A stretch of DNA of 32,000 nucleotides from Candidatus Zhuqueibacterota bacterium (lineage in GTDB: Bacteria; Zhuqueibacterota; Zhuqueibacteria; Zhuqueibacterales; Geothermadaptataceae). Under the pieces are notes generated by a model. The model had not been told where the DNA came from and did not search any database. It was given only the letters and a program-made list of their open reading frames with translations. The translations under genes and the position numbers were made by a program. Shown piece after piece: positions 1 through 32,000 of the stretch (positions within the stretch are counted from its first letter, which is position 1; each line of letters opens with the position of its first letter). The DNA lies in contig JAUZRQ010000027.1 of NCBI GenBank assembly GCA_030950365.1, positions 85,293 to 117,292 on the forward strand, read 5' to 3'.

Positions 1-135
1 GTGAGAAGGCAGGCCTTGGAATATTGCCATCATGCCCGCGTGCATCAGGCGGCATCTAAGAAAGGCAAGCCAGGGGCTGAATCCATACGCCGCAAGTTAA
101 TGTATATCAACGAAATCTGTAGTTTCGCCAGGGAT

Positions 136-2325
136 TTACCTGTTGGCCGCCGGCAAAAACTGCCGCAGTGCGTGCATCAGCACCGGCAGGCGGCCGTAGC
201 GCGGGGCGGCGTCGGAGGTGAAATAGCGTTCCGGGTGGCGCAGATACTGATGCAAGCGGGCGATCTGCCTCGGCGAAAGATGAAACAGCGCCAGCAGCAG
301 CCGGTCGTCCTGCAGTTCATGCACGAAGCTTTGCAACATCTGCAACTCATCCGGCTGAATCGGAAAGCGTGGTTCGTCTTGTGGAAATGGTAATTGCAAC
401 TGGCCTGGGGGAAGGGGAGGCTCAAGTTTTGTCACCTGTGCTGTTGATCGCTTTTCTTGGTCAAGGTGGCGCAGAACCTGGGTCAGGGTCGCGCGGCTGG
501 TAGCGAACAAGAACAGGGTCTCCAATAGTTCAAAATCCGGCGTAGCCGTTTTGAGGTTGAGCTGCGCCGCTGCCGGCGGCAAAAAGGCCAGCCGCCGCCG
601 CTGGCCGGGCACCGGCTCGATGCGCACGCCGCGGCCGATGGCCTGCAACAAAAATTTGCGCGCATCGGCTCCCACGCCAATGTTGATGAACGTGATCACA
701 TTCGGGCGGTTGGAGTCCCAGCCCTCGTAAAAGCTACGCGAGCCCATCAGCAGCCGGATGTCCGATTGGCGGGTGTTGAGCTGGTCGAAAAATGCCTCGC
801 CATCCATCACCGTGCTGATTTCGTAACCGGCCAGCTCGTGCTGCAGCCACCCGGAAATATCGCCAATGCGAATGAGCGCAAACGGCCGTGGGGCGGTCTT
901 GAGTTTGAGCGCAATCTCCTGCCGGTTTGATGGCCGCACCAGTGCTTCGATGCTCCCCGGGCTCTCGGCCTGAAACACGCGCGACAGCACATCCCTAAAC
1001 GCGATGGCCGACAGCGTTTGCACATCAATGTTCGGCCGGCCCCGCTCAAAAACCAGCTCCGCGCCGGAGTGCCCATCGCGCAGGAGCTGCTCGCGCGCCT
1101 CCTGCCACAACCGCTCCGAAACCTCGCCGCGGGCGATGCGCGCCAGCGTCTCGAAAAACACTTTCAAATCCGCCTGCTCGACATTGACCGAATTCACCAG
1201 CACCAGCATGAGCGGGTTGTGATACACCGGCTGCGAGGCCGCGCTTTGCAGCCGCTCGTGCGCCTGTTGGAGATGCGCCAGCAGCATGAGCGAGGCCAAC
1301 ACGATTTTTTGCTTTTCGTCGCCGGTAAAATCTGCTGCAACTGGGATAGTCGATTTCTTCGGCGAGCGGAATGGCGCAAATTCCGATTGCATCACGGCGA
1401 TGTGTTTGCCATAGCCGGCCTCGATGAAACGCGCCAGGTTGAAATCGAACGCGGTGGTGAGCAGGTCGCGGGGATCCGTGAACGTGGCGGAGAAATTGAA
1501 CAGAAAACCATTGCGCGCCAGAATGCTGTAAATGTGTTGCCGCTTCGAATCTTCGCGATCCCCCTTGTGCGCTTCATCCAGCAGCACGAACCAGCGGCCA
1601 CCGTTGTCGTAATTGCGAAAATCCACGATTTTCTCCTTTTGCGCATCGCCCAGATTGTCCGAGCGGTACACGAACACGGTCAGCCCGGAACCGGTTGCCG
1701 GTTCCGGAAATTCACGCTTGTGTGCCGGGTGGTCGCGTAGATCGACCAACCGCAGGTGCAGTTCGGGATGACTGGCGTTGAATTCATCCACATGCGCACG
1801 GATTTGCTGCAGCAGGTCATCTCGGCAGGTGAGCACCAGCACATCGTGGGGTGGCACCTCGCCGCGTCGCATCAGCCGCCACAGCATTTCCAGCAGCTTG
1901 ACCAGCACCAGGGTTTTGCCGCTGCCGGTGGCCATCCAGAAATTCATACGGTTGATCACCTGCTGGAAGGCCAGACGCTGGCCGTCCACCGGGAAATATT
2001 CCTGCAGCAGCCGGTGGACATCCCGTCGCATTTTGGTGAGGTCGAAGTTTAGACGCGCCGTTGCAGCTTCGCCGTACCAGTCGAGCAGCGCCTGCTTGCG
2101 GTGTGCATTGGCCGCGTCGGCTTCGCCGGGCCGGTAATTCAGCGCGTGCTGGTAATAAAACCACAGCAGCTTCAATGCCTGTTGCAGCGCTGCCTGCTGA
2201 TAATCCCACAGCGATTTCTGCCGTGAAAACCATGACCACTCCTGCGCCGTCCACGCCGGCGGCAGCGTGGTGAGATCGATGGTATCCAGCAGCGTCTGCA
2301 GTGGCCGTGGGTTCAGTCCTGACAT
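136..2325 (-). CDS. SF2 DEAH-box helicase/ATPase, Type III restriction Res-subunit-like, without a recognisable nuclease domain
   Basis: 729-aa ORF. Walker A 'MATGSGKTLV', motif II 'LLDEAHKG', motif III 'FSAT', motif VI 'QAIGRGVRI'. Its ATG (2325-2323) overlaps the stop of the upstream ORF by 13 nt. Confidence 0.8.
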   Translation of the reverse strand: MSGLNPRPLQTLLDTIDLTTLPPAWTAQEWSWFSRQKSLWDYQQAALQQALKLLWFYYQHALNYRPGEADAANAHRKQALLDWYGEAATARLNFDLTKMRRDVHRLLQEYFPVDGQRLAFQQVINRMNFWMATGSGKTLVLVKLLEMLWRLMRRGEVPPHDVLVLTCRDDLLQQIRAHVDEFNASHPELHLRLVDLRDHPAHKREFPEPATGSGLTVFVYRSDNLGDAQKEKIVDFRNYDNGGRWFVLLDEAHKGDREDSKRQHIYSILARNGFLFNFSATFTDPRDLLTTAFDFNLARFIEAGYGKHIAVMQSEFAPFRSPKKSTIPVAADFTGDEKQKIVLASLMLLAHLQQAHERLQSAASQPVYHNPLMLVLVNSVNVEQADLKVFFETLARIARGEVSERLWQEAREQLLRDGHSGAELVFERGRPNIDVQTLSAIAFRDVLSRVFQAESPGSIEALVRPSNRQEIALKLKTAPRPFALIRIGDISGWLQHELAGYEISTVMDGEAFFDQLNTRQSDIRLLMGSRSFYEGWDSNRPNVITFINIGVGADARKFLLQAIGRGVRIEPVPGQRRRLAFLPPAAAQLNLKTATPDFELLETLFLFATSRATLTQVLRHLDQEKRSTAQVTKLEPPLPPGQLQLPFPQDEPRFPIQPDELQMLQSFVHELQDDRLLLALFHLSPRQIARLHQYLRHPERYFTSDAAPRYGRLPVLMHALRQFLPAANR

Positions 2326-2873
2326 TTGCCCCTCAGTTTGGATTTTTGCCGGTCGAGCAATTCGTGTAGCCAGTTCGAATGATACTGCCGCGCCAGATTT
2401 AAGCTGGTCTCCGTGTCGAGATTCAGAAACGTGGTCAGGTCCTCGGGCGAAATGGCCTGCCCATTGAGGTAGATAGCCTCGGCGTTTGCCGGATCGGTGC
2501 CGTTGATGAATTCCAACAAGTAGGCGCCGAGGTAGCGGTAGGTGGCGCCGGTGGCCGGATTTTGCACAAATTCGTTCTCTCCATTTAGCCGCGAGGCCGC
2601 GCGCAGCAGCTCATCCAGCATGGCGAAAATCACCGTAGAGGCCGGCCGCAGATGCAGCCGCGGGGCCTTGCGGTGCGTTTTGACTTCCAGCAAAAGGAAC
2701 CAGCCGGTGCAGTAATTCACGAACACGAAATCGATGTCCTGCGTGATGAGTCCGCGGATGGAATCTTTGAGATTGTGGCGCACCCACTGCGAAAAATCCA
2801 GGTTGCGCTCACCGGTGTATTCCGGCCGGGTCATGGTCACCTCCACCAGATCAGCGGCTGAATGTGCGGCCAC
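2313..2873 (-). CDS. Small hypothetical protein with a PD-(D/E)xK nuclease-like motif
   Basis: 186-aa ORF wedged between the methyltransferase and the helicase, overlapping both. An alternative ATG at 2834 lies 2 nt after the methyltransferase stop. Motif 'QDIDFVFVNYCTGWFLLLEVK' (D46/D48...E63-V-K65) fits D-x(14-16)-ExK. I recognise no other family. Confidence 0.6.
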   Translation of the reverse strand: MAAHSAADLVEVTMTRPEYTGERNLDFSQWVRHNLKDSIRGLITQDIDFVFVNYCTGWFLLLEVKTHRKAPRLHLRPASTVIFAMLDELLRAASRLNGENEFVQNPATGATYRYLGAYLLEFINGTDPANAEAIYLNGQAISPEDLTTFLNLDTETSLNLARQYHSNWLHELLDRQKSKLRGKCQD

Positions 2874-5428
2874 GGCGGCTGCCGCAGATCGATGCGCTCG
2901 CCGTCGCTGAATTCGACCTGCGGGCCTGCCAGGCGGCGAATGGATTTACCCAGCAGACAGGACAGGGTCTCGGCCAGGTCGATGTCCGGGTACAGACGGT
3001 CGAAATGGGGCCGTACGGTATCGGTTTCGGGATCGAGCTCCACGGCATACAACAGTTTCGGGTCGGCAGTGAACAGCGAGGCTTCACCATCGAGGGCCGT
3101 GATAGCATTGGGCGCCTGTTCGCGGTAGCGTACGCGCCGCAGGATGTCCTCGTACTGCTCGAGCTCGAAATATTTGAAAAAGCCACCGCCGCGCCAGCCG
3201 ACCTGTTTGGAAATGCCGGAACGCTCGCCGGCGAGCACCTTTTTCATGCGCGGCAGCACCACACTGTCGAAATGCGCGCCCATTTCAATGCCGATCCATT
3301 TACGGCCCAGTTTGTGCGCCGCGGCGGTGGTGGTGCCGGAGCCGAGAAAGAAATCCAGCACGAGCTGCCCCGGCTCACTGGTGGCTTCGATCACCCGCGC
3401 CAGCAAAATTTCCGAATTTTGGGTGCGAAATCCCGCAGTGCTTTCGTAGGAAGGGATGTCCTTCCAGTTGTCGGTGATTTTCATGCGCTCGGCCGGCAGG
3501 TACTCCACCTTCCATTCGTCCGCGCCACAGTTCCGGCAGGTGTCGATGCGCGTCACGCCGAATACGGTTTTCTCCGGCGTGATGTCCAGAAATTTGAACC
3601 GGTCTCGGCGCTGCTGCTGAATGGTTGCGATGAACTCCGGACCGCGTTCGGCATCGTCCCAGTAGTAAAGGGCGCCGCAGGCGCGGCATTTCAGGCGCAG
3701 AAAATGCTCGCGCAACAGTTGGTCCACTTTTTTCTGCTGCAGCGAAAAGTGCTGGCCCGGCGGCGGATATAGGGTTTTACCAAAGAATACCCGCTCAGGC
3801 GGATTGCGCTCTTCCTGTTTCAAAAAGCCGGTCCAGCGGAAATCGCCGAGACTGCGCGGACGGTCGAGGGTTTTGTAATACGGCCGGTCGGCGGCGGCGT
3901 ACCAGAAAAGAAACTCGCTCTCCACTTCGAATTTGGTCGGCGTGCCGATGCTCTGCCGCTTGCGGTTGATGAGGATTTCGTTACAGTAGCGGTCTTCGCC
4001 GAAAAGCTGGTTCAGCAGCAAGCGCACGTACATGTTGCCGTTGTAATCGCAGCGCACAAACAGGCTGCCGGCCTCGTGCAGCAGCTCGCGCGCCAGGCTG
4101 AGCCGGTTTTCCAATAGGGTCAGCCAGGTGGCGTCTTTGTATTTGACTGAGTACAGAAAATCGGCATTGGAGCCCAGGTTGAATGGCGGGTCGATGTAAA
4201 TGGTCTGCACGCGGCGGCGGAATTTGGGCAGCATCGTGTTGAGCGCCTGATAATTTTCGCTTTTGATGAGCCAGCCATCGAGGACGCTATCGAGGTCGTC
4301 GAACAGTGCCACCAGCTCAGGCTCGAGGTCGGGAAAATGACGCGTGTCCAGCGGCAGGTGCCGATATCGTGCAGACAGCGCCTCCGCTGAGGACAGGGGC
4401 ACGGCGAGCTGATTTTTGTTAATCCGCGCTTGATGGGCGATAATTTGAAATTGCGCTGAAACCAGTCCGAGCTCTCTCCATTCCGCCAGTTGCGCTTGCA
4501 TGCCGGGATGCGTGAGCATGCGGTTGAGCAAATCCACGCTGCGTTCGGCGAGGCGGTCGAGGGTGATGACGTAGTGGCTGTTACGTACGAAACGCGGTTT
4601 GTTCCAGATGTTCACCAGCTCGTCCTCGAATGGCGCAATTCCGTCGATGATGCGGTTTGCGATGGATTTCAGCGCCTGCAGTTGCTGGACGCGGCGGGCG
4701 TCCCAGGTGGCCTCGTGGGTGAACATGTACTGGTACAGCCACAGATCGAGCTGCTCGCGTAGAAACGCGCGCGCATTTTTGTTGATGAAGAAATCCACTT
4801 CGGATTGGCGTTCGAAAAGCCGGAAGGCGCGCTCGAGGGTGCTCTCCTGCACGGGAATGTCCGACTCGTGCAGGGTTTTCAGGATGTCGCGCAGTGCCGG
4901 TTTGCGCCCGCGCTCGGCATACCGGACTTCGAAAATTAAGGCGCCGTCGTCGCGGCGTTCGTGAAAGCGATAAATCAGCGCGCGTTTTTCATTGGCTTTT
5001 TTGTACTGCAATTGCGAGGCGTCGAAATAGAACGTGTGGTCATCCACCGTGACCGACATGCTTTGAAAAAGCTGGTCGGTTTTGATGTAGTACAGCATGT
5101 GGGTTTTCCAGAACAGCAGCACGTCGCGCTGGTCTGTGTACACGCGCTCGTACACCTGCTGATGCAGGGGCGTGCGGTGGAAATAGATGGAGCCGCTCTC
5201 GCTGAAATAGCGCTGGAAGAACGCATGCAATTTATCGAACAGCTCTTCCCGGAATTCCGGGAAGAGCTGTAGCACGGCATCGATGGCCTGCTGCAATTGC
5301 GGCTGCATGCGCTCGCGGAAATACTGCGATTTGATGCGCATGAGATTGATGTAGCCGGACTGGCCGTCCACCGGCGCACCGACAAACAAGTTTTGCAGGG
5401 CTTCCCAGAATTGCTGCTCTTTGGGCAC
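2837..5428 (-). CDS. Large beta-class (N6-adenine/N4-cytosine) DNA methyltransferase, Type III Mod-like, with long N-terminal extension and a zinc ribbon in the target-recognition region
   Basis: 863-aa ORF with GTG start preceded by GAGGAG. Motif IV 'IYIDPPFN' (aa 411-418) lies upstream of motif I 'LDFFLGSGTT' (aa 691-700), which is the beta-class order. Two CxxC pairs (C581/C584, C631/C634) sit between them. About 400 aa N-terminal are of unknown function. Confidence 0.85.
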   Translation of the reverse strand: MPKEQQFWEALQNLFVGAPVDGQSGYINLMRIKSQYFRERMQPQLQQAIDAVLQLFPEFREELFDKLHAFFQRYFSESGSIYFHRTPLHQQVYERVYTDQRDVLLFWKTHMLYYIKTDQLFQSMSVTVDDHTFYFDASQLQYKKANEKRALIYRFHERRDDGALIFEVRYAERGRKPALRDILKTLHESDIPVQESTLERAFRLFERQSEVDFFINKNARAFLREQLDLWLYQYMFTHEATWDARRVQQLQALKSIANRIIDGIAPFEDELVNIWNKPRFVRNSHYVITLDRLAERSVDLLNRMLTHPGMQAQLAEWRELGLVSAQFQIIAHQARINKNQLAVPLSSAEALSARYRHLPLDTRHFPDLEPELVALFDDLDSVLDGWLIKSENYQALNTMLPKFRRRVQTIYIDPPFNLGSNADFLYSVKYKDATWLTLLENRLSLARELLHEAGSLFVRCDYNGNMYVRLLLNQLFGEDRYCNEILINRKRQSIGTPTKFEVESEFLFWYAAADRPYYKTLDRPRSLGDFRWTGFLKQEERNPPERVFFGKTLYPPPGQHFSLQQKKVDQLLREHFLRLKCRACGALYYWDDAERGPEFIATIQQQRRDRFKFLDITPEKTVFGVTRIDTCRNCGADEWKVEYLPAERMKITDNWKDIPSYESTAGFRTQNSEILLARVIEATSEPGQLVLDFFLGSGTTTAAAHKLGRKWIGIEMGAHFDSVVLPRMKKVLAGERSGISKQVGWRGGGFFKYFELEQYEDILRRVRYREQAPNAITALDGEASLFTADPKLLYAVELDPETDTVRPHFDRLYPDIDLAETLSCLLGKSIRRLAGPQVEFSDGERIDLRQPPWPHIQPLIWWR

Positions 5429-5526
5429 GGTCTCCTCGCGTGAATGTGGTTTCGACGTTCGGCTGCGGATAAAGGTCTGAGGGCAAATATAGCGAAAAAG
5501 TCACAGAAAGAGAAACGGAAATTTTT

Positions 5527-5602
5527 TGTAGCACACGCTTCCAGCTTGTGTCGGCAGTGATGCGGCCTGCGGCCGCAACGCAAGCAAGGATGCTTGCGCC
5601 AC
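5527..5602. repeat. Modular GC-rich hairpin repeat, copy 1 (module A 5527-5550, module B 5561-5602)
   Basis: Module B is 41/42 identical and module A 22/24 identical to the reverse complement of 20451-20492 and 20427-20450. Each module folds into short perfect or near-perfect hairpins. Confidence 0.85.
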
Positions 5603-5716
5603 TTTGATTGGCGGCGCGACTTCTTTCCAAAAAACCTTGCATTTGCATGGCTTATTCTTTAATTTTTTTAAACAAAAAATACCTGAATCTGAGCCAAACC
5701 TATCTGCGAACCTTTT

Positions 5717-7618
5717 ATGGCGTCGAAAATCGGGGAATTTCTCAAAAAACATCGCGAATCAATACAGTCCTTATGGATCAATAAGGTAAAGGATGAAGCC
5801 ACCATTACGACCGTTTTCCCCGGACCAGTGTTGAAAGCATTGATCGGCGAGTTGTTACAGCGGATCATTACCCACTTTGAGTTCCCAGATAGGCAGCAAA
5901 ACTGGATTCAGTTATTCACCGACCGCATGACTGTCGTTTCGGCTGCTTCCATTTACGTCTCTGATCGGGTTGCCAAGGTCGGTAAAAATGTTATTTTGCA
6001 CATGCTGATACAGGAAAGCAATCCCATTGAAGATCAACTGAACGCATTTCTGGAATTGGACCGGGTTTTTGATGAAATCGATTTAGCGCAACTGGCACAG
6101 TTCTTGAACCTACCGCCACGATTTCCTCAATCGCCTGAAGCCGAACAGGCAAAAATCAGCGAGCAATTGCGCTCGCGTCTGAATCTGTTTTACAATGCCT
6201 TCCAGCACAGCACCGATGGCATCATCATTACCGATCTTGGCGGTCGCATCCTTGAAGCCAACGAAGCGTTTTTGAAAATTTTTGGCTATGAATATAATGA
6301 AGTCATCGGCCAACACACTGGGTTTTTGCGCGCGCCCCAAACATCGGATGAATTTTACCGTAAGATGTGGGAATCCATCAATACCAAAGGCGAGTGGAAA
6401 GGCGAAATCATCAACAAATGCAAAGACGGCAGCTTGATTCCGGTGTGGCTTTCTATTACGCCGATTTACGAAGACGGCCAGCGGATTGGGTACATGGGCG
6501 TTGAAATCGATATATCTGAAAAAAAACGTATTGAGAATGCGCTGATCAAAGAAAAACGGTTCACCGAATCGTTGATAGAAACGGCCAACAGTTTGATCGT
6601 AGGGCTCAACCTCAAAGGTGAAATCACCCTGTTCAACAAAAAGCTGGAAGCCACCACGGGCTATAAAAAAGAAGAAGTGTTGGGGAAAAAATGGTTCGAA
6701 ATTTTCCTGCCCGAGCGCATCCGGCCCTCGGTGGAAGAGGTGTTCGACGGTATCGTCAACAACAAAATCCCCTCATACTACGAAAACCCAATTTTAACGC
6801 GGAGCGGAGAAGAGCGCTATATTGCCTGGAGCAATACGGCCATCCGCAACGAGAACAACGAAATCATCGGTGCGTTGGGCATCGGTCAGGACATCACCGA
6901 GCAGAAGCGACTGGAACAACAAATTTTGCATTCCGAACGGCTGGCTACCATCGGCCAGATGGCGGCCAAAGTGGCGCACGAGATCCGCAATCCGCTGTCC
7001 TCCATTATGCTCAACGCCGAACTCTTAGGCGATGAAATCCGTATGGCCGGCGATGCCATTTCCGAGGATGCCGAAGTACTGCTGAAGTCCATTATTTCCG
7101 AAGTGGATCGGGTTGCCAAACTAACCGAAGATTATTTGCAGTTTTCCCGCCTGCCGGATGCCGACCCGCAGCCAGGCGATCTAATCAATCTGATCCAGGA
7201 AGTTGTGGAGTTCATCGAACCGGAGGCCAGCTCCAGAGGCATCCAGATTGTGAGCGAATATGAGACGAACGCGCTGGAACTGGTATTTGATGCGCAGCAG
7301 ATGCGACAGGTGCTGATGAATATTTTGAAAAATGCCCTGGAGGCCATGCGCCGCGGCGGCATTTTGACCGTGCGCGTGCAGGACTCGCGCAAAAAAGTGC
7401 TCATCGCCATATCCGACACCGGCGATGGTATTCCAGAAAAGCTGCAGGACAAAATCTTTCAGCCCTTTTACACGACCAAGGATATGGGCACAGGACTTGG
7501 CCTGGCGATTTCACAGCAGGTGATCCAGGAACACGGCGGCAATATTGAGTTCGAGAGTGAGCCGGGCAAGGGCACCACATTTTACCTGCATTTGCCCAAA
7601 AAACGGTTCAAGAAATAA
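5717..7618 (+). CDS. Sensor histidine kinase with tandem PAS domains
   Basis: 633 aa. PAS-like segments ('FYNAFQHSTDGIIITD', 'ETANSLIVGLNLKGEITLFN'), H-box 'VAHEIRNPL', ATP-binding G-boxes 'DTGDGIP' and 'GTGLGLAISQ'. Confidence 0.9.
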   Translation: MASKIGEFLKKHRESIQSLWINKVKDEATITTVFPGPVLKALIGELLQRIITHFEFPDRQQNWIQLFTDRMTVVSAASIYVSDRVAKVGKNVILHMLIQESNPIEDQLNAFLELDRVFDEIDLAQLAQFLNLPPRFPQSPEAEQAKISEQLRSRLNLFYNAFQHSTDGIIITDLGGRILEANEAFLKIFGYEYNEVIGQHTGFLRAPQTSDEFYRKMWESINTKGEWKGEIINKCKDGSLIPVWLSITPIYEDGQRIGYMGVEIDISEKKRIENALIKEKRFTESLIETANSLIVGLNLKGEITLFNKKLEATTGYKKEEVLGKKWFEIFLPERIRPSVEEVFDGIVNNKIPSYYENPILTRSGEERYIAWSNTAIRNENNEIIGALGIGQDITEQKRLEQQILHSERLATIGQMAAKVAHEIRNPLSSIMLNAELLGDEIRMAGDAISEDAEVLLKSIISEVDRVAKLTEDYLQFSRLPDADPQPGDLINLIQEVVEFIEPEASSRGIQIVSEYETNALELVFDAQQMRQVLMNILKNALEAMRRGGILTVRVQDSRKKVLIAISDTGDGIPEKLQDKIFQPFYTTKDMGTGLGLAISQQVIQEHGGNIEFESEPGKGTTFYLHLPKKRFKK

Positions 7619-7650
7619 CTGGTGGACAGTCAAACGTACGGAGTTTAAAC

Positions 7651-9045
7651 GTGAACGCAAACAATCAACCGAGAGTTCCGCTGCTGGTGGTTGACGACGA
7701 GCAGAGCGTCCGGGATTCGCTGGAGCGCGTGCTGGAAAAGGAGGGCTTCCAGGTGCATACTGCAGACAGCGGTCGGCGCGCGAAAGAGATCCTGCAGAGA
7801 GAACCCATTGCGTTGGTGCTAACCGATCTGCGCATGCCAGAAGTCAGCGGCCTGGATTTACTCCGGCAGGTCAAAAAACAGTATCCCGACACGGAAGTGA
7901 TTTTGATCACCGGGCACGGCACCATCGAAAAGGCGGTAGAGGCGATGAAAGAGGGCGCTTATGATTTTATTACGAAACCCTTCAAGCGCGCGGAGATTCT
8001 GCGGGCGGTGAACAAAGCGCTGGAAAAACAATCCCTGGCGCGCGAAAACCGCATTTTGAAAGAGCAATTGAAGAGCAGTTTTGAAAATAAAATTCAGTTT
8101 ATTGGCAAAAGCAAGCAGGCGCACGACATCATGCAGCTTGTGGACCGCGTGGCACCACTGCCTTCCACCGTGCTCATCACTGGTGAAAGCGGTACCGGCA
8201 AGGAGATCATCGCCCGCTTGATTCACATGAAAAGCCCACGCGCCAACAAACGCTTCGTGGCCGTCAATTGTGGCGCCATCTCCGAGAATTTGATTGAAAG
8301 CGAGCTGTTCGGTCATGTAAAAGGCGCGTTTACCGGCGCCATTCGCGATAAAGAAGGGTTGTTCAAGATTGCTTCGGGCGGCACCCTATTCTTGGATGAA
8401 ATTAGCACAATTCCCATCAACCTGCAGGTGAAATTGCTGCGGGCGTTGGAAGAACATGAAATCATGCCCGTGGGGTCCACCAAAACCATCCCGGTGGATG
8501 TGCGCATCATTGCCGCCAGCAATCGGGACCTCATGAAAGAAGTGGAGGAAGGTCGGTTCCGCGAAGACCTGTTTTACCGTTTGAACGTGATTGGCATCAA
8601 TATTCCGCCGCTGCGCGAACGTCGGGAGGATATTCCATTGCTGGTGGATTTCTTTATTAAAAAATTCAATCGCGAGCTAAACAAAAACGTGAGCGGTGTC
8701 AGTCATCAGGTCATGCAAATGTTTTTGACCTATCAGTGGAAAGGCAACGTGCGCGAGCTCGAAAACGCCATCGAGCGGGCAATGATTCTGTGTGACGGCG
8801 ATCAGATCATGCCGGAGCACATGCCGCAGAACTTCTCCACAACAGAGGTTCAGCCCGTGGTGAAGAGCGGCCTGAAAGAGGCCGTTATGGCCTTTGAAAA
8901 ATCTCAAATTCTGAAAACCCTCGAAATTGTCAATGGCGATAAGAAAGCGGCGGCCAAACTGCTGGGATTGAGCATATCTTCGCTATATCGGAAGATGAGC
9001 GAACTCGGCCTGGACGTGAAAGAGACGATCGGAAAGAATTCTTAA
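7651..9045 (+). CDS. Sigma54-dependent response regulator (NtrC family: REC + AAA+ + Fis-type HTH)
   Basis: 464 aa. Receiver 'LVLTDLRMP', Walker A 'GESGTGKE', 'GAFTGA' sigma54-contact motif, C-terminal HTH 'AAAKLLGLSISSLYRKM'. Sits immediately downstream of the kinase. Confidence 0.92.
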   Translation: MNANNQPRVPLLVVDDEQSVRDSLERVLEKEGFQVHTADSGRRAKEILQREPIALVLTDLRMPEVSGLDLLRQVKKQYPDTEVILITGHGTIEKAVEAMKEGAYDFITKPFKRAEILRAVNKALEKQSLARENRILKEQLKSSFENKIQFIGKSKQAHDIMQLVDRVAPLPSTVLITGESGTGKEIIARLIHMKSPRANKRFVAVNCGAISENLIESELFGHVKGAFTGAIRDKEGLFKIASGGTLFLDEISTIPINLQVKLLRALEEHEIMPVGSTKTIPVDVRIIAASNRDLMKEVEEGRFREDLFYRLNVIGINIPPLRERREDIPLLVDFFIKKFNRELNKNVSGVSHQVMQMFLTYQWKGNVRELENAIERAMILCDGDQIMPEHMPQNFSTTEVQPVVKSGLKEAVMAFEKSQILKTLEIVNGDKKAAAKLLGLSISSLYRKMSELGLDVKETIGKNS

Positions 9046-9144
9046 TTTTGAGAAAAAGGCGATTAGATTTACTAATGCTGGGAAAAGCTGCAAAACTGTT
9101 TTAAGGATATTTAAGTGTAAGGGTATTGTAACTTTTTTGAAATC

Positions 9145-9178
9145 AGCCACTTGTCCGTATGGTAAGTGGCTTTTTTTA
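9145..9178 (+). terminator. Rho-independent terminator after the NtrC-like gene
   Basis: Stem agccactt (9145-9152) pairs with aagtggct (9164-9171), followed by a T7 run. Confidence 0.7.
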
Positions 9179-9200
9179 TTTATAAAAATATGCACAAATT

Positions 9201-9215
9201 TGGCACTATACTTGT
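9201..9215 (+). promoter_or_regulatory. Sigma54 (-24/-12) promoter candidate
   Basis: TGGCAC-tatac-TTGT matches TGGCAC-N5-TTGC at 14 of 15 defined positions with correct GG/G spacing. It lies about 30-45 nt upstream of the ORF at 9245/9260. Confidence 0.55.
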
Positions 9216-9244
9216 AAAAAGTTTATTCACTTTTTATGTGAAAA

Positions 9245-9697
9245 ATGCAAGGGCAAAACATGCGCCTGGCTGTGCAACAACGTGGATTGGCTACAAACAA
9301 GGTGGAGGGAGACCATTTGCCAAATTTAGAGGTCTTTCGCATCCTCATTATCGAGAATGATTCCGTTTTTCGTCGTTCGTTGTTCAAAGCCCTCACTGGA
9401 GAAGGATACACGGTATTCGCTGCCGCCGATTTGGTTGAGGCAACTGAATTTATTTCACAGGTGACGTTTTCTCTAATTTTATACGGTCTGCGTCGGCCCT
9501 ACCAGGGGGGACTCGATCAATTAAAGCACCTGCTGCAAATCGCCAAGAATACGCAGATCATCGTGGTGACGACGTTTAACGAGCCGGAACTGAAACGCCA
9601 GGTGCTGGATATGGGGGCCAGGGATCTCATTGTCAAGCCCGTGCGCAAAGCTGCACTGCTGAATTCCGTTGCCAATGTGCTGCAGGTGCATTCCTAA
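9245..9697 (+). CDS. Single-domain receiver-like protein lacking the phospho-acceptor Asp (pseudo-receiver)
   Basis: 150 aa with CheY-like layout. The conserved T ('VVTTF') and K ('LIVKPV') are present. The 'DLxMP' position reads 'YGLRRP', with Gly81 where the Asp should be. The start could also be 9260. Confidence 0.7.
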   Translation: MQGQNMRLAVQQRGLATNKVEGDHLPNLEVFRILIIENDSVFRRSLFKALTGEGYTVFAAADLVEATEFISQVTFSLILYGLRRPYQGGLDQLKHLLQIAKNTQIIVVTTFNEPELKRQVLDMGARDLIVKPVRKAALLNSVANVLQVHS

Positions 9698-9828
9698 GTT
9701 TTAGAAAAACTTCTTAGTTTTGGGAAAAATACCTACTTTCCTATCGCGTGTATCCCTGCAAATCTTGTTCCGCCTACCTGCAATATTAACAACAGCCTAC
9801 CGCTTAGCTTCAGCATATGGCCCACTTA

Positions 9829-9843
9829 TGGTATGCATTTTGC
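9829..9843 (+). promoter_or_regulatory. Sigma54 (-24/-12) promoter candidate
   Basis: TGGTAT-gcatt-TTGC has GG and GC at the canonical 10-nt spacing. It lies 88 nt upstream of the receiver gene at 9931. Confidence 0.45.
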
Positions 9844-9930
9844 CAAATGATAATGGAGATTTATATCATTTAGATCGAAAGTCCGCGTCACCGGGCAACT
9901 GATTGAGCACGTGCAACTGGGAAAATATCA

Positions 9931-10308
9931 ATGAAAAAAATATTGATCCTGGATGATGAACCGCACCTGCGCGAATTATACCGGAAAGAATTGCAGGCCC
10001 ATGGCTATTTAGTGGCTACCGCTTCCCATTTGCATGAAGCAGAAAAGACGATTCGTGCCCAGAAGGTGGATCTGGTCATCCTGGATTTGAAGTTGGACAA
10101 TGAATTCGGGTTTGACTTTTTTCACAGCGTTTTGAGTCGCAAAAAGGATATTAAGGTCATTATCCATACGGCTTACCCGATGTTTAAAAGCGATTTTCGT
10201 TCATGGGGTGCCGATGCGTTTTTGGTGAAAAGCTCGAATGTGACCGAGCTGTTGCAAACCGTTGGTAGGTTGTTGACGCAAGCGCAAGAACCAATCCCTG
10301 CCCCTTAG
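9931..10308 (+). CDS. Single-domain response regulator (CheY-like receiver)
   Basis: 125 aa. 'ILILDDE', 'LVILDLKL' (phospho-Asp), 'IIHTAY' and 'FLVKS' are all canonical. Confidence 0.88.
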   Translation: MKKILILDDEPHLRELYRKELQAHGYLVATASHLHEAEKTIRAQKVDLVILDLKLDNEFGFDFFHSVLSRKKDIKVIIHTAYPMFKSDFRSWGADAFLVKSSNVTELLQTVGRLLTQAQEPIPAP

Positions 10309-10545
10309 GAAGCATTCTGTGTTTCGCATAACCATCGGATAGCCGAGACGAAATGCAATTTTCCTAACATCAATCCTATCGATACAAAATGGTGGAAGTA
10401 GGCGGCGATGGTGATCGTGCAAGAGTTTTATAATAGATTTAGTGATCCCAGGGCCGCACCAAAACATTCGGAAAGGACGCGCTCAAAGATCGACCAATTG
10501 TCCTGAACTCTTATTAATACAATGCGCTCACGAGGAGGCTCTACG

Positions 10546-13500
10546 ATGGGCAAGAGGATTTACAAAACGATTGATGGTAATGAAGCCGTCGCGACCGTAG
10601 CCTTTAAAACCAATGAGGTTATCGCAATTTATCCGATTACCCCTTCGTCACCTATGGGTGAGCTATCGGATGCCTGGGCTGCGGCCAGGAAACCCAACAT
10701 CTGGGGAACCATTCCGACCGTCATCGAGATGCAGAGCGAAGGAGGCGCATCCGGGGCGGTTCATGGTTCCTTGCAAGGTGGCGCCCTCACCACGACGTTT
10801 ACGTCCTCTCAGGGTTTGCTGCTGATGATTCCGAATATGTATAAAATCGCCGGCGAGTTGACCTCGACCGTGTTCCACGTGGCGGCGCGCACGGTTGCCA
10901 CGCATGCGCTGTCGATTTTTTGCGATCACAGCGACGTGATGGCCACGCGGCAGACCGGGTTCGCGCTGCTGGCCTCGGCATCGGTGCAGGAGGCTATGGA
11001 CTTTGCGCTCATCGCACAGGCCGCCACTCTGGAAGCCCGCGTGCCGTTTTTGCACTTCTTCGATGGTTTCCGCACCTCGCACGAAGTCTCCAAAATCGAG
11101 GTGCTGACCGACGATCAGATGCGGGCGATGTTGAACGAAGAGCTGATCATGGAGCACCGCATGCGCGCGCTGTCGCCGGATCACCCGGTGTTGCGCGGTT
11201 CTGCTCAGAATCCGGACGTGTTTTTCCAGGCGCGTGAAACGATCAATCCGTACTATGCCGCTTGCCCGGACATTACCCAGAAGGCCATGGACAAATTTGC
11301 CGAGATCACCGGGCGGCGGTACCGGCTGTTTGAATATTTCGGCGCACCGGATGCCGAGCGGGTGGTGATTCTCATGGCTTCTGGCGCCGAGACTGCGCAC
11401 GAGACCGTGGAACACCTGCTGAATGCTGGCGAAAAAGTGGGCGTGCTGAAGGTACGGTTGTACCGGCCGTTCAGCACGAAACATTTCATGGAAGCCCTGC
11501 CGGCCACGGTGAAATCGATTGCCGTTCTGGATCGCACCAAAGAACCGGGCAGTGTGGGCGAGCCGTTGTATCTGGATGTGGTCAATGCGCTGCGCGAAGG
11601 CCTCGAGGCCGGTCTGGGAGAACTTAAAGACATGCCGACTGTGGTCGGTGGCCGCTACGGCCTGTCATCGAAGGAGTTCACGCCCGCCATGGTTAAGGCC
11701 GTTTTCGATAACCTGAATCAGGAAACACCGAAGAATCATTTCACGGTCGGTATCTTTGACGACGTGACCAAAACCAGTCTGGAGTTCGATCCGGAATTTT
11801 CCACCGAGGCGGACGATGTGTATCGGGCCCTGTTCTACGGCCTTGGATCCGACGGTACGGTGAGTGCGAATAAAAATTCGATCAAAATCATCGGCGAAAA
11901 TACTGACTTCTGGGCACAGGGCTATTTCGTGTACGATTCCAAAAAGGCCGGTGCTGTGACGGTGTCGCATCTGCGCTTCGGTCCGCGCCGGATCCGATCC
12001 ACATACCTCATTTCACGCGCCAATTTCGTGGCCTGCCACCAGCCATCGTTCCTGGAACGGTTCGATATGCTGGAACACATTGTTGAGGGAGGCACGTTTT
12101 TGCTCAACTCCCCCTATGATCCGGATGATGTCTGGGATCATCTGCCGCGTGAATTTCAGGAGCATATCATCAACAAGAAGCTGAAATTCTATGTCATCAA
12201 TGCCTTCAAAGTCGCACGAGAGAGTGGGATGGGCGGGCGCATCAACACCGTGATGCAGGTGTGTTTCTTTGCCATCTCCGGTATTTTGCCGCGGGAGGAG
12301 GCGATTGCACAAATCAAGCAAGCGATCAGGGATACCTATGGACGCAAGGGCGAAGAGATTGTGCAAATGAATTTGCAGGCCGTTGATCGCGCCCTCTCCC
12401 ACCTCCACGAAGTCAAGGTACCTTCGCAGATCACCAGCAAGATCCATATGCGGCCACCGGTGCCCGATCAGGCGCCCGAATTTGTCAAAGACGTGACGGC
12501 AATGATGATTGCGGGCAAGGGCGATGACCTGCCAGTGAGCAAAATGCCGGTGGACGGCACGTTCCCAACCGGTACGGCGCAGTGGGAAAAACGCAATCTG
12601 GCGCTGGAAATCCCGGTGTGGGATCCAGATATCTGCATCCAGTGTGGCAAGTGCGCCATGGTGTGTCCGCACGCCACCATCCGTATCAAGGTGTATGACG
12701 AAACGTATCTAGAAAATGCGCCAGCTACATTCAAGGCCGTGGATGTGCGCGACAAGGAATGGAAGGGCATGAAGTACACCATACAGGTGGCGCCCGAAGA
12801 CTGCACCGGCTGCGCGCTGTGCGTGGAGGTGTGTCCGGCGCGCAACAAGCAGGAGCCGCGCCTGAAAGCGCTGAACATGGAGCCGCAACCGCCACTGCGC
12901 GAACAGGAGGCGGAAAACTGGGACTTCTTCCTGTCGATTCCGGAGCTGGACCGCCGGCAGATCAAGAACGGCACCATCCGGCAGCAGCAGGTGCAACAGC
13001 CGCTGTTTGAGTTCTCAGGAGCCTGTTCTGGCTGCGGCGAAACACCGTACGTCAAGCTGATGAGTCAGCTTTTTGGCGATCGTGCCATCGTGGCCAACGC
13101 TACCGGCTGCTCGTCCATTTACGGCGGCAATTTGCCCACCACACCGTGGACGGTCAATCAGGACGGCCTGGGCCCGGCCTGGTCGAACTCGCTGTTTGAA
13201 GATAACGCCGAGTTTGGATTGGGCATCCGGCTGGCTGTGAACAAGCAAAAAGAGGTGGCCGAATATCTGCTGAAAAAACTATCCACGGACATCGGTCAGG
13301 AACTGGTGGAGCGCATTTTGACCAACGAGCAGCTCGATGAGCCATCGATTTTTGAGCAGCGGCAGTATGTGGCCAAGTTGAAGAAAAAGCTTGAAACCCT
13401 GAAATCGGACGATGCCAGGCGGCTCATGCAACTGGCCGACTATCTGGTGCGCAAGAGCGTGTGGATCATCGGCGGCGATGGCTGGGCCTACGATATCGGC

Positions 13501-14151
13501 TTCGGCGGACTGGATCATGTGCTGGCCAGCGGCCACGATGTTAATATTCTGGTGCTGGATACGGAAGTGTACTCCAACACCGGCGGGCAGACCTCCAAGG
13601 CCACGCCGCTGGGCGCCATCGCCAAATTTTCCGCCGGCGGCAAGCCGACGCCGAAAAAGGATCTTGGCCTGATCGCCATGAGCTACGGCAATGTGTATGT
13701 GGCGGCCGTGGCCATGGGCGCCAAAGATGAGCATACGCTCAAAGCCTTCCTCGAAGCCGAGGCGTATCGCGGCCCGTCGCTGATTCTGGCCTACTCGCAC
13801 TGCATTGCGCACGGCTACAACCTGCGCTATGGTTTGCAAAACCAGAAGCTGGCGGTAGATTCCGGGCAGTGGCTGCTGTATCGCTACCATCCGGAACGGG
13901 CCAGGACTGGCGAAAACCCACTGATTCTCGATTCCCGCGCGCCGAAGATTCCGATCGAAGAATATCTCATGAAAGAAACGCGCTTCAAGATGCTGACCAA
14001 GATCAATCCGGACGAAGCGAAGAAACTGTTCTCTATGGCACAGGAGAACGTGATCAAGCGGTATAATTATTACAAGTATCTCGCTTCGCTGAAACTGGAA
14101 GAGGGCAACGGCAAGCTGGAGCGCAAAAAGCTGATGACGCCTACAAAATAA
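10546..14151 (+). CDS. nifJ: Pyruvate:ferredoxin (flavodoxin) oxidoreductase, single-polypeptide PFOR
   Basis: About 1200 aa. Two ferredoxin-type 4Fe-4S motifs ('CIQCGKCAMVCP', 'CTGCALCVEVCP') and the TPP-binding region 'GGDGWAYDIGFGGLDH'. The ATG at 10546 is preceded by GAGGAGG, so the tracked ORF start at 10522 is less likely. Confidence 0.95.
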   Translation: MGKRIYKTIDGNEAVATVAFKTNEVIAIYPITPSSPMGELSDAWAAARKPNIWGTIPTVIEMQSEGGASGAVHGSLQGGALTTTFTSSQGLLLMIPNMYKIAGELTSTVFHVAARTVATHALSIFCDHSDVMATRQTGFALLASASVQEAMDFALIAQAATLEARVPFLHFFDGFRTSHEVSKIEVLTDDQMRAMLNEELIMEHRMRALSPDHPVLRGSAQNPDVFFQARETINPYYAACPDITQKAMDKFAEITGRRYRLFEYFGAPDAERVVILMASGAETAHETVEHLLNAGEKVGVLKVRLYRPFSTKHFMEALPATVKSIAVLDRTKEPGSVGEPLYLDVVNALREGLEAGLGELKDMPTVVGGRYGLSSKEFTPAMVKAVFDNLNQETPKNHFTVGIFDDVTKTSLEFDPEFSTEADDVYRALFYGLGSDGTVSANKNSIKIIGENTDFWAQGYFVYDSKKAGAVTVSHLRFGPRRIRSTYLISRANFVACHQPSFLERFDMLEHIVEGGTFLLNSPYDPDDVWDHLPREFQEHIINKKLKFYVINAFKVARESGMGGRINTVMQVCFFAISGILPREEAIAQIKQAIRDTYGRKGEEIVQMNLQAVDRALSHLHEVKVPSQITSKIHMRPPVPDQAPEFVKDVTAMMIAGKGDDLPVSKMPVDGTFPTGTAQWEKRNLALEIPVWDPDICIQCGKCAMVCPHATIRIKVYDETYLENAPATFKAVDVRDKEWKGMKYTIQVAPEDCTGCALCVEVCPARNKQEPRLKALNMEPQPPLREQEAENWDFFLSIPELDRRQIKNGTIRQQQVQQPLFEFSGACSGCGETPYVKLMSQLFGDRAIVANATGCSSIYGGNLPTTPWTVNQDGLGPAWSNSLFEDNAEFGLGIRLAVNKQKEVAEYLLKKLSTDIGQELVERILTNEQLDEPSIFEQRQYVAKLKKKLETLKSDDARRLMQLADYLVRKSVWIIGGDGWAYDIGFGGLDHVLASGHDVNILVLDTEVYSNTGGQTSKATPLGAIAKFSAGGKPTPKKDLGLIAMSYGNVYVAAVAMGAKDEHTLKAFLEAEAYRGPSLILAYSHCIAHGYNLRYGLQNQKLAVDSGQWLLYRYHPERARTGENPLILDSRAPKIPIEEYLMKETRFKMLTKINPDEAKKLFSMAQENVIKRYNYYKYLASLKLEEGNGKLERKKLMTPTK

Positions 14152-14204
14152 ACCTGCGCCTGATATTCGAGGATTGAAATGGAAAGCGATATGGAGGATC
14201 ATTT

Positions 14205-15209
14205 ATGGACCTGTCCACAACCTATCTGGGCTTAAAGCTGCGCACCCCGCTGGTGGTGTCGGCCTCACCGCTGTCGGAGGAAACGGAAAACATCAAGCGC
14301 ATGGAAGATGCCGGGGCTTCCGCCGTGGTGATGCACTCGCTCTTCGAGGAGCAGATTCGGCACGATAAGCTGGAGCTGGCGCATCATACAACATACACCA
14401 AAGACTCGTTCGCCGAGGCGCTGGATTTCTTCCCGGAACCGGAAGAGTTCAACGTGGGGCCTGAGGAATATCTCGAACACATTCGAAAGGCCAAGGAGAG
14501 CGTGAACATTCCGGTGATCGGCAGCCTCAACGGTGCCACGGTTGGCGGATGGGTGGAATACGCAAAACTCATCCAGGAAGCCGGCGCCGATGCGCTGGAG
14601 CTGAACATCTATTTCATCCCGACTAATCTGGATATGCTCGGCGCTGAAGTGGAACAAAAATACCTGGAAATTCTCAAAGCAGTCAAGACGGAAGTGAATA
14701 TTCCGGTGGCGGTGAAATTGAGTCCATTTTTCAGCAATCTAGCCAACATGGCCAAGCAACTGGTGCAGGCGGGCGCCAACGGGCTGGTTCTGTTTAACCG
14801 TTTTTACCAACCGGATCTGGATGTGGAAGAGCTCGAGATTAAGCCCAGCATCTTGTTGAGCACGCCGCAGGCGCTGCGTCTGCCCATGCGCTGGATCGCC
14901 ATCCTGTACGGCCGCATTCAGGCCGATCTGGCCGCATCCGGTGGCATCCACAAAGCCACGGATGTGATCAAAATGCTGATGGTGGGCGCGAAAGCCACCC
15001 TGCTGTGTTCCGTGTTGCTCCGCTACGGTATCGATTACATCCGGGTGATCGAGGAGGGGGTGGTTCAGTGGATGGCCGAACACGAATACGAATCCGTTGA
15101 GCAGATGCAGGGCAGTATGAGCCAGCTCAAATGCCCGGATCCGAGCGCATTCGAGCGAGCGCAGTACATGCGCGCTTTGCAAAGCTACAAACCCGCGCAT
15201 GAATTATAA
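14205..15209 (+). CDS. Dihydroorotate dehydrogenase-like TIM-barrel flavoprotein (catalytic Cys/Ser motif not conserved)
   Basis: 334 aa. Class-1 DHOD-like N-terminus 'LGLKLRTPLVVSASPL' and 'GADALELN', but the following 'SCPN' is replaced by 'IYFIPTN'. 'GGIHKATDVIKMLMVGA' resembles the FMN-phosphate loop. Confidence 0.75.
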   Translation: MDLSTTYLGLKLRTPLVVSASPLSEETENIKRMEDAGASAVVMHSLFEEQIRHDKLELAHHTTYTKDSFAEALDFFPEPEEFNVGPEEYLEHIRKAKESVNIPVIGSLNGATVGGWVEYAKLIQEAGADALELNIYFIPTNLDMLGAEVEQKYLEILKAVKTEVNIPVAVKLSPFFSNLANMAKQLVQAGANGLVLFNRFYQPDLDVEELEIKPSILLSTPQALRLPMRWIAILYGRIQADLAASGGIHKATDVIKMLMVGAKATLLCSVLLRYGIDYIRVIEEGVVQWMAEHEYESVEQMQGSMSQLKCPDPSAFERAQYMRALQSYKPAHEL

Positions 15210-15251
15210 GGCAATCTCCTAAATAGAGCCCTCCAACCTCCCGCAGTTTAA

Positions 15252-15283
15252 CCTGCCGGGCAAGACGCTCGGCAGGTTTTTTT
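15252..15283 (+). terminator. Rho-independent terminator after the PFOR/DHOD-like pair
   Basis: Stem cctgccg (15252-15258) pairs with cggcagg (15270-15276), followed by a T7 run. Confidence 0.75.
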
Positions 15284-15583
15284 GGTTTTTCCCAAGAATA
15301 AAAATCTTCCATTGAAATTCTCAATCTTGCGATTTAATGGAATTTATGAATTATTTCATAAAGCGCTTTTGCTTTGTATAAGCTTTTAAAAAATAATAAA
15401 TAGCCTGCAGCTAAATAAATCGAAAAATTGGAATAATTATTGCGTTAACTATAAGTGGAAATGATGAAACTGCCATTTTGCCAGTACTGTGATAACGGAT
15501 ATGCCGGTTTATTTCCATTGAGTTATATAAGTGACATGGCTTAATTAATCCAGGTGCTTGATAGAGAAAGCAGAAAGTGAGGA

Positions 15584-16255
15584 ATGGTCATGAGAGCAAA
15601 GAAAAATCCAAAATATGATTTGCGATATCAGTATCGCAAATCCTTGGAATTGGGAATGGTTGGCGCCTTACTTATTGTCACTTCCTCGTTTTACATTTTT
15701 CGAGGAGACTATGAATATAAATTGAAGGTTGACGTTCCTGAAATCAAGATAGAAGTGGAAGATATCCCACCAACCGAACAAATTCGCCGACCGGCGCCCC
15801 CGGCCAGACCGGCTGTGCCGATACCGACCGAGGAAGAAGACGTGCCGGAAGATGAAACTATTGAAGAAACCACCGAGCTGAACCTGGCCGAGTTGCCACC
15901 GCCTCCGCCGCCACCGGAAGACAATCTGAGCGATGAAAGCTATCAATTCGTGCCGTACGACGAGCCTCCGGTGATGATCGGAGGGATGGAAGCGCTGCTG
16001 CGCTTGCTGGAATATCCGGAGCTTGCGCGCAAAGCCGGTATTGAAGGCACCGTGGTCATTGGCGTACTGGTGGATGAAAGAGGCAACACGGTCAAAGCTC
16101 AAGTGCTGAAGAGCGATGCGACCAAACTGGGATTCGAAGAGGCGGCGATCAAGGCGCTGATGCAGATGAAATGGAAACCCGCTAAACAGCGCGATAAACC
16201 GGTCAAGGTGTGGATTTCGGTGCCAGTACGATTCAAGCTGAGTGATGTAAGCTGA
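15584..16255 (+). CDS. tonB: Energy transducer TonB
   Basis: 223 aa. N-terminal TM helix, Pro/Glu-rich spacer including 'PPPPPPP', and a TonB C-terminal domain ('GIEGTVVIGVLVDERGNTVKAQVLKS...KWKPAKQRDKPVKVWISVPVRFKL'). The start may be 15590. Confidence 0.85.
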   Translation: MVMRAKKNPKYDLRYQYRKSLELGMVGALLIVTSSFYIFRGDYEYKLKVDVPEIKIEVEDIPPTEQIRRPAPPARPAVPIPTEEEDVPEDETIEETTELNLAELPPPPPPPEDNLSDESYQFVPYDEPPVMIGGMEALLRLLEYPELARKAGIEGTVVIGVLVDERGNTVKAQVLKSDATKLGFEEAAIKALMQMKWKPAKQRDKPVKVWISVPVRFKLSDVS

Positions 16256-16415
16256 CGCAAGGCAATGGGGGGATCGGTTTGTTGATTCGGAGAAGGGAGA
16301 GACTGCCTGTTGCTGAGAGAGAAATAAAAAAGGATTGATTGTGATATCAAAATCATTAAATTTGCAGGCAGAGAATCTTGCTGAAATCATAGAGTCAAGC
16401 AAAGGAGGCCATTCG

Positions 16416-17324
16416 ATGTGGAAACCTCGTAAAATCCTGGTGCCCACGGATTTTTCCCGGGATGCGAATCGCGCTGTATATTACGCAGCGTATCTATCCG
16501 AACCGTATAAGAGCGAAGTGATTTTGCTGCATGTGGTTTCGTTATTCGAGCACGATCCCAATAATCCTCAACATCATTTTCCCAATATTGACGAAGTGTA
16601 TCGCTCGCTGGAAAATATCGCCTCGGAACAGATGGATCAAATTCATCAAAAGCATTCGCAAATTAATATCCGCAAAGAAACGGTCCGTGGCGTTTCACCT
16701 GCGGAAGAGATTATTAACTATGCTAATGAGAATCAAGTTGATCTTATTGTCATGGGCACGCATGGCCGGTCGGGCCTGAGTCATTTTCTGCTCGGTAGCG
16801 TGGCGGAGAAGGTCATTCGCCACATGCACTGCCCGGTAATGACCATCCGCTATGCGCATGGTGATTCCGGCAATATTCCGCGCTTGAAGCGCATCGTGGT
16901 GCCTATTGATTTCTCCGCTTATTCCAAACAGGCACTGAAGCATGGCATCGAGCTAGCCAATCGCTTTGGGGCCAGTATCGAGTTTGTGCATGTCATCGAA
17001 GAACAGGTGCATCCATCGTACTATATTACGGGCGATACGTCGATATTCAAGCTGATTCCGGATTTGCGAGAGCGCTCCATCGCGGCCATGAAAGAATTTG
17101 TGGAAAAGGACATCCCGGATGGTATCGAACACACGTTTCATGTTCGTGAAGGGAGGGCGCATACCGAAATCGTGAAATTTGCTGAGGAGCAGGATGCGGA
17201 TTTGATTGTCATCGCCACGCATGGGCTGAGCGGGCTGGACTATCTGCTGCTTGGCTCCACCACCGAAAAGGTGGTCCGACGGTCGAAAACCCCGGTGCTG
17301 TCCATTCGCGCCGAAATGATGTAG
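16416..17324 (+). CDS. Tandem universal stress protein (two UspA domains)
   Basis: 'KILVPTDFS...LIVMGTHGRSGLSHFLLGSVAEKVIRHMHCPVMTI' is repeated as 'RIVVPIDFS...LIVIATHGLSGLDYLLLGSTTEKVVRRSKTPVLSI'. The ATG at 16416 follows AAGGAGG, so the tracked start at 16335 is unlikely. Confidence 0.9.
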   Translation: MWKPRKILVPTDFSRDANRAVYYAAYLSEPYKSEVILLHVVSLFEHDPNNPQHHFPNIDEVYRSLENIASEQMDQIHQKHSQINIRKETVRGVSPAEEIINYANENQVDLIVMGTHGRSGLSHFLLGSVAEKVIRHMHCPVMTIRYAHGDSGNIPRLKRIVVPIDFSAYSKQALKHGIELANRFGASIEFVHVIEEQVHPSYYITGDTSIFKLIPDLRERSIAAMKEFVEKDIPDGIEHTFHVREGRAHTEIVKFAEEQDADLIVIATHGLSGLDYLLLGSTTEKVVRRSKTPVLSIRAEMM

Positions 17325-17370
17325 GCGTGTCCCGCCGTTCCCGGAATGGCGAGAAATCGGATCTTTTTCT

Positions 17371-17399
17371 TTGACATTGCGGCTATGTTTTTCTACATT
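17371..17399 (+). promoter_or_regulatory. Sigma70-type promoter candidate (TTGACA-N17-TACATT)
   Basis: Perfect -35 hexamer, 17-nt spacer and 4/6 -10 hexamer. It lies about 170 nt upstream of the small-ORF pair. Confidence 0.3.
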
Positions 17400-17567
17400 G
17401 CAACCAGAGGCTACGTTCTTTTGAAAAGCGGGAGATGGCCAAGTCGGGGAGGAGTTTTTTGCTGCGTGCGCCGACAACTTTGACAGGGGCAGGATGCCTG
17501 CGGTATCTGGCCCGCAAAGTTCCTCTACTATGTTGCTGAACGTTGTTCAAGCTGAAGGAGGCGCGCC

Positions 17568-17771
17568 ATGATTTCTCTGGCACAGCGGCTGCTGCATCTT
17601 TCCGCCCGGGATCGTTGGGTATTGTTTTCTGCTCTGATTGAGGAAAACGGTCAGCCCCCCAGGCTTCTGCCTGCGCCCGAACCCGAACTCGAAAAGCCCT
17701 TCGATCATCCGTTTTTCAAATCCATTCCCAAAACACGCGCTGAGTCGCAGACGACAGGATCAAATTCATGA
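17568..17771 (+). CDS. Hypothetical small protein (67 aa)
   Basis: A strong SD (GAAGGAGG) lies 7 nt upstream of the ATG. The stop overlaps the next ORF's start (ATGA). No recognisable motif. Confidence 0.45.
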   Translation: MISLAQRLLHLSARDRWVLFSALIEENGQPPRLLPAPEPELEKPFDHPFFKSIPKTRAESQTTGSNS

Positions 17772-17950
17772 GTGCAAAATTCTGGGGTTACGCTCTCATT
17801 GGCGTGGGACTCGCCTTTGGCATTGAATCCGTTTATAATTTGCTCCGGATCGGATTTCGCTGGCAGGAGGCTGTGATTGCCGTTGTGTCCGCGCTGCTGG
17901 TTATTCGTGGCTTTCAGCGCGTGCTGGCTGCCCGCGGAGAATCCCAGTAG
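17768..17950 (+). CDS. Hypothetical small membrane protein (60 aa, two predicted TM helices)
   Basis: ATGA overlap with the upstream ORF. Hydrophobic segments 'FWGYALIGVGLAFGI' and 'AVIAVVSALLVI'. Confidence 0.45.
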   Translation: MSAKFWGYALIGVGLAFGIESVYNLLRIGFRWQEAVIAVVSALLVIRGFQRVLAARGESQ

Positions 17951-18013
17951 ATGAATCCTTCGCGCGCCCGTCCTAACGCTTTAGCTGTATCCGTTCTGCC
18001 TAAACCGCCTCGA

Positions 18014-20332
18014 TCAATCCACAGTCTTGCTATCACCCTGGCGAAATTCCAGTAGCCGAAGGGCCGCTTCCTTGCCGTGCTCGCCCACTTCCAGCACCGG
18101 ACCGACGCAGCTCGGACAGCCGGTCTCACATCGGCAATGGCGGATGACATCCGCAGCAGCTTTCAACAAATCATCGTGGCAGTCAAACAGTTTCTGTGAA
18201 AAACCCACGCCTCCAGGATAGCGTTCGTAAATGTACACCGTAGGCAGATCTGCAAACGGGCTGCGGACCATAGGCAGGGTGATGATGTCGCCCGGATCGG
18301 CCATGATGAAAATGGGCGCGACGTGGCCGAGCACATTGGCCGCGGCCTTGAGCGCATCGCCCAGCTCATCCTGCGAAAGCTGTAACACTTCACGGATGTC
18401 CGCATCCAGCTCCCACCAGTAAGCCGACGTCTGCAGCTCCATTTCGGGAAGTTCAATGGGGCCCCAACCGATGTTTTCATGCGTGCGGAATCGGATTTTC
18501 TTGTACATGGTCGGAACGGTGGTGACGCTGACCTCGCCATGTGCCTTGCCCCCCCCCGGAACATCTTCATGCTGAAACACATCCAGCACTTTCAGGCTGG
18601 ACTTGATCTGGGCGTCGGTGTAATAGTCGGATTCTACGCGGTGCACATAGGCCTTTTTTCGTAGCCAGTCCAACCGATCCACGTGATACGTTTCAGTACC
18701 GTGCATGTAGATGGCATCCTGATGCACATAGAGGGGAGCGCTGGCCAGATCGATCTCGCCGATGACCCGTTCTTCGCCTGTACGATCAATGATGACCACG
18801 TTTTCGGTGCTGGCGCTGCGCAGGGATACCGCCTCGGCGGGGTAGGTCTCGGCCATCCAGTGCCATTTGCCATCGGCGAAGTGCAGCACGCCTTTTTCCT
18901 CCAGGTATTCGAGAATTTCCTGAGTGGCATCCACGACGAAATCACCGTAGCCGAATTTTTCATTTTCTACAAATGGCAGTTCGAACGCGGCGCATTTGAT
19001 GTGGCTCATCATGATCAGCAGATTGTTGGGGTCAATCATGGCCGATTCCGGAGCCCGTCCGAAAAAGAAATCCGGATGGTTGATGATGTACTGATCCAGC
19101 GGTGAAGAGGAGGCCACCAGCACGGCGACCGAAGTTTCGGTCTTGCGCCCTGCGCGGCCTGCCTGCTGCCAGGCACTGGCGATGGTGCCCGGGTAGCCGC
19201 TCAGCACGCACGCCTGCAACTGCCCGATGTCGATGCCCAGTTCCAAGGCGTTGGTGCTGACCACCCCCAGTAGTTCTCCGGCTCGCAATCCCTTTTCGAT
19301 TTCCCGGCGCTCGCCGGGCAAATAACCGCCGCGGTAGCCCTTGACGCGGCCCCGCAGTTTTGCATTGCGACGCACGGCCTCCTGCAGATATTTGCTCAGC
19401 AGCTCCACGCGGTTGCGCGAACGTGCAAAAACGATGGTTTGTACGCCTGCATTCAGAAAGCGCTGGGCAATTTTCTGGCTTTCCTTGACGCTGCTGGCAC
19501 GGATGCCCAGTTCCATATTCACCACAGGCGGGTTATAGAAAATGAAGTGTTTCTCGCCGCGTGGCGCGCCGTTGTCATCCACCAGTTCGACCGGCGCTTC
19601 GATCAGTTTTTCAGCCAGCTCTCTGGGATTGGCCACCGTGGCGCTGCAGCAGATGAACTGCGGCTTGCTGCCGTAAAAATCGCACACGCGCCGCAAACGC
19701 CGTAGGACGTTAGCCAGATGGCTGCCGAACACCCCGCGGTAATGGTGTATTTCGTCGATGACGATGTAATTCAGGTTCTCGAATAGTTTGATCCAGAGCG
19801 TGTGGTGAGGAAGAATGCCCTGATGCAGCATATCCGGATTGGTGACCACGATGTGTCCGACGGTGCGGATGGCTTTGCGCGCGGACTGTGGCGTGTCGCC
19901 GTCGAAGGTGAAGACCTTGATGTCGCAGCCCATGTCCGTTACAATTTCGTGCACCTCGTGCATCTGGTCCTGCGACAGTGCTTTGGTTGGGAACAGATAC
20001 AGCGCGCGGCTTTCGGGTTGCGTTAGAATGCGGTTGAGCACCGGGATGTTGTAACACAGGGTTTTGCCAGACGCGGTGGGGGTGACCACTACCACGTTTT
20101 TGCCGGACAGCGTGTGCTCGATGGCCTGCGACTGATGCGAATAGAGCTGCCGGATGCCGCGTTTTTCCAGCGCCTGCCGCAGCTCCGGCTGCATGTTGGC
20201 GGGAAACGGGCCATAGCGTGCGGGCCGAGCCGCCATGTGCTCCCAGTGTGTAACATTTCGCATAAACGCCGGATCGCGGCGCAGCGCATCGAGAATATCG
20301 GGCAATTCGATGTTGGGTTTCAGAACGGACAT
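18014..20332 (-). CDS. DEAD/DEAH-box helicase with C-terminal DUF1998-type Cys4 domain (YprA/MrfA-like DNA-repair helicase)
   Basis: Motif I 'TPTASGKTLCYN', motif II 'VIDEIHHYRG', motif VI 'QQAGRAGR', C-terminal 'CRCETGCPSCV'. The likely start is 'MSVLKPN' at 20332 rather than the tracked 20383. Confidence 0.88.
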   Translation of the reverse strand: MSVLKPNIELPDILDALRRDPAFMRNVTHWEHMAARPARYGPFPANMQPELRQALEKRGIRQLYSHQSQAIEHTLSGKNVVVVTPTASGKTLCYNIPVLNRILTQPESRALYLFPTKALSQDQMHEVHEIVTDMGCDIKVFTFDGDTPQSARKAIRTVGHIVVTNPDMLHQGILPHHTLWIKLFENLNYIVIDEIHHYRGVFGSHLANVLRRLRRVCDFYGSKPQFICCSATVANPRELAEKLIEAPVELVDDNGAPRGEKHFIFYNPPVVNMELGIRASSVKESQKIAQRFLNAGVQTIVFARSRNRVELLSKYLQEAVRRNAKLRGRVKGYRGGYLPGERREIEKGLRAGELLGVVSTNALELGIDIGQLQACVLSGYPGTIASAWQQAGRAGRKTETSVAVLVASSSPLDQYIINHPDFFFGRAPESAMIDPNNLLIMMSHIKCAAFELPFVENEKFGYGDFVVDATQEILEYLEEKGVLHFADGKWHWMAETYPAEAVSLRSASTENVVIIDRTGEERVIGEIDLASAPLYVHQDAIYMHGTETYHVDRLDWLRKKAYVHRVESDYYTDAQIKSSLKVLDVFQHEDVPGGGKAHGEVSVTTVPTMYKKIRFRTHENIGWGPIELPEMELQTSAYWWELDADIREVLQLSQDELGDALKAAANVLGHVAPIFIMADPGDIITLPMVRSPFADLPTVYIYERYPGGVGFSQKLFDCHDDLLKAAADVIRHCRCETGCPSCVGPVLEVGEHGKEAALRLLEFRQGDSKTVD

Positions 20333-20426
20333 GGGATTTCCTGTGCAGATTTTGTTGGCAAAATATAGCCAATCTACCTGCATGGGGCAAGGGGTAAGTT
20401 ACCTATTTGCAATTCGCCGCGATTCC

Positions 20427-20492
20427 CACAAGCTTGAAGCTTGTGCTACAGTGGCGCAAGCATCCATGCTTGCGTTGCGGCCGCAGGCCGCA
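20427..20492. repeat. Modular GC-rich hairpin repeat, copy 2 (module A 20427-20450, module B 20451-20492)
   Basis: Matches the reverse complement of copy 1 modules (22/24 and 41/42). Hairpins: cacaagc/gcttgtg, cgcaagcat/atgcttgcg, tgcggcc/ggccgca. Confidence 0.85.
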
Positions 20493-20766
20493 ATCGACAG
20501 GCGGCACATCGACGTCAAAGCCCCAGTTCAGGGGGGATGAACAGTGCATGGACAGTAGCAGAAGCCATGTTAGATCTTGACTCCCACAATCTGGAATCTT
20601 ATGTGAGCTTTATAAATTCGCTATCAAGAAAACTCACAAATTAGCCGATCAGTTTGTTGTGATATCCACTATGAGCATGAAAAAACCTTGAGCAAACCAT
20701 ACTGGCTCAGAATGATGAGTCTGGCTGAAAACGCAAACCACAACTCACCGGAAGCAAGGGAATAGT

Positions 20767-22590
20767 ATGCAATTTGGGTTCAGGACGACGGCACGACACC
20801 TCTTCATCCCCGTATTGACTTTCGCGCTCAGCTTGCCATTTGCCGGGCTCAGCCAGGAAATGGCTCAGCTTAGCCGTATCGAAGAGCTGGAAAAGTCCAT
20901 GGAGGCGAACCTCACCTGGAATTTGGAAAACGCTCTCCTGATGTATTACCCCGAAAACAAATTCGTCGTCAAAGCCAATGTGGAGCTCGTGCCCGTCAAA
21001 GTACAAAACGAGCTGCCGAAGCTGCCGGAAGCGCTGTTGAATCGCGAAGTCAACCATTTGCCGGGGCTCCCGTTTCTTCCGGACGCCAATACGCCGCAGA
21101 GCGCCAACCCCGAGGTGCAGTCCTCGCTGGCGCGCCAGGTAAAAGAACAGCGGTTGGCCCTGAAGCGAGCCTGGGTGAACGTGCTGCTGGATGAAAATTT
21201 CACCGACAGCGATGTGCGCTTCATCCGCCGGCTGGTAGCGCTGACTGCAGATCTCGATCCGCGGCGCGGCGATCAGGTCAAAGTGGAACGGATGGCCTTT
21301 CCGCTGCAGGAAGTACCTGTGGAAGAGCGGACTCTGGCGGAGGAGCCTTCCGTGAAACCCGAAACCACACCGACCAATGCTAAAGCTTCATCCTCGTGGC
21401 TGCCCTGGGCGATTTTGGCCGGCGCATTGCTCCTGTTTTTGCTCCTGTTTGTGTGGAGCATGCGCAAGCTCGTCAGAGCACTGAGCGATGGCTTGAGACC
21501 GCTGCAGCATTTGCATATGCCGCATCCCGCGGTGAAGCCGACTTCAGCAGCAGCCGCCGAAGTCGTGCAGCAGTTCAAAGAAGAGAAGCAGGATGAACAG
21601 GTGCAAAAACTCAAGTCCGAGGTTATCGATGCCATAGTCGGCACACCGGCCATGGCCGCCCGGCTGTTTCAAACCTGGATTCAACACCACGGGGATCGCG
21701 GCTATGAAGAGGTGGCACTCCTCATGCTGGCCACCTCGCGATCGCTGATCGACCTGCTGGCGCCGTATCTAGGACCGGAGGCCGCCGGCAACGTACAGTT
21801 GAAAATGGATCAGCTGACGCAGGAGCAGCTCGAACAGCAGCAGGAGGCCGTGCTGGAGCGCTTTGATCGCGAGCTGCGCCATTACGCCCTGCGCGTGCGC
21901 GCCAGGCAGGAGGAGGAAGACGCGCTGGCCTTCCTCTACAAAATGTCCGACGATCAGTTGTTGCACCTGATCAAGCCGCTGAAAAAAGGCATCAAAGCGA
22001 TTGTGCTGGCACAGTTGCGGCCCGAGAAGGCAGCCAAAATACTGCGCACCTTCGATGCGGAGACCCGCCGCGGCGTTCTGGCCGCGATGGGCAATATTCA
22101 AAACATCCCGGCGGATGTGTACCAGCACATCGCGCGGCAACTGGCCGGCCGGGCGCAGAAACTGGAGCACATGCGCTTCGTGAAGGCCGATGGCGTCGAA
22201 GCCCTCGTCGAGGTGCTGGATCAGCTCGATGAACAGACGCAAATCGATACGCTGCAGCATCTGCAAACGCAGGATGTGGAGTTGGCCAAACGCGTGCGTT
22301 CGCGCTTTCTCACCTTTGACGATCTGCTGGATATGCCGGAAGACAAACTGCGCGATCTGGCCATTCAGGTGGACCGCGAACTTCTGGCCAAGTCCCTGAC
22401 TACTGTGGACGAGGCCGCGGCCGAAAAGATCATTCGGGCGCTGCCCGAGAAACTGGCCGAAATGGTGCGCGCCAGCCTCGAAACCCTGCATGATGTACCC
22501 GAGGCTGAGGTTGTGCAGGCACGCCGCGAATTGCTGCGCACCGCACGCGATCTGTTTCAAAAAAGCGAAACCAATCTGAAAGATGAGTAG
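20767..22590 (+). CDS. FliF-like ring-building periplasmic domain + TM + full-length FliG-like cytoplasmic domain (fusion-type rotor protein)
   Basis: 607 aa. N-terminal signal/TM segment. aa 35-180 show an alpha-beta-beta-alpha-beta ring-building-motif pattern as in FliF/SctJ. TM at aa 211-230. aa 310-600 align by eye to FliG N, M and C domains ('RPEKAAKILRTFDAETRRGVLAAM', 'FLTFDDLLDMPEDKLRDL', 'EKLAEMVRASLE...VPEAEVVQARRELL'). Confidence 0.7.
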   Translation: MQFGFRTTARHLFIPVLTFALSLPFAGLSQEMAQLSRIEELEKSMEANLTWNLENALLMYYPENKFVVKANVELVPVKVQNELPKLPEALLNREVNHLPGLPFLPDANTPQSANPEVQSSLARQVKEQRLALKRAWVNVLLDENFTDSDVRFIRRLVALTADLDPRRGDQVKVERMAFPLQEVPVEERTLAEEPSVKPETTPTNAKASSSWLPWAILAGALLLFLLLFVWSMRKLVRALSDGLRPLQHLHMPHPAVKPTSAAAAEVVQQFKEEKQDEQVQKLKSEVIDAIVGTPAMAARLFQTWIQHHGDRGYEEVALLMLATSRSLIDLLAPYLGPEAAGNVQLKMDQLTQEQLEQQQEAVLERFDRELRHYALRVRARQEEEDALAFLYKMSDDQLLHLIKPLKKGIKAIVLAQLRPEKAAKILRTFDAETRRGVLAAMGNIQNIPADVYQHIARQLAGRAQKLEHMRFVKADGVEALVEVLDQLDEQTQIDTLQHLQTQDVELAKRVRSRFLTFDDLLDMPEDKLRDLAIQVDRELLAKSLTTVDEAAAEKIIRALPEKLAEMVRASLETLHDVPEAEVVQARRELLRTARDLFQKSETNLKDE

Positions 22591-22593
22591 GCG

Positions 22594-23733
22594 ATGGCGA
22601 AAATGAAAGCAAAATGGACGTGGCCGTTCATCGGCCTCTGGCTGGTATTTGGGACGTTTGCCGTGCGGGGGCAAACGCCCGAGCAATTGGACCGAAATGC
22701 CGTGATACTCGGGCTGATGGAAGACCTGCTGGAAAAAGTGCAACCCGCCATTCAGGCAATCGATCCGGAACTAAAGCGCATTGCGCTGTACCGGCTCACG
22801 GTGCAGGGCAGGGGTTTGACACCACCGCTGCGGGATCACTTCGAAAACCGGCTGATTGAAACCCTGCAAACCCTGGATCATCCCCGTGTGGTGTCGCTGC
22901 CCAAATTCAACAACCTGCGTATCACCTCGACCGACAGCTCGTTCATGATCATCAACGCGCTACCGACCCCGGATGAGCTCTGGCGGGTGGGCCGGCGGTT
23001 GCGCGTGGATGCCTTTTTGGAAGGCAAACTGTCCTATCTGCCCGGCAACGGCCTGATTCTCGACTTGCGCCTCAACCGTACCGGGACGAATGAAGTGCTA
23101 TGGGCGGAATCGTTCGAGGCCTATGAGAAGCCGCTCGAGCCGCTACCCAAAAATCCGTTCCAGGTCAGCTTCAACATGGGCGTGGAAACCTTCCCGGTGG
23201 ATATCGACAAGGCCTCGCGTTCATTGCTGCGGCAGGATTTTCAGGATCAAATTTATCATTACAGCTTTTACCTTGGTTTTCGCCAGAACCTGTGGGAAGC
23301 CTCGAAATTCCGGTATGAATTTCAGGTCGGGGCCTCGTTGCTTTCCGAGGGCATTAAACTGGATAGCACCTACTTTGAAGAGGATGCGTTCTACGGTCAA
23401 AAAAGCGACAAAGCTTCCTCATTGCCCATCGCTTATTTCATCCGGTCGCTGTTAGCGATCAAACTGATTGAAAATGAGGGCAATGTTGGCGGCGATTGGC
23501 TGTCGCTGACCCTCGGTTTCGCACGCTATTTCGCCAAAAACATGCCCGATTTCAACACGATTTCTATCGGGTTACGGTCGGATATCAGTCCGCATTTTTC
23601 GCTGTCCTCGGGGTTCTCGCTGGCGTTCGGCCAGGAGTTCGAATCGGTGCCGGTTTCATCGACCGGCCAGCCTATTCGGATCAAAATTTCCGGCATTTCC
23701 ATGAACATCTTTTTCTTGCAATACACGTTCTAA
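22594..23733 (+). CDS. Secreted protein: periplasmic alpha/beta domain (CsgG/LpoB/FlgO-like pattern) plus putative C-terminal outer-membrane beta-barrel
   Basis: 379 aa. Signal peptide 'WPFIGLWLVFGTFAVRGQ'. Pattern 'RIALYRL...VGRRLRVDAFLEGKLSYL...LILDLRLNRTGTNEVLWAESF'. The C-terminal half has alternating hydrophobic strands and ends '...FFLQYTF' (terminal Phe, OMP signature). Confidence 0.6.
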   Translation: MAKMKAKWTWPFIGLWLVFGTFAVRGQTPEQLDRNAVILGLMEDLLEKVQPAIQAIDPELKRIALYRLTVQGRGLTPPLRDHFENRLIETLQTLDHPRVVSLPKFNNLRITSTDSSFMIINALPTPDELWRVGRRLRVDAFLEGKLSYLPGNGLILDLRLNRTGTNEVLWAESFEAYEKPLEPLPKNPFQVSFNMGVETFPVDIDKASRSLLRQDFQDQIYHYSFYLGFRQNLWEASKFRYEFQVGASLLSEGIKLDSTYFEEDAFYGQKSDKASSLPIAYFIRSLLAIKLIENEGNVGGDWLSLTLGFARYFAKNMPDFNTISIGLRSDISPHFSLSSGFSLAFGQEFESVPVSSTGQPIRIKISGISMNIFFLQYTF

Positions 23734-24467
23734 TGCCTAATGCAATGACCATGACTCAACTCAGTGAAAGAGCGATGATGAGACGATCCATTTCCAAAAG
23801 CCGTTTTCTCGCAGGCATTGTAGCTGGCGCTGTGCTGGCCGGCATGGGCTGCAGCAGCAGCGCTAGAAAGGAGATTCGCAAGGAGCCGGGCACGCTGCTA
23901 CCGGCGTTGACGATAACCGACTCCCTGAAAGCCAAAGGCGGCGAGGTGGTAACTCAGCTCAAGGGCAAAGATGAATCGTTCAAAAAGGTCATCACCTATC
24001 CGTATCTGACGATCCGCTTTAAGCAGGAAGATACCGAGGTAGAGATGGTCCTCGACCCTATGAGCACGAACCTGGTGCTGGATTTGAAACGGTCCTCCAG
24101 ATGGGAATGGGAAGTGCTCGAGGGCGATTCGGCGCTGACGCGCAACCGCATGCCGACACCGCCCGACAGCCTGAACGATAAAATTTACCCCCTCAAAGAC
24201 GAATCCCTACAGGACCTGACCGATGAGATCGTACGCGATATCAACCTGGCGCAGCAACTGTTTTATCAGCGGCGCTACGAGGAAGCGTTGCGCATCTTGA
24301 ACCAATCGCTGCAAAAAAAGCCCACGGCAGCGGCTTATGCGCTGGGCGGTTCGATTTATTTTGTCAATGGCGATATTGACCAGGCGGTTCGTGCCTGGGA
24401 AAACGCGTTGAAAATCGATCCCGGTCTGGATGATGTGAAACGACTGGTGGCCCGTTACAAAAAATAG
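23733..24467 (+). CDS. TPR-repeat lipoprotein
   Basis: The TAATG start overlaps the previous stop; alternative starts at 23775/23778 give the signal 'MMRRSISKSRFLAGIVAGAVLAGMGC' with a lipobox Cys. C-terminal TPR region 'YQRRYEEALRILNQSLQKKPTAAAYALGGSIYFVNGDIDQAVRAWENALKIDP'. The tracked ORF start at 23496 overlaps the upstream gene and is rejected. Confidence 0.7.
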   Translation: MPNAMTMTQLSERAMMRRSISKSRFLAGIVAGAVLAGMGCSSSARKEIRKEPGTLLPALTITDSLKAKGGEVVTQLKGKDESFKKVITYPYLTIRFKQEDTEVEMVLDPMSTNLVLDLKRSSRWEWEVLEGDSALTRNRMPTPPDSLNDKIYPLKDESLQDLTDEIVRDINLAQQLFYQRRYEEALRILNQSLQKKPTAAAYALGGSIYFVNGDIDQAVRAWENALKIDPGLDDVKRLVARYKK

Positions 24468-24482
24468 CAGTGAGGTGAATCG

Positions 24483-25301
24483 GTGGGTACGTTTATCGGC
24501 ATATTACTGGGTGCGGCGTTGATTGCCATTGGCATTGCCTCGGGACAGGCGCCGGCGAATGTTTTCTGGAATTGGCAGGGCATGGCCATTGTATTGGGGG
24601 GCACCATCGCCTCCACGCTCATTTCCTATCCGTTGCCCGAAGTGTTTCGCGGATTTCGTTCCTTCTTCGTGATTTTCCGTTCCGGTGCGCACAATCTCGT
24701 GGATGCGGTGAATCGGCTGGTCTCGGCGACTCGTATTTTTCACCGCGAAGGCGTCGCCGCGACGGCACAGCATGCCGCTGGCTGGAAAGATTTGTGGATA
24801 TTCAAAGACGGTTTGCAACTTATGATCAATGGCTATACGCGCGAAGAAACGAAAGAAATTTTAGAAGACCAGGTGCGCTGGCAGCTCAGCCGCGAGCACA
24901 AGCAGGAAGGCCTGTTCAACCGCATGGCGAAAATTGCGCCGGCGTTTGGTATGGTGGGCACCCTCATCGGGCTCATCAATATGCTGATCACGCTTCAGGC
25001 GCATCCGCAGCAGGTGGGAGAGGGGCTGGCCATTGCGCTTACCACCACATTCTACGGCCTGATTCTCGCCAATCTGCTGTTTTCGCCGATCGCAGCGAAA
25101 ATCCGCGAGCGGGCGGAAAACAATGTGTTGCTGCAGACCATGCAGATTGAAACGATTTTGATGATGTACGAAAAGCGCAATTATGTGTTTGTGCGTGAAA
25201 AGCTGGCGGCGTATTTAAATGCCGGACTGAGAAAGAAAGTTCAGCAAACGGCTGGTGTTCAGGCCGTATCCGCACCCCCTAATGTTAAAAAGGCAGCGTG
25301 A
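24483..25301 (+). CDS. motA: MotA/PomA-type stator channel protein (MotA/TolQ/ExbB family)
   Basis: 272 aa, four TM segments with a long TM2-TM3 cytoplasmic loop. 'IAPAFGMVGTLIGLI' and 'ALTTTFYGLILANLLFSPIA' match the MotA TM3/TM4 signatures. Confidence 0.85.
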   Translation: MGTFIGILLGAALIAIGIASGQAPANVFWNWQGMAIVLGGTIASTLISYPLPEVFRGFRSFFVIFRSGAHNLVDAVNRLVSATRIFHREGVAATAQHAAGWKDLWIFKDGLQLMINGYTREETKEILEDQVRWQLSREHKQEGLFNRMAKIAPAFGMVGTLIGLINMLITLQAHPQQVGEGLAIALTTTFYGLILANLLFSPIAAKIRERAENNVLLQTMQIETILMMYEKRNYVFVREKLAAYLNAGLRKKVQQTAGVQAVSAPPNVKKAA

Positions 25302-25304
25302 TAA

Positions 25305-25946
25305 ATGGAAATCGGATTACCCAAATATCTTCGGCGGACCGAGCGCGAGGTGGAAAGCGAGCCCTGGTTGATGTCGTATTCCGACATGACCACCCTGCTG
25401 CTGGCGTTTTTCGTACTGTTTTTTGCCATCTCGCAGCTCGATCAGACCAAGTTCGAAATGATCATGGAGTATTTCAGCAAGACAGAAACCATGCCCCTGC
25501 ATCAGCTTGAGAAAAAATTCAAGCAGTTCATTGAAGAACATCGATTACAGGATAGTATGGAGGCGGAGCTAACACCGAAAGGTCTGTTGGTGCATTTTCA
25601 GGATAAAATTCTGTTCGATTCGGGCAAGGCCGAACTCAAGCCCGAAGCCTATCCAGTGCTCGATGCCCTGGCGCAACTGCTGCGTCAGCCCGAAGTGCAG
25701 CAACGCAAAATCGAGGTGGAAGGCCACACCGATACCGTGCCCATCAGCAAAAACGCCGATTATCCGTCGAACTGGGAACTGTCGGCGGCTCGCGCTACGC
25801 GCGTGATTCGCTACCTCATCGAGCAAAACATCGCTCCGAACCGGTTTGTGGCCGTGGGCTATGCGGATACGCGGCTGCGCGTTCCAGAGAGCGACGGCCA
25901 CCGCGGACTGCCGGTGAATCGCCGCGTGAGCTTGTTGATCAAGTAG
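25305..25946 (+). CDS. motB: MotB-type stator protein with OmpA-like peptidoglycan-binding domain
   Basis: 213 aa. 'WLMSYSDMTTLLLAFFVLFF' carries the conserved channel Asp. OmpA-like region 'FDSGKAEL...VEGHTDTVPI...NWELSAARATRV...NRRVSLLI'. Confidence 0.88.
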   Translation: MEIGLPKYLRRTEREVESEPWLMSYSDMTTLLLAFFVLFFAISQLDQTKFEMIMEYFSKTETMPLHQLEKKFKQFIEEHRLQDSMEAELTPKGLLVHFQDKILFDSGKAELKPEAYPVLDALAQLLRQPEVQQRKIEVEGHTDTVPISKNADYPSNWELSAARATRVIRYLIEQNIAPNRFVAVGYADTRLRVPESDGHRGLPVNRRVSLLIK

Positions 25947-26117
25947 GGCAAGCAGGATTTCCAATGAGCAGGCATGAGTCGCCCGGTCGCCGGAATGCGG
26001 CGCGTCCGGGAATGTTTGAACCGGGAAATCAACCGCTGATTTTAAAGCAAAAAGCGCAACCGTTGCCCGTAATGACAAATGGCTGCGCTTTGTATATGTT
26101 TAATCGATTCTGGCCGG

Positions 26118-26327
26118 CTATTTCAGCGTAATTTCGCCCCCTTCCGCCTTGAAGTCGATGCGTTTGTGGCTACCATCGCAGAATGGCTTGTTTGCGGAGG
26201 CCCCGCAGCGGCAAAACGCCACAGCCTTTTGATCGAGCGTTTCCTCCTGGCTTCCGCGCTTAAAAACATACGTACCGCTGGCCTCGAACAGAATCGGCCC
26301 ATTCTCCAACATCGTTAATTTTGCCAT
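26118..26327 (-). CDS. CDGSH iron-sulfur domain protein
   Basis: 69 aa containing 'CRCGASANKPFCDGSH', the CDGSH 2Fe-2S signature. Confidence 0.85.
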   Translation of the reverse strand: MAKLTMLENGPILFEASGTYVFKRGSQEETLDQKAVAFCRCGASANKPFCDGSHKRIDFKAEGGEITLK

Positions 26328-26408
26328 AGCTACCCTCCATTAGATGAATTATGGATAGAGAAATGATTTTTAAATACGCGTTAATTTTATCTTTTTAACG
26401 GCTGAAAT

Positions 26409-26693
26409 TTACTCATTTACGATTTTCTCGTTGAGCGATGCCAGATAATCCCGCAACACGTTTTTATTGACATAGAAATAGCTCCACTGGCCTTCCTTCC
26501 GAAAGGCCACCAGCTCACCTTCCGCCAGCACTTTCAGGTGATGCGAAATAGTCGGTTGCGACAACGAAAAAGCATCCGTGATTTCCTTGCATGAAATTTC
26601 CCCGTGATCGGCGATCATTTTGAAAATGCGATAGCGGTTTTCATCCGCCAGGGCCTTGGAAATTTTAACCAACTTTTTGATGTCGAGGGGCAT
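26409..26693 (-). CDS. ArsR/SmtB-family transcriptional regulator
   Basis: 94 aa from 'MPLDIKK'. 'ALADENRYRIFKMI', HTH 'ISCKEITDAFSLSQPTISHHLKVLAEGELV'. The tracked 187-aa ORF extends into the upstream gene and promoter, so its N-terminus is rejected. Confidence 0.88.
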   Translation of the reverse strand: MPLDIKKLVKISKALADENRYRIFKMIADHGEISCKEITDAFSLSQPTISHHLKVLAEGELVAFRKEGQWSYFYVNKNVLRDYLASLNEKIVNE

Positions 26694-26730
26694 GCTGGAT
26701 TCAATATATAGATAGATTTCAATATGTCTA

Positions 26731-26759
26731 AATATAGCGGATGAAACCGGACTTGTCAA
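26731..26759 (-). promoter_or_regulatory. Sigma70-type promoter of the ArsR gene (TTGACA-N17-TATATT) with overlapping AT-rich imperfect inverted repeat
   Basis: Minus strand reads TTGACA (26759-26754), a 17-nt spacer and TATATT (26736-26731). An imperfect inverted repeat, tatatagataga ... tctaaatatag (about 26704-26737), overlaps the -10 hexamer and the leader. Confidence 0.5.
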
Positions 26760-26884
26760 ATGGTTTTTTCTCGGAATGGCATGTATGATCATGGCATGGC
26801 CGTTTTTTGAACCGTTGAGCACGGAATTCGTGGATCGGCGCGTTTCGGCATCATCCATTCTGGCATCTGAAAAGCAACTGGGCA

Positions 26885-27778
26885 TCACTTCCGGGTGATT
26901 TGCTTTTCCAGTAGACCGGCGCGACGCAGAAGATCGCGGTAGGATACCCGTTCGATGCCGCGTTCTACGCACAGCGCAGCCACGACATTGGAACGCAGCG
27001 CGTGCATGACATGCTTCCGGTACGCGGTGCGCATACTGTCAGGCAGGCCGGCATGCAGCATTTCCGGCGAATCATCACCGGCATGAGCAGCCAGCACCCA
27101 CCGGCCGGGCGTCAATCCGTTCATCACATCGATGAGAGCGGCTTCCACGGCCTCGGCGGTGGCGCCGAAAATGGGCGGCGTGGGCCGAGCATCGAAATAG
27201 CCCGTGATGCCCAGCCGGTACTCCCGGGCCAGCGTCTCCAGGATGGTCGTCAACCACGTCGGAAAGGCCTCCCGTGGCTGCGGGAAATGCAGATAGGTTA
27301 ACGTCAGGCCAGCCCGGCGTGCGCGCTCGATTTGCGCGCGGAATTCGGTGATGACGGCCAGGCTGTCGCTGCCGTGGTTTTGCAGGGCGGCAAAAATGGG
27401 CGGGAAAAAGCCATCCGGACCACGCAATAGCTGCGCCACCGGAGCGGTTGAAACCGGGCCCCAGCGAAAATGCCGCCAGGGCGACGTCAGGGTGAGCTGT
27501 ACACCAAGACTCACATCGTGCCGTGCGGCCAGGGCTCGGGCTATTTCCGGAAACCAACCGGTGTTGACCACCACGCTGAAATCGGTGGCGATGCTTTCCT
27601 GCATGAGCGCCAGCGCCGCTGCGTTGGTGGCGTGCAAAAGACCTACGTCATCCACGCGGACGATGAGCTGGATGGTGCCTTCTTTGGGCGGCGGCGTTGC
27701 GTGATACGGCTGCGGAGCGCATGCATAAACCAGGGCGGCCACCATCAGCATCAGGCCGCCGGCCATCCGTTGCCACAT
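26885..27778 (-). CDS. ChbG/HpnK (YdjC-like) family carbohydrate deacetylase, secreted
   Basis: 297 aa. N-terminal signal 'GGLMLMVAALVYACA'. 'LIVRVDDVGLLHATNAAAL' and 'LGVQLTLTS' resemble YdjC-family motifs. Confidence 0.6.
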   Translation of the reverse strand: MWQRMAGGLMLMVAALVYACAPQPYHATPPPKEGTIQLIVRVDDVGLLHATNAAALALMQESIATDFSVVVNTGWFPEIARALAARHDVSLGVQLTLTSPWRHFRWGPVSTAPVAQLLRGPDGFFPPIFAALQNHGSDSLAVITEFRAQIERARRAGLTLTYLHFPQPREAFPTWLTTILETLAREYRLGITGYFDARPTPPIFGATAEAVEAALIDVMNGLTPGRWVLAAHAGDDSPEMLHAGLPDSMRTAYRKHVMHALRSNVVAALCVERGIERVSYRDLLRRAGLLEKQITRK

Positions 27779-27977
27779 AGACGGTCCCTCGATGGTTTTG
27801 TATCTGGAAAATCAGCCAGAATGATGTTCAGGTAAACAATCACGGAAGCAGGGCGGGAAGCAAAGCGCGCATCTGACCTGTCGTTTGACTACCCGGGTCT
27901 GTAGGGCGCCACCTGATAGCACTTGTTTTCAACGATCAAAGCGCGCCGCGGTTCCATAAGGAGATGGTGAATCCAAT

Positions 27978-30125
27978 CTATTTCAGCAGCAACAATTTAC
28001 GCGTTTGCCGATACGGTGCGGCCGTCAGGCGATACAAATAAAGGCCGCTCGCAAGATTGCCGGCCTCCAGCTTAATGCGGTAGTGACCTACTGGCTGCCA
28101 CCGATGCAGAAGGCGCCGAATCCGTCTACCGGTCACATCCAGAAGATCGAGGGTGACTTCGGTATTCCGTGGCAGGCTGTATTCGATCCAGGTGTTGCGG
28201 TTGAACGGATTTGGGTAATTCGGGTAAAGGTAAAAAACATTCGGCTGGTCTGGCGAGGCCTCGGCCACAGCCACAGGGGTGTCATTGATAAATAAATACT
28301 GATAAGGGCCTGCAGGATATAGCGAAACCAGAAGATCGGCATCGCCATCGCTATCGATATCCACCAGAAAGGGCTGTGGGCGGTTTTCGTCCGGCCGGAG
28401 ATCGGGGTGCGTCACATGCTCCGGAACCTGATTGGGAATCGACTGCCATGAAGGCGATCCGGACGTGCCAACATTCTGATAATAGCGAAGCTCGCCACCC
28501 ACGAATCCCACCAGCATATCCGGCAGGCCATCGCGGCTGAGATCACCGAAACCGATGCCGGAGACGCGCCCGGAAAAGTCCGGTAGCAGCCAGTCGGGGC
28601 GCTCGACCCAAGCGATGCGATCGCCCTGCTGGCGCTGTTCAAAGAACACGAATCCGGTGCGCACGCTGTCCGGTGAAACGGTGACGGACCGCTCCAGCAG
28701 CAGATCCAGATCGCCGTCACCGTCCATATCTACCGGTTCCGGATGGCGGTAGGTGGTATCCGTTCCGGCGTTGATGCGGTTAAAGCGCGCAAAAAAGTGT
28801 TCACTGCGATCGATCCATGCGCTGGTATCCGCCATCTGATCTGGAAATTCCAGAACGAAAAACCGGACAAACGGTTGATTCAAAAGCACCATCAGGAAAG
28901 AGCCGATGAGCTCCTGACGGCCATCGCTGTCCATATCAGCCACCCGGGCATGGAGCTGATCCGGCAGGCCCGACGACAGTGGCATGAAAAAGCTGTTCCG
29001 GAGTTGCCAGAATGGGAGATCGAGCCATTCGGTTTGCCGATATAGGTTCAATTCAAGAAAACCGCGATCTGAACGAATTCCCTGCCGGATCAGGAGCATT
29101 TCCGCACGGCCATCGCCTTCTAAATCGAACGGCAGCCATGCTTGCGCAATCCTGGATTGCAAATTCACGGAGTAGTAATGCGGATCAAACCAGAGGGAGT
29201 CGGCGCGCGCACGGAATAGGCGCAATCCGTTCAGATCGGTAAGATCGGTGCGGCCATCACCATCGATGTCAAACGCGCCCAGCAGGTGATAGCGGTACCA
29301 GCCAGGAAAATCAATGAGACCGGGCGTTTCCTGCCAGCGGATGCCGCTGCTATCGCGCATGGCAAAGAAAACGATCAGACGATTTTGTACATCGTCCAAT
29401 TCCACAACCGCGATGTCTTTTAAGCCGTCGTAATTGACATCGATGAAAATAGGGGAATGGACGGCGCGTCCGCTGATGGCCCTTAGCACCGGCTGGATAA
29501 ACGAATTGTTCTTTTGCCATACCGGATGTCTCGCCGTACCTGTATTCTCGAAATAAGCGAATGATATTCCAGAGAAACCGAACCGCGGTCCCATCAGGGC
29601 ATCGAGATCGCCGTCGCGATCCGCATCGGCAAAGGACAGCACCGTGTTCTCGATGGCGTCCGGCACATCCAGACCGGCAACCAGCGCGGTATCGGCATAC
29701 CATTGGCCATTATGATCCCGCGTGACCGCGATCAGCCGCGGTGGTGTATGTGCCTTGCGCTCATAGGTGATCCAATCAAGCCAGGTATCGCCGTTTAAAT
29801 CGGCCAGCGAGACCCAACTCGTGTACAGAAAGGGCAGAAGCGCTTCTGCCAGCGAGTCACTGGAGGTCCATCCAGTAGCGGTTTTAACAAAGATATGCAG
29901 CCGGCAGCAGATGTCATAATCGAAGTTGAGGCTGATCATATCGGTTTTGCCGTTATGATCGATGTCGCCCCAGGTCCAGTACATATACGGAGCCAACGGC
30001 AATTCGAATGGATTGAAAAATGCGGGATCGAATTGCCATTTGAGATTCTGGCAGTACACCCGGGTATGATTCATGGCGGCGCATGCAAGAAAAGCCCAAA
30101 GAATGACCCAAAAGCCTTTTCGCAT
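27978..30125 (-). CDS. FG-GAP/VCBS-repeat protein with T9SS (Por) C-terminal sorting domain
   Basis: Multiple DxDxDG calcium-binding loops ('DADRDGDLD', 'DIDGDGRTD', 'DMDGDGDLD', 'DIDSDGDAD'). C-terminus 'YPNYPNPFNRNTWIEYSL...VTLDLLDVTGRRI...ASGLYLYRL...RKLLLLK'. The likely start is 'MRKGFWVILW' at 30125. Confidence 0.85.
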   Translation of the reverse strand: MRKGFWVILWAFLACAAMNHTRVYCQNLKWQFDPAFFNPFELPLAPYMYWTWGDIDHNGKTDMISLNFDYDICCRLHIFVKTATGWTSSDSLAEALLPFLYTSWVSLADLNGDTWLDWITYERKAHTPPRLIAVTRDHNGQWYADTALVAGLDVPDAIENTVLSFADADRDGDLDALMGPRFGFSGISFAYFENTGTARHPVWQKNNSFIQPVLRAISGRAVHSPIFIDVNYDGLKDIAVVELDDVQNRLIVFFAMRDSSGIRWQETPGLIDFPGWYRYHLLGAFDIDGDGRTDLTDLNGLRLFRARADSLWFDPHYYSVNLQSRIAQAWLPFDLEGDGRAEMLLIRQGIRSDRGFLELNLYRQTEWLDLPFWQLRNSFFMPLSSGLPDQLHARVADMDSDGRQELIGSFLMVLLNQPFVRFFVLEFPDQMADTSAWIDRSEHFFARFNRINAGTDTTYRHPEPVDMDGDGDLDLLLERSVTVSPDSVRTGFVFFEQRQQGDRIAWVERPDWLLPDFSGRVSGIGFGDLSRDGLPDMLVGFVGGELRYYQNVGTSGSPSWQSIPNQVPEHVTHPDLRPDENRPQPFLVDIDSDGDADLLVSLYPAGPYQYLFINDTPVAVAEASPDQPNVFYLYPNYPNPFNRNTWIEYSLPRNTEVTLDLLDVTGRRIRRLLHRWQPVGHYRIKLEAGNLASGLYLYRLTAAPYRQTRKLLLLK

Positions 30126-30223
30126 GGCCCATTCTCCCAAATGATTTCAACAAGGCGGCCTTGACGCGGGGAAGCTGGTTGATTGCAGTGGCTGGCAAAT
30201 GAGACGCGGACGGGCTTGAGCGA

Positions 30224-30478
30224 TTACAGCAAAAGCAGCGCCAGAAGCAGGCTGATGAGCAGGCCCCAGAACGCTTTGTCCGGTGCGATTCGCTTCCCCC
30301 ACACGATGGCAAATCCGACCGCGGCGCCGATGGCCATCCAGGCGATGCGCCAGCGCAGGGCCGGGATGTTGATATGCACAGGCCAGAGGCTGGCCATCGA
30401 GACTTTGCCCGAGGCCAGCAATAGCCCGAAAAACACCAGCGCCAGAAACAGAAAGCCATTTAAATTTTTGCGATCCAT
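30224..30478 (-). CDS. Hypothetical small membrane protein (84 aa, about 3 TM helices)
   Basis: Starts 19 nt downstream of the SPFH gene on the same strand. Strongly hydrophobic segments. No family recognised. Confidence 0.5.
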   Translation of the reverse strand: MDRKNLNGFLFLALVFFGLLLASGKVSMASLWPVHINIPALRWRIAWMAIGAAVGFAIVWGKRIAPDKAFWGLLISLLLALLLL

Positions 30479-30496
30479 GTGTGCCGTTGGTCGGGA

Positions 30497-31243
30497 TTAT
30501 TTTTTCTTTGCGTCCAGAAACGGCGTCAGCAAATCGATCGGCACCGGGAACAGCATGGTTGAATTGTTCTCCGAGGCGATCTCGGTCAGGGTTTGCAAAT
30601 AGCGCAACTGCAGCGCCGCCGGATCCTGGCTGATGACCTTGGCGGCTTCATACAATTGCTTGGACGCCTGGTATTCGCCATCGGCATGAATGATCTTGGC
30701 GCGGCGCTCACGCTCGGCCTCCGCCTGACGCGCCATGGCGCGCTGCATCTCCTGCGGGAGGTCCACGTGTTTCACTTCCACCAGCGATACCTTGATGCCC
30801 CACGGATCGGTTTGGGAATCGATGATTTGCTGCAGATGTTCGTTGATTTTTTCGCGCTCGGCGAGCAGCTCGTCCAGTTCGGCCTGGCCCAGCACCGAGC
30901 GCAGGGTGGTTTGCGCTAATTGGGAAGTGGCAAACAGAAAATCTTCGACTTCGATCACGGCTTTGGCCGGATCGAGCACACGAAAATACAAAACCGCATT
31001 CACCTTCACTGAAACGTTGTCTTTGGTGATTACATCCTGCGGCGGCACGTCCATGGCTACGGTGCGCAAACTGACGCGCACCAGTTTATCAATGAAGGGG
31101 ATGATGAGCACCAGACCGGGCCCTTTGGTGCCGGCCAGACGCCCGAGACGAAACACCACGCCGCGCTCATATTCACGCAGAATCTTGATCGCCTGCGAGA
31201 GAATGAGAATAACGAAAAATATAAGTACGCCCCAGATTTGCAT
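30497..31243 (-). CDS. SPFH/band-7 (stomatin-like) protein
   Basis: 248 aa. '[12 protein letters not shown]', '[42 protein letters not shown]', '[17 protein letters not shown]'. Confidence 0.92.
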
Positions 31244-31371
31244 GTGAGCCTCCTTCCGATTGAGTAAACTTTAGTGTATATGGCCAATGCCTGATTGCTC
31301 GATCACCGCACGAGAAGCGGTTCAGAGTGTTGTCGTGAACTTTTGCGCTCCGCCTCCGGGCACGGAATCGG

Positions 31372-32000
31372 CTATTTTTCCAGTTTTCTCACTTTCACCT
31401 GCAGGCCGTCCACATCCACCACCCGAATTTTGTCGCCGGATTGGATCGGCTCGTCGGCATACGCCGACCAGATTTCACCGTGTACTTGCACCCGGCCTTC
31501 GGGATTGATATCCGTGCGGGCGCGTCCCACTTCGCCAATCAGCCCCTCCTTGCCGGTGGTTACTTTGCGCCGGTGAGCCTTGAATGCCATGGAAAGCGCA
31601 AACAGAAAAAATGCCGCCGTGGCTAGAGTGAAGGTGAGAATGAGTTTCAGCGAGACCTTGAACATAGGGTTGGCTAAGTTTTCGGGGGATTTGAACAGCA
31701 TGAGCGAGCCCAGAATCATGGAAATGGTGCCTCCGATGGTTAACAGGCCATAGCTTGTGATTTTGACTTCGAGGATGAATAGCACCAGCGCGAGTAGAAT
31801 CAGCAACAGCCCGGCATAATTGACCGGCAGAGTTTGCATCGAATAAAACGCCAGAATGAGAAAAATGGCGCCCACCACGCCGGGAAAAATGGCGCCCGGA
31901 TTGGACAGCTCAAAGAATATCCCATAAATGCCCAGCAGCAGCAGGATGTAGGCAATGTTCGGATCGGACAGCCGGTCCAGGATGCGATCACGCCAGGACA
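31372..32000 (-). CDS. NfeD-family membrane protein, C-terminal part (gene runs off the window end)
   Basis: The frame stays open upstream of the tracked GTG to position 32000 ('...PNIAYILLLLGIYGIFFELSNPGAIFPGVVGAI...'). Multi-TM region followed by a C-terminal OB-fold-like 'GRVQVHGEIWSAYADEPIQSGDKIRVVDVDGLQVKVRK'. This is the canonical NfeD-SPFH gene pair. Confidence 0.85.
   Translation of the reverse strand, partial: SWRDRILDRLSDPNIAYILLLLGIYGIFFELSNPGAIFPGVVGAIFLILAFYSMQTLPVNYAGLLLILLALVLFILEVKITSYGLLTIGGTISMILGSLMLFKSPENLANPMFKVSLKLILTFTLATAAFFLFALSMAFKAHRRKVTTGKEGLIGEVGRARTDINPEGRVQVHGEIWSAYADEPIQSGDKIRVVDVDGLQVKVRKLEK

What the first reader, a model, noticed from the sequence alone, without database searches (positions are those of the whole stretch)
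136..5428. Split Type III-like R-M or defence operon: giant methyltransferase, then a 186-aa PD-(D/E)xK-like protein, then a nuclease-less Res-type helicase
Three minus-strand genes are translationally coupled. The methyltransferase stop (2837-2839) lies 2 nt before the ATG at 2834, or inside the longer ORF starting at 2873. The small ORF's stop overlaps the helicase ATG by 13 nt. Canonical Type III systems have two genes, and the Res subunit carries its PD-(D/E)xK endonuclease at the C-terminus of a protein typically well over 800 aa. Here the Res-like protein is 729 aa and ends about 150 aa after motif VI, and I can find no D...(D/E)xK motif in it. The inserted small ORF carries 'DIDFVFVN...LLLEVK'. 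The methyltransferase is also atypical (see the separate finding). The arrangement looks like a Type III derivative whose nuclease has become a separate subunit, or a distinct methyltransferase/nuclease/helicase defence module. By eye the operon is more GC-rich than the adjacent two-component region. It abuts a repeat element at 5527-5602. Both observations are compatible with horizontal acquisition. The downstream boundary is unknown because the window starts only 135 nt beyond the helicase stop.
Basis: partly seen in the sequence, partly recalled or inferred. Interest (0 to 1): 0.75.

Follow-up and report, generated by a model that had tools for sequence, protein, structure and literature searches.

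The report
Type III restriction system with detached nuclease
This is a three-gene variant of a common two-gene Type III restriction-modification system: the motor protein has lost its built-in DNA-cutting domain, and a small uncharacterised nuclease-like protein of phage origin is encoded between the methyltransferase and the motor, most likely doing the cutting instead.

Summary
Three translationally coupled minus-strand genes encode Mod (863 aa), a small protein (173 aa from ATG 2834) and a Res-type SF2 helicase (729 aa).

Mod and Res belong to a widespread two-gene Type III family (Mod ~860 aa, Res ~990 aa). In that family Res ends in a ~270-aa PD..DxK nuclease domain (PF27151). The window Res stops exactly at the domain boundary, and no remnant lies downstream. 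Its ATPase motifs are intact, and all three genes are under purifying selection (dN/dS 0.11-0.21).

The small protein belongs to an unannotated, largely phage-borne family with a near-universal D35/E50/K52 triad. Its confident model (pLDDT 94) resembles only PD-(D/E)xK nucleases. It is not the detached Res domain, so this is replacement, not fission.

Nuclease-less Res forms arose at least 4-5 times. Five of five such lineages with a Mod have a gene at the mod-res junction, and three are from this family, against 0 of 49 nuclease-bearing loci (p = 4e-4).

Caveats:
- The junction is a general cargo hot spot.
- The small family also accompanies nuclease-proficient Res, or Mod alone.
- The horizontal-acquisition cues do not hold up.

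Verdict: a new variant of a known kind, and a trans-acting nuclease is the most likely reading (~0.5).

The parts
2837..5428 (-). mod: 863-aa beta-class N6/N4 DNA methyltransferase (Type III Mod), with motif IV DPPF at residue 413 and motif I FLGSGT at residue 694
   Evidence: Pfam N6_N4_Mtase E = 1.4e-34. PADLOC MTase_III PDLC03638 at 876 bits over positions 4-801 of 816. Motifs found. dN/dS 0.11-0.12 against KSB1 relatives.
2313..2834 (-). 173-aa PD-(D/E)xK-like protein of an unannotated family. Putative catalytic codons: D35 (2732-2730), E50 (2687-2685), K52 (2681-2679). A subfamily-specific C-terminal helical extension covers residues ~140-173.
   Evidence: No Pfam, NCBIfam, PHROG or PADLOC hit. 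295 representative relatives. D35/E50/K52/G103 invariant in 58 sequences, and DEK present in 242 of 248 single-domain members. AF2 model pLDDT 93.7. Foldseek hits only to PD-(D/E)xK nucleases: BFVD E = 7.6e-4 and PDB best E = 0.01. dN/dS 0.17-0.18.
2840..2844 (-). Shine-Dalgarno GGAGG, 5 nt upstream of ATG 2834. It overlaps the last sense codon and the stop codon of mod, giving translational coupling.
   Evidence: Sequence read directly.
2313..2325 (-). 13-nt overlap between the small-ORF 3' end/stop and the res start (ATGTCAGGACTGA). The sequence GAGGGG lies at 2334-2329 upstream.
   Evidence: Sequence read directly. The same overlap is annotated in L001 and L009-L012.
136..2325 (-). res: 729-aa SF2 helicase/ATPase of Type III Res type, lacking the C-terminal PD..DxK endonuclease domain. 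Walker A ATGSGKT is at residue 132, DEAH at 250 and motif VI QAIGRGVR at 561.
   Evidence: Pfam ResIII E = 4e-12. PADLOC REase_III PDLC03654 matches only the central part. Aligns to residues 1-713 of the 984-aa P0029. No C-terminal-domain HMM or tblastn hit. dN/dS 0.17-0.21.

Best explanation
The locus is a three-subunit derivative of a common two-gene Type III restriction-modification family.

Shown:
- Mod is a complete beta-class amino-methyltransferase.
- Res keeps the full SF2 ATPase motor but has cleanly lost its ~270-aa C-terminal PD..DxK nuclease domain.
- A translationally coupled 173-aa protein with an invariant D/E/K triad and a PD-(D/E)xK-like predicted fold is encoded between them.
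- All three genes are under purifying selection.
- The combination 'nuclease-less Res + member of this small-protein family at the mod-res junction' arose in two or three independent lineages. It was never seen with nuclease-bearing Res of the same family.

Inferred:
- The small protein, probably a homodimer, is the endonuclease of the complex and acts in trans.
- A Mod dimer recognises and methylates the asymmetric site.
- On unmodified sites the Res motor hydrolyses ATP to switch the complex into long-range sliding, as in EcoP15I.
- DNA cleavage on collision is carried out by the small nuclease docked to the complex. Docking is most plausibly on Mod, because the family rides directly behind beta-class methyltransferase genes in phages and in several unrelated Type III systems. 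It could use the C-terminal helical extension that only the Type III-linked subfamily has.

Evolutionary order inferred: a phage-derived methyltransferase-associated nuclease first joined intact Type III operons (the state seen in L005 and L022). That made the Res nuclease redundant, and the Res nuclease was then lost (window/KSB1, L024, L021).
For: 1. Res truncation at the domain boundary, with no remnant downstream.
2. Intact ATPase and Mod motifs, and dN/dS of 0.11-0.21 for all three genes.
3. Tight coupling (SD within the mod 3' end, 13-nt overlap with res), conserved in relatives.
4. Small protein: invariant D35/E50/K52; DEK in 242 of 248 members; model pLDDT 93.7; all structural neighbours are PD-(D/E)xK nucleases.
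5. The only hhalign segment against the lost Res domain superimposes the two catalytic motifs.
6. Recurrence: L024 (Mod 834 - 148 aa - Res 748, hhalign E = 5.5e-6) and L021 (Mod 876 - tandem 261 aa - Res 615).
7. Survey of 80 loci: 0 of 49 long-form loci carry the family against 3 of 5 short-form lineages (Fisher p = 4e-4, or 4e-3 if conservative). 5 of 5 short forms against 17 of 49 long forms have any junction insert (p = 0.008).
8. Short forms are polyphyletic in the helicase tree.
9. Precedent for motor and nuclease on separate polypeptides: CglI/NgoAVII (PMC5861437, PMC4267654).
Against: - No biochemical evidence of nuclease activity or complex formation.
- Fold matches to solved structures are sub-threshold (best PDB E = 0.01, TM 0.30).
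- The same family co-occurs with Res proteins that keep an intact PD..ExK motif (L005; L022 with RE_endonuc). It also occurs with Mod but no adjacent Res (L013/L014). So it is not only a replacement nuclease.
- The mod-res junction is a general cargo hot spot (TA pairs, DUF559, GIY-YIG, SMODS).
- Other nuclease-less Res forms carry unrelated junction genes (L026/L049, L046) or stand alone without Mod (L042/L043).
- In two thermophile Type III systems Res is needed for methylation (PMC8259958). That could explain retention of a nuclease-less Res without any restriction.
- Window residue 66 is S where 246 of 288 aligned family domains (members plus the window protein) have Q.
Confidence: 0.5

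Rival explanations
1. Restriction-dead methylation module plus unrelated cargo. The Res nuclease was simply lost, and Mod plus the Res motor are kept because Res is needed for Mod's methyltransferase activity, giving an epigenetic or orphan-like methylase. The small gene is an independent, phage-derived selfish or defence nuclease (for example homing-type or Abi-type) that happened to land in the mod-res junction hot spot.
For: - The junction carries unrelated cargo in 17 of 49 long-form loci.
- The small family is mainly phage-borne and also sits near terminase, HNH or NinG genes.
- It occurs with nuclease-proficient Res (L005, L022) and with Mod alone (L013/L014).
- Nuclease-less Res also exists with other cargo or as an orphan.
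- DthLIII and FnoB1III need Res for methylation, and their plasmid sizes imply gene sizes like those of this family (PMC8259958).
Against: - There are two or three independent co-occurrences of this family with nuclease loss, and none with 49 nuclease-bearing loci (p = 4e-4).
- All five short-form lineages with Mod have a junction gene.
- The small gene is tightly coupled translationally to both neighbours.
- Purifying selection acts on the small gene in step with its neighbours.
- The Type III-linked subfamily has its own conserved C-terminal extension across different Mod/Res partners.
Confidence: 0.3
2. Guarded-effector model. The Mod-Res(motor) chassis acts as a sensor and the junction gene is a swappable effector, by analogy with PrrC embedded in the EcoprrI Type I locus. 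The small nuclease is held inactive by the complex and is released or activated when phage interferes with it, causing abortive infection rather than classical restriction.
For: - Short-form lineages carry three different kinds of junction gene: this nuclease family, an unrelated 205-aa ORF, and SMODS plus a 2TM protein.
- Precedent: PrrC is encoded within a Type IC locus and is activated on inhibition of EcoPrrI (PMC12707154).
- The small family also accompanies nuclease-proficient Res.
Against: - No sensor or regulatory domain is evident in the 173-aa protein.
- No PADLOC model of a known Abi system matches.
- This model does not explain why the Res nuclease would be lost specifically when this family is present.
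Confidence: 0.12
3. The small protein is a non-catalytic adaptor or regulator that uses a nuclease-like fold only to bind DNA or Mod (for example a controller of mod/res expression or an assembly factor).
For: - No family annotation exists.
- Window residue 66 is S where most members have Q.
- Tandem forms tolerate loss of the triad in one copy.
Against: - D35, E50 and K52 are near-universally conserved across 267 diverse members, which is the signature of a retained active site.
- No HTH or other regulatory domain is present.
- Tandem forms always keep one complete triad.
Confidence: 0.06

Closest known systems
Classical two-gene Type III R-M systems (EcoP1I/EcoP15I; here specifically the Mod ~860 aa / Res ~990 aa family represented by Desulfofundulus australicus and Thermus filiformis proteins, PADLOC MTase_III PDLC03638 / REase_III PDLC03654)
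   Same: Orthologous Mod (full-length model match, DPPF and FLGSGT motifs) and orthologous Res motor (~50% identity over 720 residues, Walker A, DEAH, motif VI). The gene order is mod then res, with translational coupling.
   Different: Res lacks the entire C-terminal PD..DxK endonuclease domain (PF27151 'YagJ'). A third gene encoding a separate PD-(D/E)xK-like protein lies between mod and res.
CglI / NgoAVII multisubunit ATP-dependent restriction enzymes (PMC5861437, PMC4267654)
   Same: ATP-dependent restriction in which the SF2 helicase-like motor and the nuclease are separate polypeptides, encoded with a methyltransferase in a three-gene unit.
Three-gene Type III systems with an extra helicase-like ATPase 5' of mod (BspHIV, Eco86II; Murray et al. 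2021, PMC8259958)
   Same: Type III systems with a conserved third gene of unknown role, identified by guilt by association.
   Different: That third gene is an ATPase upstream of mod without a nuclease motif, and Res keeps its PD-(D/E)xK domain. Here the third gene is a small nuclease-like protein between mod and res, and Res has lost its nuclease.
VRR-NUC and other small phage PD-(D/E)xK nucleases (Pfam PF08774)
   Same: Size, phage distribution, and the D...ExK...Q motif order. One family member gives a sub-threshold VRR_NUC hit (17.1 bits). A VRR-NUC protein appears among the weak structural neighbours.
   Different: The window protein and nine of ten sampled members give no Pfam VRR_NUC hit at all. 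The family has its own conserved N-terminal 'MTRpE.tG.R.LdFS.W.R' element and a recurrent linkage to beta-class DNA methyltransferase genes.
PrrC embedded in the EcoprrI Type IC R-M locus (PMC12707154)
   Same: An accessory nuclease gene encoded inside an R-M operon.
   Different: PrrC is a tRNA anticodon nuclease with an ATPase domain, sits in a Type I locus, and does not replace the restriction nuclease.

Membership tests
Type III restriction-modification system | Mod: beta-class N6/N4 amino-methyltransferase (motif IV DPPY/F upstream of motif I FxGxG) | tested here: met
   Pfam N6_N4_Mtase E = 1.4e-34. PADLOC MTase_III 876 bits, full length. DPPF at 413 and FLGSGT at 694.
Type III restriction-modification system | Res: SF2 helicase-like ATPase with Walker A, DEAH and motif VI | tested here: met
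   Pfam ResIII E = 4.2e-12. ATGSGKT, DEAH and QAIGRGVR present.
Type III restriction-modification system | Res carries a PD-(D/E)xK endonuclease domain in its C-terminal part | tested here: not met
   Res ends at the boundary where 984-1039-aa relatives continue with the PD..DxK domain. The C-terminal-domain HMM and tblastn find nothing in the window or in sister loci.
Type III restriction-modification system | Two-gene mod-res unit | tested here: not met
   Three coupled genes, conserved in L001 and L009-L012.
Type III restriction-modification system | ATP-dependent cleavage requiring two inversely oriented unmethylated sites; hemimethylation of one strand | not testable with these tools
   Needs a methylome and in vitro or in vivo restriction assays.
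PD-(D/E)xK nuclease superfamily (small 173-aa protein) | Conserved catalytic D...(D/E)xK residues on adjacent beta-strands | tested here: met
   D35, E50 and K52 are invariant in 58 sequences. DEK is present in 242 of 248 single-domain members. The model places D35 next to strand 36-40, and E50/K52 within strand 45-55.
PD-(D/E)xK nuclease superfamily (small 173-aa protein) | Restriction-endonuclease-like alpha/beta core fold matching solved members | tested here: inconclusive
   [not shown]
PD-(D/E)xK nuclease superfamily (small 173-aa protein) | Metal-dependent phosphodiester cleavage | not testable with these tools
   Needs biochemistry.
VRR-NUC (Pfam PF08774) | Match to the Pfam model above the gathering threshold (23.8 bits) | tested here: not met
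   No hit for the window protein even at E <= 0.1. The best relative, P0144, scores 17.1 bits, E = 0.006.
[not shown]
   The helicase hits ResIII/SWI2_SNF2/DEAD only, and is orthologous to Type III Res. The small protein has no DNA-recognition domain hit.
Other PADLOC defence systems (DISARM, BREX, Druantia and others) | Match of the components to system-specific models | tested here: not met
   Only R-M models match significantly. PbeA and MzaB hits are marginal (E = 0.002-0.05).

The most novel reading that the evidence does not exclude
The small-protein family is a general 'plug-in' nuclease for beta-class (N6/N4) DNA methyltransferases. It uses the methyltransferase as its DNA-targeting subunit. 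This would give minimal two-gene MTase + ~120-aa nuclease restriction units in phages and in Mod-only loci, and three-subunit Type III variants in bacteria once the Res nuclease becomes redundant. More broadly, the mod-res junction of this Type III family would act as an effector-swapping slot: nuclease-less Res lineages would rely on whichever effector is encoded there (this nuclease, an unrelated 205-aa protein, or a SMODS/2TM pair).
Probability: 0.2. Interest if true: 0.8.

Novelty: new variant of a known kind. Interest (0 to 1): 0.62.

Why it matters
Type III enzymes are the textbook case of a motor and a nuclease fused in one Res subunit, and current cleavage models rest on two Res nuclease domains converging. 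A natural, recurrent and selected variant, in which the motor has shed its nuclease and a separate small nuclease-like protein is encoded in the operon, has three consequences:

1. It gives a genetically separable system for asking how ATP-triggered sliding is coupled to cleavage.
2. It defines a previously unannotated protein family (no Pfam, NCBIfam, PHROG or PADLOC model; several hundred clusters) that is tightly linked to beta-class DNA methyltransferases in phages and bacteria.
3. It shows that automated R-M/defence annotation, which would call this a plain Type III pair, misses both the missing nuclease and the third component.

The survey also shows that the mod-res junction of this family is an insertion hot spot for defence-type cargo. 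That parallels what is known for Type I loci.

Tried and rejected
- **Fission hypothesis (small ORF = detached Res nuclease domain).** Rejected. BLASTP finds nothing and the hhalign profile-profile comparison gives E = 0.21.
- **Pseudogene or frameshift explanation for the short Res.** Rejected. There is no remnant of the domain downstream, dN/dS is 0.17-0.21, the motifs are intact, and the same length is conserved in relatives whose Res is 71-90% identical.
- **Recent horizontal acquisition.** Not supported. Synteny with the two-component genes is conserved, GC is within the window's range, and the repeat is a dispersed 43-nt element.
- **Sequence searches of the small protein** against Pfam, NCBIfam, PHROGs, PADLOC and the PDB, both as a single sequence and as a 58-sequence profile, gave nothing significant.
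- **The first structure model** (6-sequence alignment, pLDDT 69) was too weak. It was replaced by the 58-sequence model.
- **Failed locus searches.** The search for related loci failed with the broad alignments. The exact-sequence look-up of the window Res found no contig, so the DNA beyond the window's left edge was inferred from sister loci L001 and L009.
- **The unrelated 205-aa junction ORF of L026/L049** could not be assigned.
- **Link to the Res-dependent DthLIII/FnoB1III systems.** Whether this family is theirs could not be verified.
Full report
**1. What is there**

Window 136-5428 holds three minus-strand ORFs:
- mod, 2837-5428, 863 aa
- a small ORF, 2313-2873 from GTG or 2313-2834 from ATG
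- a helicase gene, 136-2325, 729 aa

The mod stop (2839-2837) is followed by ATG 2834. A GGAGG sits at 2844-2840, inside the end of mod. The small ORF's last 13 nt overlap the helicase start, with GAGGGG upstream. Every relative of the small protein begins 'MTRPE...'. No convincing sigma-70-like promoter or terminator interrupts the three genes.

**2. Mod and Res belong to a known, common Type III family**

- Mod matches Pfam N6_N4_Mtase (E = 1.4e-34).
- Mod also matches PADLOC MTase_III model PDLC03638 end to end (876 bits).
- It carries DPPF and FLGSGT.
- Its size is normal for the family (805-953 aa in 50 loci), so it is not atypical.
- The helicase matches Pfam ResIII and the central part of a 1154-position PADLOC REase_III model.

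Of its 120 best homologues, almost all are 975-1040 aa and carry an extra domain, PF27151 'YagJ'. The 984-aa Thermus filiformis protein aligns at 51% identity with window residues 12-720 and then continues for about 270 residues. That extension contains a textbook nuclease motif, 'KPDFIFWMQKGSTYAIVFVDPKG'. In Desulfofundulus the system is a plain two-gene pair, Mod 863 aa + Res 987 aa, 3 nt apart.

**3. The window Res has cleanly lost its nuclease but is not decaying**

Neither tblastn with the C-terminal domain nor an HMM built from 113 such domains finds anything in the window or in sister loci. In sister locus L009 a Na+/H+ antiporter gene starts about 330 nt after the Res stop. Walker A (ATGSGKT), DEAH and motif VI (QAIGRGVR) are intact.

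dN/dS against two relatives (Res 90% and 71% identical):

| Gene | dN/dS |
|---|---|
| mod | 0.11-0.12 |
| small gene | 0.17-0.18 |
| res | 0.17-0.21 |

. The trio lies in conserved synteny beside the same PAS-kinase/sigma-54 regulator genes in several candidate division KSB1 MAGs.

**4. The small protein**

It has no hit in Pfam, NCBIfam, PHROGs, PADLOC or the PDB by sequence. Only five close relatives exist in 5.8 billion clustered proteins. An exhaustive profile search finds 295 representative clusters. None has a Pfam domain or any name other than 'hypothetical protein'.

- In a 58-sequence alignment the only invariant residues are D35, E50, K52 and G103.
- Of 248 single-domain members, 242 have the D-E-K triad, usually followed by a conserved Q.
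- With this alignment AlphaFold2 gives a confident model (pLDDT 93.7, pTM 0.86; helix, two strands, long helix, strands, C-terminal helices).
- Foldseek neighbours are exclusively PD-(D/E)xK nucleases. In the PDB they are sub-threshold: La Crosse virus cap-snatching endonuclease E = 0.01, then Cas4-family ACE1 and RecB.
- In the viral library one unnamed 121-aa phage homologue scores E = 1.3e-8, and a phage 'PD-(D/E)XK nuclease superfamily protein' scores E = 7.6e-4, probability 0.98.
- One member gives a sub-threshold VRR_NUC hit.

I conclude that it is a PD-(D/E)xK-like protein with a retained active site. The fold match to solved structures remains formally inconclusive.

About 20 members are tandem duplications of 260-300 aa. 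Their N-terminal copy always keeps DEK, while the C-terminal copy is often degenerate. That is the pattern expected of a dimeric nuclease turned pseudo-dimer.

**5. Replacement, not fission**

The small protein is unrelated by sequence to the lost Res domain (BLASTP; hhalign E = 0.21). The single segment hhalign aligns does superimpose 'DiDf...llE.K...Q' on 'PDFIFW...VFVDPKG...YQ'. The catalytic layout is therefore the same, but the origin is different.

**6. Where the family lives**

| Context | Loci |
|---|---|
| Close relatives (50-55% identity) directly after other Type III Mods: a 643-aa Mod followed by an 888-aa Res with intact 'EPDFVLFL...LFIEPKG' | L005/L006 |
| Mods of 727 and 699 aa, the first followed by a beta-eliminating lyase gene, i.e. 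no Res | L013/L014, L016 |
| Tandem member upstream of a Mod + 1032-aa Res with an RE_endonuc domain | L022 |
| Phage contigs: 117-135-aa members overlapping the 3' end of N6_N4 methyltransferase genes | L035, L037, L039, L124/L125 |
| Phage contigs: members next to terminase, HNH, NinG or portal genes | other loci of L027-L041; L122 |

The family is therefore phage-borne and linked primarily to beta-class DNA methyltransferases, not to Res. The Type III-linked subfamily shares a conserved C-terminal helical extension of about 30 residues that the phage core lacks.

**7. Is the link to nuclease loss real?**

I fetched 80 metagenomic loci of the same Res family and classified them with HMMs.

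- Forty-nine nuclease-bearing Res genes had a Mod upstream. None had a small-family ORF.
- Nuclease-less Res genes with a Mod fall into five lineages:

| Lineage | Junction gene |
|---|---|
| KSB1 | small family |
| L024 (Anaerolineae, Res 748 aa) | 148-aa distant family member (hhalign E = 5.5e-6, DEK retained) |
| L021 (Aquificaceae, Res 615 aa) | tandem family member |
| L026/L049 | unrelated 205-aa ORF |
| L046 | SMODS + 2TM pair |

- In an NJ tree of the helicase cores these short forms are scattered among long forms: L024 is sister to L070, L026/L049 and L046 fall within another clade, and L042/L043 are sister to L007. The nuclease was therefore lost at least 4-5 times.
- Fisher's exact test gives p = 4e-4 for 'small family present' (3/5 against 0/49), or 4e-3 if KSB1 and L021 count as one event. 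It gives p = 0.008 for 'any junction insert' (5/5 against 17/49).

**8. Complications**

- Seventeen of the 49 nuclease-bearing loci also have inserts at the mod-res junction. These include nucleotidyltransferase + HEPN pairs, DUF559, GIY-YIG, HATPase_c_4 proteins and large ATPases. The junction is a general cargo hot spot.
- A 724-aa nuclease-less Res (23 member sequences) stands alone without Mod.
- Murray et al. (PMC8259958) showed that two thermophile Type III Mods methylate only when Res is co-expressed. Their plasmid sizes imply mod of about 2.6 kb and res of about 3.0 kb, like this family (my inference, membership unverified). If that holds here, a nuclease-less Res could be kept purely for methylation.

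**9. Mechanism proposed (confidence about 0.5)**

A Mod dimer recognises and methylates the site. The Res motor provides the ATP-dependent switch to sliding known from EcoP15I (PMC4678819, PMC11142916). The small, probably dimeric, PD-(D/E)xK protein supplies cleavage in trans, probably docked on Mod.

Shown: the gene content, the domain loss, the conservation, the selection and the recurrence. Inferred: nuclease activity, complex formation and the order of events (accessory nuclease first joins intact systems, as in L005 and L022, and the Res nuclease is then lost).

Rivals:
- a restriction-dead methylation module plus an unrelated cargo nuclease (about 0.3)
- a PrrC-like guarded effector (about 0.12; PMC12707154)
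- a non-catalytic adaptor (about 0.06)

**10. Comparison with what is known**

The system works like, and descends from, a Type III system. It fails two defining features: the Res-borne endonuclease and the two-gene unit.

- The nearest functional precedent for a separate motor and nuclease is CglI/NgoAVII (PMC5861437, PMC4267654). Those enzymes use a different motor and a site-recognising nuclease subunit.
- The three-gene Type III systems of Murray et al. add an ATPase 5' of mod, not a nuclease.
- I found no description of a nuclease-less Res paired with a separately encoded nuclease in the searchable literature. That library is incomplete, and REBASE could not be queried.

**11. Verdict**

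This is a new variant of a known kind, built on an unannotated protein family. Interest 0.62.

Noticed in passing
L048, L050, L055, L072, L078, L080, L085, L087, L096, L100, L103, L109, L111, L113, L116 (gap between Mod stop and Res start): The mod-res junction of this Type III family is an insertion hot spot: 17 of 49 nuclease-bearing loci have more than 250 nt inserted there. The cargo includes NTP_transf_2 + HEPN pairs, DUF559, GIY-YIG, HATPase_c_4/AlbA-like proteins and large PHP/AAA ATPases.
   Followed up: partly
window 5561-5603 and 20450-20492: A 43-nt GC-rich element with internal hairpin potential occurs twice in the window in inverted orientation (98% complementary). It looks like a dispersed REP-like intergenic repeat rather than a mobile-element boundary.
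   Followed up: partly
L002-L004, L042, L043 (P0013, 724 aa): A nuclease-less Res-type helicase stands alone with no Mod and no small ORF, right after a diacylglycerol-kinase-like gene in a housekeeping neighbourhood. It is represented by 23 member sequences. Its role as an orphan motor is unexplained.
   Followed up: no
L026:5387-6004 and L049:2582-3307: An unrelated 205-aa ORF fills the mod-res slot beside another nuclease-less Res (743/744 aa). It has no Pfam, PADLOC or PDB hit. It contains 'GPDPGYDLIVK...LTVSVKSS', which could be a PD...SxK variant motif. Its fold was not determined.
   Followed up: partly
L046:3459-4912: A SMODS-type nucleotidyltransferase plus a ~200-aa protein that looks like a transmembrane protein sit between Mod and a 762-aa Res that retains only a partial C-terminal domain. 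This may be a CBASS-like pair embedded in a Type III operon.
   Followed up: no
L035:802-2369, L037:2825-4413, L039:4433-6522, L124:3953-5354: On phage-like contigs, 117-135-aa members of the small-protein family overlap the 3' end of N6_N4 DNA methyltransferase genes (one of them a ParB-MTase fusion). These may be minimal methyltransferase + nuclease pairs.
   Followed up: partly
P0128-P0154 (260-305 aa proteins); L021:2799-3584; L022:2125-2907: Tandem-duplicated members of the small-protein family always keep the D-E-K triad in the N-terminal copy, but often lose it in the C-terminal copy. This suggests pseudo-dimers with a single active site.
   Followed up: partly
L120:930-7951: A copy of the same Mod/Res pair is broken into many ORF fragments (six Mod pieces, three Res pieces). 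It is either a decayed system or a poor assembly. It is a useful contrast to the intact, selected window trio.
   Followed up: no
window 5717-9045 (+ strand): Immediately upstream, and divergently transcribed, lies a PAS histidine kinase (633 aa) and a sigma-54-dependent response regulator (464 aa). The same neighbours flank the trio in all KSB1 relatives. No functional link to the R-M genes was examined.
   Followed up: no

What the first reader, a model, noticed from the sequence alone, without database searches (positions are those of the whole stretch)
20767..25946. Orphan rotor-stator cassette: FliF/FliG-fusion protein, OM barrel protein, TPR lipoprotein, MotA and MotB in one tight operon with no other flagellar genes nearby
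Five same-strand genes are joined by 3-nt, overlapping (TAATG), 15-nt and 3-nt junctions, so they are almost certainly co-translated. Together they would span the whole envelope. The parts are a cytoplasmic FliG-like torque-receiving domain fused through a TM helix to a FliF/SctJ-like periplasmic ring-building motif; a secreted protein ending in an OMP-type C-terminal Phe; a TPR lipoprotein, analogous in position to the Sel1/TPR stator-associated protein MotX of Vibrio; and a MotA/MotB stator with the conserved channel Asp and an OmpA-like domain. Everything else a flagellum needs is missing from the cassette and its flanks: FliM/FliN, the FlhA/FlhB/FliPQR export gate, rod, hook and filament. 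The neighbours are a repair helicase and a CDGSH/ArsR pair. The window also encodes a T9SS-sorted protein, typical of lineages whose known surface motor is GldLM rather than MotAB. My hypothesis is a minimal ion-driven rotary or force-transducing envelope machine, distinct from the flagellum and from Tol/Ton/Zorya.
Basis: partly seen in the sequence, partly recalled or inferred. Interest (0 to 1): 0.85.

Follow-up and report, generated by a model that had tools for sequence, protein, structure and literature searches.

The report
Flagellar-type motor without a flagellum
Five tightly packed genes encode a flagellar-style rotor protein and its ion-driven stator together with two outer-membrane partners but nothing else of a flagellum; the same set recurs in several phyla, which points to an undescribed envelope-spanning motor.

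Summary
Five + strand ORFs (20767-25946) encode five products:
- a signal-peptide/RBM3-like/TM/FliG(N-M-C) fusion;
- a secreted protein with a TolB-N/LpoB-like domain and an 8-stranded OmpA/OmpX-like barrel;
- a TPR lipoprotein;
- a flagellar-type MotA;
- a MotB with plug, channel Asp and OmpA-like domain.

All five are under purifying selection (dN/dS 0.04-0.16). The set is collinear in every sufficiently long KSB1/Calditrichota locus found, despite unrelated flanks.

A profile search shows the fusion protein belongs to a much larger family: 176 clusters at E<=1e-30, most of the best 150 full length. Loci from Elusimicrobia, Fibrobacterales, gammaproteobacterial and Bacteroidota-like contigs carry the same partners, sometimes in a different order. 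In the Bacteroidota-like branch, a giant SprB/CHU_C-type surface adhesin gene directly follows motB.

The window holds no export-gate, rod, hook, filament or FliM/FliN gene. The FliM-binding EHPQ motif is replaced in this subfamily.

My best reading is a self-contained, non-flagellar rotor-stator machine that passes ion-driven torque or force to the outer membrane. Rotation, ring assembly and output are inferred, not shown. I could not inventory the whole genome for flagellar genes. I found no prior description.

The parts
20767..22590 (+). g1: rotor-like fusion protein, 607 aa. It has an N-terminal signal peptide or anchor, a periplasmic FliF-RBM3-like domain, one TM helix and a cytoplasmic FliG-like N/M/C region.
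   Evidence: ORF. Pfam and NCBIfam matches. AF2 model has pLDDT 73. Foldseek PDB hits both FliG and FliF RBM3. 38-sequence family alignment.
20857..21300 (+). g1 periplasmic domain (about aa 31-178). It has alpha-beta ... alpha-beta-alpha-beta (RBM-like) topology, split by a loop (aa 77-118) that is disordered in the monomer model.
   Evidence: Secondary structure. YscJ_FliF_C matches aa 116-178. FliF S-ring/RBM3 structures 8z5v, 8z4d and 7d84 match with TM(target) 0.58-0.62.
21058..21072 (+). L-P-G-L-P motif (aa 98-102) in the periplasmic loop. It is the hallmark of the whole family and sits where FliF carries its beta-collar insertion.
   Evidence: Invariant in the 38-sequence subfamily. P99 is present in 135/137 and G100 in 136/137 sequences of the wider family.
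21397..21471 (+). g1 transmembrane helix (about aa 211-235), followed by a basic, cytoplasmic stretch (RKLVRALSDGLR).
   Evidence: Sequence. Helix 212-241 in the model. Conserved W211/P213/G231.
21547..22563 (+). g1 cytoplasmic FliG-like region. It comprises an N-like helical domain (aa 261-382), FliG_M (aa 397-466, with KPLK in place of EHPQ) and FliG_C (aa 498-599, with an FxTF motif and a torque helix reading PEKLAEMVRASLE).
   Evidence: (alignment to T. maritima FliG 1lkv).
22594..23733 (+). g2: secreted outer-membrane protein, 379 aa. It has a signal peptide ending in AQ, a TolB-N/LpoB-C-like alpha/beta domain (aa 62-177) and an 8-stranded barrel (aa 190-378) ending in YTF.
   Evidence: No Pfam or NCBIfam family. 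AF2 pLDDT 84. Foldseek: LpoB C-domain TM(target) 0.60-0.63; OmpA/OmpX/NspA/Ail about 0.5. 39 homologues, all unnamed.
23775..24467 (+). g3: TPR lipoprotein. The likely start is 23775/23778; the first in-frame ATG is at 23733. The lipobox Cys is at 23850-23852 and the TPR region lies at about 24216-24455.
   Evidence: A leader followed by Cys is conserved in all orthologues. The orthologue in L004 is called at 229 aa.
24483..25301 (+). g4: MotA-type stator A subunit, 272 aa, of the flagellar (MotP/PomA-like) type.
   Evidence: MotA_ExbB 1.8e-25. NCBIfam MotP 9e-46 and PomA 2e-37 against TolQ 1e-3. PDB best hits are C. sporogenes MotA 6ysf/8ucs at 2e-34. The two conserved channel prolines are kept, by my reading of the APAFG and FxP motifs.
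25305..25946 (+). g5: MotB-type stator B subunit, 213 aa. It has a TM helix with the channel Asp (D27, nt 25383-25385), a plug and an OmpA-like peptidoglycan-binding domain (aa 103-195).
   Evidence: MotB_plug 2.4e-17 and OmpA 1.7e-20. NCBIfam MotS 6e-49. PDB 6ysf_A at 4.5e-32. The Asp is invariant in all orthologues, within a Y-S/G-D motif.

Best explanation
The cassette encodes a self-contained, non-flagellar rotor-stator machine that spans the cell envelope.

Shown:
- g4/g5 are a flagellar-type MotA/MotB stator with an intact ion pathway, plug and peptidoglycan anchor.
- g1 joins a FliF RBM3-like periplasmic domain, through one membrane helix, to a complete FliG-like N/M/C region.
- g2 is an outer-membrane barrel with a periplasmic TolB-N/LpoB-like domain.
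- g3 is a TPR lipoprotein.
- The five genes travel together across phyla and are under purifying selection.

Inferred:
- g1 oligomerises through its RBM3-like domain into a ring in the inner membrane. This would be an MS-ring and upper C-ring in one polypeptide, with no central export gate.
- Wall-anchored MotA5B2 units use H+ or Na+ flow to push on the FliG_C-like domains and turn or load that ring.
- There is no FliM/FliN switch.
- The periplasmic face of the ring, with its near-invariant LPGLP loop at the collar position, engages g2 and g3. Torque or force thereby reaches the outer membrane.

Most speculative: the output is movement or tensioning of cell-surface proteins, a gliding- or adhesion-type function. 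The basis is the giant SprB/CHU_C-type adhesin gene fixed behind motB in the Bacteroidota-like branch.
For: Part identities.

Five-gene collinearity with unrelated flanks holds in all KSB1/Calditrichota loci long enough to show it.

dN/dS is 0.035-0.155 for all five genes in two comparisons.

The family is large and mostly full length: 176 clusters at E<=1e-30, and most of the best 150 are 560-780 aa and match nearly the whole profile.

The same partners sit next to distant members:
- same order in L025, L028 (Elusimicrobia MAG), L030 (Fibrobacterales MAG) and L031-L050;
- permuted order in L026 (gammaproteobacterial MAG) and L029;
- partial set in L027.

The g2 family HMM hits the neighbouring unknown proteins at 2e-40, 8e-30 and 4e-15.

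The rotor-stator interface is partly retained. The R281-equivalent is R/K in 129 of 137 family members. The MotA E98-equivalent is acidic in 4 of 6 lineages.

A giant Ig_7/SprB/CHU_C or Ig_7/Big_2 protein gene directly follows motB on the same strand in L031 and in L039, L040, L042 and L048, whose g1 is 37-46% identical. L032 and L033, at 83-99% identity, show tblastn matches to the same adhesin at that position.

No export, rod, hook, filament or FliM/N gene occurs in the window or in the gene tables of the other loci I examined.
Against: No experiment or multimer model supports ring formation or a g1-MotA contact.

The g1 model has a low pTM (0.29), and its periplasmic loop is disordered in the monomer.

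In the window's own subfamily the canonical charge pairs are gone on both sides. FliG D288/D289-equivalents are an invariant Ala-Ser. MotA R90/E98-equivalents are Gln/His and a variable non-acidic residue. The interface must therefore differ from the textbook one.

The adhesin linkage is seen only in one branch. KSB1/Calditrichota flanks show no consistent neighbour.

L027 lacks an adjacent g2, and the g2 HMM did not detect the neighbouring 409-aa protein in L029.

I could not list the complete gene content of any carrier genome. Co-operation with a flagellum encoded elsewhere is therefore not formally excluded for this MAG. Some KSB1 lineages and Caldithrix abyssi are flagellated.
Confidence: 0.55

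Rival explanations
1. A non-rotary, Tol-Pal/TonB-like force transducer. MotAB would pull on individual g1 molecules, or small oligomers of them. The g1 periplasmic domain would contact the TolB-N-like domain of g2 and the CpoB-like TPR protein g3. The purpose would be to energise an outer-membrane process such as envelope integrity, coordination of wall synthesis or export of surface polymers, without a large spinning ring.
For: The g2 N-domain resembles the TolB N-terminal and LpoB C-terminal domains. A TPR protein sits in the operon, as CpoB/YbgF does in tol-pal; that comparison rests on my own knowledge, and PMC4458516 was listed but not read. MotB carries a Pal-like OmpA domain. In the gammaproteobacterial locus, Wza/Wzc/Wzy polysaccharide export genes follow directly. 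The loss of the canonical charge pairs in the window's subfamily allows a different coupling mode.
Against: The stator is of the flagellar type, not the TolQ/ExbB type: MotP 9e-46 against TolQ 1e-3. g1 carries a complete FliG N/M/C region whose only known role is to form the rotor surface that MotA pushes. Its periplasmic domain matches a ring-building motif that forms 33/34-mer rings in FliF. Known Tol/Ton transducers couple through their TM helix, not through a cytoplasmic domain (general knowledge).
Confidence: 0.2
2. An accessory or alternative rotor/stator set of a conventional flagellum encoded elsewhere in the genome. Examples would be a second motor type, a specialised MS-ring/FliG variant, or a scaffold that recruits stators.
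For: Some KSB1 clades and Caldithrix abyssi encode full flagella. In flagellated KSB1 clade IV MAGs, fliG and motA are mostly present twice, so the cassette can coexist with a flagellum. TPR/Sel1 proteins such as Vibrio MotX help stators in some flagella (general knowledge).
Against: g1 lacks RBM1/RBM2, which in FliF house the export gate, and the FliM-binding EHPQ motif in this subfamily. The module is present on Bacteroidota-like contigs, a phylum that lacks filament, C-ring and MS/L-ring proteins. It is also present in Fibrobacterales and Elusimicrobia MAGs. Two KSB1 MAGs have fliG, motA and motB but no fliM, fliN, fliC, fliD, flgK or flgL. The cassette was next to no flagellar gene in any locus whose gene table or flanks I examined.
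Confidence: 0.07
3. A sensory or regulatory device rather than a motor. Examples are a wall- and membrane-anchored ion channel gated by g1, a mechanosensor of envelope or surface contact, or a stator reservoir.
For: Function is untested. The canonical torque-generating charges are missing in the window's subfamily. Regulatory genes lie in the wider window: a PAS kinase, a sigma-54 activator and an ArsR-type regulator.
Against: No signalling output domain is present in any of the five proteins. The regulators are not conserved neighbours. A trans-envelope set of five structural proteins conserved across phyla is more than a sensor would need.
Confidence: 0.1
4. A decaying remnant of a lost flagellum with no present function.
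For: Remnant flagellar genes are known in non-motile lineages (PMC12199754).
Against: All five ORFs are intact, with dN/dS of 0.035-0.155. The fused architecture and the two non-flagellar partners are conserved across phyla.
Confidence: 0.02

Closest known systems
Bacterial flagellar motor core (FliF MS-ring, FliG, MotA5B2 stator)
   Same: FliG-like N, M and C domains are present, with an FxTF motif and a torque helix whose R281-equivalent is R/K in 129 of 137 family members. An RBM3-like periplasmic domain lies next to a TM helix, as in the C-terminal half of FliF. The stator is of the flagellar type, with plug, channel Asp and an OmpA-like anchor. Engineered FliF-FliG fusions exist as solved structures (8z4d).
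   Different: There is no RBM1/RBM2. No FlhA/FlhB/FliPQR gate, rod, hook, filament, FliM/FliN, or L/P rings occur in or near the cassette. The EHPQ motif is replaced by KPLK in this subfamily. The D288/D289 and MotA R90/E98 equivalents are not conserved. The obligatory partners are an OM barrel protein and a TPR lipoprotein that flagella do not have.
Bacteroidota gliding/T9SS motor (GldLM/PorLM driving SprB)
   Same: Both are envelope-spanning and ion-driven. In one branch of this family the operon is followed by a giant SprB/CHU_C-type adhesin gene. The family occurs largely in the FCB group, and the window encodes a T9SS-sorted protein.
   Different: The stator is MotAB-type, not GldL/GldM. 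Pfam returned only MotA_ExbB, MotB_plug and OmpA for g4/g5. Coupling would go through a cytoplasmic FliG-like domain rather than a periplasmic GldM shaft.
Tol-Pal system (TolQRA, TolB, Pal, CpoB)
   Same: A 5:2-type stator sits in one operon with a protein carrying a TolB-N-like domain, an OmpA-like wall-binding domain and a TPR protein.
   Different: The A subunit scores MotP 9e-46 against TolQ 1e-3. There is no TolA-like protein and no beta-propeller. The TolB-N-like domain is fused to an OM barrel. A FliG-like rotor domain is present.
Vibrio T-ring/H-ring stator scaffolds (MotX Sel1-repeat protein, MotY, FlgT)
   Same: A repeat-containing periplasmic or lipoprotein partner is encoded with a PomAB/MotPS-like stator. 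The gammaproteobacterial locus has a Sel1/SPOR protein just upstream of motA.
   Different: g3 is TPR rather than Sel1 in the window, and no homology to MotX was found. Those scaffolds assemble on flagellar P/L rings, which are absent here.
Zorya ZorAB (anti-phage 5:2 motor)
   Same: g5 matches ZorB models through generic MotB similarity (1.5e-22).
   Different: g4 has no ZorA match, there are no ZorC/ZorD-type genes, and MotA lacks a long cytoplasmic tail.

Membership tests
Flagellar stator MotAB/PomAB (flagellar ion transporter clade) | A subunit has four TM helices, a large cytoplasmic domain between TM2 and TM3, and the two conserved channel prolines. It scores better against flagellar than against Tol/Exb models. 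| tested here: met
   MotA_ExbB 1.8e-25. MotP 9e-46, PomA 2e-37 and MotA 2e-36 against TolQ 1e-3, though all are below the NCBIfam equivalog cut-offs. Full-length alignment to C. sporogenes, Paenibacillus, Aquifex and Vibrio stator structures. APAFG and FxP motifs are kept in all orthologues.
Flagellar stator MotAB/PomAB (flagellar ion transporter clade) | B subunit has a single TM helix with the essential Asp, a plug helix and a C-terminal OmpA-like peptidoglycan-binding domain. | tested here: met
   MotB_plug 2.4e-17 and OmpA 1.7e-20. D27, within a Y-S/G-D motif, is invariant in 19 orthologues. MotS 6e-49.
Flagellar stator MotAB/PomAB (flagellar ion transporter clade) | Conserved charged residues of the MotA cytoplasmic domain (E. 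coli R90, E98) that pair with FliG. | tested here: not met
   In the window's subfamily the equivalents are His/Gln and a variable non-acidic residue. In the wider family the E98-equivalent is acidic in 4 of 6 lineages and the R90-equivalent is Arg in 2 of 6.
FliG (flagellar rotor/switch protein) | N, M and C armadillo-like domains with a C-terminal torque helix. | tested here: met
   Pfam FliG_N/M/C. TIGR00207 fliG at 1.2e-25, with 90.6 bits against a cut-off of 226.7. Foldseek aligns 318 columns to full-length FliG at E 1.5e-9.
FliG (flagellar rotor/switch protein) | EHPQ motif of FliG_M that binds FliM. | tested here: not met
   Replaced by invariant K-P-L-K in all KSB1/Calditrichota members. 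Only the Glu is retained, in 117 of 137 members of the wider family.
FliG (flagellar rotor/switch protein) | Soluble protein of about 330 aa that docks on the FliF C-terminal tail. | tested here: not met
   Here it forms the cytoplasmic part of a 607-aa membrane protein. The canonical 344-352 aa FliGs are the next-best hits, at E 1e-8 to 5e-13 and covering only 31% of the query.
FliG (flagellar rotor/switch protein) | Torque-helix charges (E. coli R281, D288, D289). | tested here: inconclusive
   The R281-equivalent is K in the window and R/K in 129 of 137 family members. The D288/D289-equivalents are an invariant Ala-Ser in the subfamily and variable in the family.
FliF / SctJ ring-forming proteins | Ring-building motifs RBM1, RBM2 and RBM3 between two TM helices. 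| tested here: not met
   Only an RBM3-like unit is present. YscJ_FliF_C covers profile positions 82-147, and PF01514 is not matched. Foldseek matches the RBM3/S-ring chains only. The periplasmic part is only about 150 aa.
FliF / SctJ ring-forming proteins | Assembly into a ring of about 33-34 subunits. | not testable with these tools
   Only monomer prediction was available. Multimer modelling or cryo-EM is needed.
Bacterial flagellum (whole organelle) | Type III export gate, rod, hook, filament and FliM/FliN genes in the same genome. | not testable with these tools
   All are absent from the 32-kb window and from the gene tables of the related loci examined. No complete carrier genome could be read. 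Indirect evidence comes from PMC9012183 Table S7.
Tol-Pal system | TolQ/TolR-type stator, TolA, TolB with beta-propeller, Pal lipoprotein. | tested here: not met
   TolQ scores only 1e-3. There is no TolA, and ExbD/TolR scores 0.94. Only the TolB N-domain fold is shared by g2.
Zorya | ZorA with a long tail, plus ZorB and ZorC/D (or E). | tested here: not met
   PADLOC gives no ZorA hit for g4 and only generic ZorB similarity for g5.
GldLM/PorLM T9SS motor | GldL/PorL and GldM/PorM proteins. | tested here: not met
   No such Pfam or NCBIfam family was matched by any of the five products.

The most novel reading that the evidence does not exclude
This would be a previously unrecognised class of bacterial envelope motor. 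A membrane ring of a single FliF(RBM3)-FliG fusion protein is driven by MotAB stators and coupled to an outer-membrane barrel and a TPR lipoprotein. It is spread over the FCB group, Elusimicrobia and Gammaproteobacteria. In at least one branch it would power the movement of giant surface adhesins, giving a new kind of gliding or adhesion machinery. It would also be the first natural flagellar rotor-stator pair working without the type III export apparatus. That makes it either a living model of a pre-flagellar stage or a striking exaptation.
Probability: 0.35. Interest if true: 0.95.

Novelty: categorically new. Interest (0 to 1): 0.87.

Why it matters
FliG and MotAB-type stators are known to work together only in the flagellum. 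[quoted passage not shown]" (PMC12199754). This cassette gives that question a concrete, testable object: a five-gene module, conserved across phyla, that contains exactly the torque-generating half plus two outer-membrane partners.

If it rotates, it adds a new output to the family of 5:2 ion-driven motors, alongside the flagellum, Ton, Tol, Gld/T9SS, Agl-Glt and Zorya. It may also explain surface motility or adhesin dynamics in uncultured FCB lineages.

It bears on flagellar origins too. It shows that an MS-ring-like/FliG/stator unit can be maintained by selection without the export apparatus. A phylogeny would then tell whether it is ancestral or derived.

On the practical side, annotation pipelines call g1 "flagellar motor switch protein FliG". 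MAGs can therefore be scored as partly flagellated or motile when they carry only this module.

Tried and rejected
- Riboswitch or leader RNA upstream of g1. Rfam at E<=1 gave only two chance-level hits. The long upstream spacer instead holds a dispersed hairpin repeat.
- Promoter and terminator scan of the operon. Counts were at chance level and are not informative.
- Zorya. Rejected.
- Tol-Pal membership. Rejected.
- Fibrobacter succinogenes cellulose-adhesion proteome with MotA/TolQ/ExbB and TPR proteins. Those are listed as ExbB/ExbD/TonB-type proteins and the paper never mentions FliG, so I set it aside as unrelated.
- A consistent functional neighbour in KSB1/Calditrichota loci. None was found: flanks include cytochrome c, an epimerase, a glycosyltransferase, an aminotransferase, penicillin amidase and DNA polymerase III. 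T9SS-tailed proteins are adjacent in only some loci.
- Linking the KSB1 MAGs of the published KO table to cassette-bearing contigs. The two contigs I looked up belong to other assemblies, so that evidence stays indirect.
- Monophyly of the cassette stators. Pairwise scores between phyla (about 75-180 bits) are no higher than scores to a Clostridium flagellar MotA, about 90-130 bits. With so few references this is unresolved.
- Metagenome scan with the 94-sequence alignment.
- Third protein search with that alignment. It returned only already known members.
- One literature query was wasted on "second flig" matching "second flight".
- Weak T3SS-needle Pfam hit of a small ORF upstream of g1 in Bacteroidota-like loci. 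It is spurious: both small ORFs look like lipoproteins.

Full report
OBSERVATION. The gaps are 3, 15 and 3 nt. The g2/g3 TAATG overlap exists only if the first in-frame ATG (23733) is used. The annotated 229-aa orthologue in L004 and the position of the signal peptide favour 23775/23778, about 40 nt downstream. Promoter and terminator scans of the operon are at chance level. No other flagellar gene lies in the 32-kb window. The remaining large ORFs are a type III restriction-modification pair, a PAS histidine kinase, a sigma-54 activator, a receiver protein, an MrfA-type helicase, an FG-GAP protein with a T9SS sorting domain, Band 7 and NfeD. The near-identical locus L004 adds PFOR, DHODH, TonB_C, Usp, CDGSH, an ArsR-type HTH protein and YdjC.

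WHAT EACH PRODUCT IS: g1. g1 matches Pfam FliG_C (7.9e-18), FliG_M (6e-10), FliG_N (3e-7) and the last 65 positions of YscJ_FliF_C (4.9e-7). It matches TIGR00207 fliG at 1.2e-25, far below that model's cut-off. The AF2 model, built with a 38-sequence alignment, has pLDDT 73 and pTM 0.29. It shows, in order:
- an N-terminal hydrophobic helix;
- a periplasmic alpha-beta / disordered loop (aa 77-118) / alpha-beta-alpha-beta unit;
- a TM helix (aa 212-241);
- an all-helical cytoplasmic region.
Foldseek against the PDB returns full-length FliG first (E 1.5e-9, 318 aligned columns, so all three FliG domains). It then returns FliF S-ring/RBM3 structures (8z5v, 8z4d, 7d84, 6sd3; TM normalised to target 0.5-0.62). 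g1 is therefore a natural fusion of a FliF RBM3-like unit, one TM helix and a whole FliG. RBM1 and RBM2, which surround the export gate in FliF, are absent.

WHAT EACH PRODUCT IS: g2 to g5.
- g2 has no Pfam or NCBIfam family. Its model (pLDDT 84) has a signal peptide, an alpha/beta domain resembling the LpoB C-terminal and TolB N-terminal domains (TM to target 0.60-0.63), and an 8-stranded OmpA/OmpX/NspA-like barrel ending in YTF.
- g3 is a TPR protein. Every orthologue has a hydrophobic leader followed by Cys, so it is a lipoprotein.
- g4 aligns end to end with solved flagellar stator A subunits: C. sporogenes 6ysf/8ucs at 2e-34, Paenibacillus, Aquifex and Vibrio PomA. It scores MotP 9e-46 against TolQ 1e-3.
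- g5 has the MotB plug, the channel Asp (D27, invariant in 19 orthologues) and an OmpA-like domain.
The PomA T158/T185/T186-equivalents are all Thr. From my own knowledge of PomA, this is the pattern of Na+-type stators. It is a hint, not a test.

CONSERVATION IN CLOSE RELATIVES. g1 has about 38 full-length homologues of 559-608 aa. The named ones are labelled KSB1 or Calditrichaeota, and the list then drops straight to canonical 344-352 aa FliG at E 1e-8 to 5e-13. g2 has 39 homologues, all unnamed. One is identical to g2 and comes from a KSB1 MAG (locus tag Q9P14_12955), which identifies the window's source lineage. A genome scan found 17 loci, labelled KSB1, Calditrichaeota/Calditrichaceae, unclassified 'bacterium' or, in one truncated locus (L019), Bacteroidetes. 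In every locus long enough, tblastn finds g1 to g5 in the same order, at 40-50% (g1, g2) to 58-67% (g4, g5) identity. The flanks are unrelated. Against the two closest relatives, dN/dS is 0.035-0.155 for all five genes. The module is a selected unit, not a remnant.

THE FAMILY IS MUCH WIDER. A profile of the 38 sequences, searched against 1.84 billion cluster representatives, gave 176 proteins at E<=1e-30. Most of the best 150 are 560-780 aa long and match almost the whole profile. Named members come from Fibrobacterales, Elusimicrobia, Gammaproteobacteria, Pseudomonadota and further KSB1 MAGs. The contexts are as follows:
- L025 (a 1.36-Mb metagenomic contig), L028 (Elusimicrobia MAG) and L030 (Fibrobacterales MAG) have the same five-gene order.
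- L026 (gammaproteobacterial MAG) has Sel1/SPOR, MotA, MotB, a g2-like protein, TPR and g1, followed by Wza/Wzc/Wzy-type polysaccharide export genes.
- L029 has a 409-aa protein, TPR, g1, MotA and MotB.
- L027 has TPR, g1, MotA and MotB, and then a MoxR/DUF58/VWA set that overlaps the end of motB.
The g2 family HMM recognises the neighbouring unknown proteins of L025, L028 and L026 at 2e-40, 8e-30 and 4e-15. Across 137 aligned members, the periplasmic L-P-G-L-P loop motif is almost invariant (P 135/137, G 136/137).

A LINK TO GIANT SURFACE ADHESINS. L031 is a 363-kb marine contig. Its SusC-like receptor, DUF4249 and CHU_C/SprB domains suggest Bacteroidota; this is my inference from domain content. 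On it the cassette is followed directly, on the same strand, by a 5,839-aa protein with Ig_7, SprB and CHU_C (T9SS type B sorting) domains. A metagenome scan seeded from this branch found 22 loci, with the same gene order wherever the contig is long enough. In four loci whose g1 is only 37-46% identical to the seed (L039, L040, L042, L048), the ORF right after motB is again a very large Ig_7 ('CHU_C-associated')/Big_2 protein that runs off the contig end. That linkage is conserved over considerable divergence. In KSB1/Calditrichota loci, T9SS-tailed proteins are adjacent only sometimes (L001, L015, window/L004), and other flanks are unrelated. I treat that as weak evidence.

INDEPENDENCE FROM THE FLAGELLUM. 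I could not read any complete carrier genome, so this point rests on indirect evidence.
- g1 lacks RBM1/RBM2. In this subfamily the FliM-binding EHPQ motif is replaced by an invariant KPLK.
- No flagellar gene appears in the gene tables or flanks of the related loci I examined.
- The module occurs on Bacteroidota-like contigs, and a survey of flagellar proteins finds Bacteroidota lacking filament, C-ring and MS/L-ring proteins (PMC12199754). It also occurs in Fibrobacterales and Elusimicrobia MAGs, whose flagellar status I did not check.
- Table S7 of PMC9012183 lists two KSB1 'clade III' MAGs (GCA_002085355.1, GCA_014729735.1) with fliG = motA = motB = 1 and no fliM, fliN, fliC, fliD, flgK or flgL. 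Flagellated 'clade IV' MAGs mostly have fliG = 2 and motA = 2 with a single fliM. JGI annotation calls g1 homologues 'FliG', so these counts are what the cassette would produce. I could not tie those assemblies to cassette contigs.
The cassette thus seems to occur both without and alongside a flagellum. Caldithrix abyssi has a full flagellar cluster, and its genome was not among the loci recovered.

THE ROTOR-STATOR INTERFACE. I aligned g1 to T. maritima FliG and g4 to C. sporogenes MotA. In the window's subfamily the E. coli R281-equivalent is K/R/Q and D288/D289 are an invariant Ala-Ser. The MotA R90-equivalent is Gln/His and the E98-equivalent is variable and non-acidic. In the wider family the R281-equivalent is R or K in 129 of 137 sequences. 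The MotA E98-equivalent is acidic in 4 of 6 lineages examined, so one of the two classical pairs is largely kept. The acidic pair of FliG and MotA R90 are not conserved. The contact surface is therefore recognisably flagellar in type but has diverged, most strongly in the KSB1 branch.

MECHANISM. The shown facts are these. There is a functional-looking wall-anchored ion-driven stator. There is a membrane protein whose cytoplasmic part is the only known stator-receiving module and whose periplasmic part is a ring-building motif. There are two outer-membrane partners. All five are co-inherited. From these I infer the following sequence:
1. g1 forms an inner-membrane ring.
2. MotA5B2 units at its rim turn or load it, without a switch.
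3. The periplasmic face of the ring (LPGLP loop) engages g2 and g3, carrying mechanical energy to the outer membrane.
4. In at least one branch, that energy reaches a giant surface adhesin.
I put about 0.8 on 'self-contained non-flagellar module', about 0.5 on 'rotating g1 ring' and about 0.3 on 'surface-protein movement as output'. The main rival is a Tol/Ton-like non-rotary transducer. It is suggested by the TolB-N/LpoB-like fold of g2, the CpoB-like TPR partner and the polysaccharide export genes next to the gammaproteobacterial locus. Against it stand the flagellar type of the stator and the full FliG region.

COMPARISON AND NOVELTY. The module shares the torque-generating core with the flagellum but fails the organelle's defining features. 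It is not a Tol-Pal, Ton, Gld/Por or Zorya system. Ten full-text searches and the two most relevant recent papers on stator evolution and loss of flagellar motility contain no description of it. The latter paper explicitly raises rotor proteins without filaments as an open question. NCBI names the protein only 'FliG C-terminal domain-containing protein' or 'hypothetical protein'. I therefore rate it as a new kind of system built from known modules. That rating depends on experimental confirmation.

LIMITS. All carriers are uncultured. No multimer prediction, whole-genome inventory or broad structure library was available. Taxon labels are those of the depositors. The Bacteroidota assignment of L031-L050 is inferred from domain content. 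Pairwise scores do not resolve whether cassette stators form their own clade.

Noticed in passing
window 20415-20560 (+), window 5562-5599 (-), L004 9260-9760: A hairpin-rich intergenic repeat of about 140 nt, carrying three palindromes (ACAAGCTTGAAGCTTGT, GCAAGCATCCATGCTTGC and GCGGCCGCAGGCCGC). One copy sits upstream of g1 in the window, and three tandem copies sit at the same place in the 91%-identical relative. A 38-nt core recurs in another intergenic region of the window (0 expected by chance). The RNA fold z-score is -2.6. It looks like a REP/MITE-type dispersed element with variable copy number.
   Followed up: partly
g1 aa 1-30 (window 20767-20856), g2 aa 1-27 (22594-22674) and their families: The signal peptides of both families end in a conserved Ala-Gln just before the mature part (consensus ...AQ). 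This fits the 'Q-rule' described for signal-peptidase I substrates of Bacteroidota, in which an N-terminal Gln is cyclised (my recollection, not checked). If so, the rule would extend to KSB1/Calditrichota.
   Followed up: no
L027 12805-16573: In one distant family member the cassette (TPR, g1, MotA, MotB) runs without a gap into a MoxR AAA+/DUF58/DUF4381/VWA set, which resembles 'Bat'-type operons. The MoxR gene overlaps the end of motB. g3 of the window also has a weak NCBIfam hit to the Leptospira BatC TPR protein (1e-4).
   Followed up: no
L026 12614-18819: In the gammaproteobacterial MAG the permuted cassette is followed by an OM barrel (BBP2_2), Wza-like Poly_export/SLBB, a Wzz/GNVR tyrosine-kinase-type protein and a Wzy_C polymerase. 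It is preceded by a Sel1/SPOR protein. This suggests a possible link to polysaccharide export or septal peptidoglycan.
   Followed up: no
L040 795-1582; also L038, L042, L046, L048 upstream of g1: One or two small ORFs (about 130-160 aa) precede g1 in the Bacteroidota-like branch. The two in L040, which I translated, have lipoprotein-type leaders (…AYGC, …FVSC). A weak T3SS-needle Pfam hit (8e-5, below cut-off) to the first looks spurious. The window has no counterpart.
   Followed up: partly
window 136-5428 (-): A type III restriction-modification-like pair: a ResIII/SWI2-SNF2 helicase-type subunit (729 aa) and an N6_N4 DNA methylase (863 aa), with a small 186-aa ORF of no known family between them.
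   Followed up: no
window 5717-9697 (+): A triple-PAS histidine kinase, an NtrC-type sigma-54 activator (receiver, AAA+ and Fis HTH domains) and a stand-alone receiver protein lie about 11 kb upstream of the cassette. They are not conserved next to the cassette in other loci. GC content dips to 0.43 at 9-10 kb.
   Followed up: no
window 27978-30140 (-); L001 15223-17241; L015 7523-8431: FG-GAP or LVIVD repeat proteins with T9SS C-terminal sorting domains (Por_Secre_tail/FlgD_ig/CHU_C) lie close to the cassette in several, but not all, KSB1-type loci. The 'FlgD_ig' label of these tails can be misread as a flagellar gene.
   Followed up: partly
PMC9012183 Table S7 (literature): KO-based 'flagellar' calls in KSB1 MAGs (fliG, motA, motB present, the rest absent) are probably produced by this cassette. 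Published motility inferences for such MAGs may need revisiting.
   Followed up: partly

Follow-up and report, generated by a model that had tools for sequence, protein, structure and literature searches.

The window, by which we mean the whole stretch of 32,000 nucleotides that was analysed, carries an operon of five genes on its + strand, the strand on which all features described below lie. The first gene (positions 20767-22590) encodes a FliF(RBM3)-FliG fusion protein of 607 aa, and it is followed by genes for an outer-membrane protein that combines a TolB-N/LpoB-like domain with a small barrel, a TPR lipoprotein, MotA and MotB. The fusion was recognized from the open reading frame list and its translation, and its domain assignment was concordant among Pfam, phmmer searches of the PDB, the AF2 model and Foldseek. 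The ORF list and Pfam revealed no ATPase, secretin or secretion-substrate genes in the operon, which likewise has no genes for an export gate or for a rod, hook or filament.

The N-terminus of the fusion protein (aa 1-31, positions 20767-20859), predicted to be a signal peptide or membrane anchor, contains a hydrophobic segment (aa 11-29). In the alignment of 38 homologues, the family consensus of this N-terminal part ends in Ala-Gln, resembling a signal-peptidase site, and the hydrophobic segment could be removed as a signal peptide instead of forming TM1. A periplasmic RBM3-like ring-building domain follows (aa 35-180, positions 20869-21306), interrupted by a proline-rich insert at aa 77-127. 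Pfam matched YscJ_FliF_C (PF08345) to aa 116-178 with 30.7 bits (cut-off 23.8) over profile positions 82-147, the last 66 of the profile, and phmmer aligned aa 145-243 with residues 434-522 of Vibrio FliF. Foldseek matched the FliF S-ring/RBM3 structures 8z5v_A, 8z4d_1 and 7d84_A with a target TM-score of ~0.6. The AF2 model was of a monomer, with a mean pLDDT of 73, a pTM of 0.29 and a disordered insert (aa 77-118). Its predicted order of helix 26-60, strand 66-76, disordered residues 77-118, strand 130-141, helix 147-160 and strand 170-175 is that of an RBM topology. Pfam gave no match to RBM1/RBM2 (SctJ-like, PF01514) in the fusion, and the ~150 periplasmic residues amount to one RBM. The motifs LPGLP (nt 21058-21072) and RGD (nt 21265-21273) in the region of this domain are invariant in the homologue alignment. 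A transmembrane helix was placed at aa 211-230 (positions 21397-21456) by a hydropathy of 2.44 and an AF2 helix at 212-241; over 55 distant representatives of the fusion family are likewise hydrophobic there. Arg and Lys residues lie C-terminal of the helix; therefore, the FliG part is on the cytoplasmic side.

The cytoplasmic part consists of a helical domain that is possibly FliG_N-like (aa 261-382, positions 21547-21912), a FliG middle domain (aa 388-466, positions 21928-22164) and a FliG C-terminal domain (aa 476-606, positions 22192-22584). Both FliG_C (PF01706; aa 498-599, 65.1 bits, cut-off 23.3) and FliG_M (PF14841; aa 397-466, 39.6 bits, cut-off 25) exceeded their Pfam cut-offs. Furthermore, hhalign of the fusion family against residues 120-330 of canonical FliG gave a probability of 98% over aa 387-597. 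In Foldseek, the C-terminal domain matched 1qc7_B (target TM-score 0.85, rmsd 1.9) and 8ucs_H (0.84, rmsd 1.4), and by this comparison the modelled FliG_C fold coincides almost completely with that of FliG_C in complex with MotAB. The NCBIfam FliG equivalog TIGR00207 scored the fusion at 90.6 bits, below its cut-off of 226.7. MgtE_N (PF03448) overlapped the FliG-like region with 23.5 bits, and an MgtE-type identity of the C-terminal region was ruled out because this score is under the cut-off of 25.9. The helical domain is all-helical with a pLDDT of 80-91. The Pfam FliG_N match covered aa 411-485 in the M domain and not the N-like region, and hhalign aligned aa 255-386 with FliG_N only weakly (E 0.003, probability 10%). 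Foldseek co-aligned the fusion with full-length FliG over 318 columns on a 319-residue chain.

The first-pass annotation had read this frame as a FliF-like module joined to all three FliG domains, with a single RBM-like unit in aa 35-180 and TM2 at aa 211-230 (nt 21397-21456). Pfam, AF2 and Foldseek agree on the fusion in one ORF; the RBM fold is present in AF2 and Foldseek and is specifically RBM3-like; and a hydrophobic segment (aa 211-229) lies where TM2 had been placed. The FliG-type identity of the C-terminal region was also borne out by the Pfam scores. As for the three FliG domains, M and C are firm, and the N-like domain at aa 261-382 is suggested by the Foldseek co-alignment and the weak hhalign match.

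The torque helix of the fusion (aa 559-573, positions 22441-22485) was located with phmmer, hhalign and the homologue alignment, and its letters 'LPEKLAEMVRASLE' cover aa 559-572 (nt 22441-22482). Phmmer against solved FliG and hhalign against canonical FliG agreed in placing K562 at the position of FliG R281 and A569-S570 at D288-D289. Just downstream of the helix, P578 stands at the R297 position as a third lost charge, so that among the equivalents of R281, D288, D289 and R297 the first charge alone is retained. Among the 38 homologues (40-91% identity), L559, P560, L563, E565, V567, A569 and S570 are all invariant. Because A569 and S570 do not vary, their presence is a selected family trait rather than the outcome of decay or chance. 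The FliM-binding position of the M domain is also changed: an invariant KPLKxG (nt 21973-21990) occupies the position of EHPQ, with LKKG opposite EHPQ in the alignment with Thermotoga maritima FliG, and K403, L405, K406 and G408 are invariant in the same 38 homologues. No switch complex is expected, since the FliM-binding motif is replaced; FliM and FliN genes were not found in the five-gene operon.

The outer-membrane partner (379 aa, positions 22594-23733) has a signal peptide, a TolB-N/LpoB-like alpha/beta domain and a small beta-barrel ending in YTF, as assigned with AF2 (pLDDT 78) and Foldseek, which retrieved TolB, the LpoB C-terminal domain and barrels of the OmpA/Ail/OmpX/NspA type. 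Pfam found nothing in this protein, even at E values up to 1. Its homologues occupy the same operon position at 13 loci. The TPR lipoprotein (240 aa, positions 23745-24467) was assigned from TPR matches in Pfam and from a lipobox-like ...AGMGC with Cys36. MotA (272 aa, positions 24483-25301; PF01618) is of the flagellar type, with four TM segments and a large cytoplasmic loop as in flagellar MotA; among solved structures, flagellar MotA/PomA (6ysf, 8ucs and 8bri) are its nearest relatives, and it scored E 9e-46 for MotP versus E 0.001 for TolQ. MotB (213 aa, positions 25305-25946; PF13677, PF00691) has a plug, a TM helix in which an SYSDM motif carries the conserved Asp27 (nt 25383), and an OmpA-like peptidoglycan-binding domain.

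In the classical flagellar motor, salt bridges join FliG D288/D289 to MotA R90 and FliG R281 to MotA E98. In the MotA of the operon, His87(-Arg88) stands at the E. coli R90 position and Ala95 at the E98 position (nt 24741-24767), and the MotA proteins of 13 close relatives have Q/H at the former and A/V/L/M at the latter. The charge pairs are gone on both partners and are replaced by invariant small or hydrophobic residues; therefore, the contact appears rewired, not lost. Across nine related lineages, and under a tolerant rule that accepts the R90 position or up to two residues further, K/R occurs there in MotA solely in combination with D/E at 569/570 of the rotor; at the strict R90 position, three of the five acid-bearing lineages fit. 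Over 19 loci, pairwise identities of the fusion and of MotA correlate with r=0.91. The canonical interface is retained by the flagellar pair of the source genome, with R/EE/R in FliG and R...E in MotA.

These results bear on the other half of the first-pass annotation, which had claimed that Ala-Ser replaces the two Asp residues, that the positive positions are kept, and that the rotor-stator interface is modified. The substitution holds in phmmer and hhalign, with no acidic residues at the torque-helix positions. Retention of positive charge is borne out for K562 at R281, and the earlier reading had made no mention of the change to P578 at R297. The modified interface gains strength from His87 and Ala95 in place of the R90 and E98 equivalents and from Gln plus hydrophobic residues in the relatives. 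The co-variation that it had suggested looking for between the torque helix and the MotA loop was found in the nine lineages under the tolerant rule.

The fusion family comprises 83 cluster representatives at E<1e-30, and its architecture recurs in over 140 representatives of ~600 aa; FliG_C was present in 70/70 and FliG_M in 69/70 of the members checked. The alignment of 38 homologues contains 70 invariant columns. The same five-gene operon was found where the fusion is only 23-26% identical, at loci L023, L026, L027, L030 (an Elusimicrobiota MAG) and L033, and the outer-membrane and TPR proteins are homologous across the distant operon loci. In the distant members L029, L031 and L032, no MotAB gene lies next to the fusion, and TPR-lipoprotein homologues adjoin the fusion gene even in distant loci lacking MotAB. 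Judged from these gene neighbourhoods, the comparison shows that the fusion gene is co-inherited with the MotA/MotB pair, the outer-membrane barrel protein and the TPR lipoprotein. Within the phylum, 22 of the 151 sampled genomes carry the fusion, and FlhA was found in 14 of these 22 and not found in 8. Three genomes of the same class as the source genome, G013, G022 and G074 (99, 97 and 94% complete), yielded no FlhA, no flagellin and no FliG_C beyond the fusion, and their fusions have the same AS torque helix as that in the window. The source genome itself has a full flagellar cluster, with FliF, FliG, FliM, MotA, FlhA and flagellins, on another contig than the cassette.

Upstream of the fusion gene lies a weak candidate sigma-28-like promoter, TCAA-N16-GCCGATCA (positions 20624-20651), and no sigma-70-like site was found on the + strand from 20390 to 20767. 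A similar -10 element was found upstream of a flagellin gene in the same genome. The candidate promoter is kept in only two of eight close relatives.

Taken together, these results make it somewhat more probable than not that the fusion serves as the rotor subunit in a self-contained envelope machine, independent of the flagellum and made from the flagellar torque-generating core. The cassette looks like a small motor, separate from the true flagellum of the cell, in which rotor and stator alike have lost the classical charges. In such a machine, the RBM3 domains would oligomerize into a membrane ring displaying a ring of FliG_C; ion flow through MotA5B2 would turn MotA, whose cytoplasmic loops would push the torque helix; the RBM3-FliG ring would rotate or, at minimum, cycle through conformations; and the two outer-membrane proteins would take up the work or scaffold the stators. 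Since both classical charge pairs are gone, the generation of torque should not be taken for granted. A ring tethered to outer-membrane proteins could not turn freely, some distant members lack an adjoining MotAB, and the putative sigma-28-like promoter could mean that the operon is regulated together with the flagellar genes; all of these count against this reading. The rewired interface would also stop cross-engagement of the cassette with the true flagellar motor in the source genome. Insulation beside a coexisting flagellum is insufficient as the sole reason for keeping the Ala-Ser helix, because G013, G022 and G074 share the helix and the MotA loop and no flagellar genes were found in them.

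If the ring does not turn, the FliG-like domain could dock MotAB on a static membrane platform, as a Tol/Ton-like force generator or ion-flux sensor acting on the barrel protein and the TPR lipoprotein, or the ring could serve as a stator sink or brake. The loss of both charge pairs on rotor and stator, the TolB-N/LpoB-like domain that recalls Tol-Pal and the lack of an encoded axle or output part all fit such a platform, as does the use of TPR proteins (PflA/PflB) as stator scaffolds in some flagellar motors. We nevertheless consider it unlikely: MotA is flagellar-type with a large cytoplasmic loop and not ExbB/TolQ-like, the FliG_C fold and torque helix are strongly constrained, the interface covaries with MotA as expected of a working contact, and RBM3 domains are ring-builders. 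The cassette could instead supply an accessory or alternative rotor part to a true flagellum, such as another version of the MS/C-ring or an add-on to the motor that is expressed with the flagellar regulon, given that the source genome is flagellated by gene content, that the candidate promoter has a -10 element similar to that before the flagellin gene, and that FlhA occurs in most of the fusion-bearing genomes of the phylum sample. This is improbable, however, when the cassette occurs with the same AS helix in genomes where FlhA, flagellin and ordinary FliG were not found, when the flagellar cluster of the source genome is found on another contig, and when its interface residues are unlike those of the flagellar pair of the same genome. 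Moreover, the promoter motif is missing from most relatives, and the fusion lacks the FliM-binding motif as well as RBM1/RBM2, which house the export gate in FliF.

The ring itself could belong to a secretion or channel apparatus, like the SctJ/SctD or SpoIIIAG rings, with the FliG-like part as a cytoplasmic docking platform only. An RBM with an insert after the first strand, as modelled by AF2, resembles SpoIIIAG and the FliF collar (PMC4768692), and the barrel gene adjoins the fusion; but the operon has none of the ATPase, export gate, secretin and substrate genes, the top fold matches are to FliF RBM3 rather than SctJ/SpoIIIAG, and the constant partnership with MotAB would be left unexplained, so we regard a secretion ring as quite improbable. 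Finally, the missing torque charges and FliM-binding motif, together with a periplasmic region shorter than that of FliF, could be read as signs that a second flagellar system, now without function, survives here as a decaying remnant. We give this hardly any credence: the ORFs are intact in dozens of genomes, the invariant columns include the substituted positions, and the operon is conserved across phyla; such conservation argues strongly against decay.

Compared with the flagellar motor core (FliF, FliG and MotA5B2/PomA5B2), the cassette shares the order of an RBM3-type domain and then a TM helix, the FliG M and C domains, the large MotA loop, and the plug, channel Asp and OmpA-like domain of MotB. 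In contrast, its rotor is one polypeptide where the flagellum has two, and RBM1/RBM2, the export gate, rod, hook, filament, FliM and FliN are absent from it. KPLKxG stands for EHPQ, Ala/Ser/Pro for D288/D289/R297, and His/Ala for MotA R90/E98; the cassette is also paired with the barrel protein and the TPR lipoprotein, and it occurs where no flagellar genes were found. Ion-driven inner-membrane 5:2 stator-like units coupled to outer-membrane or periplasmic proteins are also a feature of Tol-Pal, ExbBD-TonB and GldLM (T9SS), and the TolB-N-like domain is a further likeness to Tol-Pal. However, a FliG-like rotor ring is lacking in those systems, which use A subunits of the ExbB/TolQ/GldL type, whereas the MotA of the cassette is flagellar-type and its presumed target is the FliG_C ring.

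A natural FliF-FliG fusion has already been described in Chlamydiaceae (Bergeron, 2016; PMC4768692). Like the protein studied here, it combines a signal sequence with a periplasmic RBM region of reduced length, a TM helix and, in the cytoplasm, a part resembling FliG, and it occurs in bacteria without a flagellum (PMC4768692). The chlamydial protein of ~330 aa has an RBM2-like and a second RBM-like unit and only an M-like region of FliG, has no MotAB partner, and was proposed to function together with the injectisome (PMC4768692). The fusion in the window differs in having RBM3 only, FliG M and C with the torque helix, and its own stator. In engineered fusions from Salmonella and from Vibrio (for Vibrio, PDB 8z4d/8z4g), FliF and FliG are likewise linked covalently, and ring formation is seen with the Vibrio protein. 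Among solved structures, the 8z4d chain matched the sequence best (E 1e-15), and the alignment took in the RBM3 end with TM2 as well as FliG M and C. The engineered proteins differ in joining full-length FliF and FliG (945 aa), in working within a complete flagellum and in having the canonical RDD torque helix. Our literature search for a non-flagellar system with FliG-like and MotAB components returned no matching description, the nearest being the Chlamydia fusion and a 2025 survey.

Our fullest proposal, which we offer tentatively and at somewhat less than even confidence, is a stand-alone ion-driven rotary envelope machine, derived from or ancestral to the flagellar core, in which a homo-oligomeric RBM3-FliG ring would be spun by its own MotAB and would work on the barrel and TPR pair; in this clade the contact would have been re-coded from salt bridges to small or hydrophobic residues, giving two mutually insulated rotary motors per cell. 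If this is true, the flagellar torque core of ring, FliG and stator would exist as a module of its own in several phyla, even in lineages where the search found no flagellar genes, which would bear on the origin or re-use of the flagellar motor. Why some non-motile species retain rotor proteins is a published question (10.1101/2024.12.05.626484), and the cassette would be a concrete candidate answer to it. For structural and single-molecule work, a single-chain rotor of 607 aa with its own stator would also be much less complex than a whole flagellum. Furthermore, the clade would be a natural experiment on the rotor-stator interface, with charge pairs absent yet surfaces invariant, and could reveal the true requirements of torque transmission.

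The fusion ORF (20767-22590, + strand) is intact and encodes 607 aa. Three Pfam models exceeded their curated cut-offs: FliG_M (aa 397-466, 39.6 bits), FliG_C (aa 498-599, 65.1 bits) and PF08345, the 'M-ring C-terminal' model of FliF, which matched through its final 66 positions (aa 116-178, 30.7 bits). The MgtE_N score was under its cut-off. The Pfam FliG_N match sat within the M domain rather than ahead of it, and the NCBIfam FliG equivalog matched aa 383-601 at 90.6 bits, far short of its cut-off of 226.7 bits. Profile-profile comparison (hhalign) with canonical FliG gave 98% probability, limited to fusion aa 387-597 and FliG 120-330, and a weak, correctly positioned match of the N-like block (E 0.003, probability 10%). 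On these profile matches, of the three FliG domains assigned in the first-pass annotation, M and C are firm and N is plausible rather than proven. Two hydrophobic segments were found (aa 11-29 and 211-229). The first terminates in a family-wide Ala-Gln (38-homologue alignment) that resembles a signal-peptidase site. Basic residues follow the second, which implies a cytoplasmic location for the FliG part and a periplasmic one for the first 180 residues. In the AF2 model built from the 38 homologues (mean pLDDT 73), a transmembrane helix spans aa 212-241, as anticipated for TM2 near aa 211-230, followed by a confident helical block (aa 261-382) and two helical domains (aa 388-464 and 476-606). 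The periplasmic order is helix 26-60, strand 66-76, unmodelled insert 77-118, strand 130-141, helix 147-160 and strand 170-175. The top Foldseek PDB matches were full-length FliG (9n49_G, 8umx_B; 318-321 columns aligned), followed by FliG M-C fragments and then by many FliF S-ring/RBM3 structures (8z5v_A, 8z4d_1, 7d84_A, 6sd3; target TM-score 0.5-0.6); isolated FliG_C domains matched with an rmsd of 1.9 Å (1qc7_B) and 1.4 Å (8ucs_H). Furthermore, phmmer against solved chains placed aa 145-243 on Vibrio FliF 434-522 (RBM3 end and TM2) and aa 396-601 on FliG of the engineered Vibrio FliF-FliG fusion 8z4d. The single ring-building unit proposed earlier is thus upheld and, judging from the modelled order and the fold matches, is specifically RBM3-like. 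Its insert, with the invariant motifs LPxL and LPGLPxxP (38 homologues), occupies the site where FliF has the beta-collar.

The fusion is the first gene of a compact operon (intergenic gaps 3-15 nt), followed by a 379-aa outer membrane (OM) protein (22594-23733), a 240-aa TPR lipoprotein, MotA (24483-25301, + strand) and a MotB with plug, Asp27 and OmpA-like domain. The 379-aa protein starts with a signal peptide, ends in YTF and had zero Pfam matches. In its AF2 model (pLDDT 78), the N-terminal half resembles TolB and the LpoB C-terminal domain and the C-terminal half, modelled with 8-10 strands, small OM barrels (OmpA, Ail, OmpX, NspA), a TolB-N/LpoB-like and barrel pairing with no named counterpart in the libraries searched. 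The divergent neighbor (18014-20383, - strand) encodes a DEAH-box helicase that contains an MrfA Zn-binding domain (TIGR03817 at 716 bits, under the cut-off of 874); judging by synteny at other loci, it has no relation to the cassette. Between the two genes no sigma-70-like site was found; a candidate sigma-28-like promoter, TCAA-N16-GCCGATCA (20624-20651), precedes the fusion start by 116 nt. Elsewhere in this genome, TTAA-N~15-TCCGATCA is found 62 nt ahead of a flagellin gene (C1:56636). Genome-wide, the loose pattern has 13 occurrences versus about 5 expected, including one within the flagellar cluster, and CCGATA stands at a similar distance in only two of eight close relatives.

HMMER and hhalign gave the same register for the torque helix, with K562 at the R281 position of E. 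coli FliG, A569 and S570 at D288 and D289, and P578 at R297. The replacement of the acidic pair by Ala-Ser, read by eye in the first-pass annotation, was therefore confirmed. L559, P560, L563, E565, V567, A569 and S570 are invariant in the 38 homologues (40-91% identity), and the FliM-binding EHPQ motif of FliG_M is replaced by an invariant KPLKxG. Among 138 representatives of the wider family, Pro560 and Arg/Lys562 are near-universal, position 569 is Ser in 57, Asp in 23 and Ala in 13, and position 570 is Glu in 54, Ser in 23 and Gly in 13; the Ala-Ser pair is restricted to the query's clade. In flagellar motors, MotA R90 pairs with FliG D288-D289 and MotA E98 with FliG R281 (PMC12505986). 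The cassette MotA is of flagellar type, its closest solved relatives being C. sporogenes MotA (6ysf, 8ucs), other MotA structures and PomA (E 1e-34 to 1e-25). Their loop A-R-R-E-G-x-x-x-L-E reads F-H-R-E-G-V-A-A-T-A in the cassette, with His87 at the R90 and Ala95 at the E98 position. We paired rotor helices with MotA loops at 24 loci, comparing rotor 569/570 with the R90 and E98 positions. The Ala-Ser clade (13 distinct loci) has H/Q and A/V/L/M; Ser-Ser loci L037 and L038 have N and E; L023 (S, G) has Q and Q; and L033 (A, G) has Q and E. Among acidic rotors, L024 (E, E) has R and S, L026 (S, E) K and S, L027 (D, D) T and E, and L030 (D, E) I and E, the last two with K two residues on from the R90 position. 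In the flagellar pair of the window's genome, the rotor is E, E, with R at R281 as well as R297, and MotA has R and E. In MotA, a basic residue at the R90 position or within two residues of it thus occurred only alongside an acidic rotor residue, and of the variants compared, that of the window's clade has lost the most charge on rotor and stator alike. This charge covariation, seen across nine related lineages under a tolerant position definition, is suggestive and not statistical proof.

The same five-gene order was found beside fusions of merely 23-26% identity (L023, L026, L027, L033 and L030, an Elusimicrobiota MAG), with recognizably homologous OM and TPR proteins, and the identities of fusion and MotA co-vary (r=0.91, 19 loci). 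The family is large: 83 representatives (50% clustering) score below 1e-30, the ~600-aa architecture is common to >140 representatives, and the taxa, named for only a few homologues, are KSB1, Calditrichota, Elusimicrobiota and one Pseudomonadota MAG (L031). Distant members L029, L031 and L032 retain the TPR protein and small barrel and have no adjacent MotAB gene; they may have stator genes at another locus or make no use of a stator. The barrel adjoins the fusion in L029 and L031, both with the torque helix LPERKAEMLxF[DE]; L032 is a further distant type, and the TPR protein flanks the fusion in all three. Downstream of the 22%-identical fusion on a TARA ocean contig (L024:1-12893) come a short TPR protein, MotA and a MotB of 549 aa that includes a SPOR domain. 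Upstream lie genes of the DUF4900/DUF4402 type and one for a protein of 996 aa with a TPR lipoprotein-like C-terminus, an arrangement suggestive of a connection with a surface-fibre locus.

Contig C1 of the window's genome carries an ordinary flagellar cluster (FliF, FliG, MotA, FliM, FlhA and flagellins), so the cassette, on contig C57, is a second rotor-stator pair. In a phylum sample of 151 genomes, the fusion was present in 22 and FlhA in 56, and FlhA was not found in 8 of the 22 carriers. In three of these (G013, G022 and G074; 99, 97 and 94% complete), neither flagellin nor any FliG_C beyond the fusion was seen; the cassette is therefore independent of a flagellum. Their Ala-Ser helix and MotA loop are the same as the window's, and we rejected the idea that the de-charged interface is kept solely against cross-talk, which it would avoid in the window's genome. 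In G050, of the same class, a fusion occurs with a canonical-length FliG ORF (358 aa; at C111:34832-35149) and FlhA and flagellin were not found, reflecting either partial loss of the flagellar system or a gap in the assembly.

The nearest described counterparts are the flagellar core, the engineered full-length FliF-FliG fusions and the natural Chlamydiaceae fusion. The last has about 330 aa, RBM2-like and RBM-like units, a FliG_M-like region only and no stator (PMC4768692), whereas the cassette fusion has 607 aa, an RBM3-like unit, FliG M and C, and MotAB in its operon. Our literature search found no paper on this cassette. The analysis established the domain identities, the sequence-implied membrane topology, the conserved partnership, the intact stator hallmarks and the paired interface changes. 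A static docking platform is unlikely. A role as a flagellar accessory or as a secretion-type ring is quite improbable, and that the cassette is a relic is hardly credible. We favor a flagellum-independent, stator-driven ring as the probable nature of the fusion. RBM3 domains would form the ring, MotA5B2 would engage its FliG_C ring, and rotation would proceed without a switch complex, with the OM barrel and TPR lipoprotein acting as recipients of the work or as a stator scaffold.

Follow-up and report, generated by a model that had tools for sequence, protein, structure and literature searches.

The closest described relatives of the locus analyzed here are components of the flagellar motor. 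FliG N, M and C domains, the MFxF hinge and the RBM3 fold serve ring assembly and torque reception in known systems, and TPR scaffolds are known in the Campylobacter and Vibrio motors. Outside the flagellum, Tol-Pal and ExbBD-TonB combine an ion-driven inner-membrane unit of the 5:2 type with outer-membrane and lipoprotein partners, GldLM and AglRQS-Glt (Myxococcus gliding) couple a non-flagellar, ion-driven stator homologue to outer-membrane barrels and TPR lipoproteins, and in Zorya (ZorAB) a MotAB homologue serves outside motility. According to one preprint, 11% of non-motile species have rotor proteins but lack filaments; it asks if these proteins serve another function. No published description of the cassette presented below was found in the literature searched.

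The stretch of DNA that I analyzed (32,000 nucleotides, hereafter referred to as the window) contains five closely packed ORFs, g1 to g5 (Table 1): g1 and g2, like g4 and g5, are 3 nt apart, g2 and g3 overlap in TAATG, and 15 nt separate g3 from g4. I call this cassette an operon because of its spacing, common strand and conservation; a scan for sigma-70-like promoters and terminators around it gave none above background. The flanks, a helicase on one side, and a CDGSH/ArsR pair followed by YdjC on the other, vary between loci. I favor, with moderate confidence, the reading that these genes form a self-contained operon encoding a rotor-stator machine that is made of flagellar-motor parts but works independently of the flagellum.

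Table 1. Features of the cassette and its flanks (positions in the window).
Feature	Position	Strand	Size, assignment or evidence
DEAD/MrfA-type helicase	18014-20383	-	divergent from cassette
Cassette, g1 to g5	20767-25946	+	
g1	20767-22590	+	607 aa; rotor candidate
g1 residues 26-178, RBM3-like periplasmic domain	20842-21300	+	model and Foldseek
g1 residues about 211-233, sole TM helix	21397-21465	+	hydrophobic stretch; model helix 212-241
g1 residues about 280-606, FliG-like N, M, C domains	21604-22584	+	Pfam, alignment, Foldseek
g2	22594-23733	+	379 aa; outer-membrane protein
g3	23733-24467	+	244 aa; TPR lipoprotein
g3 lipobox Cys40 codon	23850-23852	+	alignment; numbering from 23733
g4	24483-25301	+	272 aa, GTG start; flagellar-type MotA, stator A subunit
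g5	25305-25946	+	213 aa; MotB, stator B subunit
FG-GAP protein with T9SS sorting domain	27978-30140	-	flank gene

The product of g1 consists of a cleavable signal peptide, an RBM3-like periplasmic domain, one TM helix and FliG-like N, M and C cytoplasmic domains. Its Pfam matches all pass the cut-off (YscJ_FliF_C, 30.7 bits for a cut-off of 23.8; FliG_M, 39.6; FliG_C, 65.1), and its top PDB sequence match is 8z4d, an engineered fusion of the Vibrio FliF and FliG. In the AlphaFold model (pLDDT 73), the cytoplasmic part resembles full-length FliG by Foldseek, and the FliG_C part superimposes on 1qc7 and 8ucs_H within 1.4–1.9 Å. The periplasmic domain of the model shows the topology alpha-beta-(insert)-beta-alpha-beta, and matches the FliF S-ring chains 8z5v_A, 8z4d, 7d84 and 6sd3 (Foldseek prob 1.0, TM by target 0.5–0.62), while the TM region aligns weakly to the end of the FliF RBM3 and TM2. 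From sequence and model, the N terminus is predicted to be periplasmic and the C terminus cytoplasmic. The RBM3 fold, TM helix and FliG have the same order and topology as in the flagellar FliF-TM2-FliG fusions, engineered or natural (8z4d). Unlike FliF, however, g1 has no TM1, RBM1 or RBM2, and possesses a cleaved signal peptide instead. Within its periplasmic domain, a Pro-rich insert of 42 residues (77–118) includes an invariant LPGLP motif; in an alignment of 38 full-length homologues, the invariant columns include L98, P99, G100, L101 and P102, as well as R167, G168 and D169.

As in the flagellar motor core, the FliG-like M and C domains of g1 come with an MFxF-type hinge (F514, T516, F517), and the ARM domains are kept. 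In contrast to the flagellar motor, the cassette includes neither FliM nor FliN, and LK(K)G, part of a near-invariant H-L-x-K-P-L-K-x-G stretch, stands in place of the FliM-binding EHPQR motif of FliG. Since these two proteins and the motif are missing, the machine would have no chemotactic switch. The torque helix contains K562, E565, A569 and S570, and the acidic pair of flagellar FliG (D288/D289) corresponds to an invariant Ala-Ser in the clade of the window's cassette; Elusimicrobiota cassettes retain D-E or D-G, plus K and E, at the torque-pair positions in the g1 and MotA alignments. In g4, the positions of E. coli MotA R90 and E98 are occupied by H87/R88 and A95. The canonical electrostatic rotor-stator pairs are therefore not kept in the window's clade, an observation that counts against a rotor-stator reading.

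For g4, MotA_ExbB scores 89.5 bits, the best NCBIfam matches are MotP, PomA and MotA, each under its equivalog cut-off, and the best PDB matches are flagellar MotA 6ysf (1.8e-34) and PomA; the channel prolines P153 and P202 are conserved. For g5, MotB_plug scores 62.7 bits and OmpA 73.7 bits, with NCBIfam matches to MotS, MotD and MotB. Its TM helix contains the channel Asp (D27), and is accompanied by a plug helix and an OmpA-like domain for peptidoglycan binding, in which the motif N-x-x-L-S-x-x-R-A is present. The large cytoplasmic domain of g4, and the channel Asp, plug and OmpA-like domain of g5, are those of the flagellar motor core. In a MotA tree, one clade (SH-aLRT 97) unites the phylum's 26 flagellar MotAs, and all 21 cassette MotAs fall outside it, which, together with two dedicated outer-membrane partners, sets the cassette apart from the flagellar motor. 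A single monophyletic origin of the cassette MotAs has a support of 11 in the same tree, and this low value counts against the explanation that I favor.

These partners are encoded by g2 and g3. In the AlphaFold model of g2 (pLDDT 78.6), a signal peptide is followed by a periplasmic alpha/beta domain (residues 29–177) and an 8-stranded beta-barrel (residues 190–378), and the C-terminal aromatic residue is conserved in the family alignment. No Pfam family matched g2, and a profile search gathered 120 cluster representatives. By Foldseek against the PDB, its periplasmic domain has a FlgO/LpoB/TolB-N-like fold (LpoB 4q6l, TM 0.66, and the TolB N domain), and the barrel matches those of OmpA, Ail and NspA; Atlas matches are FlgO-family clusters (TM 0.53–0.54) and OMP_b-brl. 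In g3, the lipobox Cys40 is invariant, a conserved beta-rich module lies at residues 88–120 or so, and C-terminal TPR repeats (residues 164–244) are recognized by Pfam TPR_1 and TPR_2. Among relatives, L110 is the nearest that has a gene call, and its g3 starts at the equivalent of window position 23775 (MMRRS...), so that the TAATG-overlapping start at 23733 is possible but not secured, and 23775 may be the true one. Neither Pfam nor NCBIfam gave a sequence match to FlgO, MotX or MotY in the cassette, and two of its five genes have no flagellar counterpart at the sequence level. The sequence-only reading had already proposed the gene junctions given above, the helicase and CDGSH/ArsR neighbours, FliG/FliF kinship for the first gene, a secreted OMP-like second gene, a TPR lipoprotein, and a MotA/MotB stator with a channel Asp and an OmpA-like domain; ORF coordinates, translations, profiles, alignments and structure searches bear out all of these.

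LpoB and TolB work in envelope and peptidoglycan processes. The fold of the g2 periplasmic domain brings up a force transducer instead of a continuous rotor, in which MotAB would pull or remodel g1 as in Tol-Pal or ExbBD-TonB, and g1 would relay energy over the periplasm to g2 and g3, with no large ring in sustained rotation; the energy could serve, for example, to tether the outer membrane, to keep lipids or lipoproteins in homeostasis, or to control cell-wall synthesis. A TPR lipoprotein, a MotB with an OmpA-like domain, the altered torque-helix charges in the window's clade, and the missing axle and export gate all fit such a device. However, g4 belongs with the flagellar type of MotA, has a large cytoplasmic torque domain, and matches TolQ no better than E 1e-3, where Tol-Pal and ExbBD-TonB have a TolQ/ExbB-like A subunit. 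In addition, the cassette has no TolA/TonB-type spanning protein or beta-propeller but a FliG/FliF-like ring protein, which retains the whole of FliG N/M/C, the MFxF hinge and the RBM3 ring-building fold. I consider this alternative rather unlikely.

The gene order of the cassette recurs in more than 25 loci. Judged solely in loci long enough to show it, the five-gene order is intact in 15 of 15 KSB1/Calditrichota genome loci, in further metagenome contigs, and in all eight distant contexts (L071–L075, L111, L112), some of them in Elusimicrobiota and Fibrobacteria MAGs. Compared with a relative of 80% identity, dN/dS is 0.14 for g1, 0.046 for g2, 0.144 for g3, 0.035 for g4 and 0.038 for g5. 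Given the same order in so many loci and these ratios in all five genes, the conservation far exceeds chance. The cassette could also be what is left, without function, of a second flagellar system that has decayed; parts otherwise known from flagella only, and the frequent loss of flagella in this phylum (FlhA in 60 of 167 genomes), suggest so. This is nonetheless very unlikely, as all five ORFs are intact across g1 identities from 25% to 91% and several phyla, the dN/dS values are low (0.035–0.144), the proteins show dozens of invariant columns, lineage-specific motifs among them, and two genes are without a flagellar counterpart by sequence. One genome (G119) possesses a g1-like gene without adjoining g2–g5, and a search revealed no MotB anywhere in it. 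Relatives of g1 may therefore exist without a stator, and this case counts against the reading as a rotor-stator machine.

The genome of the window is flagellated: FliG, MotA and MotB with canonical motifs in the FliG and MotAB, FlhA and flagellins are located on a separate contig (C1), making the cassette an extra, paralogous set. The description of the cassette as orphan thus holds within the window, where no other flagellar genes are found, but not genome-wide. Among the 167 genomes of the phylum, 23 carry g1. FlhA is absent from nine of these and FliP from eight of the nine; seven of these eight have no flagellin match, and the eighth (G125) a weak partial match alone. In these FlhA- and FliP-less carriers, the cassette gene is the only FliG_C match. 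At least seven genomes (82–99% complete) thus carry g1 and show neither FlhA nor FliP nor flagellin. Six non-flagellate genomes (G055, G059, G063, G066, G125, G136; 94–99% complete) retain each of the five ORFs intact; in one of these (G066), FlhA survives only as a remnant with stop codons. Export gate, rod, hook and filament, all parts of the flagellum, are missing from the cassette and from several whole carrier genomes.

In a flagellated genome, the cassette could also be an accessory set, with g4/g5 as an alternative stator and g2/g3 as the scaffold that this stator has for itself in the periplasm and outer membrane, comparable to MotX/MotY, FlgO/FlgP/FlgT or PflA/PflB. In that case g1 would be a FliG decoy tethered to the membrane, where stator units of the true flagellum are parked or regulated. 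The FlgO-like fold of the g2 N domain and a TPR protein beside stator genes do recall the Vibrio and Campylobacter scaffolds, and the cassette is commoner among FlhA-positive genomes. Unlike these scaffolds, g2 has its own 8-stranded barrel. Against an accessory role, at least six of the genomes above have an intact cassette but no FlhA, FliP or flagellin, and no FliG besides that of the cassette; in the four checked (G055, G059, G125, G136), the cassette's MotB is the only MotB_plug match. The cassette is never inside the flagellar cluster, which has its own MotAB, and in the tree the MotAs of the cassettes do not group as sisters with the flagellar MotAs resident in the phylum. An accessory role is accordingly improbable. 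The proposal of a separate machine made in the sequence-only reading is instead supported by the kinship of g1, by conservation as a unit in relatives, by intact cassettes in genomes lacking flhA, fliP, flagellin and another FliG, and by the separate flagellar FliG and MotAB, as a result of which the cassette is not the sole fliF/fliG/motAB set of this flagellate. The enrichment itself (FlhA in 14 of 23 carriers versus 45 of 144 non-carriers, which are not independent observations because the genomes are related) counts against a flagellum-independent machine.

Because it is conserved in several phyla, including in genomes without a flagellum, the cassette probably powers an envelope function. 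In the rotor-stator machine that I favor, g1 would be exported, its signal peptide cleaved, and the protein seated in the inner membrane with the N terminus in the periplasm and the C terminus in the cytoplasm. Its RBM3-like and FliG-like armadillo domains may then build a ring, like flagellar FliF-FliG fusions. By homology, g4 and g5 would form MotA5B2 units, fixed to peptidoglycan by MotB's OmpA-like domain, with ions passing Asp27, and the rotating MotA pentamer would push the FliG_C torque helix of g1; rotation or force transduction is what this homology suggests. On the periplasmic face of the ring, the invariant Pro-rich loop would stand where the rod and export gate are in a flagellum, and may couple the ring to the outer-membrane module of g2 and g3. 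Candidate outputs are a surface or outer-membrane process, for example surface-protein movement, envelope remodelling or secretion.

Another such process, in lineages where GldL and GldM are not recognizable, would be gliding motility or type IX secretion, with the cassette as its motor. The genome of the window encodes SprA and T9SS-sorted proteins, yet no GldL or GldM model matched, and both here and in G059 the cassette has a T9SS-sorted FG-GAP protein in its neighbourhood. The sequence-only reading had argued from a lineage of the GldLM type. This finds no support, as the GldL/GldM models matched nothing here, in searches run without a positive control. SprA is present in 163 of 167 genomes, almost the whole phylum, versus a patchy 23 of 167 for the cassette, which consequently cannot be the general T9SS motor. 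Furthermore, the T9SS neighbours are not conserved between loci, MAGs labelled Elusimicrobiota have the cassette too, and, unlike GldLM and AglRQS-Glt, it shows no GldL/GldM homology, nor Glt homology past generic TPR, and has a FliG-like rotor, which they do not. I regard this possibility as quite improbable. A reading as Zorya was rejected, since g4 matches no ZorA model; no ZorC/D/E-type partners accompany the cassette, and g5 matches ZorB merely as a generic MotB.

The five genes of the cassette (g1 to g5) were recovered as open reading frames, confirming the sequence-only reading of five same-strand genes joined by 3-nt, overlapping TAATG, 15-nt and 3-nt junctions. The organisation is operon-like, with opposite-strand genes bounding the cassette on both sides; a consensus scan of its surroundings found no promoter or terminator above shuffled background. 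For g3, two candidate ATG starts are present (window 23733-23777), one overlapping the g2 stop codon and the other, at 23775, coinciding with where the gene is called to begin in the closest relative that has a gene call.

Positions of the cassette genes, their neighbours and the other loci discussed in the text (G000, the window's own genome; G059, G066 and G119, other genomes of the phylum; C, contigs; L, loci)
Feature	Location	Strand	Remarks
Cassette, g1-g5	window 20767-25946	+	
g1, FliF/FliG fusion	window 20767-22590	+	607 aa ORF
g2, outer-membrane (OM) barrel protein	window 22594-23733	+	379 aa ORF
g3, TPR lipoprotein	window 23733-24467	+	ORF; start not certain (23733 or 23775)
g4, MotA	window 24483-25301	+	ORF
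g5, MotB	window 25305-25946	+	ORF
DEAD/MrfA-type helicase	upstream of cassette	opposite	
CDGSH/ArsR pair, YdjC	downstream of cassette	opposite	
FG-GAP protein with T9SS sorting domain	downstream of cassette, window 27978-30140	- (opposite)	
FG-GAP protein with T9SS sorting domain	G059, L018 13223-15241	-	
Pyruvate:ferredoxin oxidoreductase; dihydroorotate-dehydrogenase-like protein; tandem universal stress protein	within window 10522-17324		oxidoreductase 1209 aa
TonB C-terminal domain protein	window 15584-16255		
CsgG	L016 6249-7175		cassette neighbour
CHASE2 Ser/Thr kinase, PP2C phosphatase, FHA protein	L071 832-4964		cassette neighbours
MerR regulator; GGDEF protein	L072 4841-5125; 11031-12053		cassette neighbours
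Flagellar cluster	G000, C1, ~20.5-84 kb (L002-L005, L008, L015)		FliG (338 aa), MotA, MotB, FlhA, two Flagellin_N-domain proteins (flagellin and likely FlgL)
Third MotA/ExbB-family protein	G000, C72:45537-48866 (L013)		319 aa
SprA	G000, C77:10365-16208 (L113, L114)		
FlhA fragment	G066, C30:22181-22618		two in-frame stops
Distant g1-like gene	1519-3393 of L059 (G119:C155:1-12000)		624 aa

The first gene encodes a protein related to both FliF and FliG, as had been proposed; this is borne out by profile and structure matches. Pfam families YscJ_FliF_C (residues 116-178, 30.7 bits), FliG_M (397-466, 39.6 bits) and FliG_C (498-599, 65.1 bits) all score over their cut-offs, and NCBIfam TIGR00207 reaches 90.6 bits, below its equivalog cut-off of 226.7, covering only the M and C part. 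The full FliF architecture of two TM helices and RBM1, RBM2 and RBM3 is absent from g1, the FliF match being confined to the C-terminal YscJ_FliF_C part, with no match to PF01514. The AlphaFold model (38 homologues, pLDDT 73) runs from an N-terminal signal sequence through a periplasmic domain, one TM helix (~211-233) and a helical region to the FliG M and C domains. An A-Q junction, as found with this signal sequence, is typical of the FCB group. The periplasmic domain (residues 26-175) is modeled as a single RBM3-like domain, alpha-beta-(insert)-beta-alpha-beta, and matches FliF S-ring/RBM3 chains in Foldseek (prob 1.0, TM by target 0.5-0.62). The 42-residue insert is Pro-rich and disordered in the monomer model, and includes an invariant LPGLP motif; in FliF, this position is instead occupied by the beta-collar. 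The cytoplasmic half aligns to full-length FliG (9n49_G, 8umx_B; Foldseek, E 1e-9), and its FliG_C domain can be superposed at 1.4-1.9 A on 1qc7 and on 8ucs_H, a FliG_C bound to MotAB (Foldseek). The top PDB sequence match of g1 is an engineered Vibrio FliF-FliG fusion, and its homologues are named in databases as 'FliG C-terminal domain-containing protein' or 'flagellar motor switch protein FliG'.

No Pfam family matches g2, whose AlphaFold model (pLDDT 78.6) consists of a periplasmic alpha/beta domain (29-177) followed by an 8-stranded barrel (190-378). It has the features of a small OM beta-barrel, namely a signal peptide, eight antiparallel strands and a C-terminal aromatic, the last residue being Phe in 14 of 16 aligned homologues and Leu in two; the barrel matches the OmpA TM domain, Ail and NspA. 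The periplasmic domain adopts the LpoB/TolB-N fold (4q6l, TM 0.66, Foldseek), which is common to FlgO, LpoB, CsgG and TolB-N. It also resembles predicted structures of the FlgO family (TM 0.53-0.54 over 123-135 residues), with no PF17680 match at E up to 1. In g3 the lipobox Cys is invariant and a beta-rich module is conserved, with TPR repeats at the C-terminus; its look-alikes in the ESM Atlas are generic TPR clusters only. A complex prediction of the g1 periplasmic domain with the g2 N domain and g3 scored 0.01, a 'no answer' that counts neither way.

g4 is a flagellar-type MotA (PF01618, 89.5 bits), with the MotA_ExbB channel domain and a flagellar-type cytoplasmic domain. Its closest solved relatives are Clostridium MotA (6ysf, 1.8e-34) and PomA (2e-25), and it lies below the NCBIfam MotA/PomA/MotP equivalog cut-offs (best 155.8 bits vs 394). 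g5 is a MotB (MotB_plug 62.7 bits, OmpA 73.7 bits), with the channel Asp27, the plug helix and an OmpA-like peptidoglycan-binding domain; D27 and the N-x-x-L-S-x-x-R-A motif are both present in its translation. In a MotA tree whose flagellar copies came from the window's phylum only, the 26 flagellar MotAs group as a single clade (SH-aLRT 97), and none of the 21 cassette MotAs falls within it; monophyly of the cassette MotAs is not supported.

At the residues that would form the rotor-stator interface, g1 and g4 depart in part from the E. coli pattern. H87/R88 and A95 of g4 occupy the positions of MotA R90 and E98, a departure from the charged-residue pattern; the E98 position is variable within the cassette clade, with Glu in four loci (L060, L061, L071, L072). 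In g1, the FliM-binding EHPQR of FliG_M is replaced by L405-K406-K407-G408, and this LK(K)G is, at family level, part of a stretch, H-L-x-K-P-L-K-x-G, that does not vary; the family also retains the MFxF-type hinge. On the torque helix, K562 is found at the position of E. coli FliG R281, and g1 proteins of the KSB1/Calditrichota clade, the window's own, have an invariant A569-S570 at the D288/D289 positions and an invariant E565 one helical turn earlier. In Elusimicrobiota cassettes, the FliG-like protein retains R together with D-E or D-G, and MotA has K and E. The interface is therefore recognisably flagellar in some lineages and remodelled here. Judged from the residues, this remodelling makes it harder to carry the E. 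coli charge-pair model over as it stands, yet would be compatible with rotor-stator contact.

The cassette is conserved as a unit, across phyla. About 38 full-length g1 homologues (42-91% identity) were found in MAGs labelled KSB1, Calditrichaeota or Calditrichaceae, and every locus with enough contig has the same five-gene order, with differing flanks. A g2 profile search returned 120 cluster representatives, and six distant g2 relatives were examined for context: one contig was too short to judge, and all five others (L071-L075) lie in a cassette, in the order of a ~610-620 aa FliG fusion, a g2-like protein, a middle protein in which TPR is not always detectable, MotA and MotB. Among their sources are Elusimicrobiota (HCJ66681.1, 642-kb contig) and Fibrobacteria (MEO6097173.1). 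Searching with the distant g1 proteins yielded 48 further proteins of 600-645 aa, two of which, on 3.85-Mb and 2.39-Mb contigs, were again within a cassette. A wider protein search with a mixed alignment gave the same set as the single-sequence search, and brought nothing further because FliG-like words saturate the candidate list. Clusters in the ESM Atlas suggest possible further carriers in Balneolota, Bacteroidota, Bdellovibrionota and Pseudomonadota. The expectation that the gene order would be kept in relatives thus held, including in the distant loci; all carriers are MAGs or metagenome contigs. Values of dN/dS against an 80%-identical relative (g1 0.14, g2 0.046, g3 0.144, g4 0.035, g5 0.038) indicate purifying selection on all five genes. 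Conservation as a unit, together with these values (0.035-0.144), rules out a decaying remnant.

The cassette had been described as an orphan, which holds for the window, on contig C57, and does not hold for the genome (4.98-Mb assembly, 95% complete), which is flagellated through a conventional cluster on contig C1. The FliG and MotA motifs of this cluster are canonical (EHPQ, an R...EE...R torque helix, MotA R-R-E-G...L-E). Since it has its own FliG, MotA and MotB, the cassette is an extra paralogous set, rather than the flagellum's sole rotor and stator, the case that would have counted against the proposal. The same genome also encodes a third, divergent MotA/ExbB-family protein (PF01618, 51 bits), directly 5' of a 289-aa protein that carries a CHU_C type IX sorting domain; this third protein has no detected MotB_plug partner.

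In flagellate carriers, the cassette could in principle have a flagellar accessory role. This is unlikely, given its distribution among the 167 species genomes of the phylum: the g1 periplasmic domain is found in 23 and FlhA in 60, and, on assemblies 82-99% complete, nine of the 23 carriers have no FlhA (G055, G059, G060, G063, G066, G119, G125, G135, G136). Conversely, 45 FlhA-positive genomes have no cassette. In eight of the nine, FliP is missing as well and FliG_C matches nothing but the cassette gene; flagellin gave no match in seven of these eight, and only a weak partial one in G125. Because a flagellar FliG and MotA are retained in G060, this genome is treated as ambiguous. In G055, G059, G125 and G136, MotB_plug matches nothing other than the MotB of the cassette. 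The five ORFs of the cassette are all intact in G055, G059, G063, G066, G125 and G136, so that the proposed persistence of the unit in genomes devoid of flagellar genes is seen in six carriers without FlhA and FliP. In G066, FlhA is reduced to a fragment interrupted by two in-frame stops, FliP and flagellin have no match, and the cassette (L058) is intact, which looks like flagellar decay with the cassette kept. Across the 23 carriers tested, co-occurrence with the type III export gate and filament genes is therefore not obligatory. In G119 (93% complete), the g1-like protein (25% identity, same FliF_C/FliG domains) is distant and stands without g2-g5, next to an aminotransferase and NACHT/HEAT proteins; no MotB_plug match was found anywhere in this genome.

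The best-supported reading is that the cassette encodes an autonomous envelope-spanning machine. MotA5B2 units would act on a ring of the g1 fusion protein, and the periplasmic face of this ring would be coupled to an OM module formed by g2 and g3. The main rival is a non-rotary force transducer resembling Tol-Pal, with which g2 shares the TolB N-domain fold; the cassette has neither the propeller nor TolA, and its A subunit is closest to MotA/PomA, with only a weak match to TolQ (1e-3), on which ground a Tol/Ton-like A subunit was rejected. Identity with Zorya was likewise rejected: PADLOC gave no ZorA match for g4, no match of any kind for g2 or g3, and only a generic ZorB/MotB match for g5. 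The distinction from Tol, Ton and Zorya drawn earlier is thereby upheld.

Full-text searches of the literature found no description of the cassette. The portion of a 2025 MotAB phylogeny considered here (PMC12505986) splits flagellar from generic ion transporters, and does not mention a FliG-fusion neighbour of MotAB. MotB relatives without MotA have been noted in non-flagellate 'Sphingobacteria' (Cavalier-Smith, 2006; PMC1586193), an arrangement different from this cassette. According to a preprint on flagellar loss (10.1101/2024.12.05.626484), 11% of non-motile species have rotor proteins but no filament proteins, for which it considers another function possible.

Returning to the autonomous machine, I tentatively suggest, as a possibility that falls somewhat short of probable, that it represents an undescribed class of rotary nanomachine: an axle-less, MotAB-driven FliF/FliG ring with a dedicated OM complex and a non-swimming role, present in several phyla. 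To my knowledge, the flagellum is the only machine in which the part played by FliG and flagellar-type MotAB is understood. A conserved operon with new OM partners, persisting without export gate, rod, hook and filament, would give the flagellar torque generator a second, independent use. The cassette corresponds exactly to the torque-generating core without type III export, and could therefore be either a relative of a pre-flagellar motor that has survived, or an ancient exaptation of one; whichever its origin, it would be a natural example of a use for 'half a motor'. [quoted passage not shown] The cassette also offers a minimal five-protein system for the study of torque generation, and, in phyla that have received little study (KSB1/Calditrichota, Elusimicrobiota, Fibrobacterota), it is a candidate basis for a new envelope function.

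A role as general T9SS motor was rejected on phyletic mismatch, the translocon SprA being present in 163 of the 167 genomes vs 23 for the cassette. GldM (NCBIfam) has no match across the phylum, and neither GldM_1st (Pfam) nor GldL (NCBIfam) matches in the window's own genome, nor did any control genome match; the phylum's T9SS motor may have diverged beyond the reach of current models.

The genes flanking the cassette in the window do not recur beside it elsewhere, except for the FG-GAP repeat protein with a T9SS C-terminal sorting domain, found just 3' of the cassette in the window and in one other genome (G059); other cassette loci have only isolated sorting-domain matches nearby. This may be chance, because these genomes have many T9SS substrates. 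Cassette neighbours otherwise differ by lineage and none recurs, several being signalling proteins. Upstream of the cassette, window 10522-17324 is occupied by unrelated housekeeping genes, and G+C drops to 0.43-0.51 at window 5001-10000 and 15001-17000, vs 0.54-0.60 in the rest of the window.
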